Shown piece by piece: positions 1 to 64,000 of a stretch of DNA of 64,000 nucleotides. The notes beneath the pieces were generated by a model, which saw nothing but the letters and a program-made list of their open reading frames with translations, had not been told where the DNA came from and did no database searches. How positions within the stretch are numbered: position 1 is the stretch's first letter; every line of letters starts with the position of its first letter. Made by a program: the position numbers and the translations under genes. This DNA is from Candidatus Eiseniibacteriota bacterium (lineage in GTDB: Bacteria; Eisenbacteria; RBG-16-71-46; JABDJR01): positions 1,030,071 to 1,094,070 of the forward strand of contig CALOCN010000001.1 of assembly GCA_942491735.1 (NCBI GenBank), read 5' to 3'.

Positions 1-31
1 CCCTCCGCGACCTCTCCCGGACAGCGGTCAC

Positions 32-1219
32 GTGGCGTACCTGCGCACCGACTTCTGGTTCGGGGTCAAGGCGGGGGGCTCGGTCAGTCACATCCATGGG
101 TTTCTCAGCGGAATGCGCGAGTCCGGTCGCGAGCCCACCGTGGTGACCAGCGATCACCTGGCCGCGCTCCCCGACGGAGTGCGGGAGGTGGTGGTGCCGC
201 CCGCTTCCAGACCGTCGCTGGTCGAAGAAGCCGCGCTCATGGCCTACAACCGCCGGTTCACCCAGGGCGCGGTGGAGGCCCTGCGCAAGGACCCGCCGGA
301 CCTCGTGGTGCATCGTCATGCGGTCTTTGCCCTGGAAGGGGTCTTGGTGGCCCGCGCCCTGGATCGTCCCCTGGTATTGGAAGTCAACAGCAGTGAAGTT
401 TGGGTCAAGAAGAACTGGAGTCGTCTCCACTTCGAGTGGATCGCGTCCGCCATGGAACGCCGCGCCTTGGCCTGCGCGGACCGGGTGACCGTGGTTTCGA
501 GCGTGCTCCGCGATCAGATCGCGGCGCTGGGCGTGGATCCGGCGCGGATCGTCGTGAACCCCAACGGAACCGAACCGGAGCGGTTCGACCCCGGGAGCAC
601 CGGCGAGTCGCTCCGCGCCTACTACGGAATTCCCGGGGATGCCCTGGTCGCCGGCTTCCTGGGCACCTTCACCCGCTGGCATGGGGTGCTGTTCCTGGCC
701 GAGCAGGTTGCCGCGCTCTGTCGCGAGGAGCCGAAGCTCTACTTCCTGTTCATCGGCGACGGGGATCTCCGGGCCGCGGTCCAGGAGCGCATTACGTCCG
801 ACGGGATCGACAACCGCGCCCGGTTCACCGGGCTCATTGGCCCGGACGAGATTCCCGATCTCCTGGCCGCCTGCGACATCCTGGTCTCCCCGCACTTGCC
901 CTTCGAGGACGGTACGCCGTTTTTTGGTTCCCCGACCAAGCTGTTCGAGTACATGGCCGCCGGTCGTCCCATTGCCGCCTCGCGTCTGGGCCAGATCGGC
1001 GATCTGCTGGAGGATGGGGTCACGGCCAGGCTGTTCGAGCCCGGGGACGCCGAGGGACTGCGGGCCGCGATCCTCGACCTGGCGCGGGATCCCGAGCTGC
1101 GCTCCCGACTGGCCCGGACCGCCCGGGACACCGTGTCCCGGGACTACACCTGGGCCGCGAACGCGCGCCGGGCCCTCGATCCGTCCCCCAAATCGACTCG
1201 CGACACACCCCCCGATTGA
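32..1219 (+). CDS. glycosyltransferase family 4 (GT-B fold)
   Basis: 395-aa ORF; C-terminal GT4-type region (GSPTKLFEYMAAGRPIAAS) by eye; GTG start at 32 with no in-frame stop upstream, so the N-terminus may lie left of the window. Confidence 0.8.
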   Translation: MAYLRTDFWFGVKAGGSVSHIHGFLSGMRESGREPTVVTSDHLAALPDGVREVVVPPASRPSLVEEAALMAYNRRFTQGAVEALRKDPPDLVVHRHAVFALEGVLVARALDRPLVLEVNSSEVWVKKNWSRLHFEWIASAMERRALACADRVTVVSSVLRDQIAALGVDPARIVVNPNGTEPERFDPGSTGESLRAYYGIPGDALVAGFLGTFTRWHGVLFLAEQVAALCREEPKLYFLFIGDGDLRAAVQERITSDGIDNRARFTGLIGPDEIPDLLAACDILVSPHLPFEDGTPFFGSPTKLFEYMAAGRPIAASRLGQIGDLLEDGVTARLFEPGDAEGLRAAILDLARDPELRSRLARTARDTVSRDYTWAANARRALDPSPKSTRDTPPD

Positions 1220-1254
1220 TCCATTCCCCGCGCTGAGGCACAATCCAAGTCCTT

Positions 1255-2205
1255 ATGGCATCTTCATATCCGGGACGCGCCGTGGTCATGGGTGGCGCGG
1301 GGTTCCTCGGCTCCCATCTGACCGAAGCACTGCTGGCCCAGGGCCGGGGTGTCCGCGTCTTCGACCGCGAGAAGGCCAACCTGCGCAATGTGGAGGGGCT
1401 GGCCGGCGACTGGGAGTTCCAGGGGGGCGACTTCGCCAACGAAGCGGACCTCACCGCCGCGGTGGCCGGGGTGACCACGGTCTTCCATCTCATCTCCACC
1501 ACCATCCCGGCCAGCTCGAACCAGAACCCCATCTACGACGTGGAGACCAACCTCGTTTCCACGCTGCGCCTGCTCGAGGCGTCCCGCCGGGAAGGGGTGC
1601 GCAGCCTGGTCTTTCTCTCCAGCGGCGGCACCGTCTACGGACGCCCCCGTACCCTGCCCATCGCCGAGGATCATCCCACCGAACCCCGCGTGTCCTACGG
1701 CGCGGTCAAGTTGGCCATCGAGAAGTACCTGCGTCTCTATCACCACCTGCACGGACTCAACGTGCGCATCCTTCGTCTGAGCAATCCCTACGGGCCGCGT
1801 CAGGAAACGGGCGGGGCCCAGGGCGCGGCCTCGGTTTTCCTGGGACGGGTGTTGCGGGACGAACCCATCACCATCTGGGGCGACGGAAGCGTGGTTCGCG
1901 ACTACATCTACGTCGCCGATTCGGTGGAGGCCATGTTGGCGGCGGAACGCACCGAGGCCGGGGAGGGCGTGTGGAACATCGGCTCGGGAACCGGGGTGAG
2001 CCTGCGGGAGCTGGTGAGCACGATCCAGGAGGTGGTGGGCCGCGAGGTGCAGGTCGACTACAAACCGGGTCGCCCCTTCGACGTGCCCGAGAACGTCCTG
2101 GATGTGGGTCTGGCCGGCAAGGACCTGGGTTGGGTTCCCCGAACCGACCTGGCCACCGGGTTGCGCAAGACCTGGGACTGGCTCCAGGCGACGGCGTCTC
2201 CATGA
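1255..2205 (+). CDS. NAD-dependent sugar epimerase/dehydratase (SDR family, UDP-glucose 4-epimerase-like)
   Basis: Rossmann motif GGAGFLGSHL near N-terminus; catalytic YxxxK (YGAVK); ATG start. Confidence 0.85.
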   Translation: MASSYPGRAVVMGGAGFLGSHLTEALLAQGRGVRVFDREKANLRNVEGLAGDWEFQGGDFANEADLTAAVAGVTTVFHLISTTIPASSNQNPIYDVETNLVSTLRLLEASRREGVRSLVFLSSGGTVYGRPRTLPIAEDHPTEPRVSYGAVKLAIEKYLRLYHHLHGLNVRILRLSNPYGPRQETGGAQGAASVFLGRVLRDEPITIWGDGSVVRDYIYVADSVEAMLAAERTEAGEGVWNIGSGTGVSLRELVSTIQEVVGREVQVDYKPGRPFDVPENVLDVGLAGKDLGWVPRTDLATGLRKTWDWLQATASP

Positions 2206-2951
2206 GCGTGCTCGGCAAGGACGGACAGCCGATCAGCCTTTCCATTTTCTTTCCCGCCTACTACGACGAGCTCAACATCCCCAAGGTGGTGGCGGGATCG
2301 CTGCGCGTGGTGCAGGAACTCGGGATCGACGACTACGAGATCACCATCGTCGAGGACGGCAGCCCGGACCGGACGGGGGAGGTCGCCGACGAGCTGGCCG
2401 CGGAACACGAGCACGTCCGGGTCATCCACCACGAGACCAACCAGGGCTACGGCATGGCCCTGCGCACCGGGTTCCTCAGCGCGACCAAGGACTACGTCTT
2501 CTATACCGACGGGGACAACCAGTTCGACCTGGACGAACTCAAGAAGTTCGTCTCGCTGATCCCCTATACGGACATCGTCTCCGGCTTCCGGGTGCGCAAG
2601 CAGTACTCCAACTGGCGCAAGTTCACCTCGTCCACCTACAACCTGGTTCTGCGCACCCTCTTCGACATCCACGACCGGGACGTGGACTGTGCCTTCAAGC
2701 TCTATCCCACCCGTCTGTTCCGGGAGATCGAGATCGAATCGCGGGACGCCTTTATTGACGCCGAGATCGCCATCAAGGCGCGGCTGCTGGGCTATACCCA
2801 GACCGAGGTCGGGGTGACCCATCTGCCCCGTCTCGACGGCATCTCGACGGGGGCGCGCCCCTCGGTCATTCTCCGCACAATCGGTGAAATCAGAAGGGCG
2901 TATCGGAAGTACGGAAAGCAGATCCGGGAGGCCGGGCGCAAGGACGGTTGA
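2202..2951 (+). CDS. glycosyltransferase family 2 (polyprenyl-phosphate sugar synthase-like, GT-A fold)
   Basis: Real gene is the C-terminal 249 codons of track ORF 639..2951; ATG at 2202 overlaps upstream stop (ATGA); DxD-like YTDGDNQFD; rest of the long ORF is out-of-frame over genes 1-2. Confidence 0.8.
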   Translation: MSVLGKDGQPISLSIFFPAYYDELNIPKVVAGSLRVVQELGIDDYEITIVEDGSPDRTGEVADELAAEHEHVRVIHHETNQGYGMALRTGFLSATKDYVFYTDGDNQFDLDELKKFVSLIPYTDIVSGFRVRKQYSNWRKFTSSTYNLVLRTLFDIHDRDVDCAFKLYPTRLFREIEIESRDAFIDAEIAIKARLLGYTQTEVGVTHLPRLDGISTGARPSVILRTIGEIRRAYRKYGKQIREAGRKDG

Positions 2952-2993
2952 CACGGTGGACCCCCGCGGGGCGGCCCGGAGGATATAAGCGCT

Positions 2994-3737
2994 TTGGAGA
3001 CAGAGGTTTACGATTACTTCTACCACGCCGAAGAAGCCCACTGGTGGTTCCGGGCCCGGCGCCGGGTCCTGGCCTCGGTCCTGCGGGGAGTCCTCCCCAC
3101 CGGTTCGCTCCGCATCGCCGACGTGGGTTGCGGCACCGGGGGCATGCTGGGGGTGCTCTCCGAGCTGGGCACGGTCACCGGAGTCGACGCGGCGCCCGAG
3201 GCCCGCGACTATTGTCGTCGGCGGGGATTCGACAACGTCCTGGACCCGGATACCTGGGCCCGCGACGGCGCGTCCTATGATCTGGTCACCGCGTTCGATG
3301 TGGTGGAGCACGTCGAGGACGATGTGGGTTTTCTCCGCATGATGGCCAACCGCCTCGCCCCCGGGGGGCGTCTGTGCGTGACCGTCCCCGCCTACCAGTT
3401 TCTCTGGAGCACGTTCGACGAAATGAACCACCACAAACGTCGCTATTCCCGTCGGCGGTTGGTGGAAGCCATGAACGCGGCCGGGCTGCGCGTCACCCGC
3501 AGCACCCACTTCAACACGTTGCTGTTTCCGCCCATCGCCGCGGTGCGACTGTTGGAGAAGACCCTCCGCGCCGATCCCACCGACCCCGAGGAGAAGAAAC
3601 GTTCCCTGGCCCGTTGGTTCAAGGTGGGTCCCCTCAACGGTCCGCTGGAAGCGGTGTTCGCATCCGAACGACACGCACTGGCCGGTATGGATCTGCCGGT
3701 GGGTTGCTCCATCCTCGCCCTGGCGGAGTCCGCATGA
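2994..3737 (+). CDS. class I SAM-dependent methyltransferase
   Basis: SAM-binding motif I VGCGTGG; TTG start preceded by GGAGGA about 9 nt upstream. Confidence 0.75.
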   Translation: METEVYDYFYHAEEAHWWFRARRRVLASVLRGVLPTGSLRIADVGCGTGGMLGVLSELGTVTGVDAAPEARDYCRRRGFDNVLDPDTWARDGASYDLVTAFDVVEHVEDDVGFLRMMANRLAPGGRLCVTVPAYQFLWSTFDEMNHHKRRYSRRRLVEAMNAAGLRVTRSTHFNTLLFPPIAAVRLLEKTLRADPTDPEEKKRSLARWFKVGPLNGPLEAVFASERHALAGMDLPVGCSILALAESA

Positions 3738-5896
3738 AACAGGTCGTGACCAACAAGTCGGGAGAGCTGCGCATCCTCGAGGTCCCGGATCCGGCGCTGC
3801 AACCCGGCTTCGTGCTGGTGCGCACGGTCTGCTCCCTGGTCTCCCCGGGGACCGAGGGCGCCCAGGTCCGGGAAGGCAAGGCCGGTCTGCTGACCAAGGT
3901 GCGTGAACATCCGCGCGAGGTAAAGCAGGTCCTGGCCAAGCTCAAGAAGGAGGGCGTGCGCTCCGTGGCCAACCAGGTCCAGGAGAAGCTTGCCCAATGG
4001 CGTCCCCTGGGATACAGCCTGTCCGGCACCGTCATCGCGGTGGGGGAGGGCGTGGATGATCTGGCGGTGGGGGACGCGGTGGCCTGTGCCGGTGCGGGGT
4101 ATGCGATCCACGCGGAGCGGGTCTGTGTTCCCCGGAACCTCGTGGTACGCCACCCCGAGGGACTGACCCACGCGCAGGCCGCGTTCGTCACCCTGGGCGC
4201 GATCGCCCTTCAGGGGGTGCGGCGGGCCGAGCCCACCCTGGGCGAACGGGCGCTGGTGGTCGGGTTGGGTCTGGTCGGGCAACTGGCTACCCAGCTCCTG
4301 GTCGCCGCCGGGGTTCGGGTGCTGGTTCGCGACCTGGATCCGGCCCGGATCGCCCTGGCCCGCGAACTGGGAGCGGAGGCCGCGCTGGAAGGGGACGCGG
4401 ATCCCGAAGCCACCGCCGCCGCCTGGACCGGCGGGGTGGGGGTCGATCTGGCCCTGATCTGCGCCGCGACCCGCTCCAGCGCTCCGGTGGATGACGCGGC
4501 GCGCCTGCTGCGCGAACGGGGGCGGCTGGTCGTGGTCGGCGACGTGGGGCTGGAGTTGGAACGCGGCCCCTTCTACATGAAGGAACTCGACTTCACCCTG
4601 AGCAAGTCCTATGGCCCGGGCCGCTACGACCCGGTGTACGAGGAAGGCGGGGTGGATTACCCGGTGGGGTACGTGCGCTGGACCGAGGGCCGCAACATGG
4701 AAGCGGTGCTGGACCTGATCGCGCGCGGCCGCCTTTCGGTGGACCGTCTGGTGAGCGAAACCGTCGTCGTGGACGACGCCCCGGGCATCTACGAGAAGAT
4801 CGTCGCCGGCGAGGGTGGCCTGGCCAGCGTGATCACCTACCCCGAAACCAACGTGGCGCCCTCCCGCACGGTGCAGCTGACTCCGGCCGCGCCGGTCGAG
4901 GGCAAGGCCGGCGTGTTGGCGGTGGGAGCCGGCTACTTCGCCAAGGCCTTTCATCTTCCCAACCTCGCCCGGCAGGAGGCCCTGCACCTGGCCGGCGTGG
5001 TGAGCGGCACCGGCGCCAATGCCCGCCAGACCGCCGAACGCTACGGAGCTTCCTTCGCCGGCACGGACCTCGACGAAGCGCTGACCCAGCCCGGCGTGGA
5101 CGCGGTGCTGCTCTCGACCCGTCACCATCTTCATGTTCCCCAAGCCCTGGCCGCGATCCGCGCCGGCAAGCACGTTCTGGTGGAGAAGCCGCTGGCGCTG
5201 GACCGGGAGGGTCTGCGTGATCTGGCCCAGGCCCTGCAACGGAATCCGGTGCGGCTCGCGGTGGGGTTCAATCGCCGTCACGCACCCCTGGTGACGTCGT
5301 TGCGCGAGCTGCTTGCTGCCAGCGGCGGCCCCATCCACGGGGTCTACCGGATGAACGCGGGGCGCCTCCCCGCGGATCACTGGGTGAACGATCCGGTGGA
5401 AGGCGGGGGACGCATCCTCGGGGAGGGTGTCCACGTGTTCGACCTGTTCACCCATCTTGCGGGAACCCCGGTGCGGGTGCAGGCCTCCATGGTGCGTTCG
5501 GCCGACGACGCGGTCATCGATACCGACAACCTGACCGCCACCGTGACCTTCGAGAACGGATCGGTCCTCACGCTCCTCTACACCACCGCCGGTCCCAAGG
5601 GTTATCCCAAGGAACAGCTCGAGGTGTTCGCGCCCGGTCTGGCCGCCACGCTCATCGACTATCGCGAGCTGGCCTGGACCGGATCCCGAAGCGGGAAGAA
5701 GACCCTGCGCGCCGAGGACAAGGGGCAGGCCGCGGAGATGGACGCGTGGGCCGGGTATCTCACCGGCAAGGATGCAGCGGTCGCCGACTTCCAGGCCGCC
5801 GCGCTCTCCACCTGGCTCACCCTCATGGCCCTCGAGTCCGCGCGCACCGGGGAGCCCCGGGAGGTCGCGGCCACGCTGTCCGAGGTGCTTGGGTAG
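3734..5896 (+). CDS. bi-domain oxidoreductase (N-terminal MDR/zinc-ADH-like domain fused to Gfo/Idh/MocA-like domain)
   Basis: Internal ATG at 3734 (residue 121 of track ORF 3374..5896) overlaps upstream stop (ATGA); two dehydrogenase-like halves by eye. Confidence 0.75.
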   Translation: MKQVVTNKSGELRILEVPDPALQPGFVLVRTVCSLVSPGTEGAQVREGKAGLLTKVREHPREVKQVLAKLKKEGVRSVANQVQEKLAQWRPLGYSLSGTVIAVGEGVDDLAVGDAVACAGAGYAIHAERVCVPRNLVVRHPEGLTHAQAAFVTLGAIALQGVRRAEPTLGERALVVGLGLVGQLATQLLVAAGVRVLVRDLDPARIALARELGAEAALEGDADPEATAAAWTGGVGVDLALICAATRSSAPVDDAARLLRERGRLVVVGDVGLELERGPFYMKELDFTLSKSYGPGRYDPVYEEGGVDYPVGYVRWTEGRNMEAVLDLIARGRLSVDRLVSETVVVDDAPGIYEKIVAGEGGLASVITYPETNVAPSRTVQLTPAAPVEGKAGVLAVGAGYFAKAFHLPNLARQEALHLAGVVSGTGANARQTAERYGASFAGTDLDEALTQPGVDAVLLSTRHHLHVPQALAAIRAGKHVLVEKPLALDREGLRDLAQALQRNPVRLAVGFNRRHAPLVTSLRELLAASGGPIHGVYRMNAGRLPADHWVNDPVEGGGRILGEGVHVFDLFTHLAGTPVRVQASMVRSADDAVIDTDNLTATVTFENGSVLTLLYTTAGPKGYPKEQLEVFAPGLAATLIDYRELAWTGSRSGKKTLRAEDKGQAAEMDAWAGYLTGKDAAVADFQAAALSTWLTLMALESARTGEPREVAATLSEVLG

Positions 5897-5898
5897 CC

Positions 5899-7767
5899 GT
5901 GGGATTCCTGGGGGATCTCCGGTACTTCGGGCCCCGGTTGGGCCCAAACCGGGCCGTCCGACTCGTCGCGGCGAAGCTCTCCAAGACCCGTCGCAAACGC
6001 CGCCTGGCCGCGGATCTCGCCCGCCCCACCCCGCCGGACGCGGTGTGCCGCGGGTTGGGTTTGTCGAAGGACCCCCACGAACGGGTCGCGACCCTGCGCT
6101 CCTCCTGGGAGCAACTCGCCGCCGCCACCCTGCCTTCCCTGCCCGACCCGGACACCGCACGCCGCCACGCCGACGCAGTGCTGGCCGGTCGTCAGCACCT
6201 TTTCGACCAGGATCCCGACGTGGGTTGGCCCCCCAACTGGAACTGGCGCTGGGACGGAACCGACAACGCGGCGCGGTTCCGCGACGACATCCGCAGCACC
6301 TGGGAACTGCAACGTCTCCAGGGGCTGCTTCCGCTGGCCGTCGCGGCGCGGGCCCTGGCCAGCGAGGCGGATGCCGAGGCCTGGTTCACCGGGGTGGAGA
6401 GCTTCGCCGCGGCGCATCCCGGCCCGGGTGGAGTGGCCTGGGAAAGCGCGCTGGAGCTGGGACTCCGCTGCCTTGCCCTGGTCCAGGGGCTGGTCCTACT
6501 CGCGCCCACCGAGGCCTTTGCCACCCGGCACCTGAATGTCCTCACCGTGCTGGAGCGGCACCTGCGTTGGCTGGAGGCGGATCTGAGCCTGGACAAGGTA
6601 GTGCGCGGCAATCACCTCCTGGGCGAACTGGCCGGGCTGATCGCGGGGCGCCTTCTCTTTGCCGCGGACACGGGCAATCTGGAAACAGCCCGCCGGTCGC
6701 TGGACCTCCTGCACGGGGAAATCACAGCCCAGTTTCACCCGGACGGGGTCAACGTGGAGCAGTCCCTCACCTACGAGGCCTTCATCCTGGAGTTCCTGGT
6801 CGTCCCCCTAGCCATGGCCGACACCCTCGGGCGTGCGGTTCCCGCGGCAACCCGGGATCGCCTCACCCGGGCCGCTCACCATCTGGAATGCTGCACCGCG
6901 CCGGACGGATCGCTTCCCCGGGTGGGGGACGCCGATTCGGGCCGTGGAGCTGTCCTCGCCCCACCCAAAGAAGCCCTGCCCGGGCTTCTCGAGCGGGTCC
7001 GCCGGCTCGGCGGACCGGGCCCCGCCGCCTCCGGCGGGCCGTCCGGGGAACCCGCTTTGCCGCGCATCTTCCCCGACGGGGGCCATGTCACCTGGACCCC
7101 GGCCCCCGGGGCGTTCCTCTTCCTGCGGGGAGGGCCGTTTGGCTGGGGTCTTCCGGGACCGGCCTCGCACAGCCACGCGGACCTGCTGGCCCCGGTCCTC
7201 TACCTGGGCGGGGAGCCGCTCCTGGTGGATCCGGGGGTCTTTGGCTATCGCATCGGGGCCGATCGGGACGCGGATCGGGTCCGGGGGGCCCATTCGGCCC
7301 TGGATCCGGGGGCCTCGGTGGGGCCCTTCCCGGCCGGAACCTTCCGCTGGGCGGGCATTCCGGAGGATGCGAAGGTACACTCCCCGGCCCCGGACAGGGT
7401 CCAGGGGACGGTCCCCCTGGCCGGGCCAAACGGCCCTTTGATCTGGCAGAGGTCCATACGGTACAATCAATTAGACGAAACTTGGATAATCCTCGATCGC
7501 CTTCAAGGCAACCCACCCGGCCCCGTAACGTGGGGCTTTCGCTTTGCTCCAGGAATTCATATCGAGTCGGAGACGGAGGGCGTCTACCGGGTTCGTCTGG
7601 CTTCCGGTCGTACCCTGGATGTGCGTCTGGAACCGGTGGGAGAGACATGGGTCGAGGATGCATGGGTGGCGCCGGCCTACGGTCGGCGCGTCCAGGCGCC
7701 GGTTTTGAGGCGACGGATCGAAGGGGCCTTCGAAGAGACGGCCGTGACGTTCACCCCGCGGCGCTGA
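5899..7767 (+). CDS. heparinase II/III-like family protein
   Basis: GTG at 5899, 2 nt after upstream stop, in frame of track ORF 5746..7767; N-terminal [10 protein letters not shown] region and NHLLGE / EQSLTYE segments typical of the family by eye. Confidence 0.6.
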
Positions 7768-7795
7768 CCGCTCGGGGTTTTCAACAGGAGATCGT

Positions 7796-8728
7796 GTGAA
7801 CATCCTCATTACCGGGGGCGCGGGCTTTATCGGCTCCAATCTCTCCGAGTTCCTTCTGGGGCAGGGCCATCGCGTCATCGCCATGGACAACCTGCTGACC
7901 GGGAAGGTGGAGAACATCGAGCACATCCACCACCCGAAGTTCACGTTCATCGACTATGACGTGACCAACTTCATCTTTGTCGACGAGCCGCTGGACTACG
8001 TGCTGCACTTCGCCAGCCCGGCCAGCCCCATCGACTATCTCAAGCTTCCCATCGCCACCCTGAAGGTGGGGGCGATCGGGACCCACAAGGCGCTCGGGTT
8101 GGCCAAGGCCAAGGGGGCGAGCTTTCTCATCGCGTCGACCAGCGAGGTCTACGGGGATCCGCTGGTCCATCCCCAGGAGGAGTCGTACTGGGGAAACGTG
8201 AACCCCATCGGCATCCGCGGGGTCTATGACGAAGCCAAGCGGTTCGCCGAGGCCATGACCATGGCGTATCACCGGTACCACAAGGTGGACACCCGGATCC
8301 TGCGGATCTTCAACACCTTCGGACCGCGGATGCGCCGCAATGACGGTCGGGCGGTGCCCACCTTCATCAATCAGGCGCTGTCGAACCAGGACATCACGGT
8401 GTTCGGGGACGGATCGCAGACCCGCTCCTTCGGCTACATCGACGACCTGGTGGAGGGCATCTACAAGCTCATGCTCTCCAGCGAGAACGACCCGGTGAAC
8501 ATCGGCAATCCGCAGGAAATGACGGTGAAGGAGATGGCCGAGACCATCATCGAGCTCACCGGCTCCAAGAGCAAGATCATCTACGCGCCGCTTCCCGAGG
8601 ACGATCCCAAGGTGCGTCAGCCGGATATCTCCAAGGCCAAGCGGGTGTTGGACTGGGAACCCCGGACCCCGGTGCGCGAGGGCCTGATCAAGACGGTAGA
8701 ATGGTTCGCTGCCAACCACTCGAAGTGA
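7796..8728 (+). CDS. UDP-glucuronate decarboxylase (UDP-xylose synthase, ArnA-decarboxylase-like SDR)
   Basis: GTG start with AGGAG 5 nt upstream; TGGAGFIGS Rossmann motif, YDEAK catalytic motif; strong by-eye similarity to UXS proteins. Confidence 0.85.
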
Positions 8729-8732
8729 AGGA

Positions 8733-9452
8733 ATGCCTGTGAAGGGCCTCGTGGTCATTCCCACCTATAACGAAGCGGACAACATCCGCGAGCTCGTCCC
8801 CCGTGTCCTGGAACAGGACCCCGGTCTGGAGATCCTCGTCGTCGACGACAACTCGGTCGACGGCACGGGGGCGATCGTCGACGAGTTGCGGGCCACCGAG
8901 CCGCGCCTGCACATTCTCCACCGACCGGGCAAGATGGGTCTGGGTACGGCGTACGTGGACGGGTTCCGCTACGCCCTCGAGCGGGACTACGAAGTCGTGT
9001 TCGAGATGGACGCGGACTTCAGTCATGACCCGGACTCCCTGCCCGCGTTTCTCGAGGCCATCCAGGACAACGACCTGGTCATCGGCTCCCGGTATCTGCA
9101 CGGGGTCACGGTCGTCAACTGGCCGCTGACCCGTCTCATTCTTTCCTACGGGGCGAACGTCTACACCCGTCTCATCACCTGGATGCCGCTCAAGGACGCC
9201 ACCGGCGGCTTCAAGTGTTTCCGGCGGGAGACCCTCGAGGCGATCGACCTGGACCGGGTGGGTTCGGACGGGTACGGCTTCCAGATCGAGATGAACTTCA
9301 AGGTGTGGCGCAAGGGCTTCCGGGTGCGCGAGATCGGCATCGTCTTCGTGGATCGCCGGGTCGGTATCAGCAAGATGAACAACAAGATCATCTGGGAGGC
9401 GATGTGGTTGGTGTGGCGTCTGCGATTCCTCGATCTCGTGGGAAGGCTCTGA
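8733..9452 (+). CDS. polyprenol-phosphate sugar synthase (Dpm1/ArnC-like GT2)
   Basis: 239 aa; VIPTYNEADNI and DADFSHDP motifs characteristic of dolichol/polyprenol-phosphate mannosyl/glycosyl transferases. Confidence 0.8.
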   Translation: MPVKGLVVIPTYNEADNIRELVPRVLEQDPGLEILVVDDNSVDGTGAIVDELRATEPRLHILHRPGKMGLGTAYVDGFRYALERDYEVVFEMDADFSHDPDSLPAFLEAIQDNDLVIGSRYLHGVTVVNWPLTRLILSYGANVYTRLITWMPLKDATGGFKCFRRETLEAIDLDRVGSDGYGFQIEMNFKVWRKGFRVREIGIVFVDRRVGISKMNNKIIWEAMWLVWRLRFLDLVGRL

Positions 9453-9456
9453 GTCC

Positions 9457-11601
9457 GTGGTCGATCTCTCGATCGTCATCGTTTCCTACCGCACACCGGA
9501 GGTGTTGCGGGAGTGCCTGAAGGTGCTCACCACGGATACGGGGACACGCAGCCGCGAGATCCTGGTGGTGGACAACGACTCGGGAGACGAGAGCCCGGCC
9601 GTGGCCCGCTCCTTCGAGGGAGTCCGGGTCATCGAGACCGGTGACAACCTGGGATTTGCCGGCGGCGTCAATCGCGGACTGGCCGAGGCCGACGGCCGTT
9701 TCCTCCTCGTCCTCAACCCGGATATCGAGGTCCAGCCCGGCTCCCTGGACACCCTGATCGACTTCATGGAGGCGCACCCCGAGACCGGGATCGCCGCCCC
9801 CAAGCTGCTCAACACCGACGGCACCCTGCAGCACTCCTGCCGCCGCTTCTACACCCTGAGCACGATCATCCTGCGACGCTCCTTCCTGGGCCGGATCTTT
9901 CCCGATGCCGCGCCGCTGCGGCGGCACCTCATGTTGGACTACGACCACGAGACCCCGCGCGCGGTCGATTGGGTGGCCGGAGCGGCCATGCTGGTGCGTC
10001 GCGAGGCGCTGGACGATGTGGGTCCCATGGACGAGCGCTACTTCCTCTACTTCGAGGACGTGGACTGGTGCACCCGCATGCAGGCCCGCGGTTGGCTGGT
10101 GCACTACGTGCCGGACAGCGTCATGACCCACCATTGGCAACGGGCGAGCCGCACCCTGGGTCCGGCCGCGCGGCGCCACCTGCGCAGCGGGCTCCGCTTC
10201 TACGACCGCTGGGGCGGGTTCCTCCATGTGCTGCGGCAATCGGCCGGTGCGTGGCGGACCGGCGCCCTCGTGGCCCTGGACCTGTTGACCATCACCGCCG
10301 CGTTTCTCCTCGCCTTCCTCGCCCGTCAGCAGATGGCCTTCTGGCTCCAGAAACCGGTCTGGTCGCTCTCCTTCTACGGCAGCTTCTTCGCGGCGAGCGT
10401 GGTGGTGTACCTGGCCGGTTTCTCCATGCAGGGGCTGTACCGGGAAGTCCGCGAGGGGGACTGGGTGGATGTGGCCTTCAGGGTGATCAAGGGAGCGACC
10501 CTGGGCGCGTTGGTGCTGATGGCATCGACCTTCGTCCTGGACATGCGCTCCTACTCCCGCGCCATCGTGCTCGCCTCGTGGCCCCTGGCCGCCATGGGCG
10601 TGTTCCTCAACCGTCGCCTGGTCTACGCGCTCAGCGCGCGGGCGCGCCGCGAGCGGTGGAACCTGCGCCGGGTCGCCCTGATCGGCGAGGACCCGGCCAT
10701 GGATCGTCTGGAAGCCACGCTCCGGGAGAACACTGAGCTGGGCTGGGAACCGGTGCGGATTCGCCGCACTCCCTGGGTGGGTCTGCCGCCCCGGGACGCC
10801 GACGCGCTGCTCATCACCCTCCTGGCCCGGGAGCGGGTCACCGAAGTGGTGGTCAGCCCCACCGCGTTGGGTGTGGCCGAGGATGCCGTGGCCGAACGCA
10901 TTCTCCCGCTGCGCCGCGCCGGTCACGGGGTTCGTCTGGTCTCCAACTTCCTCTCCGCGCTGCCTCCGCGGGCCCGGGTGGAACGGATCGGTGACGTCAG
11001 CTGGCTCGCCCTGGAACGGCCCCGCCTGCAGCCCACCAAGACCAGCAAGCGGGTGCTGGATCTGGCGGGGGCCCTTGTGCTTGGTGGGTTGGGTCTCCTT
11101 CCCGTGTTGGCCCTGGGCGCGGCCCGTGGCCTCGCCCGGCGCGAGTTTCTGGAACCTGGGACCCCCTGGAAGGGTCGATGGGGGGAGACCCTGCGTGTCC
11201 GGCGGATTGCCGGCGGGGGTCGTCTCGCCGATTACCCCCTGCTGGGCGCCGTGCTGAGGGGGCGGCTCAGCCTGGTGGGACCACGTCCGCTGGCTCCGGG
11301 GGAAACGGTTCCCGGGGGAGACGCCTGGCTTCGGGTGCGTGAGCACCACCGTCCCGGTCTGGTGGGTCCCTGGTCGCTGGTCGCGACCCAGACCCCTGAA
11401 GAGGAGATGCAACAGGAACTTCGGTATCTCGAAGATTGGACTGCGGAACTCGATCTCAAGCTCCTGGCGCGGGTGGCACTTCGCCGCCCGGGAGGCGGTC
11501 ATGGCAGCGGGTCCAGTTCTCCCGCGCGTCGCACGGAGACCGCTCCCGATGGCCGACCCTCGGCCGCCCCGCGCAGTGCCCACCCCATGGGGACCTCCTG
11601 A
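9457..11601 (+). CDS. fusion protein: N-terminal GT2 glycosyltransferase + membrane region + C-terminal polyprenyl-phosphate sugar phosphotransferase (Bac_transf-like)
   Basis: GTG start; N-terminus IVIVSYRTPE...VVDNDSGD (GT2); central hydrophobic segments; C-terminal region with RVLDLAGALVLGGLGL and PGLVGPWSL resembling WbaP/WcaJ-type sugar transferases. Confidence 0.65.
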   Translation: MVDLSIVIVSYRTPEVLRECLKVLTTDTGTRSREILVVDNDSGDESPAVARSFEGVRVIETGDNLGFAGGVNRGLAEADGRFLLVLNPDIEVQPGSLDTLIDFMEAHPETGIAAPKLLNTDGTLQHSCRRFYTLSTIILRRSFLGRIFPDAAPLRRHLMLDYDHETPRAVDWVAGAAMLVRREALDDVGPMDERYFLYFEDVDWCTRMQARGWLVHYVPDSVMTHHWQRASRTLGPAARRHLRSGLRFYDRWGGFLHVLRQSAGAWRTGALVALDLLTITAAFLLAFLARQQMAFWLQKPVWSLSFYGSFFAASVVVYLAGFSMQGLYREVREGDWVDVAFRVIKGATLGALVLMASTFVLDMRSYSRAIVLASWPLAAMGVFLNRRLVYALSARARRERWNLRRVALIGEDPAMDRLEATLRENTELGWEPVRIRRTPWVGLPPRDADALLITLLARERVTEVVVSPTALGVAEDAVAERILPLRRAGHGVRLVSNFLSALPPRARVERIGDVSWLALERPRLQPTKTSKRVLDLAGALVLGGLGLLPVLALGAARGLARREFLEPGTPWKGRWGETLRVRRIAGGGRLADYPLLGAVLRGRLSLVGPRPLAPGETVPGGDAWLRVREHHRPGLVGPWSLVATQTPEEEMQQELRYLEDWTAELDLKLLARVALRRPGGGHGSGSSSPARRTETAPDGRPSAAPRSAHPMGTS

Positions 11602-13874
11602 TGCATCACACTCCACGACACGGTCGGCTTCTCCCGGCCGTCCTGGCCCTTCTCGCGATTGCCGTCGCCCTCCCGCCGAACGTCCGGGCCCAGAACGCCG
11701 CCGACGCGTTTACCCCGTTCGTCGCCGCGTTCGACCTCACCGAGATCACCACCACCGGGGGCGTCCTGTGGATCGCCACCAACGGGGGGGGCGCGTTGCG
11801 TTTCGATCCCAACGGCGGCGGGTTCACCCAGTACCCCAAGTTGTTGGGCACCGGGCCGAGGGGCAACGACCTCGTCACCACCTGCGTCGATTCGGAGGGC
11901 CGGGTCTGGTTCGGCAGCGCCACCCGGGGTTTCACCTTCTTTGATCCGCAGACGCAGACCTGGGATCGCCGCTCGGAGGAATGGCCCGACCCACGGATCC
12001 GGGTCATCCGCTGCCTCGAGGAAGGGGTCTACATCGGCACCCAGGAGGGGCTCTCCCTGAAACCCACCGCCAACCGGACCGACATCTGTGCACCGGCCGA
12101 CCCCAGCTGCATTGTTCCCTCGTTCATCGTCAACGACTACGCCCTCCTGGACGAGAGTCTCTGGGTGGCGACCCGCGAGGGGTTGGGACGGTTCAGCGAG
12201 GGGACGTGGGACTCGCTGAACACGCTGCCGGTCGGGTCCCAGGGGCAGAACTCGCTCTCGCTGGTCACCTTCGAGGGGCAGCTCTGGGAAGCGGCGGAGT
12301 TCGCCGCCTCGACCGGGGCGGTGCGACGCCTGGTGGACGGGGCCTGGCAGGTGTTCGAGCTGCCGGCGCACAGGTTGCGCGTCCTCGACGGATCGCTCTA
12401 CGCCATCGCGGCCGGGGATCTGTTCCGCTGGGACGGTACCGCGTTCCAGCCCCTGTCCGAGCCGGTGGACGATGACATTCGCGACGTAGCTCTCCTGGAC
12501 GGTGTCTATTGGTTGACCACCGGCAACGGGTTGGTTTCCTGGAACGGCACCGCGGCCACGTCGACCCGCTTCGTTCCGCCCGGGTTGGGGCTGGGGGGGG
12601 AGTTCCAGGCCCTCACCGTGGACAGCAAGGGGACGGTGTGGGCCGGCACCATCGGGAACCGGATCGGCATTGCCTCCCGGACCCGAACCGGCGAGTGGGA
12701 CACGATCCTGCCGGGAGCGAGCGGCCTGGAGAACGAGTGGATCTTCCAGCTGTATGCCGACAGTGGGGATCGGTTGTGGATCGGACACTGCTGTTGTCCC
12801 GAGGGACGCTGCCGACTCGAGGTGGATTGTGCCGGCGGCATCGGGAGTATCGCCACCTACCGCAACGGGTGGGCGTTCGCCGAGGACAACGCCCGCCGCA
12901 TGTGGGTGGGGACGGATCAACTCGGCGCGTTGGTCTTCCGGCGCACCACGGACTGTTCCTGGGAGCTCGAGGATCAACTGACCGCCTCGGACCCCGCCGG
13001 CGTCATGTCTTCCAACAGCGTGCGCGCCATCGCGGTCACCGGGGAAGGCACCTACTTCGGCCACCTGCAGAACGGGCTCGACTACTGGCCGCACCGCGGC
13101 AACCTGAGCACGGGGCGGGACGGGTCGAACTGGATCCATGTCGGAACCACCGGCTTCGGACTCCTCGACAACAACGTGGGCTCCATTGCCCTGGTGGGGG
13201 AGGATGCCTGGGTCGGCACCTCGAGCGGCCTGCACCGGTTCCGCGCCGGGGGTCTGGTGACCCGGTGTCCCTCGCGTATTCTCGACGACCTGGACGATCA
13301 GGCCCGTCGGGTCACCGCGGTCACCGTCGATCGGGACGGGAACCTCTGGGTGGGGACGGATTCGGGACTGCTGTTCCTGCGGCGCGGAGGAGCCTGTGAC
13401 GCGGGCGGCGGCGAGTTCCTGTCCTACACCCAGGACAACTCCGCACTCCCGGACAACAACGTGCTCTCGGCCACCCTCAACCCGGTGGATGGTTCGGTCT
13501 GGATGGGAACGTCCACCGGTCTGCTGCGGATTGACCCCGCCGTCTTCACCAGCGGAGGAGGGAGCGCACCGGACCAGTACGTGCTCTATCCGAACCCCGT
13601 CGATCTGACCCGGGTCGGGGCGCGGGTGAGTCTGGGACTGGAGTCCGGCGGCTCCGTGGATCGCGTTCCCCTGGCCGATGCCCAGCAGCCGGAGGTCCTC
13701 GACATGGCGGGTCAGGCGGTGGGCCGGTTCGATACCTTCATGGATGGCGGCGACGAGGGTTGGGTGTGGAACGGGAAGAACCTGACCGGGAGCGTGGTCG
13801 CCCCGGGACTCTATTTCGTGCGAACGCAGGTCGGAGGACAGACGGTGGTGCTCAAGCTCGGGGTAGTGCGATGA
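11601..13874 (+). CDS. secreted beta-propeller protein (two-component-regulator-propeller-like repeats) with C-terminal FlgD-Ig/T9SS-like domain
   Basis: Internal ATG 11601 (overlaps upstream stop, TGATG); signal-peptide-like MHHTPRHGRLLPAVLALLAIAVALPPNVRAQ; about 10 repeats of LW[IV]GT..GL..F type; C-terminal YPNP...WNGKN..G..V..GLYFV. Confidence 0.65.
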   Translation: MHHTPRHGRLLPAVLALLAIAVALPPNVRAQNAADAFTPFVAAFDLTEITTTGGVLWIATNGGGALRFDPNGGGFTQYPKLLGTGPRGNDLVTTCVDSEGRVWFGSATRGFTFFDPQTQTWDRRSEEWPDPRIRVIRCLEEGVYIGTQEGLSLKPTANRTDICAPADPSCIVPSFIVNDYALLDESLWVATREGLGRFSEGTWDSLNTLPVGSQGQNSLSLVTFEGQLWEAAEFAASTGAVRRLVDGAWQVFELPAHRLRVLDGSLYAIAAGDLFRWDGTAFQPLSEPVDDDIRDVALLDGVYWLTTGNGLVSWNGTAATSTRFVPPGLGLGGEFQALTVDSKGTVWAGTIGNRIGIASRTRTGEWDTILPGASGLENEWIFQLYADSGDRLWIGHCCCPEGRCRLEVDCAGGIGSIATYRNGWAFAEDNARRMWVGTDQLGALVFRRTTDCSWELEDQLTASDPAGVMSSNSVRAIAVTGEGTYFGHLQNGLDYWPHRGNLSTGRDGSNWIHVGTTGFGLLDNNVGSIALVGEDAWVGTSSGLHRFRAGGLVTRCPSRILDDLDDQARRVTAVTVDRDGNLWVGTDSGLLFLRRGGACDAGGGEFLSYTQDNSALPDNNVLSATLNPVDGSVWMGTSTGLLRIDPAVFTSGGGSAPDQYVLYPNPVDLTRVGARVSLGLESGGSVDRVPLADAQQPEVLDMAGQAVGRFDTFMDGGDEGWVWNGKNLTGSVVAPGLYFVRTQVGGQTVVLKLGVVR

Positions 13875-15325
13875 CTGAGAGTCGGGTCCTCATTGTCGGC
13901 GCGGGGAGCGCCGGGCGTATGACCCTGCGGGAGCTGCGCGCCCATCCGGAATCGGGAACGGTACCGGTCGGGTTCATCGACGATGGCGCCGCGCTGCACG
14001 GCACCGAGGTCGACGGCCTGCCGGTGCTGGGGGGACGCCAGGATCTCCCCGCCCATCTGGAGGCGACCGGCGCCGAGGGCATCCTCATCGCCCTTCCGTC
14101 GGTGCACGGAGCGGTGATCCGGGAGATCGTCGAGACCTGTCGTGAAGCGCGGATCCGCTTCACCATTGTCCCCGGGATCTGGGAGATCATCCGGGGCGAC
14201 GTGCACTTCGAGCACATCCGGCGTATCGAGCCCGAGGATCTGCTCGGTCGTCAGACCGTCGAGGCCGACGCCTCCGTCCTCACCCCGGCCTATCGCGGGA
14301 AGCGGATTCTCGTCACCGGCGCGGGCGGATCCATCGGACGCGAGCTGGCCCGTCAGGTGCTGGCCCTGGAACCGGAGCGGGTCACCCTGCTGGGCCGGGG
14401 GGAGAACAGCCTCTTCGAGAGCGAGCTGCACCTGCGCCCGCATGCCGGACGCACGCCGGTAAACCTGGCCCTGGTCGACGTGCGCGACGTGGCCGCGGTG
14501 ACGCGCACCCTGGCCTCGGTGAAGCCGGACATCGTGCTTCATGCCGCCGCCCACAAGCACGTGACCTTCATGGAGCGCCACCCGGAAGAGGCCATCCTCA
14601 ACAACGTGATCGCCACCCGCAATCTCGTCGTCGCGGCCGAGGCGGCCGGGACCGAGCGCTTCGTCATGCTCTCCACCGACAAGGCGGTGAACCCGCGCAG
14701 TGTCATGGGCGCCTCCAAGCGGGTCGCGGAGCTGGTCCTGGGGGACCGCACCCGTCAGGGCTCCCCGGTGCGTCTCATGGCGGTGCGGTTCGGCAACGTG
14801 CTGGGTAGCCGGGGGTCGGTGGTCCCGCTCTTCCAGCATCAGATCGCCCGGGGAGGGCCGGTCACCGTGTCCCATCAGGACGTGGCCCGCTACTTCATGA
14901 CGGTGAGCGAGGCGGCCATGCTGGTTCTGGAAGCGGGCGCACTGGGAGACGGGGGCGAGGTGTTCATCCTCGACATGGGCGAGCAGCTCTCCATCCTGGA
15001 GTTGGCGCGGGATCTCATCGTGCTTTCGGGCAAGCGGCCCGAGACCGACATCCCGGTGGTCATTACCGGTCTTCAGACCGGCGAGAAACTCCGCGAGGAG
15101 CTGGTCCACGACTTCGAGGAACTGGCTCCCACCCGTCTGGCCAAGATTTCCGCCGCCCGGCGCCGCGAGGGCTCCGATCCCGACCTGTCCCGGGCCCTGG
15201 AAGAGCTGGAGTCGCTGGCGTTGAACGCCGATCGCCGGGGCATCGTCCATGCGCTGACCGCGTTGCTCCCCGAAGCCGAACTGGTACTCCCCGACAAGCC
15301 GGTCGCCGCGGACAGCGACGCCTGA
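13871..15325 (+). CDS. polysaccharide biosynthesis protein CapD/PglF/WbpM family (nucleotide-sugar 4,6-dehydratase), soluble form
   Basis: Internal ATG 13871 (ATGA overlap); two Rossmann-like regions (VGAGSAG, TGAGGSIG) and FGNVLGSRGSV motif. Confidence 0.8.
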   Translation: MTESRVLIVGAGSAGRMTLRELRAHPESGTVPVGFIDDGAALHGTEVDGLPVLGGRQDLPAHLEATGAEGILIALPSVHGAVIREIVETCREARIRFTIVPGIWEIIRGDVHFEHIRRIEPEDLLGRQTVEADASVLTPAYRGKRILVTGAGGSIGRELARQVLALEPERVTLLGRGENSLFESELHLRPHAGRTPVNLALVDVRDVAAVTRTLASVKPDIVLHAAAHKHVTFMERHPEEAILNNVIATRNLVVAAEAAGTERFVMLSTDKAVNPRSVMGASKRVAELVLGDRTRQGSPVRLMAVRFGNVLGSRGSVVPLFQHQIARGGPVTVSHQDVARYFMTVSEAAMLVLEAGALGDGGEVFILDMGEQLSILELARDLIVLSGKRPETDIPVVITGLQTGEKLREELVHDFEELAPTRLAKISAARRREGSDPDLSRALEELESLALNADRRGIVHALTALLPEAELVLPDKPVAADSDA

Positions 15326-15333
15326 GCGGGGCG

Positions 15334-16311
15334 GTGGTGGACGTTCTGGACGCCGACGCGCCCCCCGAGGGAATGGACGCGCTCTGGACCTCGGTGCCCG
15401 GGGCCACCCTGTTCCTGCAACCGAGATGGACCGAGACCCTTTCCCGCGCCTTTCCCGGGCTTCGGTCCCGTTATCTGATCGCCCGCGAGGGGAACCGCCT
15501 GACCGGCGTGTTGCCCTACACCCTCAAACGCAAGCTGGGTCTGGATCAGGTGCTTTCCTCCCCCTTCGGGACCCACGGGGGTCCGCTCACCGCCGACGGT
15601 CCCACCGCATCCCGTCTCGCCGAGGCGTTCCACAAGCGCGCCACCCGCCCCACCGTGGTCCGCTGCGAGCTCACCGTATTCGATCCCTCCTCGGAACTGA
15701 CCGAGGCCCTGCGCCCGTCCCTGGGCACGTGGTTCCAGGAGTTCCAGACCCACGTCATCGACCTCACCCCGGGGCACGAGGAACTCTGGCTTCACCGGTA
15801 TCGGCGCAACACCCGCAACTGTGTCCGGATGGCCGAACGGGCCGGGCTGCTCTACACGGTGGAGCGGGACGAGGCGGCGCTTGCCTTCCTCGCCCGTACC
15901 CACGCCGAACAGGCCGAGGCCTGGACCGGCATTCCTCCCGTCCCCCTGGAGGCGCTGCGGGTGGTGATGGACGCCTACGGTAATGACGCACGCATTCTGG
16001 TGGGACGCCGGGAGGGGGAGCCGGTGTGCGCCATTCTCATGCTGGAACAGTCGGGGCGGGAAACCCACGCCTGGGTCAGCGGAGCGGTGCCCGAAGCACG
16101 GCCCTTGCGCGCCTATCACGGGCTGATCGACGCCACCATCAAGGACGCCTGCTCCCGCGGGGTAGCCGCGTATCACTTCGGCGGAAGCGGTCGGAAGGAA
16201 AAGCTCGAGTTCTTCAAGGAGACCTTCGCCGCCAAACCGGTCCCCGTCTTGCGTTGCTTCCACATGGCGGGCTGGTTTCGCAGGCTCCGCCGGGGGCCGG
16301 CATGGGACTGA
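15334..16311 (+). CDS. FemAB-like / BioF2-like GNAT-fold acyl- or aminoacyl-transferase
   Basis: GTG start; by-eye resemblance to Acetyltransf_6/FemAB family proteins common in EPS loci. Confidence 0.55.
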   Translation: MVDVLDADAPPEGMDALWTSVPGATLFLQPRWTETLSRAFPGLRSRYLIAREGNRLTGVLPYTLKRKLGLDQVLSSPFGTHGGPLTADGPTASRLAEAFHKRATRPTVVRCELTVFDPSSELTEALRPSLGTWFQEFQTHVIDLTPGHEELWLHRYRRNTRNCVRMAERAGLLYTVERDEAALAFLARTHAEQAEAWTGIPPVPLEALRVVMDAYGNDARILVGRREGEPVCAILMLEQSGRETHAWVSGAVPEARPLRAYHGLIDATIKDACSRGVAAYHFGGSGRKEKLEFFKETFAAKPVPVLRCFHMAGWFRRLRRGPAWD

Positions 16312-17891
16312 GCCGGCTCCTGCCCCTGGCCCTGGTCCTGGTCGCCGTCCTGTTGGGGATCGTGCTCGTTGAGCCCTATCGCGCGGTCACGGTCGAGTTC
16401 GACGACGGACGCACCCTGTCCGTGGTGAACCCGGAACGTCTCAACCACACCTCGGACGTGTGGGACTACCTGCAGCTGGGACGCCGGTTGTTCGAGGGAT
16501 ACGGCTTCAGCAGCCGCTTCACCTATGTCCCGTTCCTGCCGGAGTCCGCCGCGTATCTGGAGGAGCATGACGCGTTCCCGCTCCTCTGGCGCCAACCCGG
16601 CTATCCGGCGCTGCTCGCCCTGGGCTACCGGTTGGCCGGGGGGCCGGACCCCAACGTCCTGCTGGCCCTGCAGCTCCTGTGGGTGATCCTGCTCCCCCTG
16701 GCCACGCTCTACCTGGCCCGCGCCCTGCTCCCGCCGGGAGGCGCCGCGCTGGCCGCCGGGCTCGCCCTGGCTTCGCCGCTCGTGCTGGGTGTACGGGAAC
16801 CCTTGGTGGCGACCACCTTCTTTGCCTGCTGGACCGCGCTCCTTTTCGGTACCGCGCTTCGGGTGCGGGGGCCCATGGGGGTGATCGGGTTGGGGCTGTT
16901 GATCGGGGTGGGGGCCTTGTTCCGCCAGGAGACCTGGCTTCTCGTTCCCGCACTGTTCACCGTGTGGTGGGTGCGAGGCGAGCGGGGGCGGGTGAGCGGG
17001 GTGGCCATCGCCGCGGTCACGGTCCTCCTCGTGCTGCTCCCCTGGATGGTTCGCACCGCGCAGATCACCGGGCACCCGTTCTACAACGCGGCGTCGCTGA
17101 TCTACCACGACACCCCGTCCTTTCCCGGCTGGGCCGCCTCGCGCACCCTGGCCATCCGCGAAACGACCCCGCTCGCGTTCATCCTGGCCCATCCCCTCGA
17201 CATCCTGGCCAAGAGTGCGCTGAACCTGCTCCGGTTCGGCAGGGACCTGCTGCTGCTGCCGGGACCTGCCGCGGCCCTGTTCGCCTGGTGGTTCCTCATT
17301 CGTCCCCAGTCGACCCAACCGCGGGTTCGCGCGTACCGGTGGGGCTACCTGGTTGCCCTTGCCGTTCCGGTACTCGTACTGGCCCCCATGGAGTACGCCC
17401 CCCGTTTTCTCGCCCCCATGGTTCCCCTGGGGGCCACCGCGGCCGCCTTCGCCCTGTCCCGGATTCCCGGTCGGTCGCGTCTGTTGACCGTCGTGGTGCT
17501 CGTGGTGTCCCTGGTCGTGCTGGTCTCCGCGATTCGCAACCGACCGGTCCGGGGAACCGCTCCCGAGGCGATTCGCGACCTGCAGGAACTGGTGTTGCAG
17601 GTGGGGCCCCGCGCACTGGAGCCGGACCAGGTCGTGGTGAGCGATGCCCCGACCCTCTTTGCCTATCTCTGGGATCGGCCGGCAGTGTGGGCACCGGTGC
17701 CGTTGAGCATGCCGGCGGTTCGGGAACTGGTCCCGGTCCGGCTCGGTCTCCTCACCTGCACGGGCGGCATCTATGACGGTCTGCCCCCGGAACTCCTGGG
17801 GCGCTACGCGGCCTACGGCCGGGTGACCCCGCATGGGTGTCGGGCCTGGGTGGACTTCGCTGACCCGCCCGCGGAAGCGACCACCCCATGA
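16302..17891 (+). CDS. polytopic membrane protein, putative GT-C glycosyltransferase (ArnT/PMT-like)
   Basis: Internal ATG 16302; many hydrophobic segments; first-loop motif DVWDYLQLGRRLFEGYG resembling the D(E)xxYxxxAR motif of GT39/GT83 enzymes; assignment tentative. Confidence 0.4.
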   Translation: MGLSRLLPLALVLVAVLLGIVLVEPYRAVTVEFDDGRTLSVVNPERLNHTSDVWDYLQLGRRLFEGYGFSSRFTYVPFLPESAAYLEEHDAFPLLWRQPGYPALLALGYRLAGGPDPNVLLALQLLWVILLPLATLYLARALLPPGGAALAAGLALASPLVLGVREPLVATTFFACWTALLFGTALRVRGPMGVIGLGLLIGVGALFRQETWLLVPALFTVWWVRGERGRVSGVAIAAVTVLLVLLPWMVRTAQITGHPFYNAASLIYHDTPSFPGWAASRTLAIRETTPLAFILAHPLDILAKSALNLLRFGRDLLLLPGPAAALFAWWFLIRPQSTQPRVRAYRWGYLVALAVPVLVLAPMEYAPRFLAPMVPLGATAAAFALSRIPGRSRLLTVVVLVVSLVVLVSAIRNRPVRGTAPEAIRDLQELVLQVGPRALEPDQVVVSDAPTLFAYLWDRPAVWAPVPLSMPAVRELVPVRLGLLTCTGGIYDGLPPELLGRYAAYGRVTPHGCRAWVDFADPPAEATTP

Positions 17892-19438
17892 GCCGCATCC
17901 GCACCAACACCGCGGCCCTTACCGTGAGTTTCTTCGCCACCGCGGCGTTCTACTTCGTCCAGCTCAAGATCATCACCAATTTCCTCAGTCAGACGCAGGT
18001 GGGCGCGTGGACCGCGGTGACCGCGACCGCGCTCCTCCTCATTCCCTTTGCCGAATTGGGGATGGCCCAGGTCCTGGTGCGCTACGGCGCCAAGTACGAG
18101 GCCGAGGGACGCGCCGGTCGATTGGTGGGGTTGTTCGTGCTCTCGTTGAAGGTTCTCGCCGGGGGCGCGCTGGTCGCGGCGGGTGTCCTGCTCCTGACCG
18201 GCCCCTCCCTGGCCGAGTTCCTCGGGAAGGGGGATGAGGAGATCAACCGATGGCTGCTGTTGTTGGGCTTCGCCGCGCTGACCACCGGTTCGCTTCGCGC
18301 CCTGAACAACGCCGCCCTGAGAGGTCTGCGTCGCATGCCGGCCATGGCCGGGTTGGAGATCGGTTTCGGCGCGCTGGTCACGGTGGGTTACTTCCTCTTT
18401 CGTGACCGTCTGGATGTGGGCATGGTGTTCGTGCTCTGGGGTGCGGCGAGCCTCGGGGTCGCGGTGAGCGGCATGGTCTATCTGGTGCGACAGTTCCGCG
18501 CGCTCCCCCCCGATCCCGCGCCCGGAGGGATCCTGCGCGAAGTGCAGGGGTTCTGGCAGGGGGCGGCGACCGGCGGCATTTTCCTCATCGCCATCGAACA
18601 ACTCGACAAGCCCATCCTGGCCGGAATGGTCACCCTGGACCAGCTCGCCCTCTTCCATGTCGCGTCGCGGCTTGCGTTGTTCCCGAGGCGATTGGCCTAT
18701 GTTCCGCTCCAGGTGCTCTACCCGGAAATCACCCACAAGTGGGAGGGGCCCCGGCGTCACGAGTTGCGCGCGGACATGGAGTTGTTCACCAAGCTGATGC
18801 TGGGACTGGGGCTGGCCATGGTCGCGGTCCTGGCCGTCTTCGCCGAACCCCTGCTCCGTCTCAGCTCCAAACCCGAGTACGTGAGCGCAGCCCCGGTGCT
18901 GTGGATGTTCCTGGCCGTGCTGCCGCTCATCTCGCTGCATCAGCCCATGGTCGTCTTCCTGCGTGCCACCGGCATGGTCTGGTACGCCTTCGTGGCCGAG
19001 GCGGCGTGGCTCGTTTCCTACCTGGGAGTGGGGATGCTGCTCCTGTCCCGGTTCGGTCTTCCCGGTTTCGTGGGTGGGCAACTGGTCGCCTCGAGCCTGG
19101 TGCTGGTCTACCTCCTGTTCATCTTCCACCGCCTGGAACTGCCCCGTCCCACCGTGGTCTTCTACCTCAAGCGCTTCCTGGTTTCGACCTTGGTGTGGGT
19201 TCCCTCCGTGGCCATCGGTTCCCGCTTCACCCCGGAGACGATTCCCGCGGCCCTGGTTGCGGTGGTGGGTCTGCTGCTGGTGGGGAATCTGATGGTGGTG
19301 TTGGGCGGTTTCCTCACCCGGGACGAGGAGGACCGGACCCTGGCCATGTTGGCCGGCCGGGGTCGTCTGGGGAGCCTGATCGGATTCTTCTTCGCCTGGC
19401 CACGACGCTTGCTGGGCCTGCGGGGGACGAGCGGGTGA
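17888..19438 (+). CDS. Wzx-like flippase (MOP-superfamily polysaccharide biosynthesis protein)
   Basis: 516 aa, hydrophobic throughout with multiple predicted TM helices; ATG overlaps upstream stop (ATGA). Confidence 0.7.
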   Translation: MSRIRTNTAALTVSFFATAAFYFVQLKIITNFLSQTQVGAWTAVTATALLLIPFAELGMAQVLVRYGAKYEAEGRAGRLVGLFVLSLKVLAGGALVAAGVLLLTGPSLAEFLGKGDEEINRWLLLLGFAALTTGSLRALNNAALRGLRRMPAMAGLEIGFGALVTVGYFLFRDRLDVGMVFVLWGAASLGVAVSGMVYLVRQFRALPPDPAPGGILREVQGFWQGAATGGIFLIAIEQLDKPILAGMVTLDQLALFHVASRLALFPRRLAYVPLQVLYPEITHKWEGPRRHELRADMELFTKLMLGLGLAMVAVLAVFAEPLLRLSSKPEYVSAAPVLWMFLAVLPLISLHQPMVVFLRATGMVWYAFVAEAAWLVSYLGVGMLLLSRFGLPGFVGGQLVASSLVLVYLLFIFHRLELPRPTVVFYLKRFLVSTLVWVPSVAIGSRFTPETIPAALVAVVGLLLVGNLMVVLGGFLTRDEEDRTLAMLAGRGRLGSLIGFFFAWPRRLLGLRGTSG

Positions 19439-20403
19439 CGGTGCGGTTCGGTTGGGGACTCGCCCAAGCCGAGCCCCTGCTGGAGCGGGCGCCCAGCCTG
19501 TTCCAGACGCCCCGTTGGCTGCACGCGTTGGCCGGCGCCTATCCCCGGTTTCGGCTCGGGGCGTTCCGGGTGGAACGGGATGGGGTGGTGACAGCGGTGC
19601 TCCCGGTGGCCCGGGCCAGGCCCTCGGGCCTGCACGAGTGGGTCTCGCTTCCCTTCGGCACCGACGGGGGGCCGGTGTTCCGGGAGACTCCCGATCCCGA
19701 GGCAGCTACGCAGCTGTTCCGGGCCTTTCGCGACCGGGTGGGGGGACTGCGGGTGGCCCGGTACGAGATGGTCATCCCCCAACCGGGTGAAACGGTGGCG
19801 CGTGCGTTTCGCGACGTGTTCTCCACCCGGGTGCGCGAGGACCGGGTGCGGGTGTTGGAATTGACCGAGGGACCCCGGGCGATCTGGGATGGCTACGCCG
19901 GTACCATGCGCACCCGGATCCGCCGTGCCCGGGAACTCGGGGTCCGGGTGGAGTCCATGCCGGCCTCGGCCCAGGCCCTGGCCCGGTTCTATCCCCCTTA
20001 CGAACGCCTCAGCCACGCATGGGATCTGTCCTGGCGTCACGACCGGGAGACCCTGGAGGCCTTGACCGCCGGTCTCGGGGATGGGGCGCGGATCTGGGTG
20101 GGATCGGTGGAGGGCCGGGTGGTCACCACCGAACTCATGCTCTACGACCGGGGCACCACCGCGCACACCTGGCTCTGCGGCGCGGTTCCCGAGTCCCGGG
20201 ATGTCTTTGCCCGCCATCTGTTGTTGCACACGGTGATCGAGAACGCCGCGCGGGAGGGCTACCGGCGGATGGTCTTCGGGGCCAGCGGGGGGAGCGACGG
20301 GGTGGACGGGTTCAAGCGCGGGTTCGGGGGCTCTCCGCGCCCCGTGCTGCGGGCCTTCCATCAGGCCCGTTGGGTCGATTGGGTGCAGCGGGCCCGATGG
20401 TGA
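19435..20403 (+). CDS. FemAB-like / BioF2-like GNAT-fold transferase (second copy)
   Basis: GTG at 19435 overlapping flippase stop (GTGA); C-terminal half resembles gene 15334-16311 (TWLCGAVPESR vs AWVSGAVPEAR; FGASGGSDG vs FGGSGRKEK). Confidence 0.55.
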   Translation: MTVRFGWGLAQAEPLLERAPSLFQTPRWLHALAGAYPRFRLGAFRVERDGVVTAVLPVARARPSGLHEWVSLPFGTDGGPVFRETPDPEAATQLFRAFRDRVGGLRVARYEMVIPQPGETVARAFRDVFSTRVREDRVRVLELTEGPRAIWDGYAGTMRTRIRRARELGVRVESMPASAQALARFYPPYERLSHAWDLSWRHDRETLEALTAGLGDGARIWVGSVEGRVVTTELMLYDRGTTAHTWLCGAVPESRDVFARHLLLHTVIENAAREGYRRMVFGASGGSDGVDGFKRGFGGSPRPVLRAFHQARWVDWVQRARW

Positions 20404-20435
20404 TACACTTTTTCGGATTTTGCCCCGGGAGACCC

Positions 20436-21464
20436 ATGAACAGACACCACATCCTCCGCCGTCCGACCGCGATCCACGCGCTGAGCCTTCTCGTTCTTGT
20501 CGCCTTCGGCTGCTCGGGAGAGCCGGGCCAGAGCGGGGAACTTGGTCCCGGGGCCTATGTCGACGAGCACGTGCCCCCGACGGTGCGTACCTCCCTCGAG
20601 GAAGCGGCAGGCAAGTTCTATGCCTCCATCCGCTCCGGGAACCCGGAGATGGTTCTCGCCCAGGTTGCCCTGGCTGCGCGCAGTCAGATCACCGCCGACC
20701 AGTTCCTCGAGTCCGTGCAACGCATCGCCGGAACCTTCGGGATGCCGGAGGACATGTCCACGGACTCGGTGGTCCTGGTGAAGTTCGGCCCGGGCTACCC
20801 GCACGCGGCCCGGGTGCGGGCCCCGGTCGAGGGGATGGACGACGACGCGGAGCTGTTGCTGACCCCGCATCCGGAGCAGGCCTCGCTGGTCCAGATCGGG
20901 CGGGTGGGCGAGGAGCGGGCCTATTTCTCGACCCTGTGGTTCAAGGAGGAAGCCGGGTGGCGGGTCGCCGCCTTCTTTGCCAAGCCGGCCACCATGGTGG
21001 GGCGCGACTGGCGCGACTACTCCGAGGAAGCGGCGTCCCAGCGACTGGCCAAGAACAACCGCAACGCGGCGATTCTCTACAACCTCGCCATCGATCTCAC
21101 CGTTCCGGCGGCGTGGATCAAACCGGCCGGGGTGGCCGAGCTGCAACGCGCGCAGAAGCGCATCATGGTCACCCAGCTTCCCACCGGAAAGCCGGAGGTC
21201 TGGGGGGCCGCACCCGACACCTTCTCCGTGGCCCGGGTCGGCTATGGCTGGGTTCCCGAGGGCCTGACCGTCTACGTGCAGTACCAGGCGACCGGCACCG
21301 ACAGCCTGTCCGAGGCTCCGCACAGCGAGCGGCTCAGGGACTATGTCGTGGAGACCTTCCCGGAGTACCGTGAAGTGTTCACCGGCATGTCCGCGGTGGG
21401 CTATCGCCCGGGGGAATCCACCCCGGTCCTGTCCCGCAACTTCTTCTGGAAGGACGGGTCGTGA
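20436..21464 (+). CDS. hypothetical lipoprotein
   Basis: ATG 20436; signal peptide with lipobox LVAFGC; preceded by an AT-rich stretch (tgatacactttttcggattttg); no recognisable domain. Confidence 0.55.
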   Translation: MNRHHILRRPTAIHALSLLVLVAFGCSGEPGQSGELGPGAYVDEHVPPTVRTSLEEAAGKFYASIRSGNPEMVLAQVALAARSQITADQFLESVQRIAGTFGMPEDMSTDSVVLVKFGPGYPHAARVRAPVEGMDDDAELLLTPHPEQASLVQIGRVGEERAYFSTLWFKEEAGWRVAAFFAKPATMVGRDWRDYSEEAASQRLAKNNRNAAILYNLAIDLTVPAAWIKPAGVAELQRAQKRIMVTQLPTGKPEVWGAAPDTFSVARVGYGWVPEGLTVYVQYQATGTDSLSEAPHSERLRDYVVETFPEYREVFTGMSAVGYRPGESTPVLSRNFFWKDGS

Positions 21465-22606
21465 CCGGGGAGGCCTCGGCCGAGCCCCGCAAGTTGACTC
21501 TGGCGTACCTCTCGATCGGCCGACACATCCACACCGAGCGGTGGCTGACCTGGTTCGCCCGGCAGGGGCACGACGTGCATCTGCTCACCGTGCAGCCGGG
21601 GCCCATGCCGGGAGTGACCGTCCACGACATCACCACCCCGTTCGGGCCCAAGCCGCTGCGCTACGCGCTCAGCCTGGCCAAGGTGAAACGCATCCTCACC
21701 GGTCTGGACCCGGATCTGCTCCACACCCATTTCCTGACCGGTTATGGATACTGGGGCGTGTTCAGCGGACGGCGTCCGTTCATGCTCACCGTCTGGGGGG
21801 ACGACGTCTACGTGACCCCGTTCGAGAGCGGGATGAAGAATCGCCTCGCCCGCAAGGCCCTCCGCGAGGCGGACTACGTGACCGGGGACTCGGTCGACAT
21901 CATTGATGCCTGCATCGAACTGGGTTCCGACCCGGCCCTGAGCGAGGTCGTGCAGTGGGGGGTGGACTTCACCCGGTTTACCCATGAGGTGGACGGCTCC
22001 GCAGTACGACAGAAGCTGGGCATCCCGGTCGATGCCCCGGTGGTGCTCTCCACCCGTTCGTTCACCCAGGCGTACTACAACATCGACCTCGTAGTGGACA
22101 CCGCGCCCAGGGTGCGGGAGCGCATCCCCGGGGTGCACTACATCATCGCCGGGAACGAGGGGGACGACACCGCGTTTCGCGCCCATGCCGCCTCGGTCGG
22201 GCTCACCGACCGGGTGCACTGGGTGGGACGCATTCCCCACGGGGAACTTCCCGCGTACCTCACCGCGAGCGATGTCTTTCTCACCATCCCCTCGGTGGAC
22301 GCGACCGCGGTCAGCCTGCTCGAGGCCATGGCCTGTCGCTGCGCCATCGTGGCCACCGATCTCCCCTCCGCGGCCGAGTGGGTGCTGAACGGGGAGACCG
22401 GTCTTACCGTGACCCCGCGCGACGCGGAGGGTCTGGTCACCGCCATCTGCCGCTTCCTCGAGGATCCGGTCCTTGGAGAGAAGGTGGGCGTCGCGGCCCA
22501 GACCCTGGTCCGGGGCAAGGCGGACCATGACCGCAACATGGCCCGGGTCGAAACCATCTACTACGACCTCGTGGCCGGGCGCAAACCGGTTCCGCCCACC
22601 GGGTGA
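21461..22606 (+). CDS. glycosyltransferase family 4
   Basis: GTG start overlapping upstream stop; C-terminal GT-B region LLEAMACRCAIVATDLPSAAEWVLNGETG. Confidence 0.8.
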   Translation: MTGEASAEPRKLTLAYLSIGRHIHTERWLTWFARQGHDVHLLTVQPGPMPGVTVHDITTPFGPKPLRYALSLAKVKRILTGLDPDLLHTHFLTGYGYWGVFSGRRPFMLTVWGDDVYVTPFESGMKNRLARKALREADYVTGDSVDIIDACIELGSDPALSEVVQWGVDFTRFTHEVDGSAVRQKLGIPVDAPVVLSTRSFTQAYYNIDLVVDTAPRVRERIPGVHYIIAGNEGDDTAFRAHAASVGLTDRVHWVGRIPHGELPAYLTASDVFLTIPSVDATAVSLLEAMACRCAIVATDLPSAAEWVLNGETGLTVTPRDAEGLVTAICRFLEDPVLGEKVGVAAQTLVRGKADHDRNMARVETIYYDLVAGRKPVPPTG

Positions 22607-23547
22607 CCATGCGGATCTCGGTCGTCACCCCCACCTACAACAAGCCGGACCTGCTCGCCCGGACCCTGACCGCGCTGGAAGCCCAGGACCTGGAGCCCAC
22701 CACGTTCGATGTGGTGGTCGTCGACGATGGATCGGACAACGTCCGGACGGCGGAGTTGTTGGCGACCCATCGACCCCGCCACGGATTCACCGTGGTGCGG
22801 GTGGAGGAGAACCGGGGACGCGCCGCGGCGCGCAATCGCGGGTTGGAACGGGCCGAGGGGGAGTTGGTCGTCTTTCTCGACGACGACATGGAACTGGTGC
22901 CGGGATTCCTGGGCGCCCACGCCGACCTGCACCGGCGGATGAACAAGGTGGCCGGAGTGGGGGATGTGCAGAACCATCCCGAGATCACCATGGCCCCCAT
23001 TGATCGCTACATGTCGACCCGGGGGGCGCAGAAGATACGGGACCGGGGGGCGCTCCCCTGGAAGTACTTCAGCACCAACAACTCCTCGGTGCGTCGTGAC
23101 GACCTGGTCGCGGTGGGCGGGTTCGACGAGAATTTCCGCTACTACGGGTTCGAGGACCTCGAGCTGGCCTATCGTCTGGAGCAGAAGCGGGAGGTCACCC
23201 TGCGCTTCGTGGAGGGGGCGAAGTCGCTCCACATCCACCCCCACACCCTGGACGAGGTGCTCGACAAGAAGACCCTGTGCGGGCGGTCCTCCTTGCCCTA
23301 CCTCTTCGACAAGCATCCCGAGACCCGGGCCGCGCTGGGGTACACACGCTTCGATCCGCCTCGGGCGGGGGACCCCCTGGGATTGAACCTGCAACGACTG
23401 TTCCTGCGCATCCTGCTCACCCGGCCCGTCTACACCCTGGTGAAGCCTCTGGCCCTGCTTCCCCTGGGCGCACTCACCAACCGGGCCATCGACTTCCTGG
23501 TGCAGTACCACTATCTGGAAGGACTGCGCGCCCCGCGCCTGCCATGA
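22603..23547 (+). CDS. glycosyltransferase family 2
   Basis: ISVVTPTYNKPDLL and VVDDGSDN motifs, DxD-like FLDDDME; start GTG 22603 or ATG 22609. Confidence 0.8.
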   Translation: MTMRISVVTPTYNKPDLLARTLTALEAQDLEPTTFDVVVVDDGSDNVRTAELLATHRPRHGFTVVRVEENRGRAAARNRGLERAEGELVVFLDDDMELVPGFLGAHADLHRRMNKVAGVGDVQNHPEITMAPIDRYMSTRGAQKIRDRGALPWKYFSTNNSSVRRDDLVAVGGFDENFRYYGFEDLELAYRLEQKREVTLRFVEGAKSLHIHPHTLDEVLDKKTLCGRSSLPYLFDKHPETRAALGYTRFDPPRAGDPLGLNLQRLFLRILLTRPVYTLVKPLALLPLGALTNRAIDFLVQYHYLEGLRAPRLP

Positions 23548-24401
23548 AAACAGCCGAACGTGCCGAAGCCACCCTCGTGCGTCTCACCGCCGTATTTCCC
23601 CGGCCCGAATGCGCGTTGATCCACCGCAACGCGTTCGAGCTGCTCATCGCCACCATCCTCAGCGCCCAGTGCACGGACGAGCGGGTGAACATGACCACGC
23701 CGGCCCTGTTCAAGCGCTTTCCGACCCCCAAACGCATGGCTGCCGCGTCCACCCCCGAGGTCGAGGAGCTGATCCGCTCCACCGGGTTCTACCGCAACAA
23801 GACCAAGTCGATCATCGGGGCCGCGCACCGCATCACCGAGGAGTTCGGCGGCAAGGTGCCGGCGACCATGGACGAGCTGCTCAGCCTGCCCGGGGTGGCC
23901 CGCAAGACCGCGAACGTGGTGCTGGGAAATGCGTTCGGGATCAACGTGGGCGTGGTGGTGGACACCCACGTGCAGCGGCTTTCGAGGCTGATCGGGCTCA
24001 CCCGTCAGACGACCCCGGAGAAGATCGAACAGGATCTGATGAAGCGGTTTCCCCGGGAGGAGTGGACCCACCTCAGCCACCGGTTGATCCTTCATGGGCG
24101 GGCCACCTGTATCGCCCGGCGTCCCCGCTGCGCCGAGTGCGTGCTGGGCCCGGACGTCTGCCGTTCCTGGGATCCGGTGCCGGAGCACTGGAAAGGAAAG
24201 GCGGCCCGGGCCACGGCGAAGAAGAAGGCGGCGGGGAAGACGAAGGCGAGTCCCGCCAAGGCGAAACCCGCACGCAAGACACAGGCAACCCCGAAGACAA
24301 AGCCTACTCCGAAGGCAAAGCCTGCACGGAAGGCGCAACCTGCCCCGAAGGCGCAACCTGCCCCGAAGGCCAAGCTCGCCCGCAAGACCCGGCGGTCCTA
24401 G
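23544..24401 (+). CDS. nth: endonuclease III (DNA glycosylase/AP lyase) with C-terminal Lys/Ala/Pro-rich tail
   Basis: Internal ATG 23544 (ATGA overlap); HhH-GPD region LPGVARKTANVVL; 4Fe-4S loop CIARRPRCAECVLGPDVC; last ~70 aa are KAKP/AQPAPK repeats. Confidence 0.85.
   Translation: MKTAERAEATLVRLTAVFPRPECALIHRNAFELLIATILSAQCTDERVNMTTPALFKRFPTPKRMAAASTPEVEELIRSTGFYRNKTKSIIGAAHRITEEFGGKVPATMDELLSLPGVARKTANVVLGNAFGINVGVVVDTHVQRLSRLIGLTRQTTPEKIEQDLMKRFPREEWTHLSHRLILHGRATCIARRPRCAECVLGPDVCRSWDPVPEHWKGKAARATAKKKAAGKTKASPAKAKPARKTQATPKTKPTPKAKPARKAQPAPKAQPAPKAKLARKTRRS
24331..24366 (+). repeat. perfect 18-bp tandem repeat (2 copies) inside nth tail
   Basis: aaggcgcaacctgccccg x2, encoding KAQPAP KAQPAP. 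Confidence 0.8.
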
Positions 24402-25306
24402 GGAGCGGCGATCGTCTGTAGCCCCGTCGGGTCCAGGCGAACGGTCAACCGGCGAATCTCCATGTCGATGAACTCGCCGTCCACGTAGCCGGGGATTCCT
24501 TGCGGTGCCTCCACCGTGAACGCGGCGGCGCGGGCGCTGTCCACCCGGGTGGACTCGGTGTGGCTCCCCTTGAGGGTGCGCGGGAGCAGGGCCAGCATCT
24601 GCCACCAGCGCAGCCGCTCGGCGGTCATGAGATCCAGCAGGCCGTCGGCCGGATCCGCGTGCGGGGCGAGCAGGAACGCACCCCCCACCCGGCGCCCATT
24701 GAGAAAGCTGACCATCGCCATCGCGTCATCCAGGGCGCCCTCCTCCCAGGTCACCCGGGCCGGATAGCAGCGGAAGTGTCGCAGGGTGCGCACCAGGGCC
24801 ACTACGTAGAGGAGCGGCCCCTTGATCGCGGTGATCCGGTGACTCTCGTAGTTCACCACCGCCTCGAACCCGAGTCCCACGCTGTTGTGAAATCGGCCGG
24901 ACTCGGTTCGCCCATCGGCCATTTCGGCGTTCCACAGACCCAGGTCAATGCGCTTGCGCAGCCCGCGGCTGAGCCGATCCACGATTGCCGTGGGGTCCGT
25001 GGGCCAGTCGTGCAGCCACGCGAAGTCGTTGCCGGTCCCCCAGGGGACCACCGCCAGGGCATGTCGGGAAGGATCGAGGCCCTGCAGGACCTCGTGCAGG
25101 GTCCCGTCCCCGCCCACCGCGACCACCACGTCCGTCTCGTCGCCGTGGGCCCGTACGAGGTCGGGAGCGTGGCCGGGGTGCTCGGTGAGGACGAGCCGGG
25201 TGGGGTGCCCCCGCCCTTCCAGCAGGGCGGCCAGGGCGCGGGGATCGCGATCCGCCCGTCCACGACCGGCGTGAGGGTTGGCGACGAGCAGGAAGCGGCT
25301 TGCCAT
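24398..25306 (-). CDS. diacylglycerol kinase-family lipid kinase (YegS/DagK-like)
   Basis: Internal ATG at 25306 (residue 49 of track ORF); GGDGT motif (VVAVGGDGTLHEV); convergent 4-bp overlap with nth. Confidence 0.8.
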   Translation of the reverse strand: MASRFLLVANPHAGRGRADRDPRALAALLEGRGHPTRLVLTEHPGHAPDLVRAHGDETDVVVAVGGDGTLHEVLQGLDPSRHALAVVPWGTGNDFAWLHDWPTDPTAIVDRLSRGLRKRIDLGLWNAEMADGRTESGRFHNSVGLGFEAVVNYESHRITAIKGPLLYVVALVRTLRHFRCYPARVTWEEGALDDAMAMVSFLNGRRVGGAFLLAPHADPADGLLDLMTAERLRWWQMLALLPRTLKGSHTESTRVDSARAAAFTVEAPQGIPGYVDGEFIDMEIRRLTVRLDPTGLQTIAAP

Positions 25307-25382
25307 ACGCAACAGCGTAGTGCAGCCTCTGGGGAACGTCGAGCGGATCACGCGCCGGGATTCGCGTGCGAAGGAGGTTTTC

Positions 25383-26021
25383 ATGTACAGACGCGTCGCG
25401 CCGTTCCTGTTGGCTGCCTTCCTGATCCCGTCCAGTGGGTCGGCGATCACCCTGGATCAGATCGACACCTTCGAGGACGGTACGGTCCAGGGCTGGGTCG
25501 AGGGCAGCACGAGCCCCAACATGCCGACCAACGTGGCTACGGACGGCCCGGCGGGTGCCGGGGACCACTACCTGTCGAACCAGTCTTCCGGGATCTTCGG
25601 CCCCGGCGGCAAGCTGGTCATGTTCAACGCGACGCAATGGGCCGGCGACTATGTCGCGGCCGGGGTGGAGCGCATCTCCCTGGACGTGCGGAACACCGGA
25701 AACGCGGACGTCCAGCTTCGAATCGGGGTCGAGGGTTTGAACACCCGCTTCGTGAGCACGACGGCGCATCCTGTCAGTCCCAGCGCCGAGTGGCAGAACG
25801 TGGTCTTTGATCTCAGCGAAATGTCCCTGGTGGGAGGCGCGGCCTCGCTACTGGAGGTGCTGGGCGCGGTCGATCGCATCCGGATTCTCTCCGCGAACAC
25901 CGTGGTCTGGCAGGGGGATCAGATCGTCGGCTGGCTCTGTGTCGACAACATCCACGCCCTGGACGACGGGGTTCCGGTGGAGCCCACCACCTGGGGACAG
26001 GTGAAGGACCTCTACCGCTAG
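25383..26021 (+). CDS. secreted hypothetical protein
   Basis: Internal ATG 25383 with GAAGGAGG 7 nt upstream; signal peptide MYRRVAPFLLAAFLIPSSGSA; no recognisable catalytic motif. Confidence 0.55.
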   Translation: MYRRVAPFLLAAFLIPSSGSAITLDQIDTFEDGTVQGWVEGSTSPNMPTNVATDGPAGAGDHYLSNQSSGIFGPGGKLVMFNATQWAGDYVAAGVERISLDVRNTGNADVQLRIGVEGLNTRFVSTTAHPVSPSAEWQNVVFDLSEMSLVGGAASLLEVLGAVDRIRILSANTVVWQGDQIVGWLCVDNIHALDDGVPVEPTTWGQVKDLYR

Positions 26022-26060
26022 TCGCAGTTCTTCGCCGAGCTGGCCTTCGCCGATCTGGCC

Positions 26061-27740
26061 TCAGCCGAGCTGGGTTGCCATGAACTCGGCAACCTGATCG
26101 GCCCCCTCGCGGGCCTTGGCCACCAGGGTTTCCGCCTTGGAACGGGTGGAGTCGAGCCACGCGTCGTCCCCCTGGATGCCTCCCAGGTTGATGAGCACGT
26201 TGTAGTAGGCCCCTTCCGCGCAGGCGCGGGCGGCCAGCGCGGCAACGCCGGCATCGCTGACCGAGTTCGGGTTACCGTGCTGCACGCAGGTCAGGGCCAA
26301 CCCGAAGATCGGTACGGTGCGCTCGAGCACCCGCAGGGGAACCCGGGTTGCGCCCCGGTTGGCCTCCATGAGCGCCTGGTTCTTGGCGTTCATTTCCTCT
26401 TCCGTGGTGGCGCGGGTGCGGATGGCGTCCATGACCTTGTTGAAGGCGGCCGTATCCTCGTCGACCGCGCGCAGGAGCTGGTCCTTGATGTCCTGGGCAT
26501 CCTCGGCGATGTCCGCCATGCGTTCCCAGTGCTCCTCGTGCCCCGCCCGGCCCAGGGTCAGGTTGGCCACCATGCTGGTCAGGGCCGCTCCCAGCGCGCC
26601 GCACAACGCGGCCACGCTGCCGCCGCCGGGAGCCGGGGCGTCGGTGGAGAGTTCGTCGGCGAACTCGGCCAGGGTCCGGGACGCCAGCCGGTTGGCTCCG
26701 GAGTCGCGGGCGAGGCGGAACTCGATGATCTTCTCGTCCGGGTCGAACGCGGCGATCTCCCTTAGGCCCAGGGACTGGATCGCGGTCTCGACGACCTGAC
26801 GCACCGGGATACCGGTCGACTTGCCTTGCCGCTTGAGATAGTGCTTTCCCGCCTCCAGCATCGGCTCCAGGGGAATGAGCCCCACCAGCTCCGATCCGGT
26901 GACCCGCAGCCCCCGCTTGCGCGCTTCCTCCTCGATGACATCGAAGGCGGTGTGGGGCGGGGTGATCTTGGTGTTGACGAGGTTGATGGAGACCTGGGCC
27001 CGGTCGTACTCCTCGATGAACCAGCCCACGCCCTTGAAGGCCTTCAGCCGGCCGGGGACCTTCACCGCGGTGCCGTCCGGGTGGCGGATGATCTCGCCGT
27101 GGGCGTCCCGCTTGGCGCGCCCCGCCTCGCGCACGTCCAGGGCGATGTCCTGGGCCAGGCGGCGGTCGCGGGTGTTGAGATTCACGTTGTAGGCGATGAG
27201 GAACTCCCGCGCGCCAATGGCCGTTGCTCCCGACTTGGCGTTGTGTACGGGCGGGCCGAAGTCCGGGGCCCACTGCGGGTTCGTCACCTTGGCCGGCAGC
27301 CCCTCGTACTCGCCCTGGCGTACGTCGGCCAGGTTCTGCCGCTCCGGCCTGGACGCCGCTTCCTCGTAGAGATAGACCGGGATCCCCAGCTCGTCACCGA
27401 CCCGCTTGCCCAGACGCCGGGCCAGCTCCGCGCACTCGGCCATGGTGATGTCCGACACCGGGACAAAGGGACAGACATCGGTGGCGCCCATGCGGGCGTG
27501 CGCTCCGGTGTGCTGGCGCATGTCGATGAGCGTCGCGGCGGTTCGGATCCCGTTGAACGCCGCCTCCAGGACTGCCTCGGGCTCACCGACGAAGGTCACC
27601 ACGGTCCGGTTGGTGGCCTGCCCCGGATCGACGTCCAGGAGCGTGGCTCCCTCGGTGTCGCCGATGGCGGCGGTGATCTGATCGATGACGGCCTTGTTGC
27701 GACCTTCGGAGAAGTTGGGGACGCACTCGACGATGGGCAT
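26061..27740 (-). CDS. ftcD: bifunctional glutamate formimidoyltransferase-cyclodeaminase
   Basis: Internal ATG at 27740; N-terminus MPIVECVPNFSEGRNKAVID and C-terminal PGGGSVAA / YYNVLINLGG closely resemble FTCD transferase and cyclodeaminase domains. Confidence 0.85.
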   Translation of the reverse strand: MPIVECVPNFSEGRNKAVIDQITAAIGDTEGATLLDVDPGQATNRTVVTFVGEPEAVLEAAFNGIRTAATLIDMRQHTGAHARMGATDVCPFVPVSDITMAECAELARRLGKRVGDELGIPVYLYEEAASRPERQNLADVRQGEYEGLPAKVTNPQWAPDFGPPVHNAKSGATAIGAREFLIAYNVNLNTRDRRLAQDIALDVREAGRAKRDAHGEIIRHPDGTAVKVPGRLKAFKGVGWFIEEYDRAQVSINLVNTKITPPHTAFDVIEEEARKRGLRVTGSELVGLIPLEPMLEAGKHYLKRQGKSTGIPVRQVVETAIQSLGLREIAAFDPDEKIIEFRLARDSGANRLASRTLAEFADELSTDAPAPGGGSVAALCGALGAALTSMVANLTLGRAGHEEHWERMADIAEDAQDIKDQLLRAVDEDTAAFNKVMDAIRTRATTEEEMNAKNQALMEANRGATRVPLRVLERTVPIFGLALTCVQHGNPNSVSDAGVAALAARACAEGAYYNVLINLGGIQGDDAWLDSTRSKAETLVAKAREGADQVAEFMATQLG

Positions 27741-27810
27741 GCGGGCTCCTGTGGGACATGGGCGAAAGGGGAAAGAGGCAACGAGTCTAGGGAGCGGGGG
27801 AGACGGGGTC

Positions 27811-28385
27811 AAGCACGCGCCCCGAGCATCAGCGACCACCCCAAGCGAAGGCCCCGCAGACCACCCGGGAGGGGCGCGAGGGGGTTCCGACGACGAAAGC
27901 CTGCGCGTGGAATGGGTCGGCCGGCGCCCCAGGCTACACGCTGCGAGAAGCAACGAGCGCAGCCGGCCGGGGCCCCATTTCGCGCGCAGTAGCGAGTGGA
28001 GACCGTCCAGTGGACGGTCTCCGCGAGCGACTGAGGAGGAGGAACCCCCTCGTGGCCCGGACGGTGGGAAGCGCGCGCCCCGGGCGGGTGGGAAGCAAGC
28101 GCCCCGGGCGGGTGGAAGCACGCGCCCCGAGCATCAGCGACCTCCCCAAGCGAAGGCCCCGCAGACCACCCGGGAGGGGCGCGAGGGGGTTCCGACGACG
28201 AAAGCCTGCGCGTGGAATGGGTCGGCCGGCGCCCCAGGCTACACGCTGCGAGAAGCAACGAACGCAGCCGGCCGGGGCCCCATTTCGCGCGCAGTAGCGA
28301 GTGGGGACCGTCCAGTGGACGGTCTCCGCGAGCGACTGAGGAGGAGGAACCCCCTCGTGGCCCGGACGGGTGGGAAGCGCGCGCG
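27811..28385. repeat. tandem direct repeat: two copies of a ~305-bp unit, each carrying an 11-bp-stem hairpin
   Basis: Copy 1 27811-28115, copy 2 28116-~28385; 3 substitutions over ~270 aligned bp by eye; hairpins GGAGACCGTCC-AGT-GGACGGTCTCC at 27998-28022 and 28303-28327 (copy 2 has A to G giving a G-U wobble); junction is 2.5 copies of a ~25-bp GGGAAGC..GCGCCCCGGGCGGGTG motif. Confidence 0.85.
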
Positions 28386-28513
28386 TCAGGCGGGTGCGAA
28401 GCGCCGCCTCCCGGATGGTGTGGAGGGCCCCTTGCCCGGTGGGATGGGCGCGGATTGCGAAACTGCTAGACTGCGAATGCCCCCCGTCACTCGACCCCGC
28501 CGCGGAGGACGCC

Positions 28514-29449
28514 ATGCGTACGCCAGTTGCCCTGCTTGCCGCCACCATGCTTCTTGCCGCCGCAACCGCGAGCGCCCAGCCCTGCTGCAGTCTTCCGGAC
28601 AACGGCACCGGCACCGCCGACTTGCCGCCCTCCTGTCCCCCGACCGGATACCTGGGCACCCTGCAGGTCATCGACGGCCTTCCCGCCGGGGGAACCCTGG
28701 CCCTGGAAGCGACCCTGAGCAACTTCGTTGCCTCGTCGGTTCCCGGCGGGTCGCTGGGGGGCACCATCGAGACCTGGACCGCCTCGGTCACGCTGCAGGT
28801 GACGGGCGGTGGCACGCTGGCCGGATTCAACCGGGTCATCGTCATGCCGGTCACGGGGGAGACCCACAGTGGGCCACGCACTCCGGGGGATGCCGTCCAG
28901 ACCGTCCCCATTCGGGTCACTGCGTTCGACGGATTGCTCACCGGCGACTCGGATTTTTCCCTCCTCCAATGGGAACGGGATCTCAACCTGAGCCCCGGTC
29001 AGACCACGCTCAGTCGTCAGGGGGGACCCGGGACCGATTTCGAGGCGAGCAGTTTCTTCGACTACCGCTATCGGATCCAGTTCGAGGGGCAGTACGAGAG
29101 TGCGTGGCTCGACGGGTACCGCGGGATCACCCAGGACCTGGAGGCGCGGTTCGATCTTTGCCCGGCCACCGCCTCGACCCCCGGCGTATCGTCTGGCCTG
29201 CGCCCCATCGCGCGTCCCAACCCCATGCGGTCCCTGACCCATCTGGACATTCCGGATGACCTGCAGGCTCACGTGGTGGAGGTGTTCGACACGCGAGGCC
29301 GGTTGTTGCGGCGGATCCAGCCGGAGGGAACCCGGGTGATCTGGGATGGCCGGGATGTGCTGGGCGTTCCCGCACCGGCCGGGGTCTATCTCCTGCGGGT
29401 GCGCGGCACGCGCGAGTCCCGCTCGGTGCGTGTGATCAAACTGCCCTGA
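28514..29449 (+). CDS. secreted protein with C-terminal FlgD-Ig/T9SS-like domain
   Basis: Internal ATG 28514 with GGAGGA 5 nt upstream; signal peptide MRTPVALLAATMLLAAATASA; C-terminal RPNPMRS...VIWDGRDVLGVPAPAGVYLL. Confidence 0.65.
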   Translation: MRTPVALLAATMLLAAATASAQPCCSLPDNGTGTADLPPSCPPTGYLGTLQVIDGLPAGGTLALEATLSNFVASSVPGGSLGGTIETWTASVTLQVTGGGTLAGFNRVIVMPVTGETHSGPRTPGDAVQTVPIRVTAFDGLLTGDSDFSLLQWERDLNLSPGQTTLSRQGGPGTDFEASSFFDYRYRIQFEGQYESAWLDGYRGITQDLEARFDLCPATASTPGVSSGLRPIARPNPMRSLTHLDIPDDLQAHVVEVFDTRGRLLRRIQPEGTRVIWDGRDVLGVPAPAGVYLLRVRGTRESRSVRVIKLP

Positions 29450-30514
29450 CTACGGAACCCGCGCCGGCACCACGGTCAGGGCGATCGGTCCGTCCCCCCG
29501 GGCAATCATCTCCTGGGTGACGACGAGGGACCGGGTGTCGAGCACGATCACCGCATCGGCGTCGAAGTTCCCCAGATAGAGCCGCTCCTCCCAGAGCGCG
29601 ATTCCGGTGTACCCCGGGACGGTGAGCCGGTCGTCGGTTCCCAGGGAAACCGTGCGCAGGGTCAGGGTGTCGTAGGCGCGCACGCCGCCCCAGAAACCGG
29701 TCACGTAGGCGATGCCGTCCTCGTCCACCACCGCCCTGGCCGGGCCGCCGCCCAGATCCAGCGTGTCCAACACCGCCGAGCCCTCGGCGTTCAAGCGCAC
29801 GACCCGTCCGTTGTCCGTGTCGCGTTGATTGTTTCCGGTGCAGATCACGTGCAGACGCTCATCGCGTCCCAGGACGATCGACTGTGGGTTCGTGGGAACG
29901 GGGTGGCGGGCGAGCTCCACCAAGTCCGGAATGCGAAGCAGCACCACATAGCCCTGCCCGTAGTCCCCCTCGGTTCCGTTGAACCCGGTCAACGTCACGG
30001 CCAGGCGGTCCACCCCGGCCCAGATCCCTTCCAGCGCCGGCCCCACCGTGACCCGCCGCACCACGCGCATTGCGGCCAGGTCCAGCTCCACCACCTCGCC
30101 GCTGACGAACGTGGTCACCCACGCCCGGTTCGCATCGGTGGGATCCACGGTCAGCTCCCAGGGGTTGCTGCCGGCACCGATCTGGATACAACCGAGGGTC
30201 CTGCCGGTCAGCGGATCCACCACGCTCACCGTATTGTCCCCCGAGTTCACCACCACGAGGCGGTCCCCGGCGACGTCCACGTCGTTGGGCACCTGACCCG
30301 TGAGCCCGGTCGTGTTGATGGGTGTGGCCTGCTCGCCCAGGGTGGCCGCCCACCACGTTTCCCCCAGGCTGTTGGCCACCACGAGGTGCGCGGCATCCGG
30401 GGACAGGGGCGGCCCCGTGTCCCCCTCGATGGGACAGGCCCCGGTAGGCAGCGTGTCCTGCGAGGAACAGCCGGCGAGGACCCACAACACGGCGGCGAGA
30501 ACCAGCGTCTTCAT
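29450..30514 (-). CDS. lipoprotein, YVTN-type beta-propeller
   Basis: Internal ATG at 30514 (ATGA overlap with upstream gene); lipobox VLAGC; repeats of VVNSGDNTVSVVD type. Confidence 0.65.
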   Translation of the reverse strand: MKTLVLAAVLWVLAGCSSQDTLPTGACPIEGDTGPPLSPDAAHLVVANSLGETWWAATLGEQATPINTTGLTGQVPNDVDVAGDRLVVVNSGDNTVSVVDPLTGRTLGCIQIGAGSNPWELTVDPTDANRAWVTTFVSGEVVELDLAAMRVVRRVTVGPALEGIWAGVDRLAVTLTGFNGTEGDYGQGYVVLLRIPDLVELARHPVPTNPQSIVLGRDERLHVICTGNNQRDTDNGRVVRLNAEGSAVLDTLDLGGGPARAVVDEDGIAYVTGFWGGVRAYDTLTLRTVSLGTDDRLTVPGYTGIALWEERLYLGNFDADAVIVLDTRSLVVTQEMIARGDGPIALTVVPARVP

Positions 30515-32043
30515 CGTGATCGCACCACGCGTCCCACGGAGTGCCAGCCGGTGCCGGTGCGTGCAGCCAGCAGATACACGCCGGGCGGGACCGGGACGCC
30601 GTGCTCGTCGCGGCCGTCCCAGACGGATTCCCCGTTGCTCACCCGCAGGGTCGCCCGCAGACGGCCATGGATGTCGAACACGGAGAGGGAGCGTGTGTCG
30701 GAATCGAGCGCGCTCAGCACGGTGCGGGAGCGAAACGGGTTGGGATAGGCATGGACGAGGACCCGCGGGGTGACGGTCGAGGTGGCCGTCGATGGATCCT
30801 GGGCGGCGCGAAAGTAGATCTCCTCCTTGGTGTGCCGGGTGTCCTGCCACAGCACGAAGACGCGTCCGGCGCCGTCGGCGTGCAGGGTGGGCCGGGACGA
30901 CTTGCCCGAAACGCCGAAGCTGATCTGGGTGTCGCCGGCCCCGGTGGAGTCCCACCCGGCCCCCGCCGCAGCGCTCTGATAGAACACCTGCCGGTTGAAC
31001 ACCGACACCCGTCCATCCTGCCACGCCACATGGCGGCGGCCGGAGGGGTCCACGCTGATATCCGGCTCTTCCGCGCCCACGGCGGCGGGGGAGACGCGGG
31101 TCGGCGGGCCCCATACCCCGCCCGGGGTGCGCTCCCGCAGATAGACCGCCTTGGTTCCCTCCCGCGGATCGGCCCACACCGCGACCAGGGTGCCGTCCGG
31201 CGCCACATCCAGGGCGACCCCGTCCGCCGCGGCGCTGGGAGGGGAGAGGGTGTCGGGGGCCGACCATGCGTCTCCCGGGGGGCGGTGCCGATAGAGGATA
31301 CGGAACCCTCCGTTGGCGTTGTCCCGCCATGCCGCATGCAACGCTCCGTCCGGTCCGCTGGCCAGGGCGGGGAAATTGGAATCGCTGGGGTTCGCCGAGA
31401 CGTTCTCGTCCGGACCGTCACCCGGGGTCGTGTCCCAGGCTCCACCGGTTCGGCTCTTGAACAGGATTTCCGCGTTATCCCCGTCGTAGCGGAAGTCGTA
31501 CCAGGCCACATGCGCGGTGCCGTCCGGTGCAACGACCAGGTTCGGCAGGTATGAGTTGTCCCCGTCGGTCTCGGGATGCGCGGTCGTGGTGAGGCGGGTC
31601 TCGGTGGTGCTGTCCCCCCACGCCTCGCCGCCCGCGCGCACCTTGGTGAACAGCTCCAGGTTGTTGATGCCGGCAACCCGATAGTCGTGCCACACCATGA
31701 GCAGGGTGTCGCCCGGCAACGTGACCAGGGAGGGGAACTTCGCCCCCAGGCCTTCCCCGATGTAGGTCGCGTTGAACACCACCGCGGTCTCGTCCGGTCC
31801 CCAGACCCCGCCCAACTCCCGCGTGCGGGTGTTGATCTGGAAGTTGGAGTTGGGGCCGTCCTGTTCGGCCCATGCCGCGGTGAGTCGTCCCCACGAATCC
31901 ATGGCCAACGCGCCGTGATTCAGCCCGGTCTCGCTGACCGTCCCCTTCGTGGTGAGTCGTTCCTCCGGACCCCAATCCAGAGCCCGGGCCGGGCTGCCCA
32001 GGGCCATCCATGCCAGCGTGAGGAGGCAAACCCCGCGCCTCAT
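30511..32043 (-). CDS. secreted repeat protein (DG..HVAW.D repeats, probable beta-propeller) with C-terminal FlgD-Ig/T9SS-like domain
   Basis: Internal ATG at 32043 overlapping TonB-receptor stop (ATGA); signal peptide MRRGVCLLTLAWMALGSPARA; C-terminal YPNPFRS...VWDGRDEHGVPVPPGVYLL. Confidence 0.65.
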   Translation of the reverse strand: MRRGVCLLTLAWMALGSPARALDWGPEERLTTKGTVSETGLNHGALAMDSWGRLTAAWAEQDGPNSNFQINTRTRELGGVWGPDETAVVFNATYIGEGLGAKFPSLVTLPGDTLLMVWHDYRVAGINNLELFTKVRAGGEAWGDSTTETRLTTTAHPETDGDNSYLPNLVVAPDGTAHVAWYDFRYDGDNAEILFKSRTGGAWDTTPGDGPDENVSANPSDSNFPALASGPDGALHAAWRDNANGGFRILYRHRPPGDAWSAPDTLSPPSAAADGVALDVAPDGTLVAVWADPREGTKAVYLRERTPGGVWGPPTRVSPAAVGAEEPDISVDPSGRRHVAWQDGRVSVFNRQVFYQSAAAGAGWDSTGAGDTQISFGVSGKSSRPTLHADGAGRVFVLWQDTRHTKEEIYFRAAQDPSTATSTVTPRVLVHAYPNPFRSRTVLSALDSDTRSLSVFDIHGRLRATLRVSNGESVWDGRDEHGVPVPPGVYLLAARTGTGWHSVGRVVRSR

Positions 32044-34016
32044 GATCCGGCCGGAGTCCAGCGCACGCCCAGACGAATCACCCGCCCGGTGGTGGCATAG
32101 CCGCGCAGATCCTCGTAGGCCACCGCGCCCAGATTCTCCCCCTCGACCTCCAGCCGCACCCGTGGGGTGACCGCGAACCGCAGCCGGGCATGCCAGAGCG
32201 TGTAGCCGGGTTGCCACTTCGTGTTGGCCGCGGTGACCGGCACCGCGCTGGTGGTCCGCGCACCGGCGGCGGCGGACCAGGGGCCGTGGGTCAGCGAAAG
32301 CTCGGCGAATGCGGTGGTGGCGGCGCGCCCCACCAACTGACGACCACCGGTCACCGGATCCCCGGTGGCATCCTCGGCTTCGACCCAGGTCAGGGACCCA
32401 TCCAGCCGCCAATCCAGGGAACCGGTGTTGAAACCCACCGAGGCATCCGACTCCACGCCGCGAAAGGTAGCCTGGGCCACGTTGTGTGGTCGCCACACCC
32501 CGTCCGCTCCGGGGACCCACTGGATCAGGTCATCCACCCGCGAGGCGAACAGACCAACCTGGGCCCGGGAGCCTTTCCATGTTCCTTCCAGTCCCAGGTC
32601 GGCGTCGTAGGCACGCTCGGGACGGAGGTCGGGGTTGCCGGCCGCACTGGCCCGGGCCGGCCAGAAGAGATCGTCGAAGGTGGGGGGGCGAAACCCGGTT
32701 CCCAGGCCGCCCCGGGCCCGCAACGAGGTGGTGTCGTCCAGTTCCCAGGATCGGGTGAGCGTGACCCGGGCGCTCGGCTCGGGGGAGAGCCCCTCGATCG
32801 CGTCGCCGCGACCGGCCAAGGTGATCCCCCACGCGCCCCGGGTCAGACCCAGTTCCGCACCCAGGGATCCGCGCGGACGGGTGCGGGTTCCATCGGTCGT
32901 GCTCTCCAGACGGTCGATCGCCGCTTCCGAACGGATGTCCAACGACGCGTTGTCCAGGACCTGGGCCCACTCGAGGGCGGCGCGCCCGCGCTCGTTGCGG
33001 TGGGTGTCGTCGATCGCCCCCAACGGACTGCCCGGATCGCCGTAGTGACGGCGAAAGGACTGCCCGCTGAGATCCAGGGTCCAAAGACCCGGCAGGTCGC
33101 TTAGCGTGGCTCCGCGCAGGGTGGCCACTGCTTCGGCGAAGGTGTCTTCCCGCATGGCCTCGGGCGAGGGAAAGAATCGGGACCCGGGCACATCCCGTTT
33201 GTCCCTGCGTGCCTCCACCGAGAGCTCCAGTGCCCCGGCCCAGGTCGGGTGATGGGACACCCGGGCGCGCAACCCGCCGGTGCGCACCGAGCCCTGGAGT
33301 TCCCCAAGGATCGGCGAGGCCGTTTCCAGTCGTAGCGCGGTCTCCCCGGACCAACGACCCGAAGCCACCCCGCCGCGGGCCCAGAGCAATCCGCGCTCCT
33401 GGGTTCCGGCCATGATCCGCAGGGATGCGTTGGTCTCCCGGTCCTGACGTCGCACGAGATTGACCGCGCCCCCCAGGGCATAGAATCCGTACTGGGCTCC
33501 CACGCTTCCGCGGCTCACCTCGATGCGCTCCAGCCCATCGGGATCCAGGGCGTACAGATCCACCGCGCCACCCTGGGCCGAGTTGAGCGGCCGGCCGTCC
33601 AGCATTACCGCCACCCGGTCGGCACGGTAGCCGCGGATGGAAACGACCTGGCTCGCCCCGTCGCCCAGACCGGTCACCCGCACTCCGGCCACCGGGGATA
33701 GGGCCTGCCCCAATTCCACCGGATCCAGCCGTTCCAACCACGCGCGATCCAGCACGGTGCGTGGGCCCAGTGTGGGCCGACCCACCGCGACCCGCGGGGC
33801 CTCGGTGCGTACGACCGGAAGGGTGTATACGGCCAGGGTGTCCGTGCGGGCCGTGGAATCGCGAAGGGCGGCCGACGTGGGAGCCGGTGCAAGCACGGTT
33901 GTGGAACGAGCCCCGATTCCCGGTCCCAGGACCGAGGATCGGAGGGCAGGGGCCGAAACGGATGCAGACCCCAGGACCACCACGCCAGCCGCCAACGCGA
34001 TCCGGAAACGTGTCAT
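32040..34016 (-). CDS. TonB-dependent outer-membrane receptor
   Basis: 658 aa; signal peptide; TonB-box-like TLPVVRTEA; plug region VVSIRGYRADRVAVMLDGRPLNSAQGGAVDLYALDPDGLERIEVSRG. Confidence 0.8.
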   Translation of the reverse strand: MTRFRIALAAGVVVLGSASVSAPALRSSVLGPGIGARSTTVLAPAPTSAALRDSTARTDTLAVYTLPVVRTEAPRVAVGRPTLGPRTVLDRAWLERLDPVELGQALSPVAGVRVTGLGDGASQVVSIRGYRADRVAVMLDGRPLNSAQGGAVDLYALDPDGLERIEVSRGSVGAQYGFYALGGAVNLVRRQDRETNASLRIMAGTQERGLLWARGGVASGRWSGETALRLETASPILGELQGSVRTGGLRARVSHHPTWAGALELSVEARRDKRDVPGSRFFPSPEAMREDTFAEAVATLRGATLSDLPGLWTLDLSGQSFRRHYGDPGSPLGAIDDTHRNERGRAALEWAQVLDNASLDIRSEAAIDRLESTTDGTRTRPRGSLGAELGLTRGAWGITLAGRGDAIEGLSPEPSARVTLTRSWELDDTTSLRARGGLGTGFRPPTFDDLFWPARASAAGNPDLRPERAYDADLGLEGTWKGSRAQVGLFASRVDDLIQWVPGADGVWRPHNVAQATFRGVESDASVGFNTGSLDWRLDGSLTWVEAEDATGDPVTGGRQLVGRAATTAFAELSLTHGPWSAAAGARTTSAVPVTAANTKWQPGYTLWHARLRFAVTPRVRLEVEGENLGAVAYEDLRGYATTGRVIRLGVRWTPAGS

Positions 34017-34017
34017 C

Positions 34018-35529
34018 TCAGCGAACGACCGCTACCCGGGTCACTGCGGTGTGGCTGCCGTCTGTCAGGTGAACGAAGTAGATGCCGTTGGCGAACGGGG
34101 TGGTGTCCAGGGCGAGGGCACCGTCGGCCACCCCGTCGCGGGACAGGAGCACCCGTCCGCGCACATCGACGAGACGCACCGTGGCCTTTCCCTGGATGCC
34201 GCGCAGGGCGAGCCGCAAGGCACCGCGGGAGGGGTTGTCCAGGGCGCGCGCCGCCAGCGGCAACGCGGCCACCGTGATCCGGCGCTCCCCCAGGGTCTCC
34301 AGTCCTCCGGTGCGAAGCCGGGCGACCAGACGGTAGGCCACCTCCCCGCGCACGGGGTCCTCGTCGCGCCAGGTACCCCTTTCCGCGGCAACGAGGTCCG
34401 CGACGGTTCGCCAGTCGGCTGCGCCCCCGCTGCGCTCGACCTGGATGCGGGAGGCTTCGTGGACGTCGCCCAGGGTCCAGTCGAGCCGGACTCCGGCCTC
34501 GGTGGCTTCCACCGAGAACGTGGTGAGCTGCACCGGCACCGGCTTGTCCTCATGGACGGCCAGACAGCCGGGACCGTCGCCGGTGGCATACGTGTCGATG
34601 ACCTGCTCATCGCTCAGGCGAAGCCGCACCAGGAGGTCGTCGGCGAACAGGGTGAAGAGGAGGTTGCCCATGCCGTCGAACGCGAGTCCGGTGTACCCGG
34701 TACCTCCGACCAGCAGAGCGTTGCCGGAATCCCGGATCACCGTGCGGGTATCGGCGTCGTAGGTGTAGAGCCCCCCGAAGTAGTCCGTGGTGACCGCGAG
34801 TCCGTCGCCGATGGCGATCTTGCCCGGGCTCCCTCCCAGGACCAGGGTGTCCTGCGGCGCGTGCGTGGCCCCGTCGATGACGTGCGCCTCCCCGAACACG
34901 GAGAAGTAGTTCCCGGTGCACATCACGTGGAGGTCGTTGTTCCAGGCGGCCAGCCACTGGGGGTTCATCCCCACCGCTAGGGTGTCGGTAATCGCGAGCG
35001 TACCCGGGTCCAGGGCGAACACCGTCCCCGGGTCGTAACCGAAGTCGCTGGGCCGGAACCCGGTGTTGGCCACATAGCAGACGCCGTTCAGGAGGAGCAC
35101 GTCTTCCGGTGAGCCGCCGACCCCCACCCGGCCGGTCTCGGTGCCGGTGGCGTCGAAGCGGACCAGTTCGTGGGTGTTGAGCAACGACACGTAGACGTTG
35201 CCCGCGTCGTCCACGTCGAGGGCGTAGGGGTTTGAGCCGGCTCCCGTGGAGAGGGTCTGCAACAGCGTGAGCGTGGCGGTGTCCAGGACCTCCACCGCGT
35301 CCGCGCCGGAGACCACCACGTAGAGCTTGCCCGCCTTCACCACCGCCTCGCTGGGAAACCCGGCGAAGGCGTGCGGTCCCAGTTGCACCGCGCCCGTGGT
35401 CAGGTCCGCGGTGGAGATCGTGTTGTCGATTCCGTTCATGACGAGGGCGGTCGGTGTGGCGTGAGCCACGGGGGATTGGACCCCGGGGGCGAGCAGAAGC
35501 AAGAAGCAGACAGCAATGAAGCGTGGCAC
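34018..35529 (-). CDS. secreted YVTN-type beta-propeller protein with C-terminal sorting-like domain
   Basis: GTG start at 35529; signal peptide MPRFIAVCFLLLLAPGVQSPVAHA; stop 1 nt before receptor start; C-terminal ...GIYFVHLTDG... Confidence 0.65.
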   Translation of the reverse strand: MPRFIAVCFLLLLAPGVQSPVAHATPTALVMNGIDNTISTADLTTGAVQLGPHAFAGFPSEAVVKAGKLYVVVSGADAVEVLDTATLTLLQTLSTGAGSNPYALDVDDAGNVYVSLLNTHELVRFDATGTETGRVGVGGSPEDVLLLNGVCYVANTGFRPSDFGYDPGTVFALDPGTLAITDTLAVGMNPQWLAAWNNDLHVMCTGNYFSVFGEAHVIDGATHAPQDTLVLGGSPGKIAIGDGLAVTTDYFGGLYTYDADTRTVIRDSGNALLVGGTGYTGLAFDGMGNLLFTLFADDLLVRLRLSDEQVIDTYATGDGPGCLAVHEDKPVPVQLTTFSVEATEAGVRLDWTLGDVHEASRIQVERSGGAADWRTVADLVAAERGTWRDEDPVRGEVAYRLVARLRTGGLETLGERRITVAALPLAARALDNPSRGALRLALRGIQGKATVRLVDVRGRVLLSRDGVADGALALDTTPFANGIYFVHLTDGSHTAVTRVAVVR

Positions 35530-35614
35530 GTCGAAAACCTCCCGTTCGAGATGCAGGGACGTCTTCGGGGCGGGGAACGCCGGACGAGTGACGCGGGGGG
35601 ATCAGCGCACGGCA

Positions 35615-35634
35615 CGGAACCACGGGGGGTTCCG
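35615..35634. promoter_or_regulatory. perfect inverted repeat CGGAACC-N6-GGTTCCG in divergent intergenic region
   Basis: Read directly: cggaaccacggggggttccg; lies between the minus-strand receptor operon (start 35529) and the ECF sigma gene (start 35952); function unknown. Confidence 0.3.
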
Positions 35635-35951
35635 ACCCGGCGCCGGTCGGCGTCGAACCACGTCATGCGTCCTCAGCACTCCTCGAAGGACGTCAGACAT
35701 CGTCCGTGGCCGGTCTCCTGACTTGCGGGTCATCCTCGGGTCGCCCCTTCCCGGAAACGTGTTCCAGTGGGATTCTTGCGACCGTTGTCACCGCTTACAG
35801 TGGCGGGTCCGTGCCGGATTCTCACCGGCTTCCCGTGCACCACGGACGAGATGTGAGTGAGGCGCAGTCTAGGGATGCGGGAGGGGGGGGTCAATGAGGA
35901 ACAGGGAATCGGTTACGGTTAGGCGGGATACAGGTTCGGGAAGGAGCAGCG

Positions 35952-36737
35952 GTGGCCGACCAATCACAGTGGAATCTCCCCGCCGATCAGGCGGTCGATC
36001 GACTCATGCGCGACTACGGGGGACAGATCTACCGTCTTGGGCTCTCGGTTTGCGGGAACCCGGACGAGGCCCAGGATCTGGTCCAGGACGTGTTCCTGGC
36101 CGCCTATCGCAAGTGGGACCAGTTCGAGGGGCGTTCCAAGCCCACCACCTGGCTCTTCACCATTGCCACCCGGCGCTGTCAGCGGTTACACCGCAAGCGG
36201 GCCGGGGAACCCCGGCATATGGAGTCCCTGGACGAACTCCTGCCCTTTGACGAACCCACCCTGCCGGTCCTCGACGACGGCCGGTCGCGCGGGGAAGTGG
36301 AACGGCAGGTCGGAACGGCCATCGCCACCCTTCCCGAGGCGTTTCGGGTTCCGCTCCTCCTCAAGGACATCGTGGGACTTCCGGTGAGCGACGTGGCCGA
36401 GATCCTGGGCCTCAAGGAGGCCACCGTGAAGACCCGTCTCCACCGCGCCCGGCTCAAGCTGCGCAAGGTCATCGTGGAGAACCTTCCCCGGGAAACCGAC
36501 GCGGCTCCCGCACCGGCCTATCCGCTTCAGGTGTGTCTGGACCTCCTGGAGGCCAAGCAGGAGTCGCTCGATCGCGGCGTCCCCTTCGCCGAGGGGGACG
36601 CGGTGATCTGCGAACGGTGTCGCAGCGTCTTTCGCACCCTGGACCTCGGGGCGGATGTGTGCCTGACCCTGGGGGGCGGCGATCTCCCCGCGGGCCTGGC
36701 CGAGAGCCTGCGCAAGCGGATTCACGAGTCACCCTAA
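35952..36737 (+). CDS. ECF-type RNA polymerase sigma factor with ~80-aa Cys-containing C-terminal extension
   Basis: GTG start with AAGGAG 5 nt upstream; sigma-2 region (DLVQDVFLAAYRKWDQF) and sigma-4 HTH (VSDVAEILGLKEATVKTRLHRAR); extension with C-x28-CxxC-x11-C. Confidence 0.75.
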   Translation: MADQSQWNLPADQAVDRLMRDYGGQIYRLGLSVCGNPDEAQDLVQDVFLAAYRKWDQFEGRSKPTTWLFTIATRRCQRLHRKRAGEPRHMESLDELLPFDEPTLPVLDDGRSRGEVERQVGTAIATLPEAFRVPLLLKDIVGLPVSDVAEILGLKEATVKTRLHRARLKLRKVIVENLPRETDAAPAPAYPLQVCLDLLEAKQESLDRGVPFAEGDAVICERCRSVFRTLDLGADVCLTLGGGDLPAGLAESLRKRIHESP

Positions 36738-36779
36738 CTCGTTTCATGGCAACTGATTAAGAAATTGTCCGCTCCCAAC

Positions 36780-36806
36780 GGGAACCTCCCGACGCCTGCG
36801 TGTCTC
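36780..36806 (+). promoter_or_regulatory. candidate ECF-type promoter (GGGAAC-N16-GTCTC) upstream of sulfur-oxidation genes
   Basis: gggaac ctcccgacgcctgcgt gtctc, about 37 nt upstream of ATG 36843; motif match only. Confidence 0.35.
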
Positions 36807-36842
36807 TCACCTCATGAAGCACGTATCCACCCAGGAGGACCC

Positions 36843-38231
36843 ATGTTTTTCAAGCAGTACTATCTCGATTGCCTATCCCACGCCTCGTACATGATTGCCG
36901 ACGAGACCACCGGAAGCGCGGTGGTCGTCGATCCGCAACGGGATATCGACCACTATCTCGCCGACGCCCAGCTGCACGGTCTTCGCATCGAGCACGTTCT
37001 GTTGACCCACTTCCACGCCGACTTCGTGGCCGGCCACCTCGAGCTGCGTGACCGGTTCGGCGCCACCATTCATCTGGGCCGGCGGGCCGAGGCCGAGTTC
37101 CCCTTCCACGCGGTGGGAGACGGAGACCGCATCGAACTGGGACGCGTGGTGCTCGAGGCGATGGAGACGCCCGGCCACACCCCGGAGTCCACCTCGTTCG
37201 TGGTCATCGATCGCGATCGCGGCGAAACGCCCTACGCCGTGTTGACCGGCGACACCCTGTTCATCGGCGATGTCGGGCGACCCGACCTGCTCGCGTCGCT
37301 GGGGCACACCGCCGACGAGTTGGCCGACATGCTGTATGACTCGGTGACCAACCGCCTGATGCGGCTCCCGGACGACACGCTGGTCTATCCCGCTCACGGG
37401 GCCGGCTCCATGTGCGGCAAGAACCTGGGCACGGAGACCGTCTCCACCCTCGGTGAGCAACGCCTGATGAATCCCGCGCTCAAGTTCGACGACCTGGCCT
37501 CCTTCAAGGCCTATGTCACCTCGGAACAGCCGGCGGCGCCCGCGTACTTTGCCTTCGATGCGGTGCTCAACCGCAAGGAACGCCCGGTCCTGGACACCAA
37601 TCTGGAGCACGCGAATCGTTCGCTGACCCTGGACCAGGTTCTCACCCATCGCGAGCAGGGTGCCCAGCTCCTGGATACCCGGCCGGCGGACACGTTCGCC
37701 CGGGGACATCTGGTCGGAAGCCTCAATGTTCCCCTGGAGGGGCGCTACGCCACCTGGGCGGGTACCCTGCTCGACCCCGAACGTCCCATTGTCCTCGTTG
37801 CCGATCCCGGTCGCGAGGAAGAGTCGGCCATGCGTCTGGGACGCATCGGATTCGATTCGGTGGTGGGGCATCTCGAGGGTGGGTTCAACGCCACGCGCCG
37901 TCGCCAGGACGTGGTGGCCCGGGCGGAGCGACTCAGCGGTCCGGACCTGGGCGAGGCACTCGGGTCGTCGGGTCCTCCGGTCCTGCTGGACGTGCGCACC
38001 GCGGGAGAGCGGAACGCCGCTCCCATCCCGGGCAGCCTGACCATTCCTCTCGACGAGCTGCCGTCCCGTCTCGGCGAGATTCCCCGGGATCGACCCGTGG
38101 TCCTCGTCTGCGCCGGCGGGTATCGCTCGGGCATCGCCAACAGCGTGCTCATGCAGAACGGCTTTACCCGTACCGCGGATCTGTTGGGAGGGTATCCTAC
38201 GTGGGCTTCCCACATGGCTCCCTCGTCCTGA
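36843..38231 (+). CDS. persulfide dioxygenase (MBL fold) fused to two rhodanese domains (CstB-like)
   Basis: Internal ATG 36843 with AGGAGG 4 nt upstream; metallo-beta-lactamase motif LTHFHADFVAGH; C-terminal rhodanese active-site loop VCAGGYRSG, first rhodanese-like domain lacks the Cys. Confidence 0.8.
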   Translation: MFFKQYYLDCLSHASYMIADETTGSAVVVDPQRDIDHYLADAQLHGLRIEHVLLTHFHADFVAGHLELRDRFGATIHLGRRAEAEFPFHAVGDGDRIELGRVVLEAMETPGHTPESTSFVVIDRDRGETPYAVLTGDTLFIGDVGRPDLLASLGHTADELADMLYDSVTNRLMRLPDDTLVYPAHGAGSMCGKNLGTETVSTLGEQRLMNPALKFDDLASFKAYVTSEQPAAPAYFAFDAVLNRKERPVLDTNLEHANRSLTLDQVLTHREQGAQLLDTRPADTFARGHLVGSLNVPLEGRYATWAGTLLDPERPIVLVADPGREEESAMRLGRIGFDSVVGHLEGGFNATRRRQDVVARAERLSGPDLGEALGSSGPPVLLDVRTAGERNAAPIPGSLTIPLDELPSRLGEIPRDRPVVLVCAGGYRSGIANSVLMQNGFTRTADLLGGYPTWASHMAPSS

Positions 38232-38235
38232 CCTT

Positions 38236-38835
38236 GTGGCAAGCACTTTCATCCCCGGAGGCATCGTGTCCGTTGCATCTGTTCCCGCCCGAATCCAGAC
38301 CGTAAGCCCGGCCGTCCTGCACGAGTGGCTGGAGTCCGACGAGGCCATCGTGGTCGACGTCCGCGAAGCCACCGAACATGCGGCCGAGCGCATCCCCGAG
38401 AGCTGGCTGGTGTCGCTCTCCGCCTTCGACGCCACCCGTTTGCCTTCGGTCCATGAAGGCAAACGCCTGGTGCTGCATTGCCAGTCCGGCAACCGCTCGG
38501 CCAAGGCGGCCAAGGTCCTGCTCAATTGCGGGTTCGAGGAAGTCATTCACCTGGAGGGGGGCATCGGGGCCTGGAAGCAGGCCGGACTCCCGGTCGAGTC
38601 CAGCGGCAAGGCTCCGCTCAACCTCATGCGACAGGTCCAGATCGTGGCCGGGTCCATGACGCTGCTCGGCACGGCCCTCGCCGTGGCGGTGTCGCCGGCC
38701 TGGATGGTCCTGCCGGCGATCGTCGGCGCGGGGTTTCTCTTTGCCGGGGTCACCGGGACCTGCGGGATGGCCACCCTGCTGTCACTCCTGCCGTACAACA
38801 AACAGGCCTGCCCGCTGCCAGTGAAGGGGCGCTAG
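38236..38835 (+). CDS. rhodanese-domain sulfurtransferase with C-terminal membrane hairpin (YgaP/DUF2892-like)
   Basis: GTG start; rhodanese active site HCQSGNRS; hydrophobic C-terminus. Confidence 0.7.
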   Translation: MASTFIPGGIVSVASVPARIQTVSPAVLHEWLESDEAIVVDVREATEHAAERIPESWLVSLSAFDATRLPSVHEGKRLVLHCQSGNRSAKAAKVLLNCGFEEVIHLEGGIGAWKQAGLPVESSGKAPLNLMRQVQIVAGSMTLLGTALAVAVSPAWMVLPAIVGAGFLFAGVTGTCGMATLLSLLPYNKQACPLPVKGR

Positions 38836-38837
38836 CG

Positions 38838-39614
38838 ATGGCGTTTCTCATTGGGGGGGCGCTGGTGGTGGGACTCAGCCTGGGGCTGCTCGGCTCGGGG
38901 GGGTCCATCCTCACCGTGCCGGTCCTGGTCTACCTGTTGAACCACGTGGACAAGGTGGCCATCGCCGAGTCGTTGGCCATCGTGGGCGGGATCGCCCTGG
39001 TGGGCGCCCTCCCGTACGCGCGCCAGCGTCTGGTCAATTGGCGCAGCGTGCTGCTGTTCGGCGTTCCCGGAATGGCCGGGACCTTCTTCGGGGCGTGGGT
39101 CTCCCAGTGGGTCCCCGGAGCGGTCCAGCTGGTGGTCTTCGCGGCGGTGATCCTGGTCGCGGCGTGGATGATGTTTCGCCAACGCGAGCTGGCCTTGGAC
39201 AATGCCAAGCGGCGTCATGCGATCCATGTCGCCCTGGACGGGTTGGCGGTGGGAGTGCTCACCGGGTTCGTCGGCGTGGGGGGCGGATTTCTCATTGTCC
39301 CGGCCCTGGTGCTCCTGGGGAATCTCCCCATGCGGGAAGCCATCGGGACGAGCCTGCTCATCATTGCCCTGAAGTCGGCCACGGGGCTGGTCAAGTATCT
39401 CGGTGTTCTGGAGAAGCTGGAACTCGGGGTCGACTGGACGGTGATCGCCGTCTTCGTCGCGGTCGGCGTGGTGGGAAGCGCGGTGGGTCACCGCATCGGG
39501 GGCCGGCTCAACGGCAACCAGCTGCGACGCGCGTTTGCCGTGGTGCTGGTGGTCATGGGTCTGTTCATCTTCTCGCGTGAGCTGCCTGGACTGGTTTCGG
39601 CTGCGACGCGATAG
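38838..39614 (+). CDS. TauE/SafE-family sulfite/anion exporter
   Basis: Internal ATG 38838; 258 aa, internally duplicated hydrophobic halves with GGS/GGGF motifs. Confidence 0.75.
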   Translation: MAFLIGGALVVGLSLGLLGSGGSILTVPVLVYLLNHVDKVAIAESLAIVGGIALVGALPYARQRLVNWRSVLLFGVPGMAGTFFGAWVSQWVPGAVQLVVFAAVILVAAWMMFRQRELALDNAKRRHAIHVALDGLAVGVLTGFVGVGGGFLIVPALVLLGNLPMREAIGTSLLIIALKSATGLVKYLGVLEKLELGVDWTVIAVFVAVGVVGSAVGHRIGGRLNGNQLRRAFAVVLVVMGLFIFSRELPGLVSAATR

Positions 39615-39626
39615 GGACCGTACCCT

Positions 39627-41669
39627 CTACGGGATCAACACGAGCCGCTGGACCGATTGGAACCCTCCCGCGCGAAGCCGGTACAGGTAGACCCCCGCCG
39701 GTGCCTTGCGTCCCAGATCATCCACGCCGTTCCACCGCGCGGTATGCGAGCCCGCGCCCAGATTCGTGCGAACCAGTTCCCGCACCCGCCGCCCGGCCAG
39801 GTCGAACACCTCCAGGGTCGCCGGACCGCTCTCGGCCAGGGTGAACCCGATCGTCGTGCTGGAACGGAACGGGTTGGGTACCGCGGAGTGCAGGGTCACC
39901 GCGGGGGTGATTTCCGGGTCGGGCGCGGCGAGGGGAGTGGCCTGGTACCCGAAGTCCTGGTCGGTCAGGCTGCCCGAGCAATCGGCGGCCAGTTTCGCCT
40001 CGTCCGGGGTGAGGATCCCATCCGGGTCGTAGGTCGGGGCGGCACCGCTGGGAACGGTGGTGTTGTCCACCCGCACCGTGTAGCGCCCGGCGGCCAGACC
40101 GGAGAAGGCGTAGGCGCCGCTTCCCGTGGTCGTTGCCGTGTCCAGGACGGCAAGCGATTCATCCAGGAGTTCCACCGTGACTCCCGGGAGTCCCGGCTCC
40201 CCGCTGCGGGTCTGGTCGCCGTTCTGATCGTCCCAGACTACGCCGGCCACCGTGCCGTCCCTGCGCGTGAACTCCCAGCGATCGGTGCGGAAGGTGATGC
40301 TTGCCCCGCTGTTGCTGATGAGGGTCGCCACCACGTTGATCAGCTCCCCGTTGCCCCCGTTGGAAACGGCGAACGGATCCAGGATGTCGTTGCCACCCCA
40401 GAGGTACGAGTCGTCGTTCACGAAGTCGGCCAGGGGAATGGTGATCTTCTGCCAGCCTCCGCCGGCGACCAGGTCACCTCCCGTGGCCTTGACGGTGAGC
40501 GTCGTCTCGAACTCGTCGTCCGCGCTCGGGGAGATGTTCCCGTCCCCGTTGTCGTCCTCCTGGAGCTGGATGATCAGGTTGTAGTCCTGCCCCGCATCCG
40601 GCTCGACCCACAGGCTGAAGTGGGTCATGCCGGTGAGGTCGTGGTGATTCTCCCGGCCAAAGCCGCCGAAGTAGCCGGGGCTGCCCCCGGCTCCCCAACC
40701 CACGTCGATGGAGCCGGCGCAACCCTCTCCCGGGGCCGAGGTGGTGGTGTTCTGGCCGATTCCGCCGCCGCCGATCCCGTTGAAGGAGAACCAGCCGTCC
40801 CCGTTGGGATTCCCGTTGTCCCCACCCGCGAAGATGATCGAACACCCCTCGAACTCCGGTCGTTGGTAGACGCGAACGTAGTCCACCACCAGTTCCTGCG
40901 GGAACACCGTGGTCCCGTCGGGAGGCCCGGGCAGGTTGCCGCCCACCGCCATGTTGAGCAGGATGTGCATGTCATGGTTGAACGGCGCGGGGTACTCGCC
41001 GCCGGTGGAATACCAGGTCTGCTGGCACGCGTAGAGTTCACCATCCACGAACCAGCGAAGTTCGTTGGGGGACCACTCGAGGGCGAAGGTGTGGAAGGCA
41101 TCGTTGAAGGTGCCGCTGGGGAGAACGTAGTCGTTCCCCGAGTAGACGTTCCCGGGAAACGCGTCGCCGTAGTGGATGGTCCCGAACACCTCGTCCGGGT
41201 TCTGCCCCACGTACTCCATGATGTCGATCTCGCCGCCCGCCGCCCAGCCCCCGTAGTTGTTGTCGGTGAAGAGAAGCCAGAAGGCGGGCCAGATTCCCTG
41301 GCCGATCGGCAGCTTGGCCCGCATCTCGAATCGGCCGTAGGTGAAGCTCATCGTGTTGCGGGTGACGAGCCGGGCCGACGTGTAGTTCCTCCCGCCAATC
41401 GACTCCTGCTTGGCGGTGATGGTGAGGTGTCCACCGGCCACCGTGGCGTTCTGGCTGCGGTAGTACTGCAGTTCGTTGTTTCCCCAGCCGCACAGGCTCG
41501 GACACCCGGTTCCGAGGTCGAACCCCCATTTGGTGCCGTCGACGGAGCTTCCATTGAACTCGTCCGACCAGACCAACTCGTAGTCCTGGGAGAGGGCCAA
41601 GGCGGGGCATAGGCCCATAAGCCCGGCGCAAGCCAGGACGACGATCGCAGCGCGGTGACATGCACCCAT
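39627..41669 (-). CDS. glycoside hydrolase family 16 (beta-glucanase/laminarinase-like), multidomain, with C-terminal FlgD-Ig/T9SS-like domain
   Basis: Internal ATG 41669 with AGGAG about 10 nt upstream; signal peptide; GH16 catalytic motif GEIDIMEY (ExDxxE); Gly/Asp-rich middle; Cna-B-like segment; C-terminal VPNPFRS...WNGVDDLGRKAPAGVYLY. Confidence 0.8.
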   Translation of the reverse strand: MGACHRAAIVVLACAGLMGLCPALALSQDYELVWSDEFNGSSVDGTKWGFDLGTGCPSLCGWGNNELQYYRSQNATVAGGHLTITAKQESIGGRNYTSARLVTRNTMSFTYGRFEMRAKLPIGQGIWPAFWLLFTDNNYGGWAAGGEIDIMEYVGQNPDEVFGTIHYGDAFPGNVYSGNDYVLPSGTFNDAFHTFALEWSPNELRWFVDGELYACQQTWYSTGGEYPAPFNHDMHILLNMAVGGNLPGPPDGTTVFPQELVVDYVRVYQRPEFEGCSIIFAGGDNGNPNGDGWFSFNGIGGGGIGQNTTTSAPGEGCAGSIDVGWGAGGSPGYFGGFGRENHHDLTGMTHFSLWVEPDAGQDYNLIIQLQEDDNGDGNISPSADDEFETTLTVKATGGDLVAGGGWQKITIPLADFVNDDSYLWGGNDILDPFAVSNGGNGELINVVATLISNSGASITFRTDRWEFTRRDGTVAGVVWDDQNGDQTRSGEPGLPGVTVELLDESLAVLDTATTTGSGAYAFSGLAAGRYTVRVDNTTVPSGAAPTYDPDGILTPDEAKLAADCSGSLTDQDFGYQATPLAAPDPEITPAVTLHSAVPNPFRSSTTIGFTLAESGPATLEVFDLAGRRVRELVRTNLGAGSHTARWNGVDDLGRKAPAGVYLYRLRAGGFQSVQRLVLIP

Positions 41670-41777
41670 GAATGGGACTCCTGAGGTTGCGGTGGGCCTA
41701 CGAGCATACCACTTTGATCTCTTATCGAACAAAGTCTTTAGTCAACTGCAACCGGTTGCTGGATATGCGTTTGTGGC

Positions 41778-43547
41778 CTATTGTCGCCCGAACAGGTTCA
41801 GCAACCCCAGGGTAAGCCATGGCACGTAGGTGATGAGCAGGACCCCCAGACCCAGGATGGCCAACATCGGCAGTGCCGCCCGGTAGATGCTCAACAACGG
41901 CTTCTCGAACCGGTAGGACGCGAAGAACAGGTTGAGACCGACCGGTGGGGTGAGGTATCCGAGCTCCAGGTTGGCGATGAAGATGATGCCGAGATGGATC
42001 GGGTGGATATCGAAGGCCGCGCCGAGATCCTTGATCAGCGGCACCACCACCACCGTAGCCGAGAAGATGTCCATCATGCAGCCCACCAGGAGCAGGAAGA
42101 CGTTCATGGTGAGCAGGAAGAGCCACTTGGACTCGATGTTGTTCTCCACCCAGTCCAGCAGGTGGGCCGGAACCTCGGCGTCCACCATGAAGCTCGAGAA
42201 TCCCATGGCCACGCCCAGGATCAGGATGACGCCGCCGATCAGGGCGATGCACTTGGTAAACACCCGGGGAAGGTCGCCGCGAAGCGAGAGATCCCGGTGG
42301 ATGAAGGTCTGGGTCACGAACGTATAGATCACCGTCACCGCGGAGGCCTCCACGATGGTGGCCATCCCGGTGTACAGGGCGATGAGCGGCACGAGAGGGA
42401 CTCCCAGTTCCCACTTCGCCTCCCACAGCGCGCTCATGGCCTCGCGGAAGTGGAACGCACTGCGGGTTACCCCCGAAGTGATCCCGGCCCGCATGCCCCA
42501 GGCCGCGACCATGGCGACGAGGACCACACCCGGAACGATGCCGCCGAGGAACAGATCCTCGATGGAGATGCCGGCGACGATGGCGTAGAGAATGAGCGGA
42601 AGCGCCGGGGGAAAGAGCAGTCCCAGCGAGCCCGATCCGGTGAGCAGCCCCAGGGAAAACCGGTCCGCATAGCCGTCCTGTCGCAGCGCCTGGTAGAGCA
42701 GCCCGCCCACCGCGAGAATCGTCACCCCGGAGCCGCCGGTGGGGATGGTGAAGAAGACGCAGATCAGAACGCAGACCAGTGCGGTTCCGCCCGGAATGAA
42801 ACCGAAGAAGGCCCTGAAGAATCGCAACAGTCGGTGCGACGAGTTCCCTTCGGCCAGAAGGAAACCCACCAGGGTGAACATGGGAAGGGCGGCCAGGGTC
42901 GGGTTGACCGCCAGCCGGTAGGTCTCCACCAGAACCGCGGCCGGTGTGGTCCCGTCCAGCATGAAGAGCAGGGCGGCGATGCCGCCGAGAGCCGCAAAGA
43001 TGGGGCCGCCGGCAAAGGTGGCGGCGAGGATGAGGATCAAGCCCGGAAGGAGTGCACTCCCTTCGATCAGCTCGTAGTTTCCACCCAGGAAGATCCCGCC
43101 GGCGAAGGCGGCGACGGCAAGGCCCTTCCCGATCCACCCCCCCTCGTTCTTCAGGGCAAGCCGAAGACCGATCAGGGCAAACGCCGCGGGAAGCACCACC
43201 TGGGTCGCCCACACCGGGATGTTGGCGGTGACAAAGGTGGGGAACTCCCGCTCGATCTGGACCAGTTCGAGACCGCCCCGTAGCAGCACCCCGGAGATGA
43301 GGGCGGCGACCAGGTTGGCAAAGCCCAGGAGAAGGGTCTTGGAACGACCCTCCCGGAGGATCTCCTTGGAGGCGAAGGAGAGCAGATTCCCTTCACGGGC
43401 AGCGAGGGCCGAGCCCAGGAACCCCACCCACAGGGTGAGGTGCTGGGTAATGGGCCCGGATCCACGCACCCCCCCCTCAAAGAAATTACGGGCAATGATG
43501 TTGGCGATGGGCAGGATGACCATGGCGGCGAGACAAAGGCTCACCAC
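41778..43547 (-). CDS. TRAP transporter fused small/large permease (DctQ-DctM fusion)
   Basis: 589 aa, hydrophobic throughout; N-terminal DctQ-like 4-TM segment followed by DctM-like domain. Confidence 0.8.
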   Translation of the reverse strand: MVSLCLAAMVILPIANIIARNFFEGGVRGSGPITQHLTLWVGFLGSALAAREGNLLSFASKEILREGRSKTLLLGFANLVAALISGVLLRGGLELVQIEREFPTFVTANIPVWATQVVLPAAFALIGLRLALKNEGGWIGKGLAVAAFAGGIFLGGNYELIEGSALLPGLILILAATFAGGPIFAALGGIAALLFMLDGTTPAAVLVETYRLAVNPTLAALPMFTLVGFLLAEGNSSHRLLRFFRAFFGFIPGGTALVCVLICVFFTIPTGGSGVTILAVGGLLYQALRQDGYADRFSLGLLTGSGSLGLLFPPALPLILYAIVAGISIEDLFLGGIVPGVVLVAMVAAWGMRAGITSGVTRSAFHFREAMSALWEAKWELGVPLVPLIALYTGMATIVEASAVTVIYTFVTQTFIHRDLSLRGDLPRVFTKCIALIGGVILILGVAMGFSSFMVDAEVPAHLLDWVENNIESKWLFLLTMNVFLLLVGCMMDIFSATVVVVPLIKDLGAAFDIHPIHLGIIFIANLELGYLTPPVGLNLFFASYRFEKPLLSIYRAALPMLAILGLGVLLITYVPWLTLGLLNLFGRQ

Positions 43548-43563
43548 CAGGTCCTCGGTTCGG

Positions 43564-43599
43564 CGGAGTCCCGTCCGCAGGGCCCCCCCCTTGGACTCC
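43564..43599 (-). promoter_or_regulatory. intercistronic stem-loop between TRAP binding-protein and permease genes
   Basis: ggagtcc ...22 nt... ggactcc inverted repeat in the 57-bp gap. Confidence 0.3.
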
Positions 43600-43606
43600 G
43601 TTGGCG

Positions 43607-44632
43607 TCAGCGGGAACCTCCCCCGGACGCATTGCCGGCCCGGAACTCGGCGCGGTACTTGACGGCCAGATCGAACACATCGGCCGGGACCAGTTCCTTC
43701 TGCATTTCGGTGGCAAACCTGGCCGCGGTGTTGGTCCAGCCCGGATCATTCCGGTCCACTTCCAGGACGGTCAGGCCCTTCTCCTTCATCGCCTCGATGG
43801 CCTCGACGTCCCCCACCTGGATGTCGTGGGTGAGGGCATCCTCGGACGCCTGGCTCGAGGTGAGAATGACCTGCTGGTCCTGGGGGGAGAGTTTTTCCCA
43901 GGCCTTGAGACTGACCACGTTGCCCCCGACCAGCGGCGCCAGACCAAGCCCCACCATGTAGGGAACCTGTCGGTACCACTGCAGCGCCAACGCGGCGAAC
44001 GGCGTGGTCGGCATGGCCTCGATGAGCCCCGTCTCGAGGCCGGTCATGATATCGGTGACCGCGAGCGGAACCGGGCTGAACCCGACCGAGGAGTAGACCT
44101 GTGCCATCCGGTCGTCACCGGCCCAGGTGAAGAACTTGATGTTGTTCATGTCGTTGACGCTGGTGATGGGCCGGGTCGAGAAGACATGGATCCACCCGCC
44201 GTGTCCCCAGTTGACGAACTTGAACCCCTTGGCCTCCACCCGTTCCCGGATCAGTGGGGTGAGCTTTCCGCGCACGTAGAGGAACTCGTCGATGGAATCG
44301 AAGAAGAGGGGGATCGAGAAGACGTTGAACACCTCGTCGATGGAAGTGAGCCCGGCCACGGTGAGCGCCGCGCCCTGGAGCTGTCCGATGCGCATCTTGC
44401 GCACCACGTCCGGATCGTCCCCGGCCACGCCGCCGGGATAGATGCGGACCTTGACCCGGCCGTCGGTCTCGGTCTGCCACTCGCTGCCCATCTGCTTGAG
44501 CAGCTTGTCCCAGGCGGATCCGTCCGGGGCGAGGGTGGCGAACTTGAGGGTGGTCTTCTTCGCCGCGGTCGCGGGAGAGATGACGCCCAGGGTGAGGATC
44601 GCGGCCAGCGCCGCGGTAGCAAGATGTCGCAT
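43607..44632 (-). CDS. TRAP transporter substrate-binding protein (DctP/TatP family)
   Basis: Signal peptide MRHLATAALAAILTLGVISPATA; DctP-like periplasmic binding protein by eye; start overlaps upstream stop by 1 nt. Confidence 0.75.
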   Translation of the reverse strand: MRHLATAALAAILTLGVISPATAAKKTTLKFATLAPDGSAWDKLLKQMGSEWQTETDGRVKVRIYPGGVAGDDPDVVRKMRIGQLQGAALTVAGLTSIDEVFNVFSIPLFFDSIDEFLYVRGKLTPLIRERVEAKGFKFVNWGHGGWIHVFSTRPITSVNDMNNIKFFTWAGDDRMAQVYSSVGFSPVPLAVTDIMTGLETGLIEAMPTTPFAALALQWYRQVPYMVGLGLAPLVGGNVVSLKAWEKLSPQDQQVILTSSQASEDALTHDIQVGDVEAIEAMKEKGLTVLEVDRNDPGWTNTAARFATEMQKELVPADVFDLAVKYRAEFRAGNASGGGSR

Positions 44633-45600
44633 CAGTCTGATTCCCCTTCCTCGAAGTCGTCGCTGAGGATGTAATCGTCAGCGTGCTCCAGCAGGTAGGT
44701 AGCCTTGCGTTGGGCCAGGATGTTGACGAGGCGGTATTGCGGCGCCTCGTCCACGTCCACCTTGAGCGCCCGCTCAAGGAGCCCGACGAATTCCGGTTTG
44801 TTCTGGGTCTGGATGGACACGCTCTGTGCCATGGTGACAAAGGTGCCGGCCTTCTCTCCCTTGGAGAGCTCGACCGCCCGGGCAAAGTGTCTGCGGGCGG
44901 CTTCGAGATCACCGCCCATCTCCTCGGGGAGCGCCTTGAGGATGATCATCACCTCGTGCAGCGCCCCCGCATCATAGGTTTCGTCCAGGACCAGGCAGTG
45001 GGTCAGCATGGCGGTGGGAATGGGTGCATCGGCGAGCAAATCCGCCCGATCCATCCCCAAACCGATCGCCGATCCCCAGGCGGCGGCAGTCCAGTAGAGA
45101 AAGTCGATGTGCTCGACCTTGACCCGGGTTACTGCCCCCTCCGGGTTGACCGCCAGGGAGTCCGAGAAGTGCTTGTAGTCGAGATCCAACGCCCGCATCC
45201 CGTAGTCGCGGCCCCGGAGATAGAGCTTCAGTGCCCGGGCCCGGAGCTCCTCGGCCCGTACCCAGTCCTCGTCCTCGATGAGGTCGGCCTCGGACTGGAC
45301 AAAGGCGTTGGCGTAGGAAGTGAATCCGGAACAGGCTGCCAGCAGGAGGGTCCGGTTCTCCGGAACATCGACCAGCAGCGTTTCCATCGTCTTGAGGGCA
45401 AATGGAAGGGCGTCACGCACGAGCTCGGGGTCGTCGTCGGTCGCGAAGACCTCGGCCGAGCCGGCGAACGTACCCGCCATGCTGTTGACCGCCATCTTCT
45501 TGATCGAACAACCATTGGCCACCAGGGCCAAGCCCACGAGCGCAAGCGCTGCAAAACCCCGCCATGCCCCCGGCTCGGGCCTGTGAAGCATCGGTTTCAT
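44632..45600 (-). CDS. TRAP-transporter-associated TPR-like lipoprotein (TatT-like)
   Basis: Lipobox LVANGCS; helical TPR-like composition; position directly upstream of dctP-like gene; assignment tentative. Confidence 0.5.
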   Translation of the reverse strand: MKPMLHRPEPGAWRGFAALALVGLALVANGCSIKKMAVNSMAGTFAGSAEVFATDDDPELVRDALPFALKTMETLLVDVPENRTLLLAACSGFTSYANAFVQSEADLIEDEDWVRAEELRARALKLYLRGRDYGMRALDLDYKHFSDSLAVNPEGAVTRVKVEHIDFLYWTAAAWGSAIGLGMDRADLLADAPIPTAMLTHCLVLDETYDAGALHEVMIILKALPEEMGGDLEAARRHFARAVELSKGEKAGTFVTMAQSVSIQTQNKPEFVGLLERALKVDVDEAPQYRLVNILAQRKATYLLEHADDYILSDDFEEGESD

Positions 45601-45778
45601 CTTCTACTACCTCTCGGGAGGTGGATTCCCTCCAAACAACGACCCCTGATAAATGCGCGAAAACCATACCTTATTGGCACCCTTGAGGATAGGGGCCATG
45701 TTGGATCGTTCAAGGGGCGGAAACCGATGCTACGATGAGGCTCCCCGGTGTCTCGACCACTCGAAGAGGATCCTTGTC

Positions 45779-47821
45779 ATGAGTGTGCATCCCAGCGTGT
45801 GCCCCCTGGATTGTCCCGACGCCTGCAGTCTCGAGGTGACGGTGGAGGGGGGCCAGGTCACCACCGTCGACGGCGGCCACGCCAATCCCCTCACCGAAGG
45901 CTACATCTGCGCCAAGGTGCGCCGTTTTCCGGAGGCCATGTACGGTCCGGAGCGGGTGATGCACCCGGCCATCCGCGTCGGGGAAAAGGGATCCGGGCGG
46001 TTCGAGGACGTCTCCTGGGATGTCGCCCTGGACCGGATTGCTGAGCGGTTCGCCGCCGATCGGGACCGGTTGGGGGGGGAGTCCATCCTGCCCCTTTCCT
46101 ACGGGGGGTCCAACGGGCTGCTCTCCCAGGACACCACCGATGCCCGGCTTTTCCGCCGCCTGGGGGCGTCCCGGCTGGCCCGCACGGTGTGCGCGATTCC
46201 CACCGGATTGGCCGCGAAGGGGCTCTACGGGAAGATGGCGGGGGTGGCCTACCAGGACTATCGCGAAGCGGAGCTGGTGGTGGTGTGGGGAATGAACCCC
46301 CATGCCAGCGGCATTCATCTGGTGCCGCACCTGCAGGCGGCCCAGGACCGGGGAGCGAAGCTGGTCGTGGTGGATCCGCGTCGGATCAAGCTGGCCGATC
46401 GGGCCGATCTCCACCTCGCGCCCTATCCCGGCACCGACGTGGCTCTGGCCATGGCGGTGATCCATTGGCTGTTCGAGAACGGACACGCGGATACGGAGTT
46501 CCTCGCCGCCCACGCCGTCGGCACGGAGGCGCTGCGTGAGCGGGCGGCCGGGTGGACCCTGGAGAAGGCGGCCGGAGTGTGTCGCATGACACCGCAGGAA
46601 ATCGAGACCTTTGCCGGGTGGTTCGCGGAGGCCAACCCTGCGGTGATTCGCTGTGGATGGGGACTGGAACGGAATCGCAACGGAGGTTCCGCGGTGGCCT
46701 CGGTGCTTGCCTTGCCCGCGGTGGGAGGGAAGTTCGGGGTCCGTGGCGGGGGCTACACCATGAGCAACTCCGGCGTGTGGCCGCTCGAGTCGGATGCCGG
46801 CGCCGGGGTGAAGGAGACGAACACCCGCGTCGTCAACATGAACCGGATCGGTCGCGCCCTGACCGGGGACATGGATCCCCCGGTGACCAGTCTCTTTGTC
46901 TACAACTGCAACCCGGTGGCCACCCTTCCCAATCAGGATCTGGTGCGGCGGGGGATGCAGCGCGAAGACCTGTTCACGGTGGTGTTCGACTCGTTCTGGA
47001 CGGACAGCGCGCGGTTGGCCGATGTGGTGTTGCCCGCGTCCACGTTCCTGGAGCGGCGCGATGTCCGCAAGACCTACGGTGCCTTCGCCCTGCAACAGGC
47101 GCATGCGGTGGTGCCGGGAGTGGGGGAGTCGCGGAGCAACCACGACGTGTTCCTGGATCTGTGCCGGCGTCTGGAGCTGGAAGAGTCCGGGGATGCCATC
47201 TCCGAGGACGCCATGCTGGACGCGATGCTGGTCGGCAACCCGGACGGCGAGCGGATCGGGAGGGAGCTGCGGGAGAACGGGATCACCCTGCCTGCGTTCG
47301 GGGATCGGCCGGTGCAGTTCGTGGATGTGTTTCCCGGGACGCCGGACCGGAAGGTCCACCTGATCCCTGATGACCTGGATCGGGAAGCGCCCGAGGGTCT
47401 CTACGCATTCCGCAACGAGGCGCGACAGAAGACGTATCCGCTGGCGCTGATCTCCCCGTCCTCGAAGAAGATGATCAGCTCCACCCTGGGTCAGTTGGTG
47501 GAGGGGCAGGTTCCTTTGGATATCAACCTGGCCGACGCCAAGCCGCGGGGGATCTCGTCGGGGGACGAGGTGCGGGTATGGAACGATTACGGCGAGGTGC
47601 GTTGCCAGGCGCGGGTTTCCGGGAAGGTGCGGTTGGGGGTGGTGCAATTGCCCAAGGGGCTATGGGCCCGTCACACCACGAACGGGAACACCTCGAACGC
47701 GCTCGCCCCGGACACCCTGACCGACGTGGGGGGCGGTGCCTGCTTCAACGACGCCAGGGTCCAGGTGGAGAAGGCCGGGGGTGACGAGGCGGGGGCCGGA
47801 TTCCTCAGGCCAGTAAATTAA
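45779..47821 (+). CDS. molybdopterin-dependent oxidoreductase (DMSO-reductase superfamily)
   Basis: Internal ATG 45779; N-terminal 4Fe-4S motif CPLDCPDACSLEV; molybdopterin-binding C-terminal domain by eye; alternative start ATG 45698. Confidence 0.8.
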   Translation: MSVHPSVCPLDCPDACSLEVTVEGGQVTTVDGGHANPLTEGYICAKVRRFPEAMYGPERVMHPAIRVGEKGSGRFEDVSWDVALDRIAERFAADRDRLGGESILPLSYGGSNGLLSQDTTDARLFRRLGASRLARTVCAIPTGLAAKGLYGKMAGVAYQDYREAELVVVWGMNPHASGIHLVPHLQAAQDRGAKLVVVDPRRIKLADRADLHLAPYPGTDVALAMAVIHWLFENGHADTEFLAAHAVGTEALRERAAGWTLEKAAGVCRMTPQEIETFAGWFAEANPAVIRCGWGLERNRNGGSAVASVLALPAVGGKFGVRGGGYTMSNSGVWPLESDAGAGVKETNTRVVNMNRIGRALTGDMDPPVTSLFVYNCNPVATLPNQDLVRRGMQREDLFTVVFDSFWTDSARLADVVLPASTFLERRDVRKTYGAFALQQAHAVVPGVGESRSNHDVFLDLCRRLELEESGDAISEDAMLDAMLVGNPDGERIGRELRENGITLPAFGDRPVQFVDVFPGTPDRKVHLIPDDLDREAPEGLYAFRNEARQKTYPLALISPSSKKMISSTLGQLVEGQVPLDINLADAKPRGISSGDEVRVWNDYGEVRCQARVSGKVRLGVVQLPKGLWARHTTNGNTSNALAPDTLTDVGGGACFNDARVQVEKAGGDEAGAGFLRPVN

Positions 47822-47895
47822 GTACTTTCTTGACAATAGTTTATGACTTTCCCTGGGGAAAGTCGCTCGGGTTTCGGCGGCGGTAGGTGCCTGTT

Positions 47896-48646
47896 TGTCC
47901 ACCCGGGTGGACAGTGTTCGCCCTCTCTCCGACGCCTGGTAGAGTCACCGCATGCTCGACGACCGCCACGATCACCGGGTTCATTGTTGGCGACAACCCT
48001 GCCGAGTTGACCTTCGCCGTTGAGGTCGACGACCATCGGACGTTGGATGCGACCTTGCCCGCGGTGCCGATCGTCGCCGACGCCGGAGCTACGGAGCGTC
48101 GGCGCTACGTCACTTTCGAGGCACGCCGGCGATACTCCCACCCACGCGGCATTCGACCAGGACATCCTGGGCATCCACCCCGACTATCGGGTGGAGATTC
48201 GACTCGACATCCTGGAGGAGATTGACGGTCCCATGTTGCGGCACGGCCTTCAGGAGATGCACGGGGTTCAGCTTCAGGTGCCGGCCCGCAGGGAGCTCAG
48301 ACCGGATCGCGATCGACTTGCGGTTCGGTACGACCAGTTTCGCGCCGGGGGATCCGGGTCGTCACCGGTCCACCCGGGTGGACGCTCACCCGAACGTACC
48401 GGCGGTTGCTCGTGCTTCCCTAAACGTGTCAGCCACCGGGGTCATCTCCACGGAACAGGTGCTGGGCGTGTGGGGACTCCGACGCGCGTTGCTGCATCCC
48501 AGTTCAACAGCCCGTGGGGCTCCAGTGAGTTTGAGTGCGTCGCCGCCCTCGACTCAGCGCTCTTCACACCCGTCCACCCGGGGCGAATCCACGCTAAGTG
48601 CGCCTCCCAGTCCCCTTGAACCGGGCCATGGTCCACCCGGGTGGAC
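47896..48646. repeat. three copies of a 16-bp perfect palindrome GTCCACCCGGGTGGAC (plus one half-site) in an 880-bp gene-poor gap
   Basis: Copies at 47897-47912 (18-bp version 47896-47913), 48368-48383, 48631-48646; half-site 48572-48583. Confidence 0.8.
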
Positions 48647-48701
48647 TCAGCCACCCGGCCTCGGGTCCCCCCGCCGGTTTCACCTGCGCTAGAATCCCGT
48701 C

Positions 48702-49691
48702 ATGCCAACCAACGTACCGCCGCAATGGCGTGCCCTCGAAGAGGAGTATCGCCAGGCCACCGATCACGACGAGAAGATCCGCCTCCTGGAAGAGCTGCTC
48801 CGGACCGTCCCCAAACACAAGGCGACCGACCGGCTCCAGGCGGACCTCAAGTCCAAGCTGGCCAAGCTCCGCAAGGAACCCAAGAAGAAGGCCGGGGCCG
48901 GGGCGGGTCCCAGCCACACCATCGCGCGCGAGGGGGCCGGCCAGATCGCCCTGGTGGGGCCGCCCAACGGGGGGAAGTCGTCGCTGCTTGCGGCCCTGAC
49001 CCACGCCGAGCCCAGGATCGCCGACTACCCCTTCACCACCCGCGAACCCCAGCCCGGCATGATGCGACACGAGGACGTCCCGATACAGCTGGTGGACCTC
49101 CCGCCGCTTTCGGACGAGCACGTGGAGCCGTGGGTCTACGACAACATCCGTCGCGCCGACGTGGTGTGGCTGGTCTCGGACAGCGGCCAGGCGCTGGATG
49201 GAGTGGAGCTGTGTCTGCGCCTCACCGATCCCAAGCACGTGGGTCTGGTCCCGGCCGGGCGCGAGGTGGACGGGGAAGGCAAGCCCATGGGCTGGATGCC
49301 CAAGCCCACTTTCCTGGTGGTTACCGGCATGGACAAGCCGGATGCCGCCGGGAATCTGGAGATCCTGCGGGAGTTGCTGGAGATCCCGTTTCCTGTCTTC
49401 CCCGTTTCCGCCCCCACTCTTGCAGGAACTCCCGAGCTGGCCGCCGCCACCTGGAACCAGCTCGGCAGGATCCGCATCTACACCAAGGAACCGGGCAAGG
49501 AGGTGGACCGCACCACCCCGTTCATCGTTCCCCTGGACTCCACCGTCGAGGACCTCGCACGTCACATCCACAAGGACCTTGCCGAGCGGCTCAAGTTCGC
49601 CAAGGTGTGGGGAACCGGCGTGTTCGACGGCCAGCAGGTCCACGCTGAACACACCCTGCACGACAAGGACGTCGTCGAGCTTCACGACTAG
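48702..49691 (+). CDS. DRG-family GTPase (Obg-related, with C-terminal TGS domain)
   Basis: G1 motif [11 protein letters not shown]; N-terminal coiled-coil and C-terminal IRIYTKEPG...[11 protein letters not shown] aligning by eye with DRG proteins; TAGAAT 6 nt upstream of ATG. Confidence 0.75.
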
Positions 49692-49739
49692 ATCCCCAGT
49701 CTTGCCGCCGCCTTCCCGATCCGTCAGTATCCCCCGACC

Positions 49740-50672
49740 ATGACCTCCGTCGGCACGCCTCCCATCGAAGCGATAGGCCTCGTCAAGCGCTACGGCGACC
49801 TGACCGCGGTGGCCGGTATCGACTTCGCGGTGGCGCCCGGGACCTGTCTCGGGCTGCTCGGTCCCAACGGGGCCGGCAAGACGACCACCATCGAGATCCT
49901 GGAGGGGCTGCTGGATCCGGACGCCGGCGAGGTCCGGGTCATGGGGCGCACCTGGAAGGAGGGCGGCGATGCCATCCGTCAGGGCATTGGGGTGCAGCTC
50001 CAGGAAACCAAGCTACCCGAGAAGCTCACCGTCATCGAGGTGCTCAACCTCTTTCGCAGCTTCTACCGCGAGGGGCGGGATCCGGAAGAGGTCATGGACC
50101 TGATCGGCCTCACCGAGAAACGCACCGCCCGGGTGACCACCCTTTCCGGGGGGCAGCAACAACGTCTCGCCCTCGGTTGCGCCCTGATCAACCACCCCAA
50201 ACTGCTGTTTCTCGACGAACCCACCACCGGTCTGGATCCCCAGGCCCGCCGTCGGGTGTGGGAGATCGTCGAGGAGTTCAAGGCCGAAGGAGGAACCGTC
50301 CTCCTCACCACGCACTACATGGACGAGGCCGAGCGGCTCGCCGACGACCTGGTCATCATCGACCATGGCAAGGTCATCGCCACCGGGAGCCCGGCCGAGA
50401 TCATCGCCTCCCTGGGGGTGGCCAGCATTGTTTCGTTCCAGACCCTGGAGGCGGTGCACGATATCGCCTTCGACGGCCTGCCCGGCGTGGCCTCGGCGCG
50501 TGCCGACGGGGAACGGACCGAGCTCACCGTCTCCGAACCCCATCTCGCCCTGCAGGCCCTTCTGGATGCCCTGCGCGACCGCGACCTGAGCGTGGCCGAT
50601 CTGCGGACCCATCGACCGACGCTCGAGGATGTGTTCGTTTCCCTCACCGGCAGGCACCTGCGCGATGAGTAG
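49740..50672 (+). CDS. ABC transporter ATP-binding protein (ABC-2/DrrA-like)
   Basis: Walker A GPNGAGKTT, signature LSGGQQQRL, Walker B LLFLDEPT. Confidence 0.9.
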   Translation: MTSVGTPPIEAIGLVKRYGDLTAVAGIDFAVAPGTCLGLLGPNGAGKTTTIEILEGLLDPDAGEVRVMGRTWKEGGDAIRQGIGVQLQETKLPEKLTVIEVLNLFRSFYREGRDPEEVMDLIGLTEKRTARVTTLSGGQQQRLALGCALINHPKLLFLDEPTTGLDPQARRRVWEIVEEFKAEGGTVLLTTHYMDEAERLADDLVIIDHGKVIATGSPAEIIASLGVASIVSFQTLEAVHDIAFDGLPGVASARADGERTELTVSEPHLALQALLDALRDRDLSVADLRTHRPTLEDVFVSLTGRHLRDE

Positions 50673-50696
50673 GGTGATCCCGGCGGCGTGCTCCCG

Positions 50697-51731
50697 ATGA
50701 AGCGCAACCAGCTCTACCAACTCACCCTCATGCGGCTCATCCTGTTCTGGCGCGAGCCCGAGGCGGTGTTCTGGGTCTTTCTCTTTCCGTTGATCCTTGC
50801 CCTGGTCCTGGGCTTCGCCTTCAAGAACCGCGGGGTGGAGCCGAGCCGGGTCGGTGTCATCTCGGGGGTAACCGACGATCGCTGGATCGCCGCCCTGGAC
50901 TCCTCGGCCAGTGTGGAAACCGTTCGTTTCGTGGACGGCGACGTCGCGGCGAAGAAGCTTCGCACCGGCGGGGTCGAGGTTCTGGTTCTCGACGGCGACC
51001 CGATCGTACTGCGTCTGGACCCGACCCGCCCCGAAGCGGAAACGGCGCGTCTGCGGATCCACGAGCTCATCCAACGGGACGCGGGGCAGCCGGATCTGGT
51101 TCCCACCACCACCGAACCCATCACGGAGCGCGGTTCCCGCTATATCGACTTCCTCATCCCGGGGCTGCTCGGCATGAACCTCATGGGCACCGGCATGTGG
51201 GGGACCGGGTTCGCCATCGTGGACATGCGGCAGAAGAAGCTGCTCAAGCGGTTCCTGGTCACCCCCATGCGTCGCTCCAATCTCATGCTGGGGCAGATGC
51301 TCTCCCGGCTGGCCTTCCTGGTCATGGAAGTCTCCCTCATCACCGCCTTCGGCGCCCTGGTCCTGGGCGTCCCGTTCCGGGGCGCGGTGGGGACCTACGC
51401 CCTGTTCTGCGTGCTGGGCGCCCTCGTCTTCTCCGGGTTGGGGCTCCTGACCGCGTCCCGGGTGCGGACCATCGAAGGCGCGAGCGGGCTCATGAACTTC
51501 GTCATGATGCCCATGTGGCTTCTCTCGGGGGTCTTCTTTTCCTACGAGCGTTTCCCCGAGTTCCTCCACCCGTTCATCCGGGCCCTTCCCCTCACCGCGC
51601 TCAACGACGCGTTGCGGGGTCTGATGCTGGAGGGGGACAGACTGCTCGACCGGGGACCGGAACTGGCGGTGCTGACGGTTTGGACCCTGGGTTCCTTTGC
51701 GGTGGCCCTGCGTATTTTCCGCTGGCGTTGA
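50697..51731 (+). CDS. ABC-2 family transporter permease
   Basis: Six hydrophobic segments; follows the ATPase gene; ATG 50697 (GTG 50688 alternative). Confidence 0.75.
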   Translation: MKRNQLYQLTLMRLILFWREPEAVFWVFLFPLILALVLGFAFKNRGVEPSRVGVISGVTDDRWIAALDSSASVETVRFVDGDVAAKKLRTGGVEVLVLDGDPIVLRLDPTRPEAETARLRIHELIQRDAGQPDLVPTTTEPITERGSRYIDFLIPGLLGMNLMGTGMWGTGFAIVDMRQKKLLKRFLVTPMRRSNLMLGQMLSRLAFLVMEVSLITAFGALVLGVPFRGAVGTYALFCVLGALVFSGLGLLTASRVRTIEGASGLMNFVMMPMWLLSGVFFSYERFPEFLHPFIRALPLTALNDALRGLMLEGDRLLDRGPELAVLTVWTLGSFAVALRIFRWR

Positions 51732-51802
51732 CGCGTCGTCCCGGTTGCGCGGAGCGCCCGGATTGGACGCCCCGCGCGGGGTAGGCCCCCCCGAGACTCG
51801 GT

Positions 51803-54800
51803 TCAGCGCACCCGCACCACGCGCCGCATCGCGGTCACGTCCGGGGTTTCCACCCGGACCAGATACACCCCGGCCGCCACAAGCGCCCCCTGCGTGTTAC
51901 GTCCATCCCAACGCAACTCGTGGGCTCCGCTTTTCAGCACGCCGTCCTTGAGCGATCGCACCAGTCGCCCGGACGCGTCGAACACCCGCACCCGCACCGG
52001 TCCCGCGGTCGCCATCTCGAACTGAAGTCGCGTGCCCAGTGAGAACGGGTTCGGGAACGCGGCCAGCGCCACCGGCGACACGACGGGCGTATCCGCGGCA
52101 AGGATGGGCTCGGCGGTGCGGAAGTGTCCCTGGTTGCGGCCGGCCACCCCGGGCCGGAACCAGCGCGTGGCGGGGAAGTAGGGCGACGGCGTTCGCAGCC
52201 GCCACTGCACGGAGTAGAGCGTGGATGGATTGAGCCCGGTGAGCTGGTTCAGGAGCTCCGTGGAGGAACCCAGGCTCCCCACCACCGGTCCGGTCTCGGC
52301 CCAGCCGCTGTACCAACTGATGCTGAGATCTCCCAGGTAGGGGTGGTCCGAGGTCGGATAGATCCACCACTCCTGCCGGATCCGGGTGCGCCCGGCCGGG
52401 CTCTGGGCACGCCCGGTATGGATCTGGATCTGATCCGGTAGGTCGGTCGTTCCCAGACGGGAAACCGGTTGCCCCCCACTGTTCCGGATCTGGGGCCGGT
52501 GTGGAGTCTGCCAGAACTGCGAGGTCCCTCCGCCGGGGTAGCTCCACACCCGCCCCCGCTGACTGATTCCTCCATTGAGGTAATCGACTGCGGACCCGGC
52601 CGGATCGCAGAAACCATCCCCGTTGAAGTCACCGGCCGCCACCGCCCAACCACCGTGCGCGCCCGCCTGGTTGGACCCCGACCACCACGCGCCAAACCCG
52701 CCCACCTCCATCACGCCCCACCGGCCTTCCGTGTTCTGGCCGTCGGTGTAGTAGGGCGCCCCCGCGACCAGGTCTCCCAGCCCGTCCGCGTTCACGTCCC
52801 CGGCGTCGGCCAACGCGAATCCCAGGTTGGCTCCGGTCTGGCCGCCCCACTCGGAGCGGCTGATGTTCTGGTATTCCAGCCGCACCATGCCTTCGTTGCT
52901 GAAGGTGCTGGTGGCCCACGGTGCTCCCATGGCCACGCCGTCCTCGTGGCCGTTGGGGGAGGCCACGGCGGCGAGCGCGTAGCCCAGCTGGATCCCGGTC
53001 GGGAACGGAGTCAACGACGACCCCTGCCATTCCCAGGTGGGGGTGGTCTCCGGTCCGGTGGGTCCGCCTCGGTACCCCCGCACCAGTCCCTCGTCATCCG
53101 CATTGTCGTCGAAGAGCGGGGCCGAGACGAACAGGTCGGTGTACCCGTCCCCATCCTTGTCGCAGGCCGTAACCGCGAAGCCGAACGCGCACCCGGAGTG
53201 CGGCCCGGTGACCGTCCATACCGGGGTGGCGGCCAGCCCGGTCGGCGACCCCAGGTAGCAGAACGCCGCGCCCAGGTTGCTCGACCCGTAGTCCTTCGCC
53301 CCGACGATCACATCGGCGTAGCCGTCTCCGTTGACGTCACCCGCCGAGGCCACCGCGTTCCCCACGAAATCCGAGACGCCCCCCACGGTGCTGAACCAGT
53401 TCGCCACGGCTCCCGGACCGGTGGCCGATCCGTGAAACAGGTACGCCCTCCCGGAGTTCGCACCACCTCCGTTGTCCCCGCGCGCCCCCACCAGCACGTC
53501 GTCGAACCCATCCCCGTTCACGTCTCCGGCGATGGCCACCGAGGAGCCGTGCCAGTCGTAGACCGCGTTCCCTTCATGGGTCCAGGGAGCGGGGAGGGTC
53601 GTGCTGAGCCCCAGGGACCCGCCATAGACCAGCTCCACCCGTCCCGCCTCCGTACCATGGATCCCGTCGTAGAACGGCGATCCCACCAGGAGATCCTCGT
53701 ACCCATCCCCGTTGACATCCCCCCCGCTCCCCAGGGACTGGCCGTATTGTTCGCCGGTCTGGTCCCCGAAGATGGCGAATCCGCCCGTGGTGGCCAGGCC
53801 CTCGGCCCCGCCCTTGAAGAGCCGGACCCGACCCGCGTTGATGTTGGCTCCATCGTCGTAGATGTATTCCGCTGCGAGGTATTCCGAGAACCCGTTTCCA
53901 TCGACGTCACCGGCGGTGGCCACGCAGTGACCCAGGGCCGCCCAGTCCTGGGTGCCGTTCAGGTACCAATCGAAGTTCGCGCCGATCCCCGTCGCCGATC
54001 CCGAGTAGCCCAGGATGCGCCCCGCGTTGGTGGCCCCGTACCAGGGGACGCCCACCATGAGATCGGCGTAGCCGTTCCCGTCCAGGTCGCCGGCCGGGGC
54101 GACCGAGAACCCGAACTGGTCGCCGCTCCCTCCGCTGAGGATACGGCTACCGGTGTTGGTGAGCCCCGTCGCCGTGCCGTAGCAGACGATGACCCGCCCG
54201 GCCTGGGTGGCCAGGGGGTAATCCGGAGCGCCGATGGCGGCGTCGGCATAGCCGTCCCGATTGACGTCGCCGGCCAACGAGACACAGTGACCGTAGCGTG
54301 CGTTGGCCGCGGGCCCGACCAGGGTCCAGGTGTCCAGGGCGTAGGTTCCGGTGGAGCTCCCCAGATACAATTGGACCTGGCCCGCCTCGGGCGAGGCAAG
54401 ACCGGGATTGTAGCCGGGGGATCCCACCAGCCAGTCGGAGTAGCCGTCGCCGTTGACGTCCCCGCAGGTCGACACGCTGTAGCCGAACTCGGAACCACTC
54501 GTGCCGCCTCCCACCCATCCGGTGCTGGTGGAGAGGCCGGTCGAGGAACCCAGGTGCAGATAGGCGCGACCCGGAGAGCCGAAGGTGGCTCCCCATTCCG
54601 GAGCGCCGATCAACACGTCGCAGTACCCATCCCCGTTGACGTCGCCCGCGGTGGCGACCGAGAACCCGGTCCTGGATTGGCTGCTCCCCACGCGCTCCCA
54701 ATCCGGGGTGGTGGAAAGCCCGGTCGCCGAACCCAGGTAGAGATAGGCGTACCCGCGGTTGGAGTCCGCGAACGGAGCCCCCACCAGGACGTCGTCGTAG

Positions 54801-55159
54801 CCGTCGCCGTTCACATCCCCGGCCGGGGCCACCGAGTAGCCGAACTGCGCTCCTGATCCACCGTGGGTCACGTCCCAATCCGGCGTTGCCCCGAGACCGG
54901 GGTAGGCATTGCCGTGGTAGACATACGCGCGGCCGTCCCCGTCCATGGGTGCCCCCACGATGACATCGGTGAACCCATCGCCGTTGACGTCACCGGCCGG
55001 AGCCACCGATTCGCCGAAGCGGCTCCACGCCGGGCCGGACTCGGACCAGCCGCCATAGGTGATGGCGGGGGTGGCGTCGACGACGTTCGGGGTGGTCTGC
55101 GCGGCGAGGATCAGAACGAGTAGAGCCCGGATGGCGGGCCGGCGGAAAACCGATCTCAT
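51803..55159 (-). CDS. large secreted FG-GAP/VCBS-repeat protein with C-terminal FlgD-Ig/T9SS-like domain
   Basis: 1118 aa; signal peptide; more than 12 repeats of AGDVNGDGY.D..VGAP; AGGAGG 6 nt upstream of ATG; C-terminal FPNPFS...RWDGRNTQGALVAAGVYLV. Confidence 0.8.
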   Translation of the reverse strand: MRSVFRRPAIRALLVLILAAQTTPNVVDATPAITYGGWSESGPAWSRFGESVAPAGDVNGDGFTDVIVGAPMDGDGRAYVYHGNAYPGLGATPDWDVTHGGSGAQFGYSVAPAGDVNGDGYDDVLVGAPFADSNRGYAYLYLGSATGLSTTPDWERVGSSQSRTGFSVATAGDVNGDGYCDVLIGAPEWGATFGSPGRAYLHLGSSTGLSTSTGWVGGGTSGSEFGYSVSTCGDVNGDGYSDWLVGSPGYNPGLASPEAGQVQLYLGSSTGTYALDTWTLVGPAANARYGHCVSLAGDVNRDGYADAAIGAPDYPLATQAGRVIVCYGTATGLTNTGSRILSGGSGDQFGFSVAPAGDLDGNGYADLMVGVPWYGATNAGRILGYSGSATGIGANFDWYLNGTQDWAALGHCVATAGDVDGNGFSEYLAAEYIYDDGANINAGRVRLFKGGAEGLATTGGFAIFGDQTGEQYGQSLGSGGDVNGDGYEDLLVGSPFYDGIHGTEAGRVELVYGGSLGLSTTLPAPWTHEGNAVYDWHGSSVAIAGDVNGDGFDDVLVGARGDNGGGANSGRAYLFHGSATGPGAVANWFSTVGGVSDFVGNAVASAGDVNGDGYADVIVGAKDYGSSNLGAAFCYLGSPTGLAATPVWTVTGPHSGCAFGFAVTACDKDGDGYTDLFVSAPLFDDNADDEGLVRGYRGGPTGPETTPTWEWQGSSLTPFPTGIQLGYALAAVASPNGHEDGVAMGAPWATSTFSNEGMVRLEYQNISRSEWGGQTGANLGFALADAGDVNADGLGDLVAGAPYYTDGQNTEGRWGVMEVGGFGAWWSGSNQAGAHGGWAVAAGDFNGDGFCDPAGSAVDYLNGGISQRGRVWSYPGGGTSQFWQTPHRPQIRNSGGQPVSRLGTTDLPDQIQIHTGRAQSPAGRTRIRQEWWIYPTSDHPYLGDLSISWYSGWAETGPVVGSLGSSTELLNQLTGLNPSTLYSVQWRLRTPSPYFPATRWFRPGVAGRNQGHFRTAEPILAADTPVVSPVALAAFPNPFSLGTRLQFEMATAGPVRVRVFDASGRLVRSLKDGVLKSGAHELRWDGRNTQGALVAAGVYLVRVETPDVTAMRRVVRVR

Positions 55160-55252
55160 GGAGCACCTCCTGGGAGCTATCCAGAGACGCGCATTTTCCG
55201 CGGCGACGAGGCCATCCTGACCGTGAAGCCGTCCACGAAAACCCCTGCCCCG

Positions 55253-57613
55253 CTAGGACTCCGGTCCCGCAAGTCCCCGATACCGTTCGGCTTCCGTGGG
55301 TTGATTCAGGGTTTCGTAGAGGTCGGCCAGCACGCCGGCGATCTTCCGGGTGTTGGGGTGCTCCGGTCCCGACAGGCCCACCATCGCGTCGTAGACCCCG
55401 GTAAGGATCGGCTCCGCCTCGGCCGGCCGTCCCAGATCGATCAGGGACAGAGCGAACGAGCCGCGGAAGCTCTGGGTGCGCACATCCGCGTCTCCCAGAA
55501 GGCTGTCGGCGATGGCCAGGGCCCGTTCGTGGAAGGGGATCGCTTCCGCCGGTCGATCCATGTTGTAGAGCTGCTTGGCCACCGCGTTGTATCCCATGGC
55601 GGTGCTGGAGTTGAGTTCTCCCAACACCCGGATCTTGTCCTTGAGGACCTGCTCGAACGTCTCCAGGGCCAGGGCCTGGTCCCCGTTGGCGTTGTAGAGA
55701 TAGGCCAGGTTGTTGTGCATGACCAGCACGTCGGGGTTGTCGGCGCCATAGAGAGCGATTCCCATTTCGCAGGCCGCCGCCATGAGCGGGGTGGCCTCGT
55801 CCAGCCGGTCCACCTGCCAGAGCAGGTTCCCCAGGGCGCCGGCCATGACGAAGGTGACCTCGCTCTGGTTCCCAAAGGACGCCCGTGCCCGGGCCAACGC
55901 GTCCTCGATGTGCGGGATGGCCTCCTCCAGACGTCCGTGCGCTTCCTCGAGCCCCCCCAGGAAATGCAGCGCATCGATGATCTCCACCCCGCGCGGATCC
56001 AGGCGGGGCATCACGCCCCGGATGCGTACCGCCATGGAGTCGGCCGAGTCCAGCCGCCCCGTGTCGATGAACACGTCTCCCAGGGACTCCAGGGGTGGGT
56101 AGAGCCGCGGATCCCCCGGCTCCAGGATCGCGTCGAGCCGGGCCAGGGCGTGGCGGAAGTGGTGCTCCGCGTCCTCGTACCGCCCCATGCCGCGATAGGT
56201 GTCTCCCAGGGACAGGTGGGCGCTGGCCGCGACTTCCGGCAGATCTCCCAGCTCGCGGTCGATCACCGAGGTCGCGTTGCCCAGGACATCCAGGACCCGG
56301 ACGTCCGGGCCCGACTCCCAGGGATCCGGGGATTCCAGCAGGGTGACCATGAACTCGCTCAGCACCCGGGACTTCTCGGCTTCCGTCTCGGCCCGGGCGC
56401 GTGCGTGCTCGGCGCGCGACCAGCCGGCCACCGAAACGATCAGCCCGGCCAGGAGCACGGCCACCCCGGCCGCCCCGGTGAGCACCACGCCCCGGTTGCG
56501 CTTGGCGAACTTGCGGAACTGGTACACCGTGCTGGGGGGACGGGCCAGGATGGGCTCGCTGTCCAGGAACCGTTGCAGGTCGGCGGCCAGTTCACCGGGG
56601 GATCCGTAGCGCTGTTCCTTGTCCTTCTCCAGGCACTTGCGAACAATGGTCTCGAGGTCCGAGGGAAACCGCTGTTCCCCGTCCCCCAGCGAACTCGGCT
56701 CGTCCTCCTCGATCACCCGTGCCGCCTCGATGAGGCTCTTCCCCTGCAGCGCCTGCGGCAGGCGATCGGTCAACACCTCATAGCACAACACACCGAGGGC
56801 ATAGACGTCGGACCGGGTGTCCAGTTCGTCCTGCTGCCCGCGCACCTGCTCGGGGCTCATGTAGGGGAGGGTGCCCACGACCTGTCCCGCGTCGGTGCGG
56901 AAGGTGGTGGCCCGGACATCGTCGTCGAGGTGGCGCGCCACCCCGAAGTCGAGAATCTTGGGTTGCCCGTCCGGGCGGACCAGGATGTTGGCCGGTTTCA
57001 GGTCGCGGTGGACAATGCCGTTCTGGTGCGCGTGGTTGACCCCTTCGCACACCCGGATCAGGAGCTCGATCCGGTCCTTCGTGGAGAGCTTCATCTCGCG
57101 GGCAAACTCGGTCAGGGGGAGCCCGTCGATCAACTCCATGACGAAGTAGGGTTGCTGCCCCAGGGCCGCTCCGGTGGTCCCCGCATCGTAGACCCTGGCG
57201 ATCCCCGGGTGATCCAGTTGTCCTAGAAGCTCGGCCTCCAACTCGAATCTTTGCAATGCTTTGCGTGATAGGGCATCCCCTCGAATCAGCTTGAGGGCGA
57301 CGTCCCGGGAAGGCTGTTCCTGATGGGCGCGAAAGACCACACCCATGCCCCCTCCGGCGATGATGCCCTCGAGGCGGTAGCTGCCGATGGTCTTCCCCAA
57401 CCAGGCGTCCTCGCCTCCGATCGAGGCGATGGCGGAACCGCCCAGGAACTCTCCCGCCCGGGCGCCCGCCTGGAGCAGGGAGATCACCTCGGACTCGAGC
57501 TCGGTGTCCTCGCCGCTCTGATCCCGGACGAACGCCAGCCGCTCTTCCTCCGGAAGCTCGATGGCCTGATCGAACAACTCGCTGGCCCGGGCGAAGAGGT
57601 CGCGGGACGTCAT
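55253..57613 (-). CDS. Ser/Thr protein kinase with C-terminal TPR-like region and one transmembrane segment
   Basis: Internal ATG 57613 overlapping sigma stop (ATGA); catalytic loop HRDLKPANIL, DFGVA, SPEQ; TM segment GVVLTGAAGVAVLLAGLIVSVAG. Confidence 0.85.
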   Translation of the reverse strand: MTSRDLFARASELFDQAIELPEEERLAFVRDQSGEDTELESEVISLLQAGARAGEFLGGSAIASIGGEDAWLGKTIGSYRLEGIIAGGGMGVVFRAHQEQPSRDVALKLIRGDALSRKALQRFELEAELLGQLDHPGIARVYDAGTTGAALGQQPYFVMELIDGLPLTEFAREMKLSTKDRIELLIRVCEGVNHAHQNGIVHRDLKPANILVRPDGQPKILDFGVARHLDDDVRATTFRTDAGQVVGTLPYMSPEQVRGQQDELDTRSDVYALGVLCYEVLTDRLPQALQGKSLIEAARVIEEDEPSSLGDGEQRFPSDLETIVRKCLEKDKEQRYGSPGELAADLQRFLDSEPILARPPSTVYQFRKFAKRNRGVVLTGAAGVAVLLAGLIVSVAGWSRAEHARARAETEAEKSRVLSEFMVTLLESPDPWESGPDVRVLDVLGNATSVIDRELGDLPEVAASAHLSLGDTYRGMGRYEDAEHHFRHALARLDAILEPGDPRLYPPLESLGDVFIDTGRLDSADSMAVRIRGVMPRLDPRGVEIIDALHFLGGLEEAHGRLEEAIPHIEDALARARASFGNQSEVTFVMAGALGNLLWQVDRLDEATPLMAAACEMGIALYGADNPDVLVMHNNLAYLYNANGDQALALETFEQVLKDKIRVLGELNSSTAMGYNAVAKQLYNMDRPAEAIPFHERALAIADSLLGDADVRTQSFRGSFALSLIDLGRPAEAEPILTGVYDAMVGLSGPEHPNTRKIAGVLADLYETLNQPTEAERYRGLAGPES

Positions 57614-58170
57614 GCCTCGGGGCTCTCCGCGTTGAGTTCCCGGAAGAGCCAGGCGCGAGCGAAGGCCCACCGTCGGCGGACCGTGCGCACCCCGATGTCC
57701 AGCAGCTCGGCGATCTCCGTTTCCTTGAGTCCGGCGAAGTACTTGAGTTCCACGATGCGGCAGTCCTGGGGCGAACGATCGGCTAGGCGCTCCATGGCCT
57801 GGTTGAGCTCCAGCAGGTCGAAGTCCCGGTCCCCGGTGGTGATGTCGCTGAGGGTCACCCGGACCATCCCACCGCCCCGCTTGCGGCTGTTGTGCGCCCG
57901 GGCGTGATCCACCAGCACCCGCCGAATCTGCTGGGCGGCCACGCACATGAAGTGCCCCCGGTTCTGCCACCCCACCTGCTGTTGTGCCAGTCGCAGGTAC
58001 ACCTCGTGCACCAACGCCGTGGGCTGCAGGGTGTGGCTGCCCCGTTCATGCGCCATGTGATAGGCGGCCAGGGCGCGTAGCTCCTGGTAGACGACATCCA
58101 CCACCGAGTCGGTGCCGCTCAGGCTGGGGTCGGAAGGGGGGCCGGGCTCATTCGGGGTGTGTCGGGTCAT
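57610..58170 (-). CDS. ECF-type sigma factor of the Ser/Thr-kinase-associated class
   Basis: 186 aa; sigma-4-like HTH LKETEIAELLDIGVRTVRRRWAFAR; gene order sigma then kinase with 4-bp overlap. Confidence 0.7.
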   Translation of the reverse strand: MTRHTPNEPGPPSDPSLSGTDSVVDVVYQELRALAAYHMAHERGSHTLQPTALVHEVYLRLAQQQVGWQNRGHFMCVAAQQIRRVLVDHARAHNSRKRGGGMVRVTLSDITTGDRDFDLLELNQAMERLADRSPQDCRIVELKYFAGLKETEIAELLDIGVRTVRRRWAFARAWLFRELNAESPEA

Positions 58171-58536
58171 CGGCGTCTCCTGGCTGGGATGCCCGGACGG
58201 GACGTCCGAGACTAGCAGGAAACGCGTGAATGGAGGCCGGAACCGGCCAGGGACGCTGGCCCATACGGCGAAATTCCTTGTTGAAATCGAATCTGATGTC
58301 CTCTACTTTCGAGAACTGAGCCGAGTCTATTGCGGTTCCGGTCAGAATGCGCTCCGTGGATCCGCGGCCGAAATACTTGTTCGCCGCCACCATGTGATCC
58401 CGGGCACGGGCCGGACCCCCCACTCGACGCATCGAACGTTCTATTACGGTTTCGCGTGCGACCCGGGCCTCTCGCACGCGTTGTGGGAAGTGGTTTGTGC
58501 TTCCCGACCAGTGAAAAAACATCCAGGAGGCCCTCC

Positions 58537-61500
58537 ATGCGTGTCGCCGTATTTGCGACCTTGCTGCTGCTCGTCCTCACCCCCCTCGCCTTGGCCGCCC
58601 CACAACCGGGTCATCCCGATGGCGGCGAGGCCATTCCCGTTCTCCAGGTCGACCGGGGCGGGCCGCTGGCTCCCTCCGGGCCCACCGACATCATGAACCT
58701 GGATACCGGCAACACCTACGCCACCATCGCCGCGGCCCTTGCGGACCCACTCACCCTCGACGGGCATACCCTCGAGGTCCAGGTGGCCAGCCACGGCGAA
58801 GGGAGCGTCCTCGTCGACAAGAGCGTGACCCTGCAGGGACAGACCGGAACCGAGTCCGTCCTGGCCACCAGCAACACCTCCAGCAGCGGCGACGCGCGGG
58901 GATGGTTCCTGGTCACCGCGCCCAACGTCACCGTGCGCGACCTCAACTTCGACGGGGATGGGTTCCTGATCTGGCAGGGCTTCCGGGTCAAGTCGACCGG
59001 GACCGGGATCACCTTCGACGACTGCACCTTCAACGACATCCGGTTCCAGGCCTCGGGGTCCCCGTACGCCGGCAACGCGATCGTCTCCATCGACGCGGAG
59101 ATGGCGGTGACCGACTGCGACTTCTCCCTGATCGGCCGGCACGGCATCTTCTTCTTTGGCGCCGGGGTCACCGCGGGCGTGGCCAGCGGCAACACCTATA
59201 CCGGCAAGGGTGCCGGGGACTGGCTGGACTACGGGGTCGAGATCGGTGGGGGAGCGGTGGTGACGCTCACCGACAACACCATCACCGCCTGCACCGGCGT
59301 GGCCCTCTCCGACGGATCCACGTCGGCCGGCGTCCTGGCCAGCACCTTTTTCGGGGCGGGCACGACGGCCAACGCCACCGGTAACTTTCTCAACGCCAAT
59401 ACCACCGGGTTCTTCGCGGGCTACGATGCTTCGGACGTCACCGTGACCGCGATCAGCGACAACGACCTGTCCGGCAACACGGACTTCGGCATGGTCGCCA
59501 CCTCGACCACGGTGACCGCGGACGCCTCCGCCAACTGGTGGGGCAGCAACGTGGCCGCCTCGGTCTCCGCCGCCATCTCCGGCGACGTGGACTACACCCC
59601 CTGGCTGGACGTCGGCACCGACACCGGGGGCCCCGGGTTCGAGGGGGACTTCGCCGTTCTCCATGTGGACGACGACAGCCCGCAGACCGGAGCCACCGGC
59701 CGGATCCAGGAGGGGGTCGACCTCGTCACCGCGAGCACGGTCCTCGTTGAGCCGGGTACGTATGTGGAGCAGGTCATCGTGGATGGGATGGACGTGGAAA
59801 TCGTCGGTTCCGGCGACGGGGTCACCCTCGTCCATGCCCCGGCCAGCCTGGCCACGACCTTCACGACATCCGGGCCCAACAAGCCGGTCATCTCGGCCAT
59901 GAACACCGACTCGGTGATCATCCGCGACCTGACCGTGGACGGATTGGGCGTCGGAAACGCCAACAACCGGATCATGGGAGTCGGTTTCTGGAACGCCGGC
60001 GGCGCCCTGCTGGATGCCACGGTGCAGAACGTGATCGACACCCCGTTCTCCGGGGTCCAGCACGGGATCGGTATCCTGGCCGCCAACAACACGGGAGGTC
60101 CCTACGCCCTGGAGGTGGGGAACGTCGTCATCCAGGAATACCAGAAGAACGGAACCGCCTTCACCGGCGGCGGGCTGACCGTGGACATGCACGACTGCAC
60201 CGTGATCGGCAAGGGAGCCACCACGACCATCGCCCAGAACGGAATCCAGTTCAGTGGCGGCGCCGGGGGCGCGATCACCAACTGCGACGTTTCGGACATG
60301 GACTACACCCCGGACAGCTACGTCTCCAGCGGGATCCTCTGCATCGGCGCGACCCCGGTCGACATTTCCGGGGGCTCGGTCACCGACGTGCAGGAGTCGC
60401 TGTACTACATCGACACCGACGGGGCGATCGGTGACCTGACCGTCACCGGCGGGAGTGAGCCCTACGACGCGTTCTTCATCTACAACACTTCCACCAGCGC
60501 CGCGCTGAATCCGCTCGCCGCCGGCTCCCAGAAACCGGTCGCCTCCCCGTTCACGGTGGGCGGCGGCTCCGGCGCCGGCGCCGGGTCCGCCTCGGCCCCC
60601 AGCGCGGTCATGACGGTGACCATCGACCAGAGCTGCTTCACCGATCCCATTCCCGGGCCCGCCAACACGGGGATCTTCGCCTGGACCGACGGCGGTCCCC
60701 TGGACGTGACCGTCACCAACACGCGTGTTTCCGGGTACGACGGCGGAATGCGCACGGCCGGCGGGGCGGTGCTCACCGCGACCAACAACCACATCAGCGG
60801 CAACACCACCTCCGGATACGACAACACCGGCAGCGGCAACGCCCAGGTGGCGACGCTGAACTACTGGGGAGCCAACGACGGCCCGTCAGGGGACGGCCCC
60901 GGCAGCGGCAACGCCGTGCTGAGCGTGGGCGGCGAGGTAGACTTCTCGTCGTGGCGTACGGACGGGGCCTCCACCACCGCCTGTGCCTTCAACCCGGTCT
61001 CCGGCAACTCCGTGGATCCCGTTCCGGACGTGGACTGCGTGTCCACCGCGAATCCCTGTGTCGACGTCGACTTCGAGATCACCCGGGCCGACGCCATCGA
61101 CATGCGCGGGTTCAGCCTCACCTTCCAGTTGAGTCCGGAGCTGGAGCTCTGCAACGGTCTGGCCAGCATCACCGAGGGCACGTACCTCAACGCGATCGGG
61201 GGGACCAATTTCCAGGTCCTGGACAACGGTGGGGGGTCCTACACCGTGGACGCCGCGATCCTGGGGCTGCCCTGCGGCGCCACCGCGGCCACCGGGACCC
61301 TGTTCTCCATCGAGGTCACCAACACGGGTGGGGACGGCACCGGCACCATCACCGTGACCGGTCTCATCCTGCGTGACTGCGTGAACGTGGACATTCCGGG
61401 GATCGCCGGGTCGACCACCCTGCAGATCGACAACACCGCGGTGAGCGCGATCACGGATCTGGCCGCCGCCCAGCAGCTCACCGGAAACGACGGGGACGGG

Positions 61501-62742
61501 ACCACGGTCATCGACCTGTCCTGGACCGCTCCCGCCGAACCGGATGCCTACCAGACCCAGATCTGGCGGAAGGGCTTCGGGTTCTATCCCGAGTACGACG
61601 ACCTGGGGGGATCGGCGCCGACCGCTCCCGCCAACCCGGTCGACGCCCTCTCCCAGGGGTGGACCCTGGTCGCCACCCTTCCCGCCTCCTCCTCGAGCCA
61701 GGCGGACGAGACCGCGCTCGAGCGGGACTTCATGTACTTTGTCGCATTCGTCTCGGACAGCTGCGGCAACATCAGCGGTGTGTCCAACGTTACCGACGGG
61801 ACGCTGAACTATCACCTCGGGGATGTGGTGCCGGTGACTCCGCCTCCGTTCGGGGACAACCTGGTCGACGTGCTCGACATTTCCAAGCTTGGGGCGCACT
61901 ACGGCACCAGCGACGGGGACGCTCTCTATCTGGATACCCTGGACGTCGGTCCCACCTCCACCAACTTCGTGGATGGTCTTCCCGACACCGACGACAGCAT
62001 CCAGTTCGAGGACCTGATCCTCTTCGCCATCAACTTCGGTCAGGTCTCCAAGCCGGCGCCGCCGGTGGACGGCGAGGATCTCCTTGTGGTCCGTGTACCG
62101 GAACTCCCCGCGGCGGGGGACCTGGTGGTGTCGCTCGACATGACGGCCAGCGGACGCATCCAGGGTCTGAGCATTCCCCTGGGCTGGGACCCGGCGGTGG
62201 TCAAGCCGGTGAGCCTGGTTGGCGGGGAACTCCTGGACCGGCAGACCGGGGTCGGGGTGGCCCTTGCCCCCTCGCCCGGGACCGTCGACGTGGCGGTGTT
62301 CGGCTCCGCCCTGTCGGGGACGGGGACCGTGGCCCAGGTGCGTTTCGAGGTTCTCGGGGCCGGTGACCCGGGCATCAGCCTGGGCGAGGTGACCGCCCGG
62401 GATGGCAGGAACCAACCGGTGGAGTTGGTGGGTTCGGTTGAGGGGGACCGCCGGGTCGTCCCGGTTGCCACCCGGTTCCTGGGGGCGAGCCCGAATCCCT
62501 TCCGCGCGGCCACCCGGGTGAACTTCACCCTGGCGCAGGAGACGCCGGTCGTGGCGCGCATCCATTCGGTGGACGGTCGCCTGGTTCGCACCCTGTTCGA
62601 GGGTTCCCTCGGTGCGGGTGAGCGTTCGGTGAGCTGGAACGGGCTCGACGCCAACGGTCGGCCGGCGGCCGCCGGGGTCTACGTCCTCCAGTTCCGGGCC
62701 GGGACCCTGCAGGAAAGTCGACGGATCGTCCGTCTACGCTGA
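58537..62742 (+). CDS. giant secreted protein: parallel beta-helix repeats, cohesin-like modules, dockerin-like segment, C-terminal FlgD-Ig/T9SS-like domain
   Basis: Internal ATG 58537 with AGGAGG 6 nt upstream; signal peptide MRVAVFATLLLLVLTPLALA; Gly/Thr/Asn-rich beta-helix-like repeats; dockerin-like GDNLVDVLDISKL...DTDDSIQFEDLILFAINFG; C-terminal SPNPFRA...WNGLDANGRPAAAGVYVL. Confidence 0.7.
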   Translation: MRVAVFATLLLLVLTPLALAAPQPGHPDGGEAIPVLQVDRGGPLAPSGPTDIMNLDTGNTYATIAAALADPLTLDGHTLEVQVASHGEGSVLVDKSVTLQGQTGTESVLATSNTSSSGDARGWFLVTAPNVTVRDLNFDGDGFLIWQGFRVKSTGTGITFDDCTFNDIRFQASGSPYAGNAIVSIDAEMAVTDCDFSLIGRHGIFFFGAGVTAGVASGNTYTGKGAGDWLDYGVEIGGGAVVTLTDNTITACTGVALSDGSTSAGVLASTFFGAGTTANATGNFLNANTTGFFAGYDASDVTVTAISDNDLSGNTDFGMVATSTTVTADASANWWGSNVAASVSAAISGDVDYTPWLDVGTDTGGPGFEGDFAVLHVDDDSPQTGATGRIQEGVDLVTASTVLVEPGTYVEQVIVDGMDVEIVGSGDGVTLVHAPASLATTFTTSGPNKPVISAMNTDSVIIRDLTVDGLGVGNANNRIMGVGFWNAGGALLDATVQNVIDTPFSGVQHGIGILAANNTGGPYALEVGNVVIQEYQKNGTAFTGGGLTVDMHDCTVIGKGATTTIAQNGIQFSGGAGGAITNCDVSDMDYTPDSYVSSGILCIGATPVDISGGSVTDVQESLYYIDTDGAIGDLTVTGGSEPYDAFFIYNTSTSAALNPLAAGSQKPVASPFTVGGGSGAGAGSASAPSAVMTVTIDQSCFTDPIPGPANTGIFAWTDGGPLDVTVTNTRVSGYDGGMRTAGGAVLTATNNHISGNTTSGYDNTGSGNAQVATLNYWGANDGPSGDGPGSGNAVLSVGGEVDFSSWRTDGASTTACAFNPVSGNSVDPVPDVDCVSTANPCVDVDFEITRADAIDMRGFSLTFQLSPELELCNGLASITEGTYLNAIGGTNFQVLDNGGGSYTVDAAILGLPCGATAATGTLFSIEVTNTGGDGTGTITVTGLILRDCVNVDIPGIAGSTTLQIDNTAVSAITDLAAAQQLTGNDGDGTTVIDLSWTAPAEPDAYQTQIWRKGFGFYPEYDDLGGSAPTAPANPVDALSQGWTLVATLPASSSSQADETALERDFMYFVAFVSDSCGNISGVSNVTDGTLNYHLGDVVPVTPPPFGDNLVDVLDISKLGAHYGTSDGDALYLDTLDVGPTSTNFVDGLPDTDDSIQFEDLILFAINFGQVSKPAPPVDGEDLLVVRVPELPAAGDLVVSLDMTASGRIQGLSIPLGWDPAVVKPVSLVGGELLDRQTGVGVALAPSPGTVDVAVFGSALSGTGTVAQVRFEVLGAGDPGISLGEVTARDGRNQPVELVGSVEGDRRVVPVATRFLGASPNPFRAATRVNFTLAQETPVVARIHSVDGRLVRTLFEGSLGAGERSVSWNGLDANGRPAAAGVYVLQFRAGTLQESRRIVRLR

Positions 62743-62832
62743 GTGGACTCGTCGGGGGATCCGTTCCGGCCTGCCCGGATCGGGCGGGTCCCCCGGCCGT
62801 CCACGTTTTTGGGGGGAGGTGCCTGGAGGTTC

Positions 62833-63696
62833 ATGAACGCCGCAACACGATTTCTTCGAAAGTCCAGGTTCCTGCTCTGCCTGTTGTTCTGGGGGCTCGT
62901 CTTTGTCATTGGTGTCGCTCGCGCCGAAGGCAACGGCGTTGCCCTTCTCCTGGAGGCCGAGTCGTCCTGTGCCTGCCAGTCCGGGCAGGTCGTGCAGGTG
63001 GCGCCGCTCCAGGTCTTCGATCTCGAGGTCCGCGTCCCCGCACCATCGGACAGCTTCAATGCCTACGAGGTAACCCTTGTCTTCGACCCCGCCCATCTCC
63101 TGTTTCAGCAACTCGCACCCCTTTCGCTGCAGGAAGGGGCGCTCATGACCACGGCGTGCCCCAGCCGGTTCCACGTGTTCAGCGAGACCTCCGGGACCAT
63201 CGAGTTGACCCACTCCCTCCTGTGCGCGGGGGTCCGGGTTGCCGGGGAGGGCACGGTCTATCGTCTGCGGTTCCAGGCTGCGGACCACGCCTCGATCAGC
63301 ACCGTCGAGTTCACCTCGGCCCGTGTCGTCGACGCGGGGATCCCGCTGGGACCGATCACCACCACCGGTGTGGAGGTACGGGTCGGGGACGTTTCCGCCG
63401 CCCCGTCTCCACCACCGGGACCTCTGCTTGAGGGCCCGATGCCGAATCCGACCCGGGGGGCGGCGGGATTTTCCGTGCGCTTTCCCCGTCCCACCCGGGT
63501 TGTGTTCGGTATCTACGACTCCAGGGGGCGACGTGTGTCCCTGGTCTATGAGGGCGCCGTGGACTCCGGCTCGCGAACCTTCCGCTGGAACGGACGGGAT
63601 CGGCTTGGGCGGGACGTCCCTCCCGGGGTGTACTACGCCCGCCTGGATACGCAGGACGGGACCCTGTCCCGGCGTCTGGTTCGACTCTCACGCTGA
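62833..63696 (+). CDS. secreted cohesin-like domain protein with C-terminal FlgD-Ig/T9SS-like domain
   Basis: Internal ATG 62833 with GGAGG upstream; signal peptide; C-terminal MPNPTRG...RWNGRDRLGRDVPPGVYYA. Confidence 0.6.
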   Translation: MNAATRFLRKSRFLLCLLFWGLVFVIGVARAEGNGVALLLEAESSCACQSGQVVQVAPLQVFDLEVRVPAPSDSFNAYEVTLVFDPAHLLFQQLAPLSLQEGALMTTACPSRFHVFSETSGTIELTHSLLCAGVRVAGEGTVYRLRFQAADHASISTVEFTSARVVDAGIPLGPITTTGVEVRVGDVSAAPSPPPGPLLEGPMPNPTRGAAGFSVRFPRPTRVVFGIYDSRGRRVSLVYEGAVDSGSRTFRWNGRDRLGRDVPPGVYYARLDTQDGTLSRRLVRLSR

Positions 63697-63720
63697 CTGC
63701 GGATGCGAAAGGACGACACC

Positions 63721-64000
63721 ATGAGCGCTCGGCATCGCGGCTCTTCCCTGGCCGGCACCTTCCTGCTCCTGCTCCTCTGCGGGATCCCGGTGGCTTCCGT
63801 GGCCAACCTGGCCTTCGAATGCGATCCGCCCATCTGCGAGGTGGTGTTCGGAGACAGTCTGGACGTCTACGTGACCGTCGATGGGACGGTGACCGATCTG
63901 CGCGGCTTCTCGGTGGTCATCGGGTTCGACCCCTCGGTGGTCACGCCGCTCTCCATCAACCCCGGTGCCCTCATCGACGGGTCGTGCGCCTGGTACATGC
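63721..64000 (+). CDS. secreted cohesin-like protein, 5' partial (continues beyond window)
   Basis: ATG 63721; signal peptide MSARHRGSSLAGTFLLLLLCGIPVASVA; resembles N-terminus of the preceding protein. Confidence 0.45.
   Translation, partial: MSARHRGSSLAGTFLLLLLCGIPVASVANLAFECDPPICEVVFGDSLDVYVTVDGTVTDLRGFSVVIGFDPSVVTPLSINPGALIDGSCAWYM

Follow-up and report, generated by a model that had tools for sequence, protein, structure and literature searches.

REP and BIME elements are short GC-rich palindromes repeated in noncoding DNA just past genes. Phage repressor operators and the controller boxes of restriction-modification systems are sets of operator-size palindromes that match one another exactly, differ in their flanks, and lie near promoter-like elements and tens of base pairs apart, while parS and Noc sites are perfectly dyad symmetric over 16 bp and may lie within genes, the Noc sites having CCCGGG at their center. 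Modification-dependent HNH restriction endonucleases include phosphorothioate-sensing SBD-HNH enzymes and the SRA-HNH enzyme TagI, and ordinary pseudogenes are decayed accessory or defense genes that persist as oversized spacers.

We analyzed a 64-kb stretch of DNA (64,000 nucleotides, termed the window) in which a gap between two genes shares features with each of these systems. Like ordinary pseudogenes, the gap shows insertion, truncation, internal deletion, frame shift, and a lost stop; unlike them, its relic is bracketed by perfectly conserved, identical palindromes, a feature that ordinary decay leaves unaccounted for. The intact relatives of the relic have the HNH_2 core and the module behind it in common with the NF045808 SBD-HNH enzymes and, weakly, with TagI; they are solitary genes of ~300 aa with an N-terminal noncatalytic domain, found in defense neighborhoods and on plasmids, whereas the copy in the window lacks both the N-terminal domain and the catalytic core. 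The palindrome, GTCCACCCGGGTGGAC, is repeated in noncoding DNA just past genes as REP and BIME elements are, but it has only 16 bp, is perfectly symmetric, shows no conserved flank or 5' tetranucleotide, and is found, within the 64 kb, only at one locus and once more in a coding sequence, with no RAYT gene seen. Identical operator-size copies with unrelated flanks, near promoter-like elements and beside a restriction-type gene, are reminiscent of phage operators and controller boxes; unlike in operator arrays, no regulator gene was found among the ten genes scanned around the gap and the spacings are hundreds of base pairs instead of tens, and to our knowledge the 16-mer is unlike the controller-box motifs of restriction-modification systems. 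The length, the dyad symmetry, the central CCCGGG, and the occurrence inside a gene recall parS and Noc sites, but the outer positions are entirely different and neither a ParB-family gene nor parS was identified in the window. A literature search for the 16-mer retrieved no papers. The gap is, overall, an ordinary relic plus a second element, the palindromes, and we think it rather probable that it combines a dead nuclease gene, brought in by an insertion, with palindromes that are candidate operator-type sites.

The gap, its borders, and the gene remnant are laid out below, with the remnant numbered along a family profile of 307 positions, to which the gap was aligned in each of its six frames:

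47819-47821: stop codon of the molybdopterin oxidoreductase gene, whose protein matches Pfam Molybdopterin, Molydop_binding, and Fe4S4
47822-48701: the gap, 880 bp, with no intact gene inside
47962-48135, plus strand: pseudogene piece 1, profile positions 128 to 182 (domain E value, 1.9e-10)
48139-48142, plus strand: junction at which profile positions 183 to 237 (55 positions, the HNH_2 catalytic core) are absent, with a +1 frame shift
48143-48346, plus strand: pseudogene piece 2, profile positions 238 to 305 (domain E value, 3.7e-30)
48702, plus strand: ATG of the DRG/TGS GTPase gene, which ends the gap on the right

No close relative of the source organism is present in the databases; the best match to its DRG protein shares 68% identity, and the named relatives belong to the Gemmatimonadota and Acidobacteriota. 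The nearest relatives (contigs L126 and L127/L128) retain the order from molybdopterin oxidoreductase to DRG. In L126, only 2 nt separate the oxidoreductase stop from the DRG start (DRG 68% identical), and in L127/L128 the same two genes are 126 nt apart (DRG 65% identical); these loci have neither an HNH gene nor the palindrome. Because the flanking genes are so close together in the nearest relatives, the 880-bp gap is an insertion: the comparison shows DNA added in the source lineage between two genes that adjoin each other in the closest relatives at hand. The DRG and ABC transporter genes downstream of the insertion are cut off from their former upstream neighbor. At 47872-47886 on the plus strand, TTCGGCGGCGGTAGG resembles TTC-GCGGCGGTAGG, which lies 9 to 23 nt upstream of the DRG start in L128, with a score reached by 1 of 1,000 shuffles for one of five comparisons made. 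These 15 nt are tentatively viewed as a possible ancestral DRG promoter region stranded on the left of the insertion; if they do match the ancestral DRG-proximal spacer, the left edge of the inserted DNA would lie at the first palindrome (P1, see below). A target-site duplication flanking the insertion was also considered and rejected as weak, the observed scores being reached by 68 of 2,000 and 179 of 1,000 shuffles. The gap DNA had no match among plasmids and phages, in collections where the source lineage is poorly represented.

The initial annotation had pointed to two protein-like stretches in the gap, and these are real: codon-position GC periodicity is seen in two plus-strand frames, from ~47950 to 48100 and then from ~48130 to 48340, with the switch of frame near 48100 to 48140. 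The homology search that had been suggested for the two fragments, which we ran with a composite query, with tblastn, and with two profile HMMs, identified both as pieces of one ancestral gene. The composite retrieved 92 proteins, most of them with PF13391 (HNH_2), at a best E value of 9e-30; single best matches span both fragments, and the matched PF13391 proteins have about 200 aa. Piece 2 corresponds to the conserved C-terminal module and is 60 to 70% identical to intact relatives. The remnant lacks the first 127 codons (profile positions 1 to 127), and the native stop, expected at ~48350 to 48355, is lost. The six-frame alignment revealed no further HNH-family fragment in the gap on either strand. 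The raw open reading frames of the gap gave nothing against Pfam and NCBIfam, and the composite itself has no Pfam match, the Pfam HNH_2 domain of the intact relatives mapping to the segment that is missing here; since the catalytic domain is deleted, homology emerges only through the composite query. The pieces are similar in sequence to the HNH_2 family, without the catalytic core (CxxC ... AAHI ... N ... C..HH) and without the N-terminal domain, start, and stop of a complete open reading frame, which makes them a relic and not a working member of the family.

This structure is not an assembly error, as two independent Logan contigs reproduce the parts they cover: L125 (run ERR9669565) matches 47845-49889 at 99.9% identity and takes in the frame junction as well as the three palindromes, and L001 (run ERR9670067) matches 48210-49889 at 100% identity, a range with the second and third palindromes (P2 and P3) only. 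L125 differs by one nonsynonymous single-nucleotide polymorphism in the relic and by one indel in a G run in DRG. With 127 N-terminal codons, the 55-codon core, and the stop lost, and with the frame shifted, the remnant cannot encode a nuclease. Judged from sequence similarity, the core of the gap is evidently a pseudogene of a solitary, horizontally mobile HNH_2 nuclease of ~307 aa.

The intact members of the family support this assignment. Scanning metagenome contigs with the family alignment yielded 80 loci, 59 of them with full-length open reading frames, from which the true length is about 305 to 307 aa: an N-terminal domain of ~125 aa, the HNH_2 core, and the conserved C-terminal module of ~70 aa. 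Many public gene calls have 190 to 225 aa, their N terminus being cut short relative to the real ~305 aa. Intact relatives match NF045808, "phosphorothioated DNA-binding restriction endonuclease," with E values of 1e-14 to 4e-18 over the HNH and the C-terminal half only, and with scores of 54 to 65 bits against a curated cutoff of 180 bits they are related proteins, not members. They also match the PADLOC HNH models, and the only PDB relative found by profile is TagI (SRA-HNH, PDB 6GHS), a weak match (E value, 0.02 to 0.18). The N-terminal domain (RVPLxGPQGIFKPA ... YRYRGxDPxHxDN) had no Pfam or PDB match in the searches made. Relatives adjoin BREX genes, toxin-antitoxin pairs, or a second HNH_2 gene, and plasmids from many phyla carry them, including those of Proteobacteria, Actinomyces, Bacillus, and haloarchaea. 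These similarities and neighborhoods show, as far as comparison of proteins and loci can tell, that the family is a remote relative of the modification-dependent (type IV-like) restriction enzymes and consists of solitary, horizontally mobile nucleases of an apparent defense type.

The second element of the gap is the palindrome. The three exact copies of GTCCACCCGGGTGGAC that had been noticed there are confirmed, and what had been described as a half-site is a degenerate copy of the palindrome; to these we add a fourth exact copy that the initial annotation did not contain:

24539-24554, no strand: fourth exact GTCCACCCGGGTGGAC, in frame within the YegS_C domain of a lipid-kinase gene
47897-47912, no strand: P1, exact GTCCACCCGGGTGGAC, 18 bp when the flanking T/A is counted
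48368-48383, no strand: P2, exact GTCCACCCGGGTGGAC
48384-48630, no strand: spacer between P2 and P3, 247 nt, with no clear codon periodicity, no HNH fragment, and no Rfam match
48572-48587: GTCCACCCGGGgcgaa, degenerate copy, 13 of 16 positions matching
48631-48646, no strand: P3, exact GTCCACCCGGGTGGAC

The fourth copy lies in a DAGK/YegS-type kinase gene (24398-25450, minus strand), where it is read as ..ESTRVDS... The cluster of palindromes is genuine and stands out statistically. Markov models of orders 1 to 5 predict 2.5e-4 to 1.3e-3 occurrences of the exact 16-mer per window, and matches with at most two mismatches number 5 in the window versus 0.24 expected from 100 dinucleotide shuffles. 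GTCCACCCGGGTGGAC is the only repeated perfect palindrome of at least 12 bp in the window, and the flanks of its copies are unrelated beyond 16 to 18 nt, i.e., one or two bases past the palindrome. The half-site 8-mer, considered as an uptake-type motif, is not overrepresented elsewhere in the window. P1 sits 75 nt past the oxidoreductase stop and ends 49 nt before the point where the remnant is truncated at its 5' end, P2 begins 13 to 18 nt past the point at which intact relatives have their stop codon, and the end of P3 is 55 nt from the DRG start codon. The center-to-center spacings of 471 and 263 bp correspond to 44.9 and 25.0 helical turns. Three copies without a single difference in their 16 bases, within otherwise decaying DNA, point to either constraint or a recent origin at the DNA level.

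The promoter- and terminator-like features around the palindromes are as follows, all on the plus strand:

47845-47864, plus strand: hairpin GACTTTCC-CTGG-GGAAAGTC, 24 nt past the oxidoreductase stop
47937-47954, plus strand: TGGTAGAGT, a putative extended -10-like element 24 nt downstream of P1, followed by 6 nt and an ATG
48690-48704, plus strand: TAGAAT, 6 nt, and the DRG ATG, without a Shine-Dalgarno sequence, a putative leaderless-type promoter

The AT-rich island with a TTGACA hexamer that had been reported after the upstream stop is present (TTGACA at 47830-47835), and the promoter scan found no -10 partner for it. The hairpin at 47845-47864 is terminator-like with a short T run and was not called by the terminator scan. 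TGGTAGAGT was not detected by the two-hexamer promoter scan, and the ATG behind it opens only a 23-codon out-of-frame open reading frame. TAGAAT lies 43 nt from P3, and at the same place L128 has TAGGCT, 7 nt, and an ATG. The scans gave no sigma-70-type promoter in the gap and no terminator-like site in 47700-48800. As RNA, the 16-mer would form a hairpin of -7.6 kcal/mol that is not extended by its flanks and that is outcompeted in context at P2 and P3; the idea that the palindrome is an intrinsic terminator was rejected on the weakness of this hairpin and on the absence of a U tract after any copy.

Two readings would give the coding-like DNA another history or a present role. The main proposal of the initial annotation was that the insertion of palindromic elements threw an ancestral gene out of frame, and two facts agree with it: a gene remnant exists, and P1 occupies the place that the N-terminal coding part of a complete gene would have taken. 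The frame shift is elsewhere, however. It coincides with the 55 lost codons at 48139-48142, where there is no palindrome, 226 nt from the nearest one, and when P1, P2, and P3 were removed in silico in every combination, the pieces never came to share one continuous frame. We therefore give this reading next to no weight: it was not the three palindromes that inactivated the gene, and P1 may at most have had a role in the 5' truncation. Nor are the palindromes part of the normal surroundings of the HNH family. The 80 loci of intact relatives (238 kb) and 4 further ones contain no 16-mer at up to two mismatches and no regular or systematic flanking palindromes, and no HNH_2 gene occurs among at least 118 palindrome loci listed from other genomes, so that a link between gene and palindrome, tested in both directions, was rejected. 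A functional product of the gap, whether a small protein, a programmed-frameshift gene, or a noncoding RNA, seems hardly more credible. The strong codon periodicity that piece 2 keeps, together with its identity to intact relatives, speaks for such a product, as does the presence of the C-terminal module with a scrambled upstream part on several public contigs, although recurrent C-terminal fragments are expected given that the search used the best-conserved part. Against it, neither the catalytic core nor the sensor half survives, the native stop has disappeared, and the sole population polymorphism in the relic is nonsynonymous; a gene read through by programmed +1 ribosomal frameshifting was dismissed in particular, as the joined frames still miss 55 plus 127 profile positions. 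The RNA or small-protein locus that had been offered as an option did not find support either. Rfam 15 on 47000-49500 gave a single, chance-level snoRNA match outside the gap (E value, 0.45), and Rfam on 20 palindrome-bearing loci from other genomes gave nothing. The plus strand of the gap shows no significant folding excess, and the minus-strand fold of 48353-48701 (z = -2.9), which would favor an RNA, owes its excess to the pairing of P2 with P3. A second gene relic between P2 and P3 was likewise discarded: one plus-strand frame (48384-48689), compared with 1.84 billion representatives, had no homologue and only one match, a compositionally biased one (E value, 3e-5). In all likelihood, the coding portion of the gap no longer has a function.

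We also looked at the 16-mer in other genomes. A scan gave at least 118 loci, none of which, among the matches listed, is homologous to the window. Most of the matches listed are chance-level singletons, about twenty fall in one conserved actinomycete coding sequence, and others are tips of longer, genome-specific hairpins. Three patterns exceed chance. In at least 11 loci of Chloroflexota metagenome-assembled genomes (MAGs), the 16-mer is near an orthologous Macro-domain gene, mostly directly upstream of it; in L055, L057, and L075 it lies ~3.3 kb upstream of the Macro gene, in L055 at the head of a cluster of genes for an ECF sigma factor, a 798-aa protein, the Macro protein, and a 455-aa protein, and in L095 an ECF sigma gene directly follows it. 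Two uncultured-bacterium MAGs (CAYTPZ01 and JACNKJ01) have it within a multicopy repeat of at least 200 to 400 bp at contig ends, and a viral contig of 26.8 kb and 36% GC carries three copies, for which chance is negligible. Pfam searches on the genes beside the 16-mer in low-GC viral and Bacteroides loci revealed no common family. These patterns may reflect kinship with the sites in the window or coincidence among genome-specific palindromes. That GTCCACCCGGGTGGAC is the putative recognition site of a widely distributed palindrome-binding protein, with the cluster in the window as a local array of a regulatory or centromere-like kind, we hold to be quite improbable, and to the same slight degree that, under such a reading, the sites arrived with the inserted DNA or were selected in it.

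What the palindromes do is best approached by setting four roles against the same evidence. Our preferred guess, a tentative one, is that they are candidate double-stranded DNA binding sites of the operator type for a dimeric protein. The identity of the copies, the weakness of the RNA hairpin, the -10-like neighbors, and the near-integral helical spacing are the grounds for favoring it. P1 and P3 each precede a -10-like element that is 6 nt before an ATG, and in several Chloroflexota genomes the same 16-mer lies upstream of the TG-extended -10 of the orthologous Macro-domain gene, which implies that it can occupy promoter-proximal positions elsewhere. P1 would act with TGGTAGAGT and P3 with TAGAAT, and a regulator bound at the in-phase palindromes would control transcription into the relic and into the DRG and ABC transporter genes. 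Other observations weigh against the operator reading: the ten genes scanned around the gap include no candidate binding protein, P2 has no promoter-like partner, the offsets of P1 and P3 to their -10-like elements differ by ~16 nt, and spacings this well phased with the helix would arise by accident in roughly 1 case in 10. The Chloroflexota parallel may itself be coincidence, there being ~65,000 possible 16-bp palindromes and very many genomes scanned, and its sites are often extended into longer hairpins whereas the copies in the window are not. Less likely, in our view, are REP- or MITE-like selfish or structural repeats that spread within the genome, accumulate in dispensable DNA such as a decaying pseudogene and have no regulatory role beyond, possibly, mRNA stabilization or the binding of nucleoid proteins. 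The noncoding positions of P1 and P2, just past the oxidoreductase stop and the former HNH stop, fit this view, as do the multicopy repeats of the two MAGs and the repeated perfect palindromes of their own that other genomes have after genes (e.g., CCCACGTTAACGTGGG, twice in L120). However, the other intergenic regions of the window, several of 250 to 600 nt, have no copy, the flanks are not conserved, and the weak hairpin is not extended by flanking complementarity. A 16-nt element also cannot have inserted into the intact kinase frame at 24539. A MITE test on metagenome contigs (two copies 232 to 262 nt apart) found no contig with two palindromes at the P2-P3 spacing, a weak argument since the lineage is absent from the collection.

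The palindromes could also be core sites of a site-specific recombinase, at which successive integrations at one site leave N + 1 sites around N unrelated segments and adjacent deletion by the enzyme would account for the 5' truncation beside P1. Three identical sites do delimit two unrelated segments inside a lineage-specific insertion, the relic is cut close to P1 and ends shortly before P2, and the resemblance of the DNA left of P1 to the ancestral DRG-proximal spacer would make P1 the left junction. We nevertheless doubt this history, and rate it below that of the repeats. No recombinase was found among the ten genes scanned around the gap, the flanks are without integron attC features such as GTTRRRY cores, a perfectly symmetric site lacks directionality, unlike most natural att or attC sites, the 55 codons missing from within the gene were lost away from any palindrome, and no intact family member (80 loci) has such sites beside it. 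An integron gene cassette in particular was rejected on the absence of GTTRRRY or RYYYAAC cores beside the palindromes and of an integrase among the ten neighbors. Least probable of the four are sites for a chromosome-organizing protein of the ParB/Noc type, proteins which recognize 16-bp palindromes in or between genes. One exact copy in a coding sequence 23 kb away from a cluster of three would suit them, and in at least 7 Chloroflexota loci among the matches listed the 16-mer is 24 to 79 bp from a canonical parS. In the window, by contrast, there is no parS (TGTTNCACGTGNAACA) at up to two mismatches, the 16-mer is unlike parS, and neither a ParB-like gene nor a replication-related skew feature was identified; a terminus, dif, or skew feature was also considered and set aside, as the GC3 skew merely tracks gene orientation.

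The coding-like fragments of the gap are a decayed defense nuclease in an insertion; they represent neither a hidden gene nor a recoding site, nor a gene that palindromes have split. For the family, the full-length loci mean that many public calls are N-terminally truncated, with ~200 aa in place of ~305 aa. If the palindromes bind a specific protein, as in the operator reading that we prefer, the locus would be an example of regulatory or organizing sites that were carried with an inserted defense gene or recruited onto it, and such protein-binding sites would also connect it with the conserved Chloroflexota motif beside parS.

We looked into the surroundings of the 16-bp palindrome (16-mer) in other genomes. 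In Chloroflexota metagenome-assembled genomes (MAGs; Thermomicrobiales/Chloroflexia), it lies near an orthologous Macro-domain gene at at least 11 loci among the matches listed (L008, L030, L040, L055, L057, L059, L062, L070, L074, L075, and L118; also L019, L041, and L095), the orthologues sharing 30 to 66% amino acid identity. The 16-mer is directly upstream of this gene in most of the Chloroflexota loci listed. At L055, L057, and L075, it is located about 3.3 kb upstream, thereby heading, at L055, a gene cluster composed of an ECF sigma factor, a 798-aa protein, the Macro-domain protein, and a 455-aa protein; an ECF sigma gene is also found directly 3' of the 16-mer at L095. TG-extended -10 elements often follow the Chloroflexota 16-mer, and a canonical parS site (GTTYCACGTGRAAC) lies 24 to 79 bp from it in at least seven Chloroflexota loci among the matches listed. 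The palindrome extends beyond the 16-mer in this phylum, with lower stems that vary between genomes while keeping their complementarity, and these palindromes matched no Rfam family.

The GC-rich 16-mer is also present, in three exact copies (L133, L135, and L139), in the 26.8-kb viral contig IMGVR_UViG_3300002966_000056, the GC content of which is 0.36; its chance occurrence there is about 1e-11 per position. At two further low-GC loci, L132 and L136 (GC, 0.33 to 0.37), it is found between repeats of GGACATTTTTGTCC. A Pfam search of the genes adjoining the 16-mer at these low-GC loci found no family in common. Two MAGs of uncultured bacteria, CAYTPZ01 (L027, L044, and L108) and JACNKJ01 (L076 and L080), carry a multicopy repeat of at least 200 to 400 bp at contig ends, which is possibly the end of an IS or of another repeat. 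The 16-mer lies inside this repeat, followed by a terminator-like TTTTTGT, at L027, L044, L108, and L076; L080 has the same repeat, with its own 16-mer outside it.

Further palindrome arrangements were found in other genomes. A second one, TTGTACACGTGTACAA, lies about 20 nt from the 16-mer at L026, L043, and L114 (two MAGs) and has the form TACA-NN-TGTA, the pattern of BlaI/CopY-type boxes. In a Bacteroides MAG (L106; GC, 0.48), four related palindromes spaced by about 22 to 26 nt are arranged in what resembles an array of iterons or operators:

L106, 5740-5831: tandem of CCACCCGGGTGTAC, GTCCACCCGGATGTAC, CACCCGGGTGTAC, and GTCCACCCGGGTGGAC

L120 illustrates palindromic repeats that are specific to a genome and located at gene ends: it has its own repeated perfect palindrome, CCCACGTTAACGTGGG (5170-5199 and 6485-6500; once extended to 30 bp), the copies of which sit just 3' of two genes in a row.

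Within the window, the fourth exact copy of the 16-mer is part of a coding sequence:

24398-25450, minus strand: DAGK/YegS-type lipid kinase gene, containing the exact copy
24539-24554: 16-mer, inside the YegS_C domain, in frame and read as ..ESTRVDS..

This copy cannot have originated by a simple 16-nt insertion; a coding copy is expected by chance about 1e-3 times per window, as a rough estimate.

We analyzed gene calls of the HNH_2 family, to which the pseudogene in the gap belongs. Public calls (P0001 to P0092) mostly have 75 to 225 aa, versus about 305 aa for the conserved open reading frame of the metagenome loci (L145 to L224), the short calls being starts at internal codons or fragments. 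In several contigs (e.g., those of P0048, P0052, and P0088), a scrambled upstream part precedes the conserved C-terminal module, as in the window relic.

The neighborhood (39627-45600 and 51803-55159) includes a TRAP-T transporter, of which TAtT is one component (DctP, fused DctQM, and TAtT), and two large secreted proteins (GH16, FG-GAP repeats) with FlgD_ig-type C-terminal domains. Also in the window is the following gene:

55253-57970: Ser/Thr kinase with TPR repeats, 905 aa

In L125, the independent Logan assembly of the window locus, a run of Gs within the DRG gene lacks one G (position 1124; window, 48969), which splits the gene call and yields a 210-aa product (P0094). Either misassembly or a minor variant probably accounts for this difference. 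At the start of the DRG gene (window, 48690-48704), a -10-like hexamer lies 6 to 7 nt upstream of the ATG, without a Shine-Dalgarno sequence, and likewise in the 65%-identical relative L128:

L128, about 655-673: corresponding DRG start region

This arrangement suggests that the DRG mRNA may be leaderless in both organisms. In the relative L126, 2 nt separate the DRG gene from the stop codon of the oxidoreductase gene before it, a spacing which suggests that the two genes may belong to one operon there.

Follow-up and report, generated by a model that had tools for sequence, protein, structure and literature searches.

The window, by which we mean the whole analysed stretch of 64,000 nt of Candidatus Eiseniibacteriota DNA, carries a gene for a GTPase of 329 amino acids. 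We consider it probable that the product is an Obg-family GTPase of the DRG (Rbg/Drg) lineage, with minimal architecture, from a branch widespread among bacteria, and that the ribosome role and the transcript model proposed below apply. As shown by sequence comparison, homology to DRG extends over the whole length of the protein, and its position is separate from Obg and YchF. DRG/Rbg proteins have been described in a review as present in archaea and eukaryotes, "though not in bacteria" (PMC8629797), and elsewhere as "not in eubacteria" (PMC4263083); in a recent preprint, Obg is argued to be the bacterial ortholog of Drg. Since the DRG helical domain, Lys loop and TGS domain occur together in a broad clade of bacterial proteins, the archaeal/eukaryotic-only picture is incomplete. 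Features of the gene and its surroundings are listed in Table 1.

Table 1. Features of the DRG-like GTPase gene, its product and the upstream region (positions in the window)
Feature	Position	Strand	Evidence or remarks
CDS of DRG-like GTPase	48702..49691	+	ATG start, 329 aa and TAG stop; ORF list, sequence, GC by codon position, Pfam MMR_HSR1 and TGS
N-terminal three-helix (HTH-like) domain, residues 1-59	48702..48878	+	AlphaFold helices 7-18, 22-35, 40-58; alignments with Rbg1/Rbg2 and archaeal DRG
PKHKAT (Lys) loop, residues 37-42	48810-48827	+	aligns with KNKAT of Rbg1/Rbg2
Gly/Lys-rich flexible linker, residues 60-76	48879..48929	+	pLDDT about 51; aligns with Gly-rich linker of Rbg1
G domain, residues 77-255	48930..49466	+	
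G1/P-loop GPPNGGKS, residues 86-93	48957..48980	+	intact; G86, G91, K92 invariant; N89, S93 at at least 90%
G2/switch I YPFTT, residues 109-113	49026..49040	+	intact; T113 invariant
G3 and switch II, residues 132-153	49095..49160	+	DLPP for DxPG; 5-residue deletion; no GAxxGxGxG loop
Short loop at site of DRG S5D2L insert (about 60 residues), residues 185-198	49254..49295	+	alignment gap
G4 TGMD for NKxD, residues 208-211	49323..49334	+	guanine-binding Asp retained
G5 VSAP, residues 235-238	49404..49415	+	S236 conserved in 210/229
C-terminal TGS domain with RIYTKxPG motif, residues 256-329	49467..49688	+	Pfam TGS; aligns with TGS of Rbg1 and human DRG1 (2eki)
TAGAAT, -10-like hexamer at -12..-7 from A of ATG	48690..48695	+	followed by 6 nt (CCCGTC), then ATG
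Spacer upstream of GTPase gene, 880 nt	47822..48701	.	lineage-specific; no recognised gene or RNA
16-nt perfect palindrome GTCCACCCGGGTGGAC, nearest copy	48631..48646	.	centre about 63 nt upstream of ATG
Other copies of GTCCACCCGGGTGGAC	47897-47912, 48368-48383, 24539-24554		

The reading frame has a codon-position GC of 0.71/0.42/0.87, the same as that of adjacent genes, and the identical protein is present on a 1.38-Mb NCBI contig and on a Logan contig. Since the TAG inside TAGAAT (48690) is an in-frame stop of the GTPase ORF, a start further upstream is impossible. M1, P2 and N4 are invariant or almost so in the family-wide alignment, which fixes the ATG at 48702 as the start codon. The first-pass annotation gave 48686 as the start, a difference that only adds the upstream hexamer. 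In databases, bacterial DRG-like proteins bear names from automated annotation only, which are generic, e.g. "TGS domain-containing protein".

When the PDB was searched by sequence, Rbg1 (2.9e-32, 115 bits) and Rbg2 (1.2e-29) were the top matches, with B. subtilis Obg at 2.1e-16 (63 bits) and YchF at 2.6e-4. Foldseek likewise places Rbg1 at the top (1.3e-19, TM 0.59 over 364 columns) and Nog1 next (4.5e-11). Archaeal DRG (aRbg), represented by the 387-388-aa "OBG GTPase family GTP-binding protein" of Thermococcus/Pyrococcus (P0239, P0341), shows 37% whole-length identity. The alignment with the Thermococcus protein is interrupted by one 60-residue gap. The same archaeal protein aligns with Rbg2/Rbg1 over its entire length (about 1e-65). 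When the family alignment was compared with the DRG alignment by hhalign, the probability was 100% (E=4e-108, 328 columns).

Could the protein be an ordinary bacterial Obg or YchF paralog, resembling DRG only superficially? This is hardly conceivable. Obg models of NCBIfam cover the G domain only and score 51-63 bits against cut-offs of 280-406, the YchF model TIGR00092 scores 25 bits against 279, and no NCBIfam model at all reaches its cut-off on this protein. Pfam detects neither GTP1_OBG (the Obg fold) nor PF06071 (YchF_C) in it, and for its N-terminal helical domain and Lys loop, DRG is the only group that aligns. A distance-based NJ tree (59 sequences, 200 bootstraps, three outgroup sequences) recovers the bacterial clade in 92-93% of bootstraps and separates DRG in the broad sense from Obg/YchF in 95-97%; after removal of switch II columns these values are 55% and 74%, respectively. 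The DRG-type assignment made by the first-pass annotation, with placement inside Obg/YchF clades named as the result that would contradict it, thus agrees with both searches and the phylogeny. In the same tree, support for a bacterial clade placed within archaeal DRGs of TACK type is 80%, falling to 44% without switch II columns, and this placement is not claimed here.

Pfam recognises MMR_HSR1 at residues 81-163 and TGS at residues 257-327 (TGS E=3.1e-15), and the AlphaFold model has a mean pLDDT of 93.4. A layout of N-terminal coiled coil, G domain and C-terminal TGS had been proposed from the sequence; its last two parts are confirmed, whereas the N-terminus forms no coiled coil but a three-helix domain followed by a disordered linker. 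This domain begins with a conserved MPxN, and M1, N4, H39 and K40 are invariant in the family alignment. The Lys loop K-x-K-(A/G)-T of DRG is present, with K40 and T42 invariant in both alignments. The full-length alignment with DRG, also noted earlier, indeed runs end to end except for about 60 residues that correspond to S5D2L. The absence of S5D2L is seen as a 60-residue gap both in the pairwise alignment with Thermococcus DRG and in hhalign, and PF16897 (S5D2L, MMR_HSR1_Xtn), which matches archaeal DRG at 1.3e-20, is not detected in the protein even with E values of up to 0.1 allowed. All archaeal and eukaryotic DRGs listed for comparison carry PF16897.

We compared the protein with known systems. 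Archaeal DRG shares with it an N-terminal extension of about 20 residues, MP(T/A)N...Y..AE, which eukaryotic DRGs lack, as well as the PKHK(G/A)T loop, the same G1/G2 motifs and a TGS domain with RVYTKxPG. Many archaeal DRGs are also devoid of the G3 glycine (EVPA, DTPP). Archaeal DRGs differ in possessing the S5D2L of about 60 residues (PF16897), where the window protein has a 14-residue loop, and a mostly full-length Gly-rich switch II, which is 5 residues shorter in the window protein. Eukaryotic DRG1/Rbg1 and DRG2/Rbg2 (PDB 4A9A, 7RR5, 7NRC) are its top matches among solved structures, by sequence and by Foldseek. They have the same order of helical domain, G domain and TGS, and their KNKAT equals KHKAT here; unlike it, they have S5D2L, DLPG with GAxxGxGxG, and NKID, and no MPxN extension. 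Eukaryotic DRGs act with the DFRP partners Tma46 and Gir2; for these, neither a bacterial counterpart nor a recurring neighbour emerged at 80 loci.

Bacterial Obg/CgtA (PDB 1LNZ, 1UDX; E. coli ObgE) is similar in its Obg-family G domain, P-loop PNxGKS and YPFTT. On the contrary, it has a glycine-rich N-terminal Obg fold, DxPGLIEGA and NKxD, has no helical Lys-loop domain, and lies outside the DRG group in the tree. YchF/OLA1 differs by a helical insertion in the G domain, which the alignment shows to be absent from the DRG-like protein, by NxxE for NKxD, and by lack of an N-terminal helical domain.

Conservation of GTPase motifs was assessed from column counts over 229 diverse family members. 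The G1 motif, switch I Thr, G3 Asp, G4 Asp and G5 Ser are each conserved at at least 90% over about 230 members. By this comparison, the residues for binding of phosphate, Mg2+ and guanine are shown to be conserved: P-loop GxxNxGKS, Thr113, Asp132, Asp211 and Ser236. The G3/switch II region, aligned with DLPGIIDGAKDGRGRG of Rbg1 and DIPGLIEGA of Obg, is different. The G3 glycine is normally essential for the GTP switch, and its position is occupied by Pro in 202, Ala in 19 and Ser in 8 of 229 members, never by Gly. Throughout the bacterial clade G3 reads DxPP for DxxG, and switch II is shortened and glycine-free. G4 columns contain T154/N54, G119/K87 and D216 of 229; TGMD is a feature of the sub-lineage of the window protein, other bacterial members having NKxD or TKxD. 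Features that define DRG are hence missing: the S5D2L insert, DxPG with glycine-rich switch II and, in the sub-lineage, also NKxD.

We wondered how far such proteins are spread. A database search gave 5,706 matches, the bacterial clade counting more than 5,000 database proteins, and 478 representative clusters at 50% identity have E below 1e-30. A scan of genome contigs found clade members in more than 600 species genomes with about 20 phylum-level labels; it used the pattern PKHKGT, which PKHKAT of the window protein does not fit, so that its own genome was probably missed. The closest relatives of the protein are all bacterial (55-68% identity), the best named ones coming from Gemmatimonadales and Vicinamibacterales (53-56%). 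The DRG-like GTPase is therefore not peculiar to this genome and belongs to a large unstudied bacterial branch. The description of the protein as of archaeal/eukaryotic type accordingly holds for the DRG lineage; the protein itself is a member of a large, specifically bacterial clade without S5D2L and DxPG. The product of a neighbouring gene has its best named relatives in Thermoanaerobaculia and Polarisedimenticolia (Acidobacteriota), at 61-63%.

DRG being regarded as an archaeal and eukaryotic family, and the bacterial clade adjoining Desulfurococcales- and Methanomethylicota-type DRGs in the NJ tree, one may think of a recent transfer of the gene from an archaeon into this genome. We judge this very unlikely, as base composition and GC3 equal those of adjacent genes, the nearest relatives are bacterial without exception, the clade is monophyletic across many phyla, and synteny with the upstream oxidoreductase gene is retained in related bacteria. 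Any inter-domain transfer would be ancient. A wider proposition, which we hold tentatively and regard as just short of evenly balanced, is that many bacterial phyla possess a true DRG-lineage GTPase, presumably beside Obg, that has been overlooked, possibly works as a non-canonical 70S switch, and derives from ancient transfer or pre-LUCA descent. Were it true, the Obg/DRG split would have to be interpreted differently under either of these origins. A search for obg/ychF with the G domain of Obg as query, covering the window plus 80 related loci (875 kb), matched only DRG-like genes.

Clues to function come from yeast Rbg1, whose HTH, G and TGS domains contact the ribosome and whose S5D2L contacts A-site tRNA; deletion of S5D2L still gives modest rescue (PMC8629797). 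Since the domains retained here are those reported to carry Rbg1 function (PMC8629797), we infer Rbg1-like binding to the ribosome. The helical, G and TGS domains would attach the protein to the GTPase-associated centre, and the contact of Rbg1 with A-site tRNA, made by S5D2L, would be absent. The protein may act as a nucleotide-dependent factor in translation; as Pro135 offers no backbone NH to the gamma-phosphate, this would be sensed mainly by switch I. Both ribosome binding and nucleotide hydrolysis are extrapolated from Rbg1 here. GTPase activity could be weak or absent, or the nucleotide a different one, in view of the lost G3 glycine, the truncated switch II and TGMD. Among 80 loci there is no conserved gene neighbourhood, and none hinting at translation; the most frequent family occurs at 10 of them in scattered positions. 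The upstream molybdopterin oxidoreductase gene is common to close relatives only.

Two other functional readings deserve consideration, each of them rather improbable in our opinion. The protein might be a pseudo-GTPase, a static scaffold or ribosome binder that, with or without bound nucleotide, does not switch by hydrolysis. The glycine-free, truncated switch II and the DxPP of the whole family speak in its favour, as does the additional loss of Asn and Lys of NKxD in the sub-lineage; yet the conservation of the G1, switch I, G3, G4 and G5 residues points to selection on Mg-nucleotide binding, and the many archaeal DRGs with no G3 glycine indicate that its loss is tolerated in the DRG lineage. 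Alternatively, the protein might be a ribosome-assembly factor like Obg/Nog1 instead of a factor on translating ribosomes. Subunit maturation is the role of most Obg-family and Era-like GTPases, the second-best Foldseek matches are Nog1 in pre-60S particles, and the domain which touches A-site tRNA in Rbg1 is missing. Against this, the nearest homologs by a wide margin are DRG/Rbg proteins, binders of translating ribosomes, and the domains retained are those reported as necessary for Rbg1 function. The bacterial clade may offer a system for studying DRG function without DFRP partners. It also represents a natural experiment on which parts of DRG are dispensable (S5D2L, G3 glycine, glycine-rich switch II) and which selection has retained (MPxN at the very N-terminus, Lys loop, P-loop, switch I Thr and TGS).

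Further, we examined the region upstream of the gene. After the same molybdopterin oxidoreductase gene, spacers in relatives measure 2 nt (L084) and 126 nt (L086), and in the closest relative the GTPase gene abuts the upstream gene and appears to be translationally coupled. The lineage-specific spacer of 880 nt, which would have cut the gene off from the oxidoreductase gene, implies that the GTPase gene needs its own promoter. The first-pass annotation reported TAGAAT ending 6 nt before the ATG and no Shine-Dalgarno sequence, and the letters bear out both: GGAG, GAGG and AGGA do not occur within 18 nt upstream. Hexamers that match TATAAT at 5 or more of 6 positions number 10 in 128 kb of both strands (7.8e-5 per position), so that chance would place one with its end 5-7 nt upstream of a start about 2e-4 times per gene, or about 0.01 times per window. 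Folding prediction leaves the first 17 nt, counted from the AUG, unpaired. In the window, 9 of 33 first starts have a Shine-Dalgarno sequence, against a background of 13.5%; the source-annotated ATG start of a neighbouring gene has one upstream.

The leaderless transcript suggested from these features is compatible with the sequence, and such a hexamer would seldom be there by chance, but no -35 element accompanies it and the arrangement is not conserved in orthologs. A Shine-Dalgarno sequence precedes the gene in about half of these, and only 4 of 78 show a -10-like hexamer equally spaced from the start. A leaderless transcript as a lineage-specific arrangement is nevertheless plausible. A -10-only promoter (TAGAAT) would be the most likely one, with transcription starting at the AUG or a few nt from it; the resulting mRNA would be leaderless or near-leaderless and possibly run on into the ABC-2 transporter genes 48 nt downstream. 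An mRNA with a leader that lacks a Shine-Dalgarno sequence, made from a promoter elsewhere in the spacer or by read-through from the oxidoreductase gene with TAGAAT being incidental, is a serious competitor to which we give a substantial chance, though clearly short of even. A scan for sigma-70 consensus promoters and terminators in 47700-49900 yielded nothing, neither a -35 partner nor a terminator, the downstream ABC gene is also devoid of a Shine-Dalgarno sequence, and the oxidoreductase and GTPase genes abut in the nearest relative. What argues against a leader is the rarity of such a hexamer at exactly -12..-7, the unstructured 5' end predicted from the AUG, and a second relative (L085/L086), in which TAGGCT at the equivalent place ends 7 nt before an ATG with no Shine-Dalgarno sequence.

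The spacer gave no Rfam match, whether gathering scores or a limit of E=1 were applied, and no blastn match to plasmids, its ORFs gave no Pfam match, and PADLOC returned no meaningful defence-system match. The gap had been called palindrome-rich, rightly so, as three perfect copies of GTCCACCCGGGTGGAC lie within 47822-48701. With up to 2 mismatches allowed, this palindrome is matched 5 times in the window, against 0.24 expected.

The GTPase gene opens with an ATG whose assignment is unusually secure, since an in-frame TAG lies four codons 5' of it and the Met-Pro-x-Asn N-terminus varies little or not at all among 68 diverse homologs. Its GC content at the three codon positions (0.71/0.42/0.87) is like that of the flanking genes. 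A 363-codon antisense ORF shows the wrong periodicity and was rejected as a high-GC shadow. An identical protein is encoded on two contigs, one at NCBI (1.38 Mb) and one from Logan that matches the window exactly.

Pfam detects MMR_HSR1 (residues 81-163) and TGS (257-327) in this protein. In a PDB sequence search the best matches were yeast DRGs, Rbg1 (2.9e-32, 115 bits) and Rbg2 (1.2e-29), with B. subtilis Obg (2.1e-16) and YchF (about 1e-4) far weaker. None of the NCBIfam models reached its cut-off: Obg models scored 51-63 bits versus 280-406 and the YchF model 25 bits versus 279. The AlphaFold model (input alignment of 68 sequences, mean pLDDT 93.4) has three helices at the N-terminus and, after a disordered Gly/Lys linker, the G and TGS domains. 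In Foldseek against PDB, Rbg1 ranked first (1.3e-19; TM 0.59, 364 columns), with Nog1 and Obg eight orders of magnitude behind. The DRG-type identity proposed in the first-pass annotation is thus borne out by sequence and by structural search.

The protein was further compared with P0239, a Thermococcus protein of 388 aa whose match to Rbg2 and Rbg1 spans the whole length (about 1e-65) and which is hence a bona fide archaeal DRG. The two are 37% identical from end to end, interrupted only by one gap of 60 residues, the S5D2L insert: PF16897 is present in P0239 and every DRG listed, and Pfam finds no match to it in the window protein. Profile-profile comparison of the bacterial family with an alignment of archaeal and yeast DRGs gave a probability of 100% (E=4e-108, 328 columns). 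An N-terminal extension of about 20 residues (MPxN...Y..AE) is common to bacterial and archaeal proteins and missing from yeast DRGs. The Lys loop is common to all three (PKHK(G/A)T here, KNKAT in Rbg1), and its second Lys is the one that JMJD7 hydroxylates in human DRG1/2. A DRG review names this modification without naming the residue (PMC8629797). In some bacterial members of 350-361 aa (P0126, P0161, P0203, P0231, P0174), acidic low-complexity stretches of 20-30 residues are inserted precisely at the position of S5D2L in DRG, a loop that appears to be an insertion hot-spot. In the 435-aa protein P0018 from an ENA metagenome, a parvulin-type PPIase region (PF00639/PF13616) directly precedes the DRG-like part in the same frame, which probably reflects read-through from an adjacent upstream gene and not a true fusion.

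A neighbour-joining tree was constructed from 59 sequences (329 trimmed columns, Kimura-corrected distances, 200 bootstraps), with E. coli ObgE and YchF (MG1655 record) and T. thermophilus Obg as outgroups. Bacterial, archaeal and eukaryotic DRGs together split from Obg/YchF in 95.5-97% of replicates (74% without 20 switch II columns), so that the protein is not placed inside Obg/YchF. The bacterial family is monophyletic in 92-93% (55% without these columns). It groups with archaea, not eukaryotes, in about 82%, and stands beside Desulfurococcales- and Methanomethylicota-type DRGs in 80% (44% without these columns).

A word-indexed search retrieved 5,706 homologs. Of the best 120, almost all measure 325-329 aa and contain MMR_HSR1 and TGS; they are named "ribosome-interacting GTPase 1" (JGI) or "TGS domain-containing protein" (NCBI). 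Exhaustive search of 50%-identity representatives yielded 478 clusters below 1e-30. In a scan with each species represented by one genome, the matches listed include more than 600 loci, in Gemmatimonadota, Acidobacteriota, Planctomycetota, Desulfobacterota, Omnitrophota, Methylomirabilota, Bipolaricaulota, Nitrospinae, Binatia, Zixibacteria, Chloroflexi, Firmicutes (Pelotomaculum, Desulfotomaculaceae), Armatimonadota, Lentisphaerae, Kiritimatiellae, Poribacteria and others. Among matches listed, a metagenomic protein comes nearest to the window protein (68% identity), and those of Gemmatimonadales and Vicinamibacterales share 53-56%. Published accounts find DRG homologs in Archaea "though not in bacteria" (2021 review, PMC8629797) and Drg and Nog1 "not in eubacteria" (Suwastika et al. 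2014, PMC4263083); according to a 2024 preprint and its 2026 successor, Rbg/Drg is archaeal and eukaryotic and Obg is the bacterial ortholog of Drg. Literature searches for bacterial DRG, COG1163 and K06944 found no description of the clade, which databases know through automated names only. Judged from its sequence, the protein belongs to the DRG lineage, lacks two or three DRG-defining features, and represents a large, uncharacterised bacterial clade.

Motifs G1 (GPPNGGKS), G2 (YPFTT) and G5 (VSAP) are intact and strongly conserved; G3 reads DLPP. The fourth G3 position is Pro in 202 of 229 aligned family members, Ala in 19, Ser in 8 and Gly in none. Compared with DRG or Obg, switch II is shortened by 5 residues, and the GAxxGxGxG loop is absent. 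The G3 glycine is kept in yeast DRGs, Obg and, among archaeal DRGs sampled, only Thermococcales; many others lack it (Hodarchaea and Hadesarchaea have EVPA, Desulfurococcales DTPP; EAPA also occurs), so that a glycine-free G3 is widespread in prokaryotic DRGs. In many archaeal DRGs (proteins P0383, P0395, P0219, P0386, P0390, P0258 and P0268) G3 has Glu for Asp and Ala/Pro for Gly. Most bacterial members have NKxD or TKxD at G4, and the sub-lineage of the window, Gemmatimonadales and Vicinamibacterales has TG(M/L)D; the guanine-contacting Asp of G4 is retained in 216/229. Conservation of P-loop, switch I Thr, both Asp and G5 Ser argues against a dead domain. Since Pro at G3 offers no backbone NH for the gamma-phosphate, we infer that any switching would have to rely on switch I.

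Rbg1 sits at the GTPase-associated centre via its G, HTH and TGS domains, and its S5D2L contacts A-site tRNA; deletion of HTH or TGS abolishes function, and deletion of S5D2L leaves modest rescue (PMC8629797). The three required domains are exactly those retained by the bacterial clade. By this analogy, the protein may be a ribosome-associated, nucleotide-dependent translation factor; rival readings are a ribosome assembly factor or a non-hydrolysing binder. No gene family recurs near the GTPase gene in 80 loci, and PADLOC found no defence association.

The first-pass annotation also proposed a possible leaderless mRNA. TAGAAT occupies positions -12 to -7 from the A of the ATG, and no Shine-Dalgarno motif lies within 18 nt 5' of it; such motifs precede 9/33 first starts in the window (background 13.5%). 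Hexamers with at least 5/6 identity to TATAAT number just 10 in 128 kb, so that the chance of one at exactly this distance is about 2e-4 per gene. This, and the predicted unpaired state of the first 17 nt from the AUG, speak for a leaderless mRNA; against it, a -35 element was not found. With a Shine-Dalgarno motif in 40/78 orthologs and a -10-like hexamer at the same distance in only 4/78, the arrangement is not a family trait. The leaderless reading is the best single one, with a leadered mRNA lacking a Shine-Dalgarno sequence roughly equal in probability.

In all three close relatives the same molybdopterin oxidoreductase gene as in the window (62-69% identity) lies 5' of the GTPase gene, a synteny kept in closest relatives only. 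The spacer is 2 nt in L084, where GGAG and a GTG start probably indicate coupled translation, and 126 nt in L085/L086, where TAGGCT ends 7 nt before the ATG without Shine-Dalgarno sequence. At 880 nt in the window, it has grown in this lineage, leaving the GTPase gene in need of its own promoter. The palindrome-rich gap reported earlier is real: the spacer contains the 16-nt palindrome GTCCACCCGGGTGGAC three times without a mismatch. It has no Rfam, Pfam or plasmid match, and may have arisen by insertion of a repeat element or serve as an array of operators. Codon-position GC of 0.35/0.78/0.77 in its middle part suggests a remnant of coding sequence; the spacer ORF has no Pfam match.

Features of the window
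Feature	Position	Strand	Remark
tRNA-Ser (GCT) gene	554-632	-
812-aa protein	11436-13871	+
GTCCACCCGGGTGGAC, outside spacer	24539-24554		perfect
Cobalamin riboswitch	35691-35859	-	Rfam RF00174, 117 bits
Molybdopterin oxidoreductase	45653-47821	+	Fe4S4, Molybdopterin, Molydop_binding domains
Spacer	47822-48701
GTCCACCCGGGTGGAC, in spacer	47897-47912, 48368-48383, 48631-48646		perfect
Spacer ORF	48020-48619
Putative coding remnant	~48040-48300
Antisense ORF	48594-49685		rejected
DRG-like GTPase CDS	48702-49691	+	ATG start, 329 codons
ABC transporter ATPase	49740-50672	+	starts 48 nt 3' of GTPase gene
ABC-2 permease	50688-51731	+

The oxidoreductase, closest to those of Thermoanaerobaculia and Polarisedimenticolia, has 680 aa in the source annotation, which implies a start at ATG 45779, not 45653; a Shine-Dalgarno motif lies just 5' of this ATG. 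No terminator was detected between GTPase and ABC genes, and the ABC ATPase gene likewise lacks a Shine-Dalgarno motif; co-transcription is possible. Elsewhere in the window, the C-terminal region of the 812-aa protein matches the type IX secretion PorZ model (NF052228, E=1.5e-23, below cut-off), which hints at T9SS-type secretion in this organism.

Follow-up and report, generated by a model that had tools for sequence, protein, structure and literature searches.

To our knowledge, experimental proof that sigma factors are controlled by phosphorylation comes from only two or three proteobacterial cases, and we know of no described case in which a dedicated kinase-sigma pair controls an FG-GAP cargo protein of the type IX secretion system (T9SS). 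The hallmark of ECF43 sigma factors is a Hanks-type Ser/Thr kinase gene that adjoins the sigma gene, with no anti-sigma gene present (PMC13147305). At the position of the acidic DAED motif of sigma region 2.2, the published motifs read QTTA for the ECF43 consensus, QATE for EcfK (PMC13147305), and STTA for EcfP (PMC8999054). [quoted passage not shown] EcfP of Vibrio parahaemolyticus, whose gene adjoins that of the kinase PknT, is described in PMC8999054, after Iyer et al. 2020, as intrinsically inactive because DAED is missing; its phospho-acceptor is the Thr at the third motif position (the second Thr of STTA), and its output consists of polymyxin resistance genes.

The locus described here lies in a 64-kb stretch of DNA (the window) from a high-GC uncultured bacterium, and its sigma-kinase pair is an ordinary member of this known kind of signalling system, where a sigma factor is turned on by its own membrane kinase through phosphorylation. 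Three minus-strand genes, in the order sigma, kinase, FG-GAP protein, form one module (Table 1). The layout given in the original prediction was confirmed: the sigma gene, ending in TGA, and the kinase gene, starting with ATG at 57613, overlap by 4 bp (ATGA), and the 1118-aa FG-GAP protein is encoded on the same strand, starting 93 bp past the kinase stop. The 4-bp overlap is also found in homologous loci L005, L011, and L171. In L175, on a short contig, a sigma factor of 75% identity has no kinase after it. A scan of 51.5-58.7 kb for sigma-70 promoters and terminators returned no sigma-70 promoter-like sites and no terminator-like site in the 93-bp kinase/FG-GAP gap. Rfam, run over the whole window, gave no match in the module, and a repeat search of the 366-bp sigma/beta-helix intergenic region recovered nothing relevant. 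We consider it probable that these genes make up an ECF43-type module in which the kinase activates the sigma factor by phosphorylation of Thr51 and the sigma factor reads TGGCCy-N17-CGCGT ahead of both the sigma-kinase pair and the FG-GAP gene.

Table 1. Features of the sigma-kinase-FG-GAP module and its divergent neighbour (window coordinates)
Feature	Coordinates	Strand	Evidence or remarks
ECF sigma factor, ECF43-like, 186 aa	57610..58170	-	PF07638 / TIGR02999; sigma2.2 Q49-P50-T51-A52 replaces DAED
Thr51 codon ACG, predicted phospho-acceptor in sigma2.2	58018..58020	-	Sequence, alignment; putative phosphorylation
Hanks-type Ser/Thr receptor kinase, 786 aa	55253..57613	-	Domain searches; best solved relative 9EED
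Kinase N-terminal pre-kinase segment, residues 1-62	57428..57613	-	Alignment to PknS, HMM search of loci
Kinase catalytic domain, residues 80-337	56603..57376	-	Pkinase match; VALK, HRDLKPAN, DFG, SPE intact
Kinase single TM helix, residues about 375-397	56423..56491	-	Hydropathy (one hydrophobic window, residues 374-401); basic residues before helix
Kinase TPR sensor region, residues about 460-780, predicted extracytoplasmic	55274..56236	-	TPR_12, TPR_10
Promoter-like site of sigma gene, TGGCCG-N17-CGCGT, end 51 nt before ATG	58222..58249	-	17.2 bits, matrix from other loci
Promoter-like site in kinase/FG-GAP gap, TGGCCT-N17-CGCGT, end 27 nt before FG-GAP ATG	55187..55214	-	15.9 bits
FG-GAP repeat protein, 1118 aa, predicted sigma target	51803..55159	-	Signal peptide, about 13 Ca-loop repeats, T9SS tail
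C-terminal sorting domain (FlgD_ig / T9SS type A) in FG-GAP protein, residues about 1035-1118	51803..52057	-	TIGR04183, FlgD_ig
Divergent beta-helix giant	58537-62742	+	Beta_helix and FlgD_ig domains

The sigma open reading frame uses the earliest start codon that follows a stop. It encodes a two-domain protein (sigma2 and sigma4) that matches PF07638 Sigma70_ECF over residues 20-180 (E 1.4e-48) and, with 188.5 bits against a cutoff of 126, TIGR02999, models that we take to represent ECF43. The acidic sigma2.2 motif is absent, and Q49-P50-T51-A52-L-V-H-E stands there instead, with both acidic positions lost. Among 35 aligned homologues, T51 is invariant and HTLQPTALVHE nearly so. QPTA agrees with the ECF43 consensus and with the EcfP and EcfK motifs, although EcfK keeps one acidic residue. 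With the register taken from the published motifs, T51 is equivalent by motif position to the acceptor Thr of EcfP, as the latter is described in PMC8999054, and Thr51 in a non-acidic motif as well as linker Thr106/Ser108 are features shared with EcfK (PMC13147305). In a profile search of solved structures, region 2 of the sigma factor aligned to SigL, with the HMMER alignment one residue off the published register; with the single sequence, region 4 alone was aligned. No anti-sigma gene lies beside the sigma gene, whose neighbours are the kinase and beta-helix genes. Judged by family models, the sigma2.2 motif, and the kinase neighbour, the protein appears to be ECF43-like, and the presence of Thr, not Ser, as the putative acceptor favours ECF43 over the other groups with linked kinases, its sisters ECF59-62, ECF217, and ECF283.

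Two start sites were considered for the kinase. As independent gene calls (786 aa for the same DNA in L001 and 787 aa for the homologue in L005) and alignment of the N-termini point to 57613, this start is preferred to an upstream GTG at 57970. The Pkinase match (E 8.2e-46) contains the expected motifs VALK105, HRDLKPAN202, DFG222, and SPE253, and the glycine-rich loop reads AGGGMG, not GxGxxG. The topology is predicted to be N-in, C-out. The closest solved relative is PknS(1-364) (PDB 9EED; E 1.3e-53), with an alignment that starts at residue 7 versus 9 and thus takes in the N-terminal pre-kinase segment. The two kinases are alike in overall layout, with a helical pre-kinase segment, a Hanks domain, one transmembrane helix, and periplasmic TPRs, and the EcfK/PknS genes, like those here, are adjacent and without an anti-sigma gene. 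In contrast, the extracytoplasmic domain of PknT differs.

The pre-kinase segment is kept in 24 distinct aligned kinases, with a consensus of roughly W.R...LF..A.ELP..ER.AFL...C.GD..L..EVESLL. Pfam assigned no family to the N-terminal kinase fragment, and a homologue search with a 75-aa N-terminal fragment found none (6 candidates had common words). In an HMM search of all loci compared, 28 kinases carry the segment, and 27 of them have a TIGR02999-type sigma gene within 400 bp; among 93 kinases that lack it, 2 do. The pre-kinase segment marks sigma-coupled kinases. The earlier assignment as a kinase-regulated ECF sigma factor is supported by its PF07638/TIGR02999 family, by T51 in place of the acidic motif, by the lack of an anti-sigma neighbour, and by a PknS-type kinase. 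On these features, the sigma factor does not appear to belong to a group whose partner is a conventional anti-sigma.

The third gene encodes a protein with 11 Pfam FG-GAP stretches (9e-87) and 13 DxNxDGxxD loops, which recur roughly every 60 residues, preceded by a hydrophobic, signal-peptide-like N-terminus. Its tail matches TIGR04183 (31.6 bits; cutoff 23) and FlgD_ig (E about 1.4e-12 to 1.7e-11), with Pfam Por_Secre_tail alone falling under its cutoff (17.6 versus 27). An AlphaFold2 single-sequence model has a mean pLDDT of 30.3. The protein resembles T9SS cargo with FG-GAP or integrin-alpha-like beta-propeller repeats in its signal peptide, DxNxDGxxD loops, and C-terminal type A sorting domain, and differs from it in a conserved region (residues about 880-1030) without family assignment.

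Comparison with other loci shows that the FG-GAP giant adjoins the sigma gene in all six lineages where the sigma factor is at least 62% identical and the neighbours are visible on the contig, and that these giants are 1114-1137 aa where complete. Three gene orders are found. First, sigma-kinase-FG occurs in the window and L005. Second, in L009 and L171 the FG gene is divergent from sigma-kinase. Third, L003/4/91 and L174 have FG/FG-sigma with a convergent downstream gene, which is the kinase in L003. Pfam gave no families for the neighbours in L174 and L175. Whereas adjacency is complete in this group, no FG-GAP giant lies next to the sigma gene in five lineages at 59-61% sigma identity, and a sigma gene of this kind lies near only 1 of the 79 FG-GAP loci taken from other genomes. 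FG-GAP giants form a large family. As the sigma-linked copies (37-50% identity to the window protein) are no closer than some unlinked ones (38-40%), strict orthology of the FG-GAP proteins is not established.

A bipartite motif, TGGCCy-N17-CGCGT, is found upstream of the sigma-linked FG-GAP genes and most of the sigma genes. It precedes six of six FG-GAP genes with an available upstream region, and the sigma gene in five of seven lineages (sigma identity at least 62%), at 27-137 nt ahead of the start codons; apart from the motif, the intergenic regions have no common similarity. A cross-validated matrix, built from the other loci alone and run on the window, returned exactly two sites above 12 bits, those of the sigma gene (17.2) and the FG-GAP gene (15.9), the third best being 6.8. 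The strict pattern recovers the same two sites, with 0.56 expected anywhere in the window. For comparison, 2.1 Mb of unrelated loci yielded 6 weak matrix matches, with a maximum of 14.2 bits. Autoregulation is not universal, as the L005 sigma gene is without the motif (best -4.6) and no site above 12 bits is present in L174.

The original prediction named both surface giants as candidate targets and called for a promoter search upstream of 55159 and 58537. Adjacency in three gene orders and a promoter-like motif common with the sigma gene strengthen the case for the FG-GAP giant. The beta-helix giant fares differently: no site precedes its gene, where the best matrix score is -4.3 bits against 17.2 and 15.9 at the two sites, and it is beside the sigma gene in none of the orthologous loci of other lineages. 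Its own adjacency here says little, as FlgD_ig-tailed genes are common, with six in 64 kb. Its description as a beta-helix/cohesin protein stands in part, as Beta_helix and FlgD_ig domains are present while cohesin was undetected even at E <= 5. The divergent neighbour in L175 was tried as a homologue and rejected (no significant similarity, E 0.26). Judging from these comparisons, the likely target of the sigma factor is the FG-GAP giant next door, not the beta-helix giant.

Under a rival reading, the sigma-kinase pair stands as described, the FG-GAP gene simply lies next to it, and the common motif is read by another sigma factor or regulator that co-controls the genes. We regard this as unlikely, even though the L005 FG-GAP gene has the motif and the L005 sigma gene does not, and FG-GAP giants are widespread without this sigma gene nearby. 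FlgD_ig-tailed genes are, moreover, very dense in the genome, with six in 64 kb. Nevertheless, FG-GAP adjacency survives three different rearrangements across four to six lineages, and the motif is confined to loci of this sigma clade: it exceeds 12 bits at no other Eisenbacteria FG-GAP locus and, except upstream of the kinase in L172, at no locus of the more distant sigma factors. The form of the site, two elements held 17 nt apart with CGT in the downstream one, is also typical of ECF promoters.

Less probable still is that the FG-GAP protein belongs to the sensing pathway, instead of or besides being its output, with the periplasmic TPRs monitoring the FG-GAP protein or T9SS export in a feedback loop. 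TPRs are protein-binding modules, the sensor, sigma, and FG-GAP genes are tightly co-located across lineages, and kinase and FG-GAP identities co-vary (62%/50% in L005, 62%/38% in L009, and 48.5%/37% in L003), all of which would fit such a loop, but relatives whose kinases are closely similar (45-46% identity) and share the TPR layout have no FG-GAP neighbour. That this is a conventional ECF sigma factor held by an anti-sigma encoded elsewhere, with the kinase acting on other substrates, is highly improbable given the loss of both sigma2.2 acidic positions, the translational coupling of the sigma and kinase genes, the sigma-associated N-terminal segment of the kinase, and the phosphorylation control experimentally shown in this sigma family (PMC13147305 and PMC8999054).

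In the ECF43-type module that we favour, the N-terminal segment and Hanks domain of the kinase would lie in the cytoplasm and be joined by one transmembrane helix to a periplasmic TPR sensor. The sigma factor would be inactive until an envelope signal causes the kinase to phosphorylate it on Thr51 of region 2.2, with linker Thr106/Ser108 as possible further sites. The phosphate would supply the negative charge that ordinary sigma factors have in DAED, allowing binding to core RNA polymerase. The holoenzyme would then read the promoter ahead of sigma-kinase, giving positive feedback, and that ahead of the FG-GAP gene, whose product would pass through Sec and then the T9SS to the cell surface. 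Classical autoregulated sigma/anti-sigma pairs such as RpoE-RseA and SigW-RsiW likewise combine sigma2 and sigma4 with a bipartite promoter on their own operon and on neighbouring targets. Unlike in those pairs, anti-sigma and acidic core-binding motif are absent here, and activation rather than release from sequestration is predicted.

The module leaves the known picture of the family unchanged. It places the same kinase-sigma design in an uncultured high-GC lineage that, among named groups, is closest to Candidatus Eisenbacteria and Krumholzibacteria, and the genes linked to it set it apart from the described systems: the output of EcfK is a type VI secretion system (PMC13147305) and that of EcfP polymyxin resistance (PMC8999054), whereas here the linked gene, known from its sequence, encodes a predicted T9SS-exported FG-GAP protein. 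Through the module, signalling by a Ser/Thr kinase would be coupled to cargo of the T9SS. The predicted regulon is concrete and testable, and its single promoter motif and single conserved target would offer a simple reporter for the input of the TPR sensor.

More tentatively, the pre-kinase segment may be a sigma-docking module on the kinase, and this clade may be the first in which an ECF43-type pair, with TGGCCy-N17-CGCGT as its defined promoter, is reserved for an adhesin-like FG-GAP protein exported by the T9SS. If the segment does dock the sigma factor, recognition and retention of the substrate by these kinases would resemble the action of an anti-sigma domain. As a sequence marker for sigma-coupled kinases, the segment also suggests a role for a region unexplained in the PknS structural study, where it is helical in models and disordered in the crystal. 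A standalone copy of the segment is encoded directly after a sigma gene in L095 and, should docking hold, would be a free-standing sigma-binding protein.

The gene anatomy, motifs, synteny and sites described here are best read as those of an ECF43-type module. On the minus strand of the high-GC window (~68%), the sigma factor, kinase and FG-GAP genes lie head to tail in that order. As originally noted, the sigma and kinase genes overlap by 4 bp, the kinase ATG at 57613 overlapping the sigma stop codon as ATGA, and the FG-GAP gene follows 93 bp downstream on the same strand; a terminator scan of this gap found no terminator-like structure. The longest version of the kinase ORF has a GTG start at 57970. 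As judged from gene calls and alignment, the kinase is the 786-aa form starting at ATG 57613, because independent calls agree (786 aa in L001, the same DNA, and 787 aa for the homologue in the related locus L005) and because its N-terminus aligns with all relatives. Both flanks of the module are unrelated to signalling; the sigma side has a 366-bp intergenic region and then a divergent 1401-aa Beta_helix and FlgD_ig protein.

Features of the window and of the module proteins (FlgD_ig, C-terminal type IX secretion [T9SS] type A sorting domain)
Feature	Position	Strand	Remarks
Sigma factor gene	57610-58170	minus	186 aa
FG-GAP protein ORF	51803-55159	minus	1118 aa; start 93 bp past kinase stop
FG-GAP residues ~880-1030	52090-52520	minus	well conserved, between repeats and T9SS tail; without family assignment; includes RTRxRQEWW, WRLxTxSPYFPxTRWFRP, GHFRT
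Kinase, pre-kinase segment	57428-57613	minus	no match in Pfam search
Kinase, Pkinase domain	residues 80-337		VALK105, HRDLKPAN202, DFG222, SPE253 present
Kinase, single hydrophobic helix	residues ~375-397		after basic stretch
Kinase, TPR_12/TPR_10 repeats	residues 460-780		
Top matrix match	58210-58255	minus	17.2 bits; CGCGT ends 51 nt before sigma ATG
Second matrix match	55175-55220	minus	15.9 bits; CGCGT ends 27 nt before FG-GAP ATG
Convergent GTPase gene and ABC-2 transporter pair	48702-51731		FG-GAP-side flank
FlgD_ig/T9SS-tailed ORF	28340-29446	plus	
FlgD_ig/T9SS-tailed ORF	30514-32529	minus	
FlgD_ig/T9SS-tailed ORF	39630-41741	minus	GH16 glycoside hydrolase with SdrD_B (39627-41732)
FlgD_ig/T9SS-tailed ORF	51806-55252	minus	
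FlgD_ig/T9SS-tailed ORF	58297-62739	plus	
FlgD_ig/T9SS-tailed ORF	62743-63693	plus	317-aa protein (62743-63696)
Cobalamin riboswitch (Rfam RF00174)	35691-35859	minus	117 bits; upstream of minus-strand gene 34018-35529; unrelated to module

Over nearly its full length, the sigma factor matches both Pfam PF07638 (Sigma70_ECF; E 1.4e-48) and NCBIfam TIGR02999 (188.5 bits versus a cutoff of 126). At a threshold of E <= 1e-10, a database search yielded ~8000 relatives; those with a name belong to Candidatus Eisenbacteria, Krumholzibacteria, Phycisphaerae and Terriglobia. In ordinary sigma factors the sigma2.2 position is occupied by an acidic DAED or DxxDxxQE motif, which touches the beta-prime clamp; ECF43 members have uncharged residues and a conserved Thr there (consensus QTTA; STTA in EcfP of Vibrio parahaemolyticus; QATE in EcfK of X. 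citri), and the charge is regained when the Hanks kinase encoded next door phosphorylates this Thr (PMC13147305, PMC8999054, PMC8103513). The window sigma reads QPTA, with both acidic positions gone. T51 is invariant in 35 aligned homologues, within the nearly invariant stretch H46-T-L-Q-P-T51-A-L-V-H-E56. In EcfK, the linker between sigma2 and sigma4 holds another functional site, T106 with S108 (PMC13147305). Both residues are also present in the window sigma and, going by the same numbering rather than an alignment with EcfK, would occupy the same columns. Every ECF43 feature open to testing is found in the window pair, and its placement in the group is predicted from these features. Some relatives vary at sigma2.2: the sigmas of loci L171 and L009 (P0011 and P0012) read HSLRPTDLVHE, keeping an Asp directly after the conserved Thr (RPTD) and so resembling the QATE variant of EcfK, and that of locus L095 reads DTTD, with both Asp and both Thr kept.

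In a search of all solved structures, the closest to the window kinase is 9EED (E 1.3e-53), which the paper on the PknS structure gives as PknS(1-364), from the EcfK-phosphorylating kinase of X. citri. The alignment starts at residue 7 and takes in the segment preceding the kinase domain. In PknS this segment spans 81-83 residues, is disordered in the crystal, is predicted to be helical and has no known role, and further on the protein contains a TM helix and periplasmic TPRs (PMC13147305); the pre-kinase segment, TM helix and TPRs are thus common to both kinases. An HMM of residues 1-62, built from six kinases, was searched against every ORF of all fetched loci, and the 121 Hanks kinases whose 5' end is intact were sorted by whether a TIGR02999-type sigma lies within 400 bp. 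Such a sigma is present for 27 of the 28 kinases with the segment, the remaining one having it at 426 bp, and for only 2 of the 93 without; these counts include redundant copies from single organisms and so overstate independence, but the contrast is still clear. This ~60-aa segment, homologous to the unexplained PknS N-terminus, is therefore a near-perfect predictor of an adjoining TIGR02999-type sigma. In L095, a standalone ~120-aa ORF (6105-6467, minus) directly downstream of a sigma gene carries the segment only. Its near-perfect sigma adjacency and this standalone copy suggest that the segment is an independent sigma-binding module.

The genomic context of sigma homologues was looked up by identity class. 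At 62-75% sigma identity, a FlgD_ig-tailed FG-GAP giant (1114-1137 aa for complete genes) adjoins the sigma gene in 6 of 7 lineages. L005 (70%) keeps the window order of sigma, kinase and FG-GAP; in L009 (62%) and L171 (65%) the FG-GAP gene is divergent from sigma-kinase; L003, L004 and L091 (74%) have two divergent FG-GAP genes, then sigma, then a convergent kinase. L174 (72%) has the FG-GAP gene, then sigma, then a convergent gene encoding a 127-aa fragment in which no similarity to kinases was detected. The contig of L175 (75%) ends too soon to show genes past sigma, and has a signal-peptide-like gene start behind a site of the motif described below. A short FG-GAP-like remnant (GDYNGDG; 2050-2100, minus), lying between sigma and the motif site that comes next, suggests that the FG-GAP gene has decayed in this lineage. 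Across linked loci, the kinases align end to end with 48-63% identity and the FG-GAP proteins with 37-50%. At 59-61% sigma identity, the giant is adjacent in none of five loci (L007, L010, L011, L172, L173); in L010 the nearest is a 541-aa FG-GAP_3 protein three genes off. In the reverse test, such a sigma lies within 10 kb in only 1 of 79 other-genome loci encoding a similar FG-GAP protein. As the window holds one FG-GAP gene and six FlgD_ig-tailed ORFs, adjacency of the FG-GAP giant is informative, whereas that of any T9SS-tailed protein is not.

A promoter-like motif, [T/C]GGCC[T/C/G]-N17-CGCGT, was first spotted by eye in side-by-side upstream regions and was hence cross-validated. It lies upstream of every FG-GAP gene with an upstream region available (window, L005, both of L003, L009 and L171) and of the sigma gene in the window, L003, L009, L171 and L175. 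When a 46-nt weight matrix from eight sites of L003, L005, L009 and L171 only was scanned over both window strands, the sigma and FG-GAP upstream sites ranked first and second, and the third match reached 6.8 bits. The strict pattern TGGCC-N18-CGCGT matches exactly these two sites, with 0.56 expected anywhere in the window. Once the window sites were included, the matrix gave six stray matches (12.2-14.2 bits) in 2.1 Mb of other loci and none in other Eisenbacteria FG-GAP loci. All sites are correctly oriented, 27-137 nt upstream of start codons, and stand back to back in the divergent arrangements of L009 and L171; the intergenic regions share no similarity outside the motif. L172 (60% sigma identity) has a strong site upstream of its divergent kinase gene. 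The conserved adjacency and the common motif together strengthen the original prediction that the FG-GAP giant is a target of the pair.

No motif precedes the sigma gene of L005, the closest fully syntenic relative (9739-10000); TGGCCA-N17-TATACT stands in its place, and the matrix scan found no site above 12 bits in L174; autoregulation thus appears common, not obligatory, which fits a sigma controlled after translation. The L005 TATACT, which follows the same -35-like hexamer, resembles a -10 element of the housekeeping type. Just downstream of CGCGT, a TGCTAnnCT element is conserved in the sigma upstream regions of other lineages, the window version being TGCTAGTCT. Upstream of the L009 sigma gene (9380-9470, plus), GCGCGTCTTCCGTCGAC[G/C]GCCGGCCCCGGCGGCG occurs as a tandem pair; the CGCGT element is therefore duplicated. 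L003 (7659-7686, minus) and L091 (4458-4485, plus) have an additional TGGCCC-N17-CGCGT in the space separating the sigma gene from the second FG-GAP gene; it points away from sigma, antisense to the FG-GAP gene end. It may be an antisense promoter or else a remnant of a divergent FG-GAP/sigma layout like that of L009 and L171.

By analogy with the family, from which the phosphorylation, signal, factor reading the motif and cellular location are drawn, the TPR sensor would activate the kinase, which would phosphorylate Thr51 and perhaps Thr106/Ser108. The sigma could then bind core polymerase and read both TGGCCy-N17-CGCGT promoters, with transcription predicted to begin ~6-9 nt past CGCGT, around 58213-58216 and 55178-55181 (minus), and the FG-GAP protein would be made and exported. 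The module differs from its nearest known counterparts, EcfK/PknS (EcfK is XAC4128) and EcfP/PknT (the V. parahaemolyticus pair; EcfP is VP0055), in host lineage, exact sigma2.2 residues and output: where those pairs control a T6SS and polymyxin resistance genes, respectively, a T9SS FG-GAP protein is predicted here. To this known family the module adds, modestly, a predicted promoter, a conserved target and a statistical association of the N-terminal kinase segment with sigma adjacency.

The divergent beta-helix giant had been proposed as a second, cohesin-bearing target, and neither proposal is borne out: its 366-bp upstream region has a best own-strand matrix score of -4.3, a homologue adjoins sigma in no orthologous locus of other lineages, and Pfam detects no cohesin domain. 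It is linked to the pair by position alone. At its position beside sigma, L005 encodes an oligopeptide ABC transporter; a neighbour in L175 was considered as a homologue and rejected (E 0.26). Six FlgD_ig ORFs per 64 kb is a density typical of Eisenbacteria-like genomes, so high that finding one of them beside any other gene says little. The 317-aa FlgD_ig gene is probably co-transcribed with the beta-helix giant, as its start directly abuts the latter's stop (62742/62743).

Follow-up and report, generated by a model that had tools for sequence, protein, structure and literature searches.

The 64,000-nucleotide stretch of DNA analysed here, referred to as the window, ends in three genes on the plus strand, the first of which carries a set of cohesin-like and dockerin-like modules. 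Judged by sequence, a very large family shares this set as a fixed cassette, which is encoded in a recurrent operon and has its affinities with the anchoring pair of type II (X-dockerin). The three genes form an operon in an Eisenbacteria-type bacterium (FCB group), and their products are probably cell-surface proteins. Programmable protein assembly outside the cell has its textbook example in the pairing of cohesins with dockerins, which has been studied almost entirely in the cellulosomes of Firmicutes. A literature search found no published account of the cassette together with a single-cohesin operon.

Gene 1 (58537..62742, plus strand) encodes a secreted protein of 1401 aa, with an ATG at 58537, a stop codon at 62740-62742 and an AGGAGG ribosome-binding site upstream; the public collection contains it as P0226, from a contig of 1.38 Mb. 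The order along the protein is signal peptide, beta-helix passenger, first cohesin-like module (Coh1), X module, dockerin-like module, second cohesin module (Coh2) and C-terminal sorting domain (CTD). That beta-helix repeats, two cohesin-like segments and a dockerin-like segment are combined on this single chain, as originally predicted, was borne out by Pfam, family HMMs and profile-profile comparison; the Pfam matches of the protein were Beta_helix (E 1e-11) and FlgD_ig, and there were NCBIfam matches also. The signal peptide (58537..58596, plus strand) could be read directly from the sequence as MRVAVFATLLLLVLTPLALA, with predicted cleavage before AP. The passenger (58597..60996, plus strand) comprises about 800 aa of right-handed beta-helix repeats and matched Pfam Beta_helix in three stretches (E 1.1e-11), which is a generic match; a sequence search for solved relatives of the passenger returned none. 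Homologous N-termini were found in about 50 related ORFs that are themselves cassette genes. The sorting domain (FlgD_ig / T9SS type A CTD; 62476..62739, plus strand) gave an above-cutoff match at the extreme C-terminus (TIGR04183 / PF18962; also PF13860 FlgD_ig) and has the CTD fold. Unlike T9SS type A CTD cargo such as the Tannerella forsythia mirolase CTD (8QB1) and PorU (6ZA2), it occurs in a phylum outside Bacteroidota. No T9SS machinery (PorV/PorU/SprA/GldKLMN) was seen in the scanned part of the 64-kb window.

Coh2 (62062..62451, plus strand; aa 1176-1305) matched PF00963, and its score when searched alone (24.1 bits) equalled the gathering score exactly; many family members pass among the precomputed PF00963 matches, and PDB cohesins were matched at the Coh2 region by the A1 profile. 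It is preceded by a proline-rich linker that was modelled by AF2 with low confidence (pLDDT 65). Coh1 (61042..61422, plus strand; aa 836-962) is a divergent cohesin-like module, identified by its family HMM (E 9e-56) and having conserved cysteines at positions 834, 841, 872, 913 and 948. When scanned against Pfam, Coh1 matched nothing; its family profile was aligned to Coh2 by hhalign at 96.8%. The fold was that of a cohesin, i.e., a nine-stranded jelly-roll beta-sandwich that could be superposed on solved cohesins.

Between the two cohesins lie the X module (61423..61806, plus strand; aa 963-1090), an FN3/Ig-like beta-sandwich that is immediately N-terminal to the dockerin-like module in every case, and the dockerin-like module itself (61807..62052, plus strand; aa 1091-1172). 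The latter is a real duplicated loop-helix pair with repeats of about 22 residues, which putatively bind calcium; an hhalign comparison of one half with the other covered 22 columns (64%, E 7e-5). The candidate calcium-loop residues are D1096, D1107, N1108, V1110 and D1114 in the first repeat, and D1136, D1152, D1153, I1155 and D1159 in the second, while the helices in the AF2 model (aa 1112-1121 and 1157-1166) start near putative loop positions 10-11. The loops have invariant D, D/N, V/I and D at putative positions 1, 5/6, 8 and 12, and insertions of about 7 and about 12 residues between putative positions 3 and 5. Solved type II dockerins 4wi0_B and 5k39_B have a 4-residue insertion at the same loop-1 site. 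Neither loop fits the uninterrupted EF-hand-type pattern of 12 residues (D-x-[DN]-x-[DN]-G-x-[IV]-x-x-x-D), and position 6 is Asn rather than Gly.

Standard family models did not recognise this module. PF00404 (Dockerin_1), which the original prediction had named as a check, failed to match the gene 1 segment at E<=10, as did Pfam Dockerin and EF-hand for all 32 members of the dockerin-like family at the same threshold; the family profile had no match among PDB sequences at E<=10, and the isolated model (pLDDT 64, low) had no Foldseek match. It was on profile-profile comparison, the one method to give support, that the module was found to be akin to dockerins. With reference alignments that were small (3-5 sequences each), the profile of 32 members could be aligned over its two repeats to type II dockerins of solved structure (hhalign 79-85%, with E 6e-6 at 85%) and to a combined type I and II dockerin alignment at 87-90%, against 1.8% for type I dockerins alone; true type I and type II dockerins, compared in the same set-up as a positive control, gave 92%. 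Reversed and 30 column-shuffled controls gave at most 4%, and other cassette domains at most 0.13%. The Coh-X-DocII structure 3kcp_A aligned with the cassette model over 190 residues, i.e., more than one cohesin, a figure for the alignment as a whole and not resolved per domain. The X and dockerin-like modules may be a divergent relative of the type II X-dockerin dyad, a view held as tentatively as the overall explanation to which it belongs.

The next two genes encode small proteins with one cohesin each. Gene 2 (62833..63696, plus strand) encodes 287 aa, comprising a signal peptide, a cohesin (aa 60-167) and a T9SS-type CTD (aa 204-283; FlgD_ig 28.9 bits, TIGR04183 26.2 bits); its product is identical to P0121. 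Gene 3 (63721..64000, plus strand) is cut by the window end, and is 182 aa in full on L001:1133-1681, with a signal peptide, one cohesin and a short C-terminal tail ending in ...TTWGAVKARRAP; the usual C-terminal end in its family is a short WGx(V/I/L)KxxYR tail. Scores against Pfam Cohesin were sub-threshold for gene 2 (E 0.013, 16.1 bits) and gene 3 (E 0.0013-0.0015, 19.1-19.4 bits), although 7 of 16 other gene 2 homologues carry PF00963 and a gene 3 homologue on L057 reached 26.2 bits. The proposed PF00963 check was borderline for Coh2, at the gathering score, and gave no above-threshold match for Coh1 or the two small proteins. Their cohesin-like nature, as predicted, was upheld by the cassette Coh2 HMM (4.5e-5 for gene 2, 3.4e-13 for gene 3) and by family profiles that match solved cohesins; all hhalign comparisons among Coh2, the gene-2 class and the gene-3 class were at least 99%. 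The gene-2 family profile matched solved cohesins weakly, the best being a type III cohesin (ScaE cohesin, E 3.7e-3). The gene-3 family is nearest to type II cohesins by sequence: the best solved match to its profile was the type II cohesin 3l8q_A (E 9.6e-12), followed by 2y3n, 1tyj, 4u3s and 5g5d at about 1e-5 and SdbA (2b59_A) at 1.4e-3, while type I cohesins ranked lower (1aoh at 2.3e-3).

Searches with the dockerin-like profile matched 1116 representatives of 50%-identity clusters, showing that the five-module tail defines a large family. Its hosts are mainly Eisenbacteria and Krumholzibacteriota MAGs, and the original prediction was therefore right in placing the modules outside the Firmicutes. 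The arrangement Coh1-X-Doc-Coh2-CTD was complete in 191 of 265 family proteins, each having two cohesins and one dockerin-like module, and no dockerin-only class appeared among the best 150 of the 1116 representatives. Module order is nearly invariant, the dockerin-like module ending a median of 236 aa before the C-terminus; X-Doc-Coh2 occurs four times over in P0138. Mean pairwise identity was 48% for Coh1, 52% for X and 57% for the dockerin-like module, against 35% for Coh2; the dockerin helices are near-invariant across paralogues. There are several paralogues per genome, often in tandem, with passengers of about 0 to 1876 aa, and N-termini of other members include LamG, Big-like and NHL-type domains. 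Where cohesin proteins are encoded separately, they contain a single cohesin or, rarely, two. At least 1.3 kb of sequence was available downstream of 95 cassette genes; the next gene was a small cohesin gene on the same strand in 43 and another cassette gene in 21, with neither in about a third; a small cohesin gene followed the beta-helix homologue of gene 1 in about 35 of 51 cases among the matches listed. Intergenic gaps in the operon are often just 4 nt. Upstream of gene 1 are genes for an ECF sigma factor, a Ser/Thr kinase-TPR protein and an FG-GAP protein; these do adjoin it as had been pointed out, but the link is incidental, since homologues of none of the three were found in 76 related loci.

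Among the closest known systems is the clostridial type II pair, in which the X-DocII of CipA binds SdbA, OlpB or Orf2p (PDB 2B59, 3KCP, 5K39, 4WI0) and so plugs scaffoldins into cell-bound anchoring cohesins. In both systems an Ig/FN3-like X module directly precedes the dockerin, dockerin profiles align across both repeats with the loop-1 insertion at a shared site, and the putative partners are small proteins having one cohesin and a cell-envelope targeting element; the gene-3 cohesins are also closest in sequence to the type II class. The present system differs in its diderm, FCB-group host, in targeting by a T9SS-type CTD or a WGxVKxxYR tail rather than SLH repeats, and in the long calcium-loop insertions of a module that Pfam Dockerin_1 misses. 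It differs further in that the dockerin-bearing chain has two cohesins and a sorting domain of its own, the passenger is no recognised CAZyme, and there is no multi-cohesin scaffoldin. The family thus departs from the cellulosome plan of a non-catalytic, tandem-cohesin scaffoldin with dockerin-only enzymes; in this respect the 'self-assembling scaffold' of the original prediction was not sustained, given that every dockerin-bearing protein itself has two cohesins.

The reading that we favour, with some hesitation, is that cargo of T9SS type carries an X-dockerin/cohesin docking system resembling type II. In its favour are the type II affinities of the dockerin-like module and of the gene-3 family, the constant place of X before that module, the close mutual similarity of Coh2 and the two small-protein cohesin classes, the recurrent operon and the size of the family. 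All three proteins would be secreted, presumably by T9SS. Gene 1 would export its beta-helix passenger on the fixed C-terminal cassette, while genes 2 and 3 would supply single cohesins positioned on the cell surface, the gene 2 cohesin bearing a sorting domain of the gene 1 type. The X-dockerin-like unit would dock non-covalently, and probably in a calcium-dependent manner, into the cohesin of a small protein, its putative partner; many paralogues with other passengers would dock likewise, and docking would keep the passenger on the surface. It counts against docking that the gene 1 protein already contains a sorting domain and two cohesins, which leaves no evident need for a further anchor. 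The non-canonical calcium loops, the lack of Pfam, PDB-profile and Foldseek matches for the dockerin-like module, the small reference alignments, the third or so of cassette genes with neither kind of gene just downstream, and the weak match of the gene-2 family to solved cohesins also speak against it.

A second reading is confined to one chain: the dockerin-like module would be packed permanently against X and one of the cassette's own cohesins, probably Coh1; the cassette would then be a rigid spacer or stalk from passenger to sorting domain, and the small cohesin proteins would have some other role. The AF2 model of the five-domain cassette (582 residues) placed the domains confidently relative to one another (pTM 0.80), which suggests mutual packing and would fit binding within one chain, and the pLDDT of the dockerin-like module was above 90 in this context but only 64 alone. 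Coh1, X and the dockerin-like module are also the most conserved parts, have no low-confidence linkers between them, and keep a nearly invariant order. However, in type II complexes such as 2B59 the X module stabilises the dockerin and the cohesin is still bound in trans, and the recurrence of co-encoded single-cohesin genes is left unexplained; we regard this arrangement as doubtful. Binding between chains, whereby the dockerin-like module of one cassette would engage Coh1 or Coh2 of another, is unlikely. Paralogues with different passengers would then polymerise into a mixed surface layer, with small cohesin proteins as anchors or chain ends. This would accommodate the two cohesins and one dockerin-like module in all 191 complete proteins, the missing dockerin-only class, the multiple, often tandem paralogues with their varied passengers, the near-invariant helices, and the fourfold repeat in P0138; yet we know of no dockerin in known cellulosomes that binds cohesins of its own polypeptide type. 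In its fullest and equally improbable form the cassette would be a scaffoldin-free assembly, each protein being both plug and socket and joined head to tail with its paralogues by X-dockerin/cohesin contacts, in a mixed layer rooted on small single-cohesin proteins; these would be attached to the outer membrane by the T9SS-type domain or by WGxVKxxYR acting as a C-terminal signal of a kind not described before.

It is similarly improbable that the modules are merely shaped like cohesins and dockerins and are not mutual partners, such that the beta-sandwiches bind another ligand (e.g., glycan or envelope components) and the D-rich loop-helix segment is a calcium-stabilised structural element only. 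The failure of Pfam Dockerin and the interrupted calcium loops are in keeping with this, and many non-cellulosomal cohesin- and dockerin-like modules, according to what Peer et al. reportedly found in 2009, are without a demonstrated partner. Against it are a profile similarity that singles out type II dockerins while the controls stay clean, the type II affinities of the gene-3 family, and the linkage of the dockerin-like protein to genes for single cohesins.

In the system described here, four classes of related cohesins and an X-dockerin of divergent, type-II-like character make up a fixed cassette, which is fused to T9SS-type sorting domains and linked in operons with single-cohesin proteins. 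If the modules pair, this would show how the surface proteome of abundant soil and sediment bacteria is organised and carry the principle of type II anchoring over to diderms; it would also provide new, sequence-distant cohesin-dockerin pairs for protein engineering, and reveal an entire dockerin branch that is overlooked by the family models now in use.

Non-cellulosomal precedents include those reportedly surveyed by Peer et al. in 2009, the Archaeoglobus fulgidus cohesin (2XDH) and the cohesin-FN3 of Clostridium perfringens GH84C (2W1N). Here too a cohesin is followed by FN3, and cohesin and dockerin share a polypeptide outside plant cell-wall degradation; the present modules are distinguished by a fixed five-domain cassette in more than 1000 protein clusters, mainly from two candidate phyla, and by a recurrent operon with single-cohesin genes. 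A cellulosome-like complex has been proposed for Cloacimonadota (Ca. Stygibacter), also of the FCB group and also combining cohesin and dockerin domains with a T9SS-type CTD for proposed surface attachment (PMC8542988). In that case the roles are split in the classical way: the enzymes have a dockerin at the C-terminus, and a single scaffoldin of 3755 aa has the tandem cohesins along with CBMs. Here, by contrast, Coh-X-Doc-Coh is present in every protein, and the cohesin proteins encoded separately are small, with a single cohesin.

Gene 1 (58537–62742, forward strand) was confirmed as a reading frame of 1401 aa, as the original prediction had stated, with an ATG at 58537, AGGAGG before it and a stop codon at 62740–62742, in a window of approximately 68% G+C. 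Its sequence begins with a typical signal peptide and continues into a beta-helix passenger (Pfam Beta_helix in three stretches, E = 1.1e-11). The C-terminal tail, termed the cassette here, comprises a cohesin domain (Coh1), an FN3-like domain (X), a dockerin-like module (Doc, aa 1091–1172), a second cohesin (Coh2) and a sorting domain (CTD); the last was recognised by Pfam as FlgD_ig and, across the final 80 residues, by NCBIfam as a T9SS type A sorting domain (TIGR04183; 26.5 bits, cutoff 23). Two further genes follow in the same operon. Gene 2 (62833–63696, forward) encodes 287 aa, including a signal peptide, a sub-threshold Cohesin match (E = 0.013) and a sorting domain like that of gene 1. 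Gene 3, also forward, begins at position 63721 and is truncated at the window end; it is complete on the Logan contig L001 (1133–1681, 182 aa), which was reached via P0121, a collected protein 100% identical to gene 2, and there consists of a signal peptide and one cohesin-like domain, with no sorting domain.

The cohesins were assessed through both structure and sequence. AlphaFold2 modelling of aa 820–1401 with the cassette family alignment produced a model with a pLDDT of 94.1 and a pTM of 0.80, in which the only weak blocks were the proline-rich linker between Doc and Coh2 and the linker between Coh2 and the CTD. When this model was compared with the PDB by Foldseek, the matches were cohesins, including the cohesin-FN3 structure of C. 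perfringens (2w1n, E = 8e-11) and the non-cellulosomal cohesin of A. fulgidus. Coh2 alone scored 24.1 bits against PF00963, which is exactly the Pfam gathering score; a Pfam scan of the isolated Coh1, X and Doc segments at E ≤ 10 gave no match, nor did a phmmer search of the cassette against PDB sequences. The family profile did match PDB cohesins at the Coh2 region, and Coh1 was homologous to Coh2 (hhalign, 96.8%). An HMM of Coh2 matched gene 3 at 3.4e-13 and gene 2 at 4.5e-5, and profile comparison related the four cohesin classes to each other at 93–99%. Among solved cohesins, the profile of the gene-3 family ranked type II first (3l8q_A, 9.6e-12), followed by the type II structures 2y3n, 1tyj, 4u3s and 5g5d at approximately 1e-5 and SdbA at 1.4e-3, with type I ranking later. 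The gene-2 family profile matched solved cohesins more weakly (ScaE, 3.7e-3).

The dockerin-like module was not recovered by PF00404, since neither the window segment nor any of 32 family members had a Pfam match at E ≤ 10; Doc lies outside Pfam Dockerin_1 as currently defined. Its family profile also failed to match any PDB sequence. Two similar loop-helix units were visible in the alignment of the Doc family, with the consensus LGDV ... GDNxVxTxDISxLGAxYG in the first and LDVGPT ... TTDNxIxFEDLIxFAINYG in the second, and the two halves aligned mutually over 22 columns. When profiles were compared with reference dockerins taken from PDB search output, Doc matched the type II set of three sequences at 85% (79% in a local rerun; E = 6e-6 to 1.6e-5), with both repeats spanned, and the combined type I and type II set at 90%. 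Genuine type I and type II dockerins matched each other at 92% in the same set-up, while reversed and column-shuffled references gave at most 4% and the other cassette domains at most 0.13%. Kinship with type I dockerins was rejected, as hhalign returned 1.8% against type I alone. In the dockerin alignment, conserved Asp, Asn and hydrophobic residues fell on EF-loop positions 1, 5, 6, 8 and 12, and the stretch from position 3 to position 5 was interrupted in both loops, by approximately 7 residues in loop 1 and 12 in loop 2; among the solved type II dockerins, two have 4 extra residues at this point of loop 1. From these comparisons of sequence it was concluded that Doc is a putative, divergent dockerin of type II affinity.

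Modelled alone, Doc gave a poor structure (pLDDT 64) that had no Foldseek match, so the empty search carries no weight against a dockerin fold. In the cassette model the same region exceeded a pLDDT of 90, with helices at aa 1112–1121 and 1157–1166; a confident fold thus requires the domains around it. The same would be expected of an X-dockerin dyad from what is known of type II complexes. Cysteines at columns 1104 and 1134 occurred together in 33 of 78 sequences and singly in none (r = 1.0), and this perfect covariation points to a disulfide within Doc in part of the family, which would join the loop-1 insertion to the inter-repeat linker. Gene 1 of the window has Pro and Thr at these positions and lacks the disulfide.

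A homologue search with aa 820–1320 of gene 1 matched more than 160 proteins at 40–60% identity across 95–99% of the query. These were 600–870 aa long with unrelated N-termini, and their named sources were mostly Candidatus Eisenbacteria or Krumholzibacteriota MAGs; many proteins of the family carried precomputed PF00963 and PF13860 annotations. HMMs built for the five segments of the family alignment showed the order Coh1-X-Doc-Coh2-CTD in 191 of 265 collected proteins, the remainder being mostly fragments, with passengers ranging from none to 1876 aa. The Doc segment ended 200–270 aa before the C-terminus in 90% of collected proteins (median 236). Coh1, X and Doc together formed the best-conserved part of the cassette, with mean pairwise identities of 48%, 52% and 57% (Coh2 35%, CTD 38%). 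Cysteines 834, 841, 872, 913 and 948 in Coh1 and 1076 in X were 83–97% conserved. A profile of Doc alone matched 1116 cluster representatives (clustering at 50% identity), and for 669 the E-value was 1e-10 or lower. Among species-representative genomes, 428 stretches encoded a relative; the best 76 loci of the 428 came mostly from MAGs of Eisenbacteria or Krumholzibacteriota, and many genomes had more than one, also in tandem. At L003/L005, L015, L030, L034, L040 and L068, two to four cassette genes with differing passengers followed one another on one strand, and several such arrays terminated in a small cohesin gene. One protein of 2234 aa (P0138, on a 2.85-Mb contig) had four X-Doc-Coh2 repeats followed by a single CTD; the gaps of approximately 125 aa between its units could house divergent Coh1 modules.

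Of 78 sources, 56 had a small cohesin-only ORF (approximately 180–240 aa), a cohesin-CTD ORF (approximately 300 aa), or both, beside a cassette gene; such an ORF usually came straight after the cassette gene in the same orientation, in many cases 4 nt past its stop codon. Sequence extended at least 1.3 kb beyond 95 cassette genes, and the next gene was a small cohesin in 43 of these, another cassette in 21 and neither in 31. The association was commonest with beta-helix N-termini homologous to that of gene 1 (about 35 of 51 among the matches listed). An OMP-like gene after gene 3 (L001:1798–2268) was rejected as part of the operon, having no counterpart beside the operon in related loci, and scanning L001 for promoters and terminators did not help to place the operon boundaries. 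Most small cohesins of the gene-3 type ended in the motif (S/T)WGx(V/I/L)KxxYR, followed immediately by the stop codon (25 of 35 small cohesin ORFs in L002–L077); the motif is degenerate in gene 3 of the window, as read from the full copy on L001. It was also seen on unrelated secreted proteins, such as L029:7272–7952 (reverse) and L037:8188–9267, and a tail of this type closes an unrelated secreted ORF in the window (25383–26021, forward; ending ...VEPTTWGQVKDLYR). It is covered by no Pfam or NCBIfam model and may represent a so far undescribed signal for sorting or anchoring.

How these modules interact was considered in terms of several explanations. It is tentatively proposed, with rather less than even confidence, that the X-dockerin-like unit of gene 1 docks in trans into a small cohesin protein at the cell surface. 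The products of genes 1–3 would all be exported, the small cohesin proteins would be held at the surface, gene 2 through its CTD and the gene-3 family through its tail motif, and the unit would then dock into the cohesin of gene 2 or gene 3. A closed stalk within one chain is a rival, favoured by the pTM of 0.80 for the cassette model and by how strongly Coh1-X-Doc is conserved. The ratio of two cohesins to one dockerin in every family member suggests a second rival, a head-to-tail daisy chain of cassette proteins, and a further rival holds that the cohesin-like and dockerin-like modules pair with nothing among themselves. Docking in trans, as proposed, would parallel that of the CipA X-DocII into SdbA.

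Non-cellulosomal cohesin and dockerin modules reportedly occur in all domains of life. By a system-level definition the cassette system is not a cellulosome, because it has neither a tandem-cohesin scaffoldin nor dockerin-only enzymes; by analogy, it plausibly works like a type II anchoring pair. The original prediction of a self-assembling surface scaffold was sound in its observation of the modules, and its interpretation was right only in part. A literature search found no link of cohesin or dockerin to Eisenbacteria, Eiseniibacteriota, Krumholzibacteriota or FlgD Ig-like domains, and no description of a fixed Coh-X-Doc-Coh-CTD cassette, of its size and candidate-phylum concentration, of an expanded-loop dockerin missed by current models, or of the linked single-cohesin genes. 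A published proposal for Cloacimonadota concerns a cohesin/dockerin complex that includes a T9SS CTD (PMC8542988).

Three genes lie upstream of gene 1 on the opposite strand: one for an ECF sigma factor, one for a Ser/Thr kinase bearing TPR repeats and one for an FG-GAP protein that ends in the same type of sorting domain as gene 1. A functional connection between these neighbours and the cassette was rejected, as no homologue of any of the three occurred within 6 kb of the cassette at 76 related loci. The longest ORF of the kinase (55256–57970, reverse) overlaps the sigma gene (57613–58170, reverse; PF07638) by approximately 360 nt; the true kinase start is probably just past the sigma stop, which would give a sigma-kinase pair. 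FlgD_ig or T9SS-type sorting domains terminate at least eight proteins in the 64 kb, and the tag therefore seems to serve widely as an export signal in this genome. They lie at 11436–13871, 28370–29446, 58537–62742 and 62833–63696 on the forward strand and at 30514–32520, 34021–35529, 39630–41732 and 51806–55159 on the reverse, and include a GH16 glycosidase with SdrD_B, an 11-repeat FG-GAP protein, and Reg_prop and BNR-like proteins. The window also contains envelope-glycan genes at 9457–19435 (forward), encoding a GT2/sugar-transferase fusion, a PMT_2-like glycosyltransferase and a Polysacc_synt flippase, and a TonB-dependent receptor gene at 32043–34016 (reverse).
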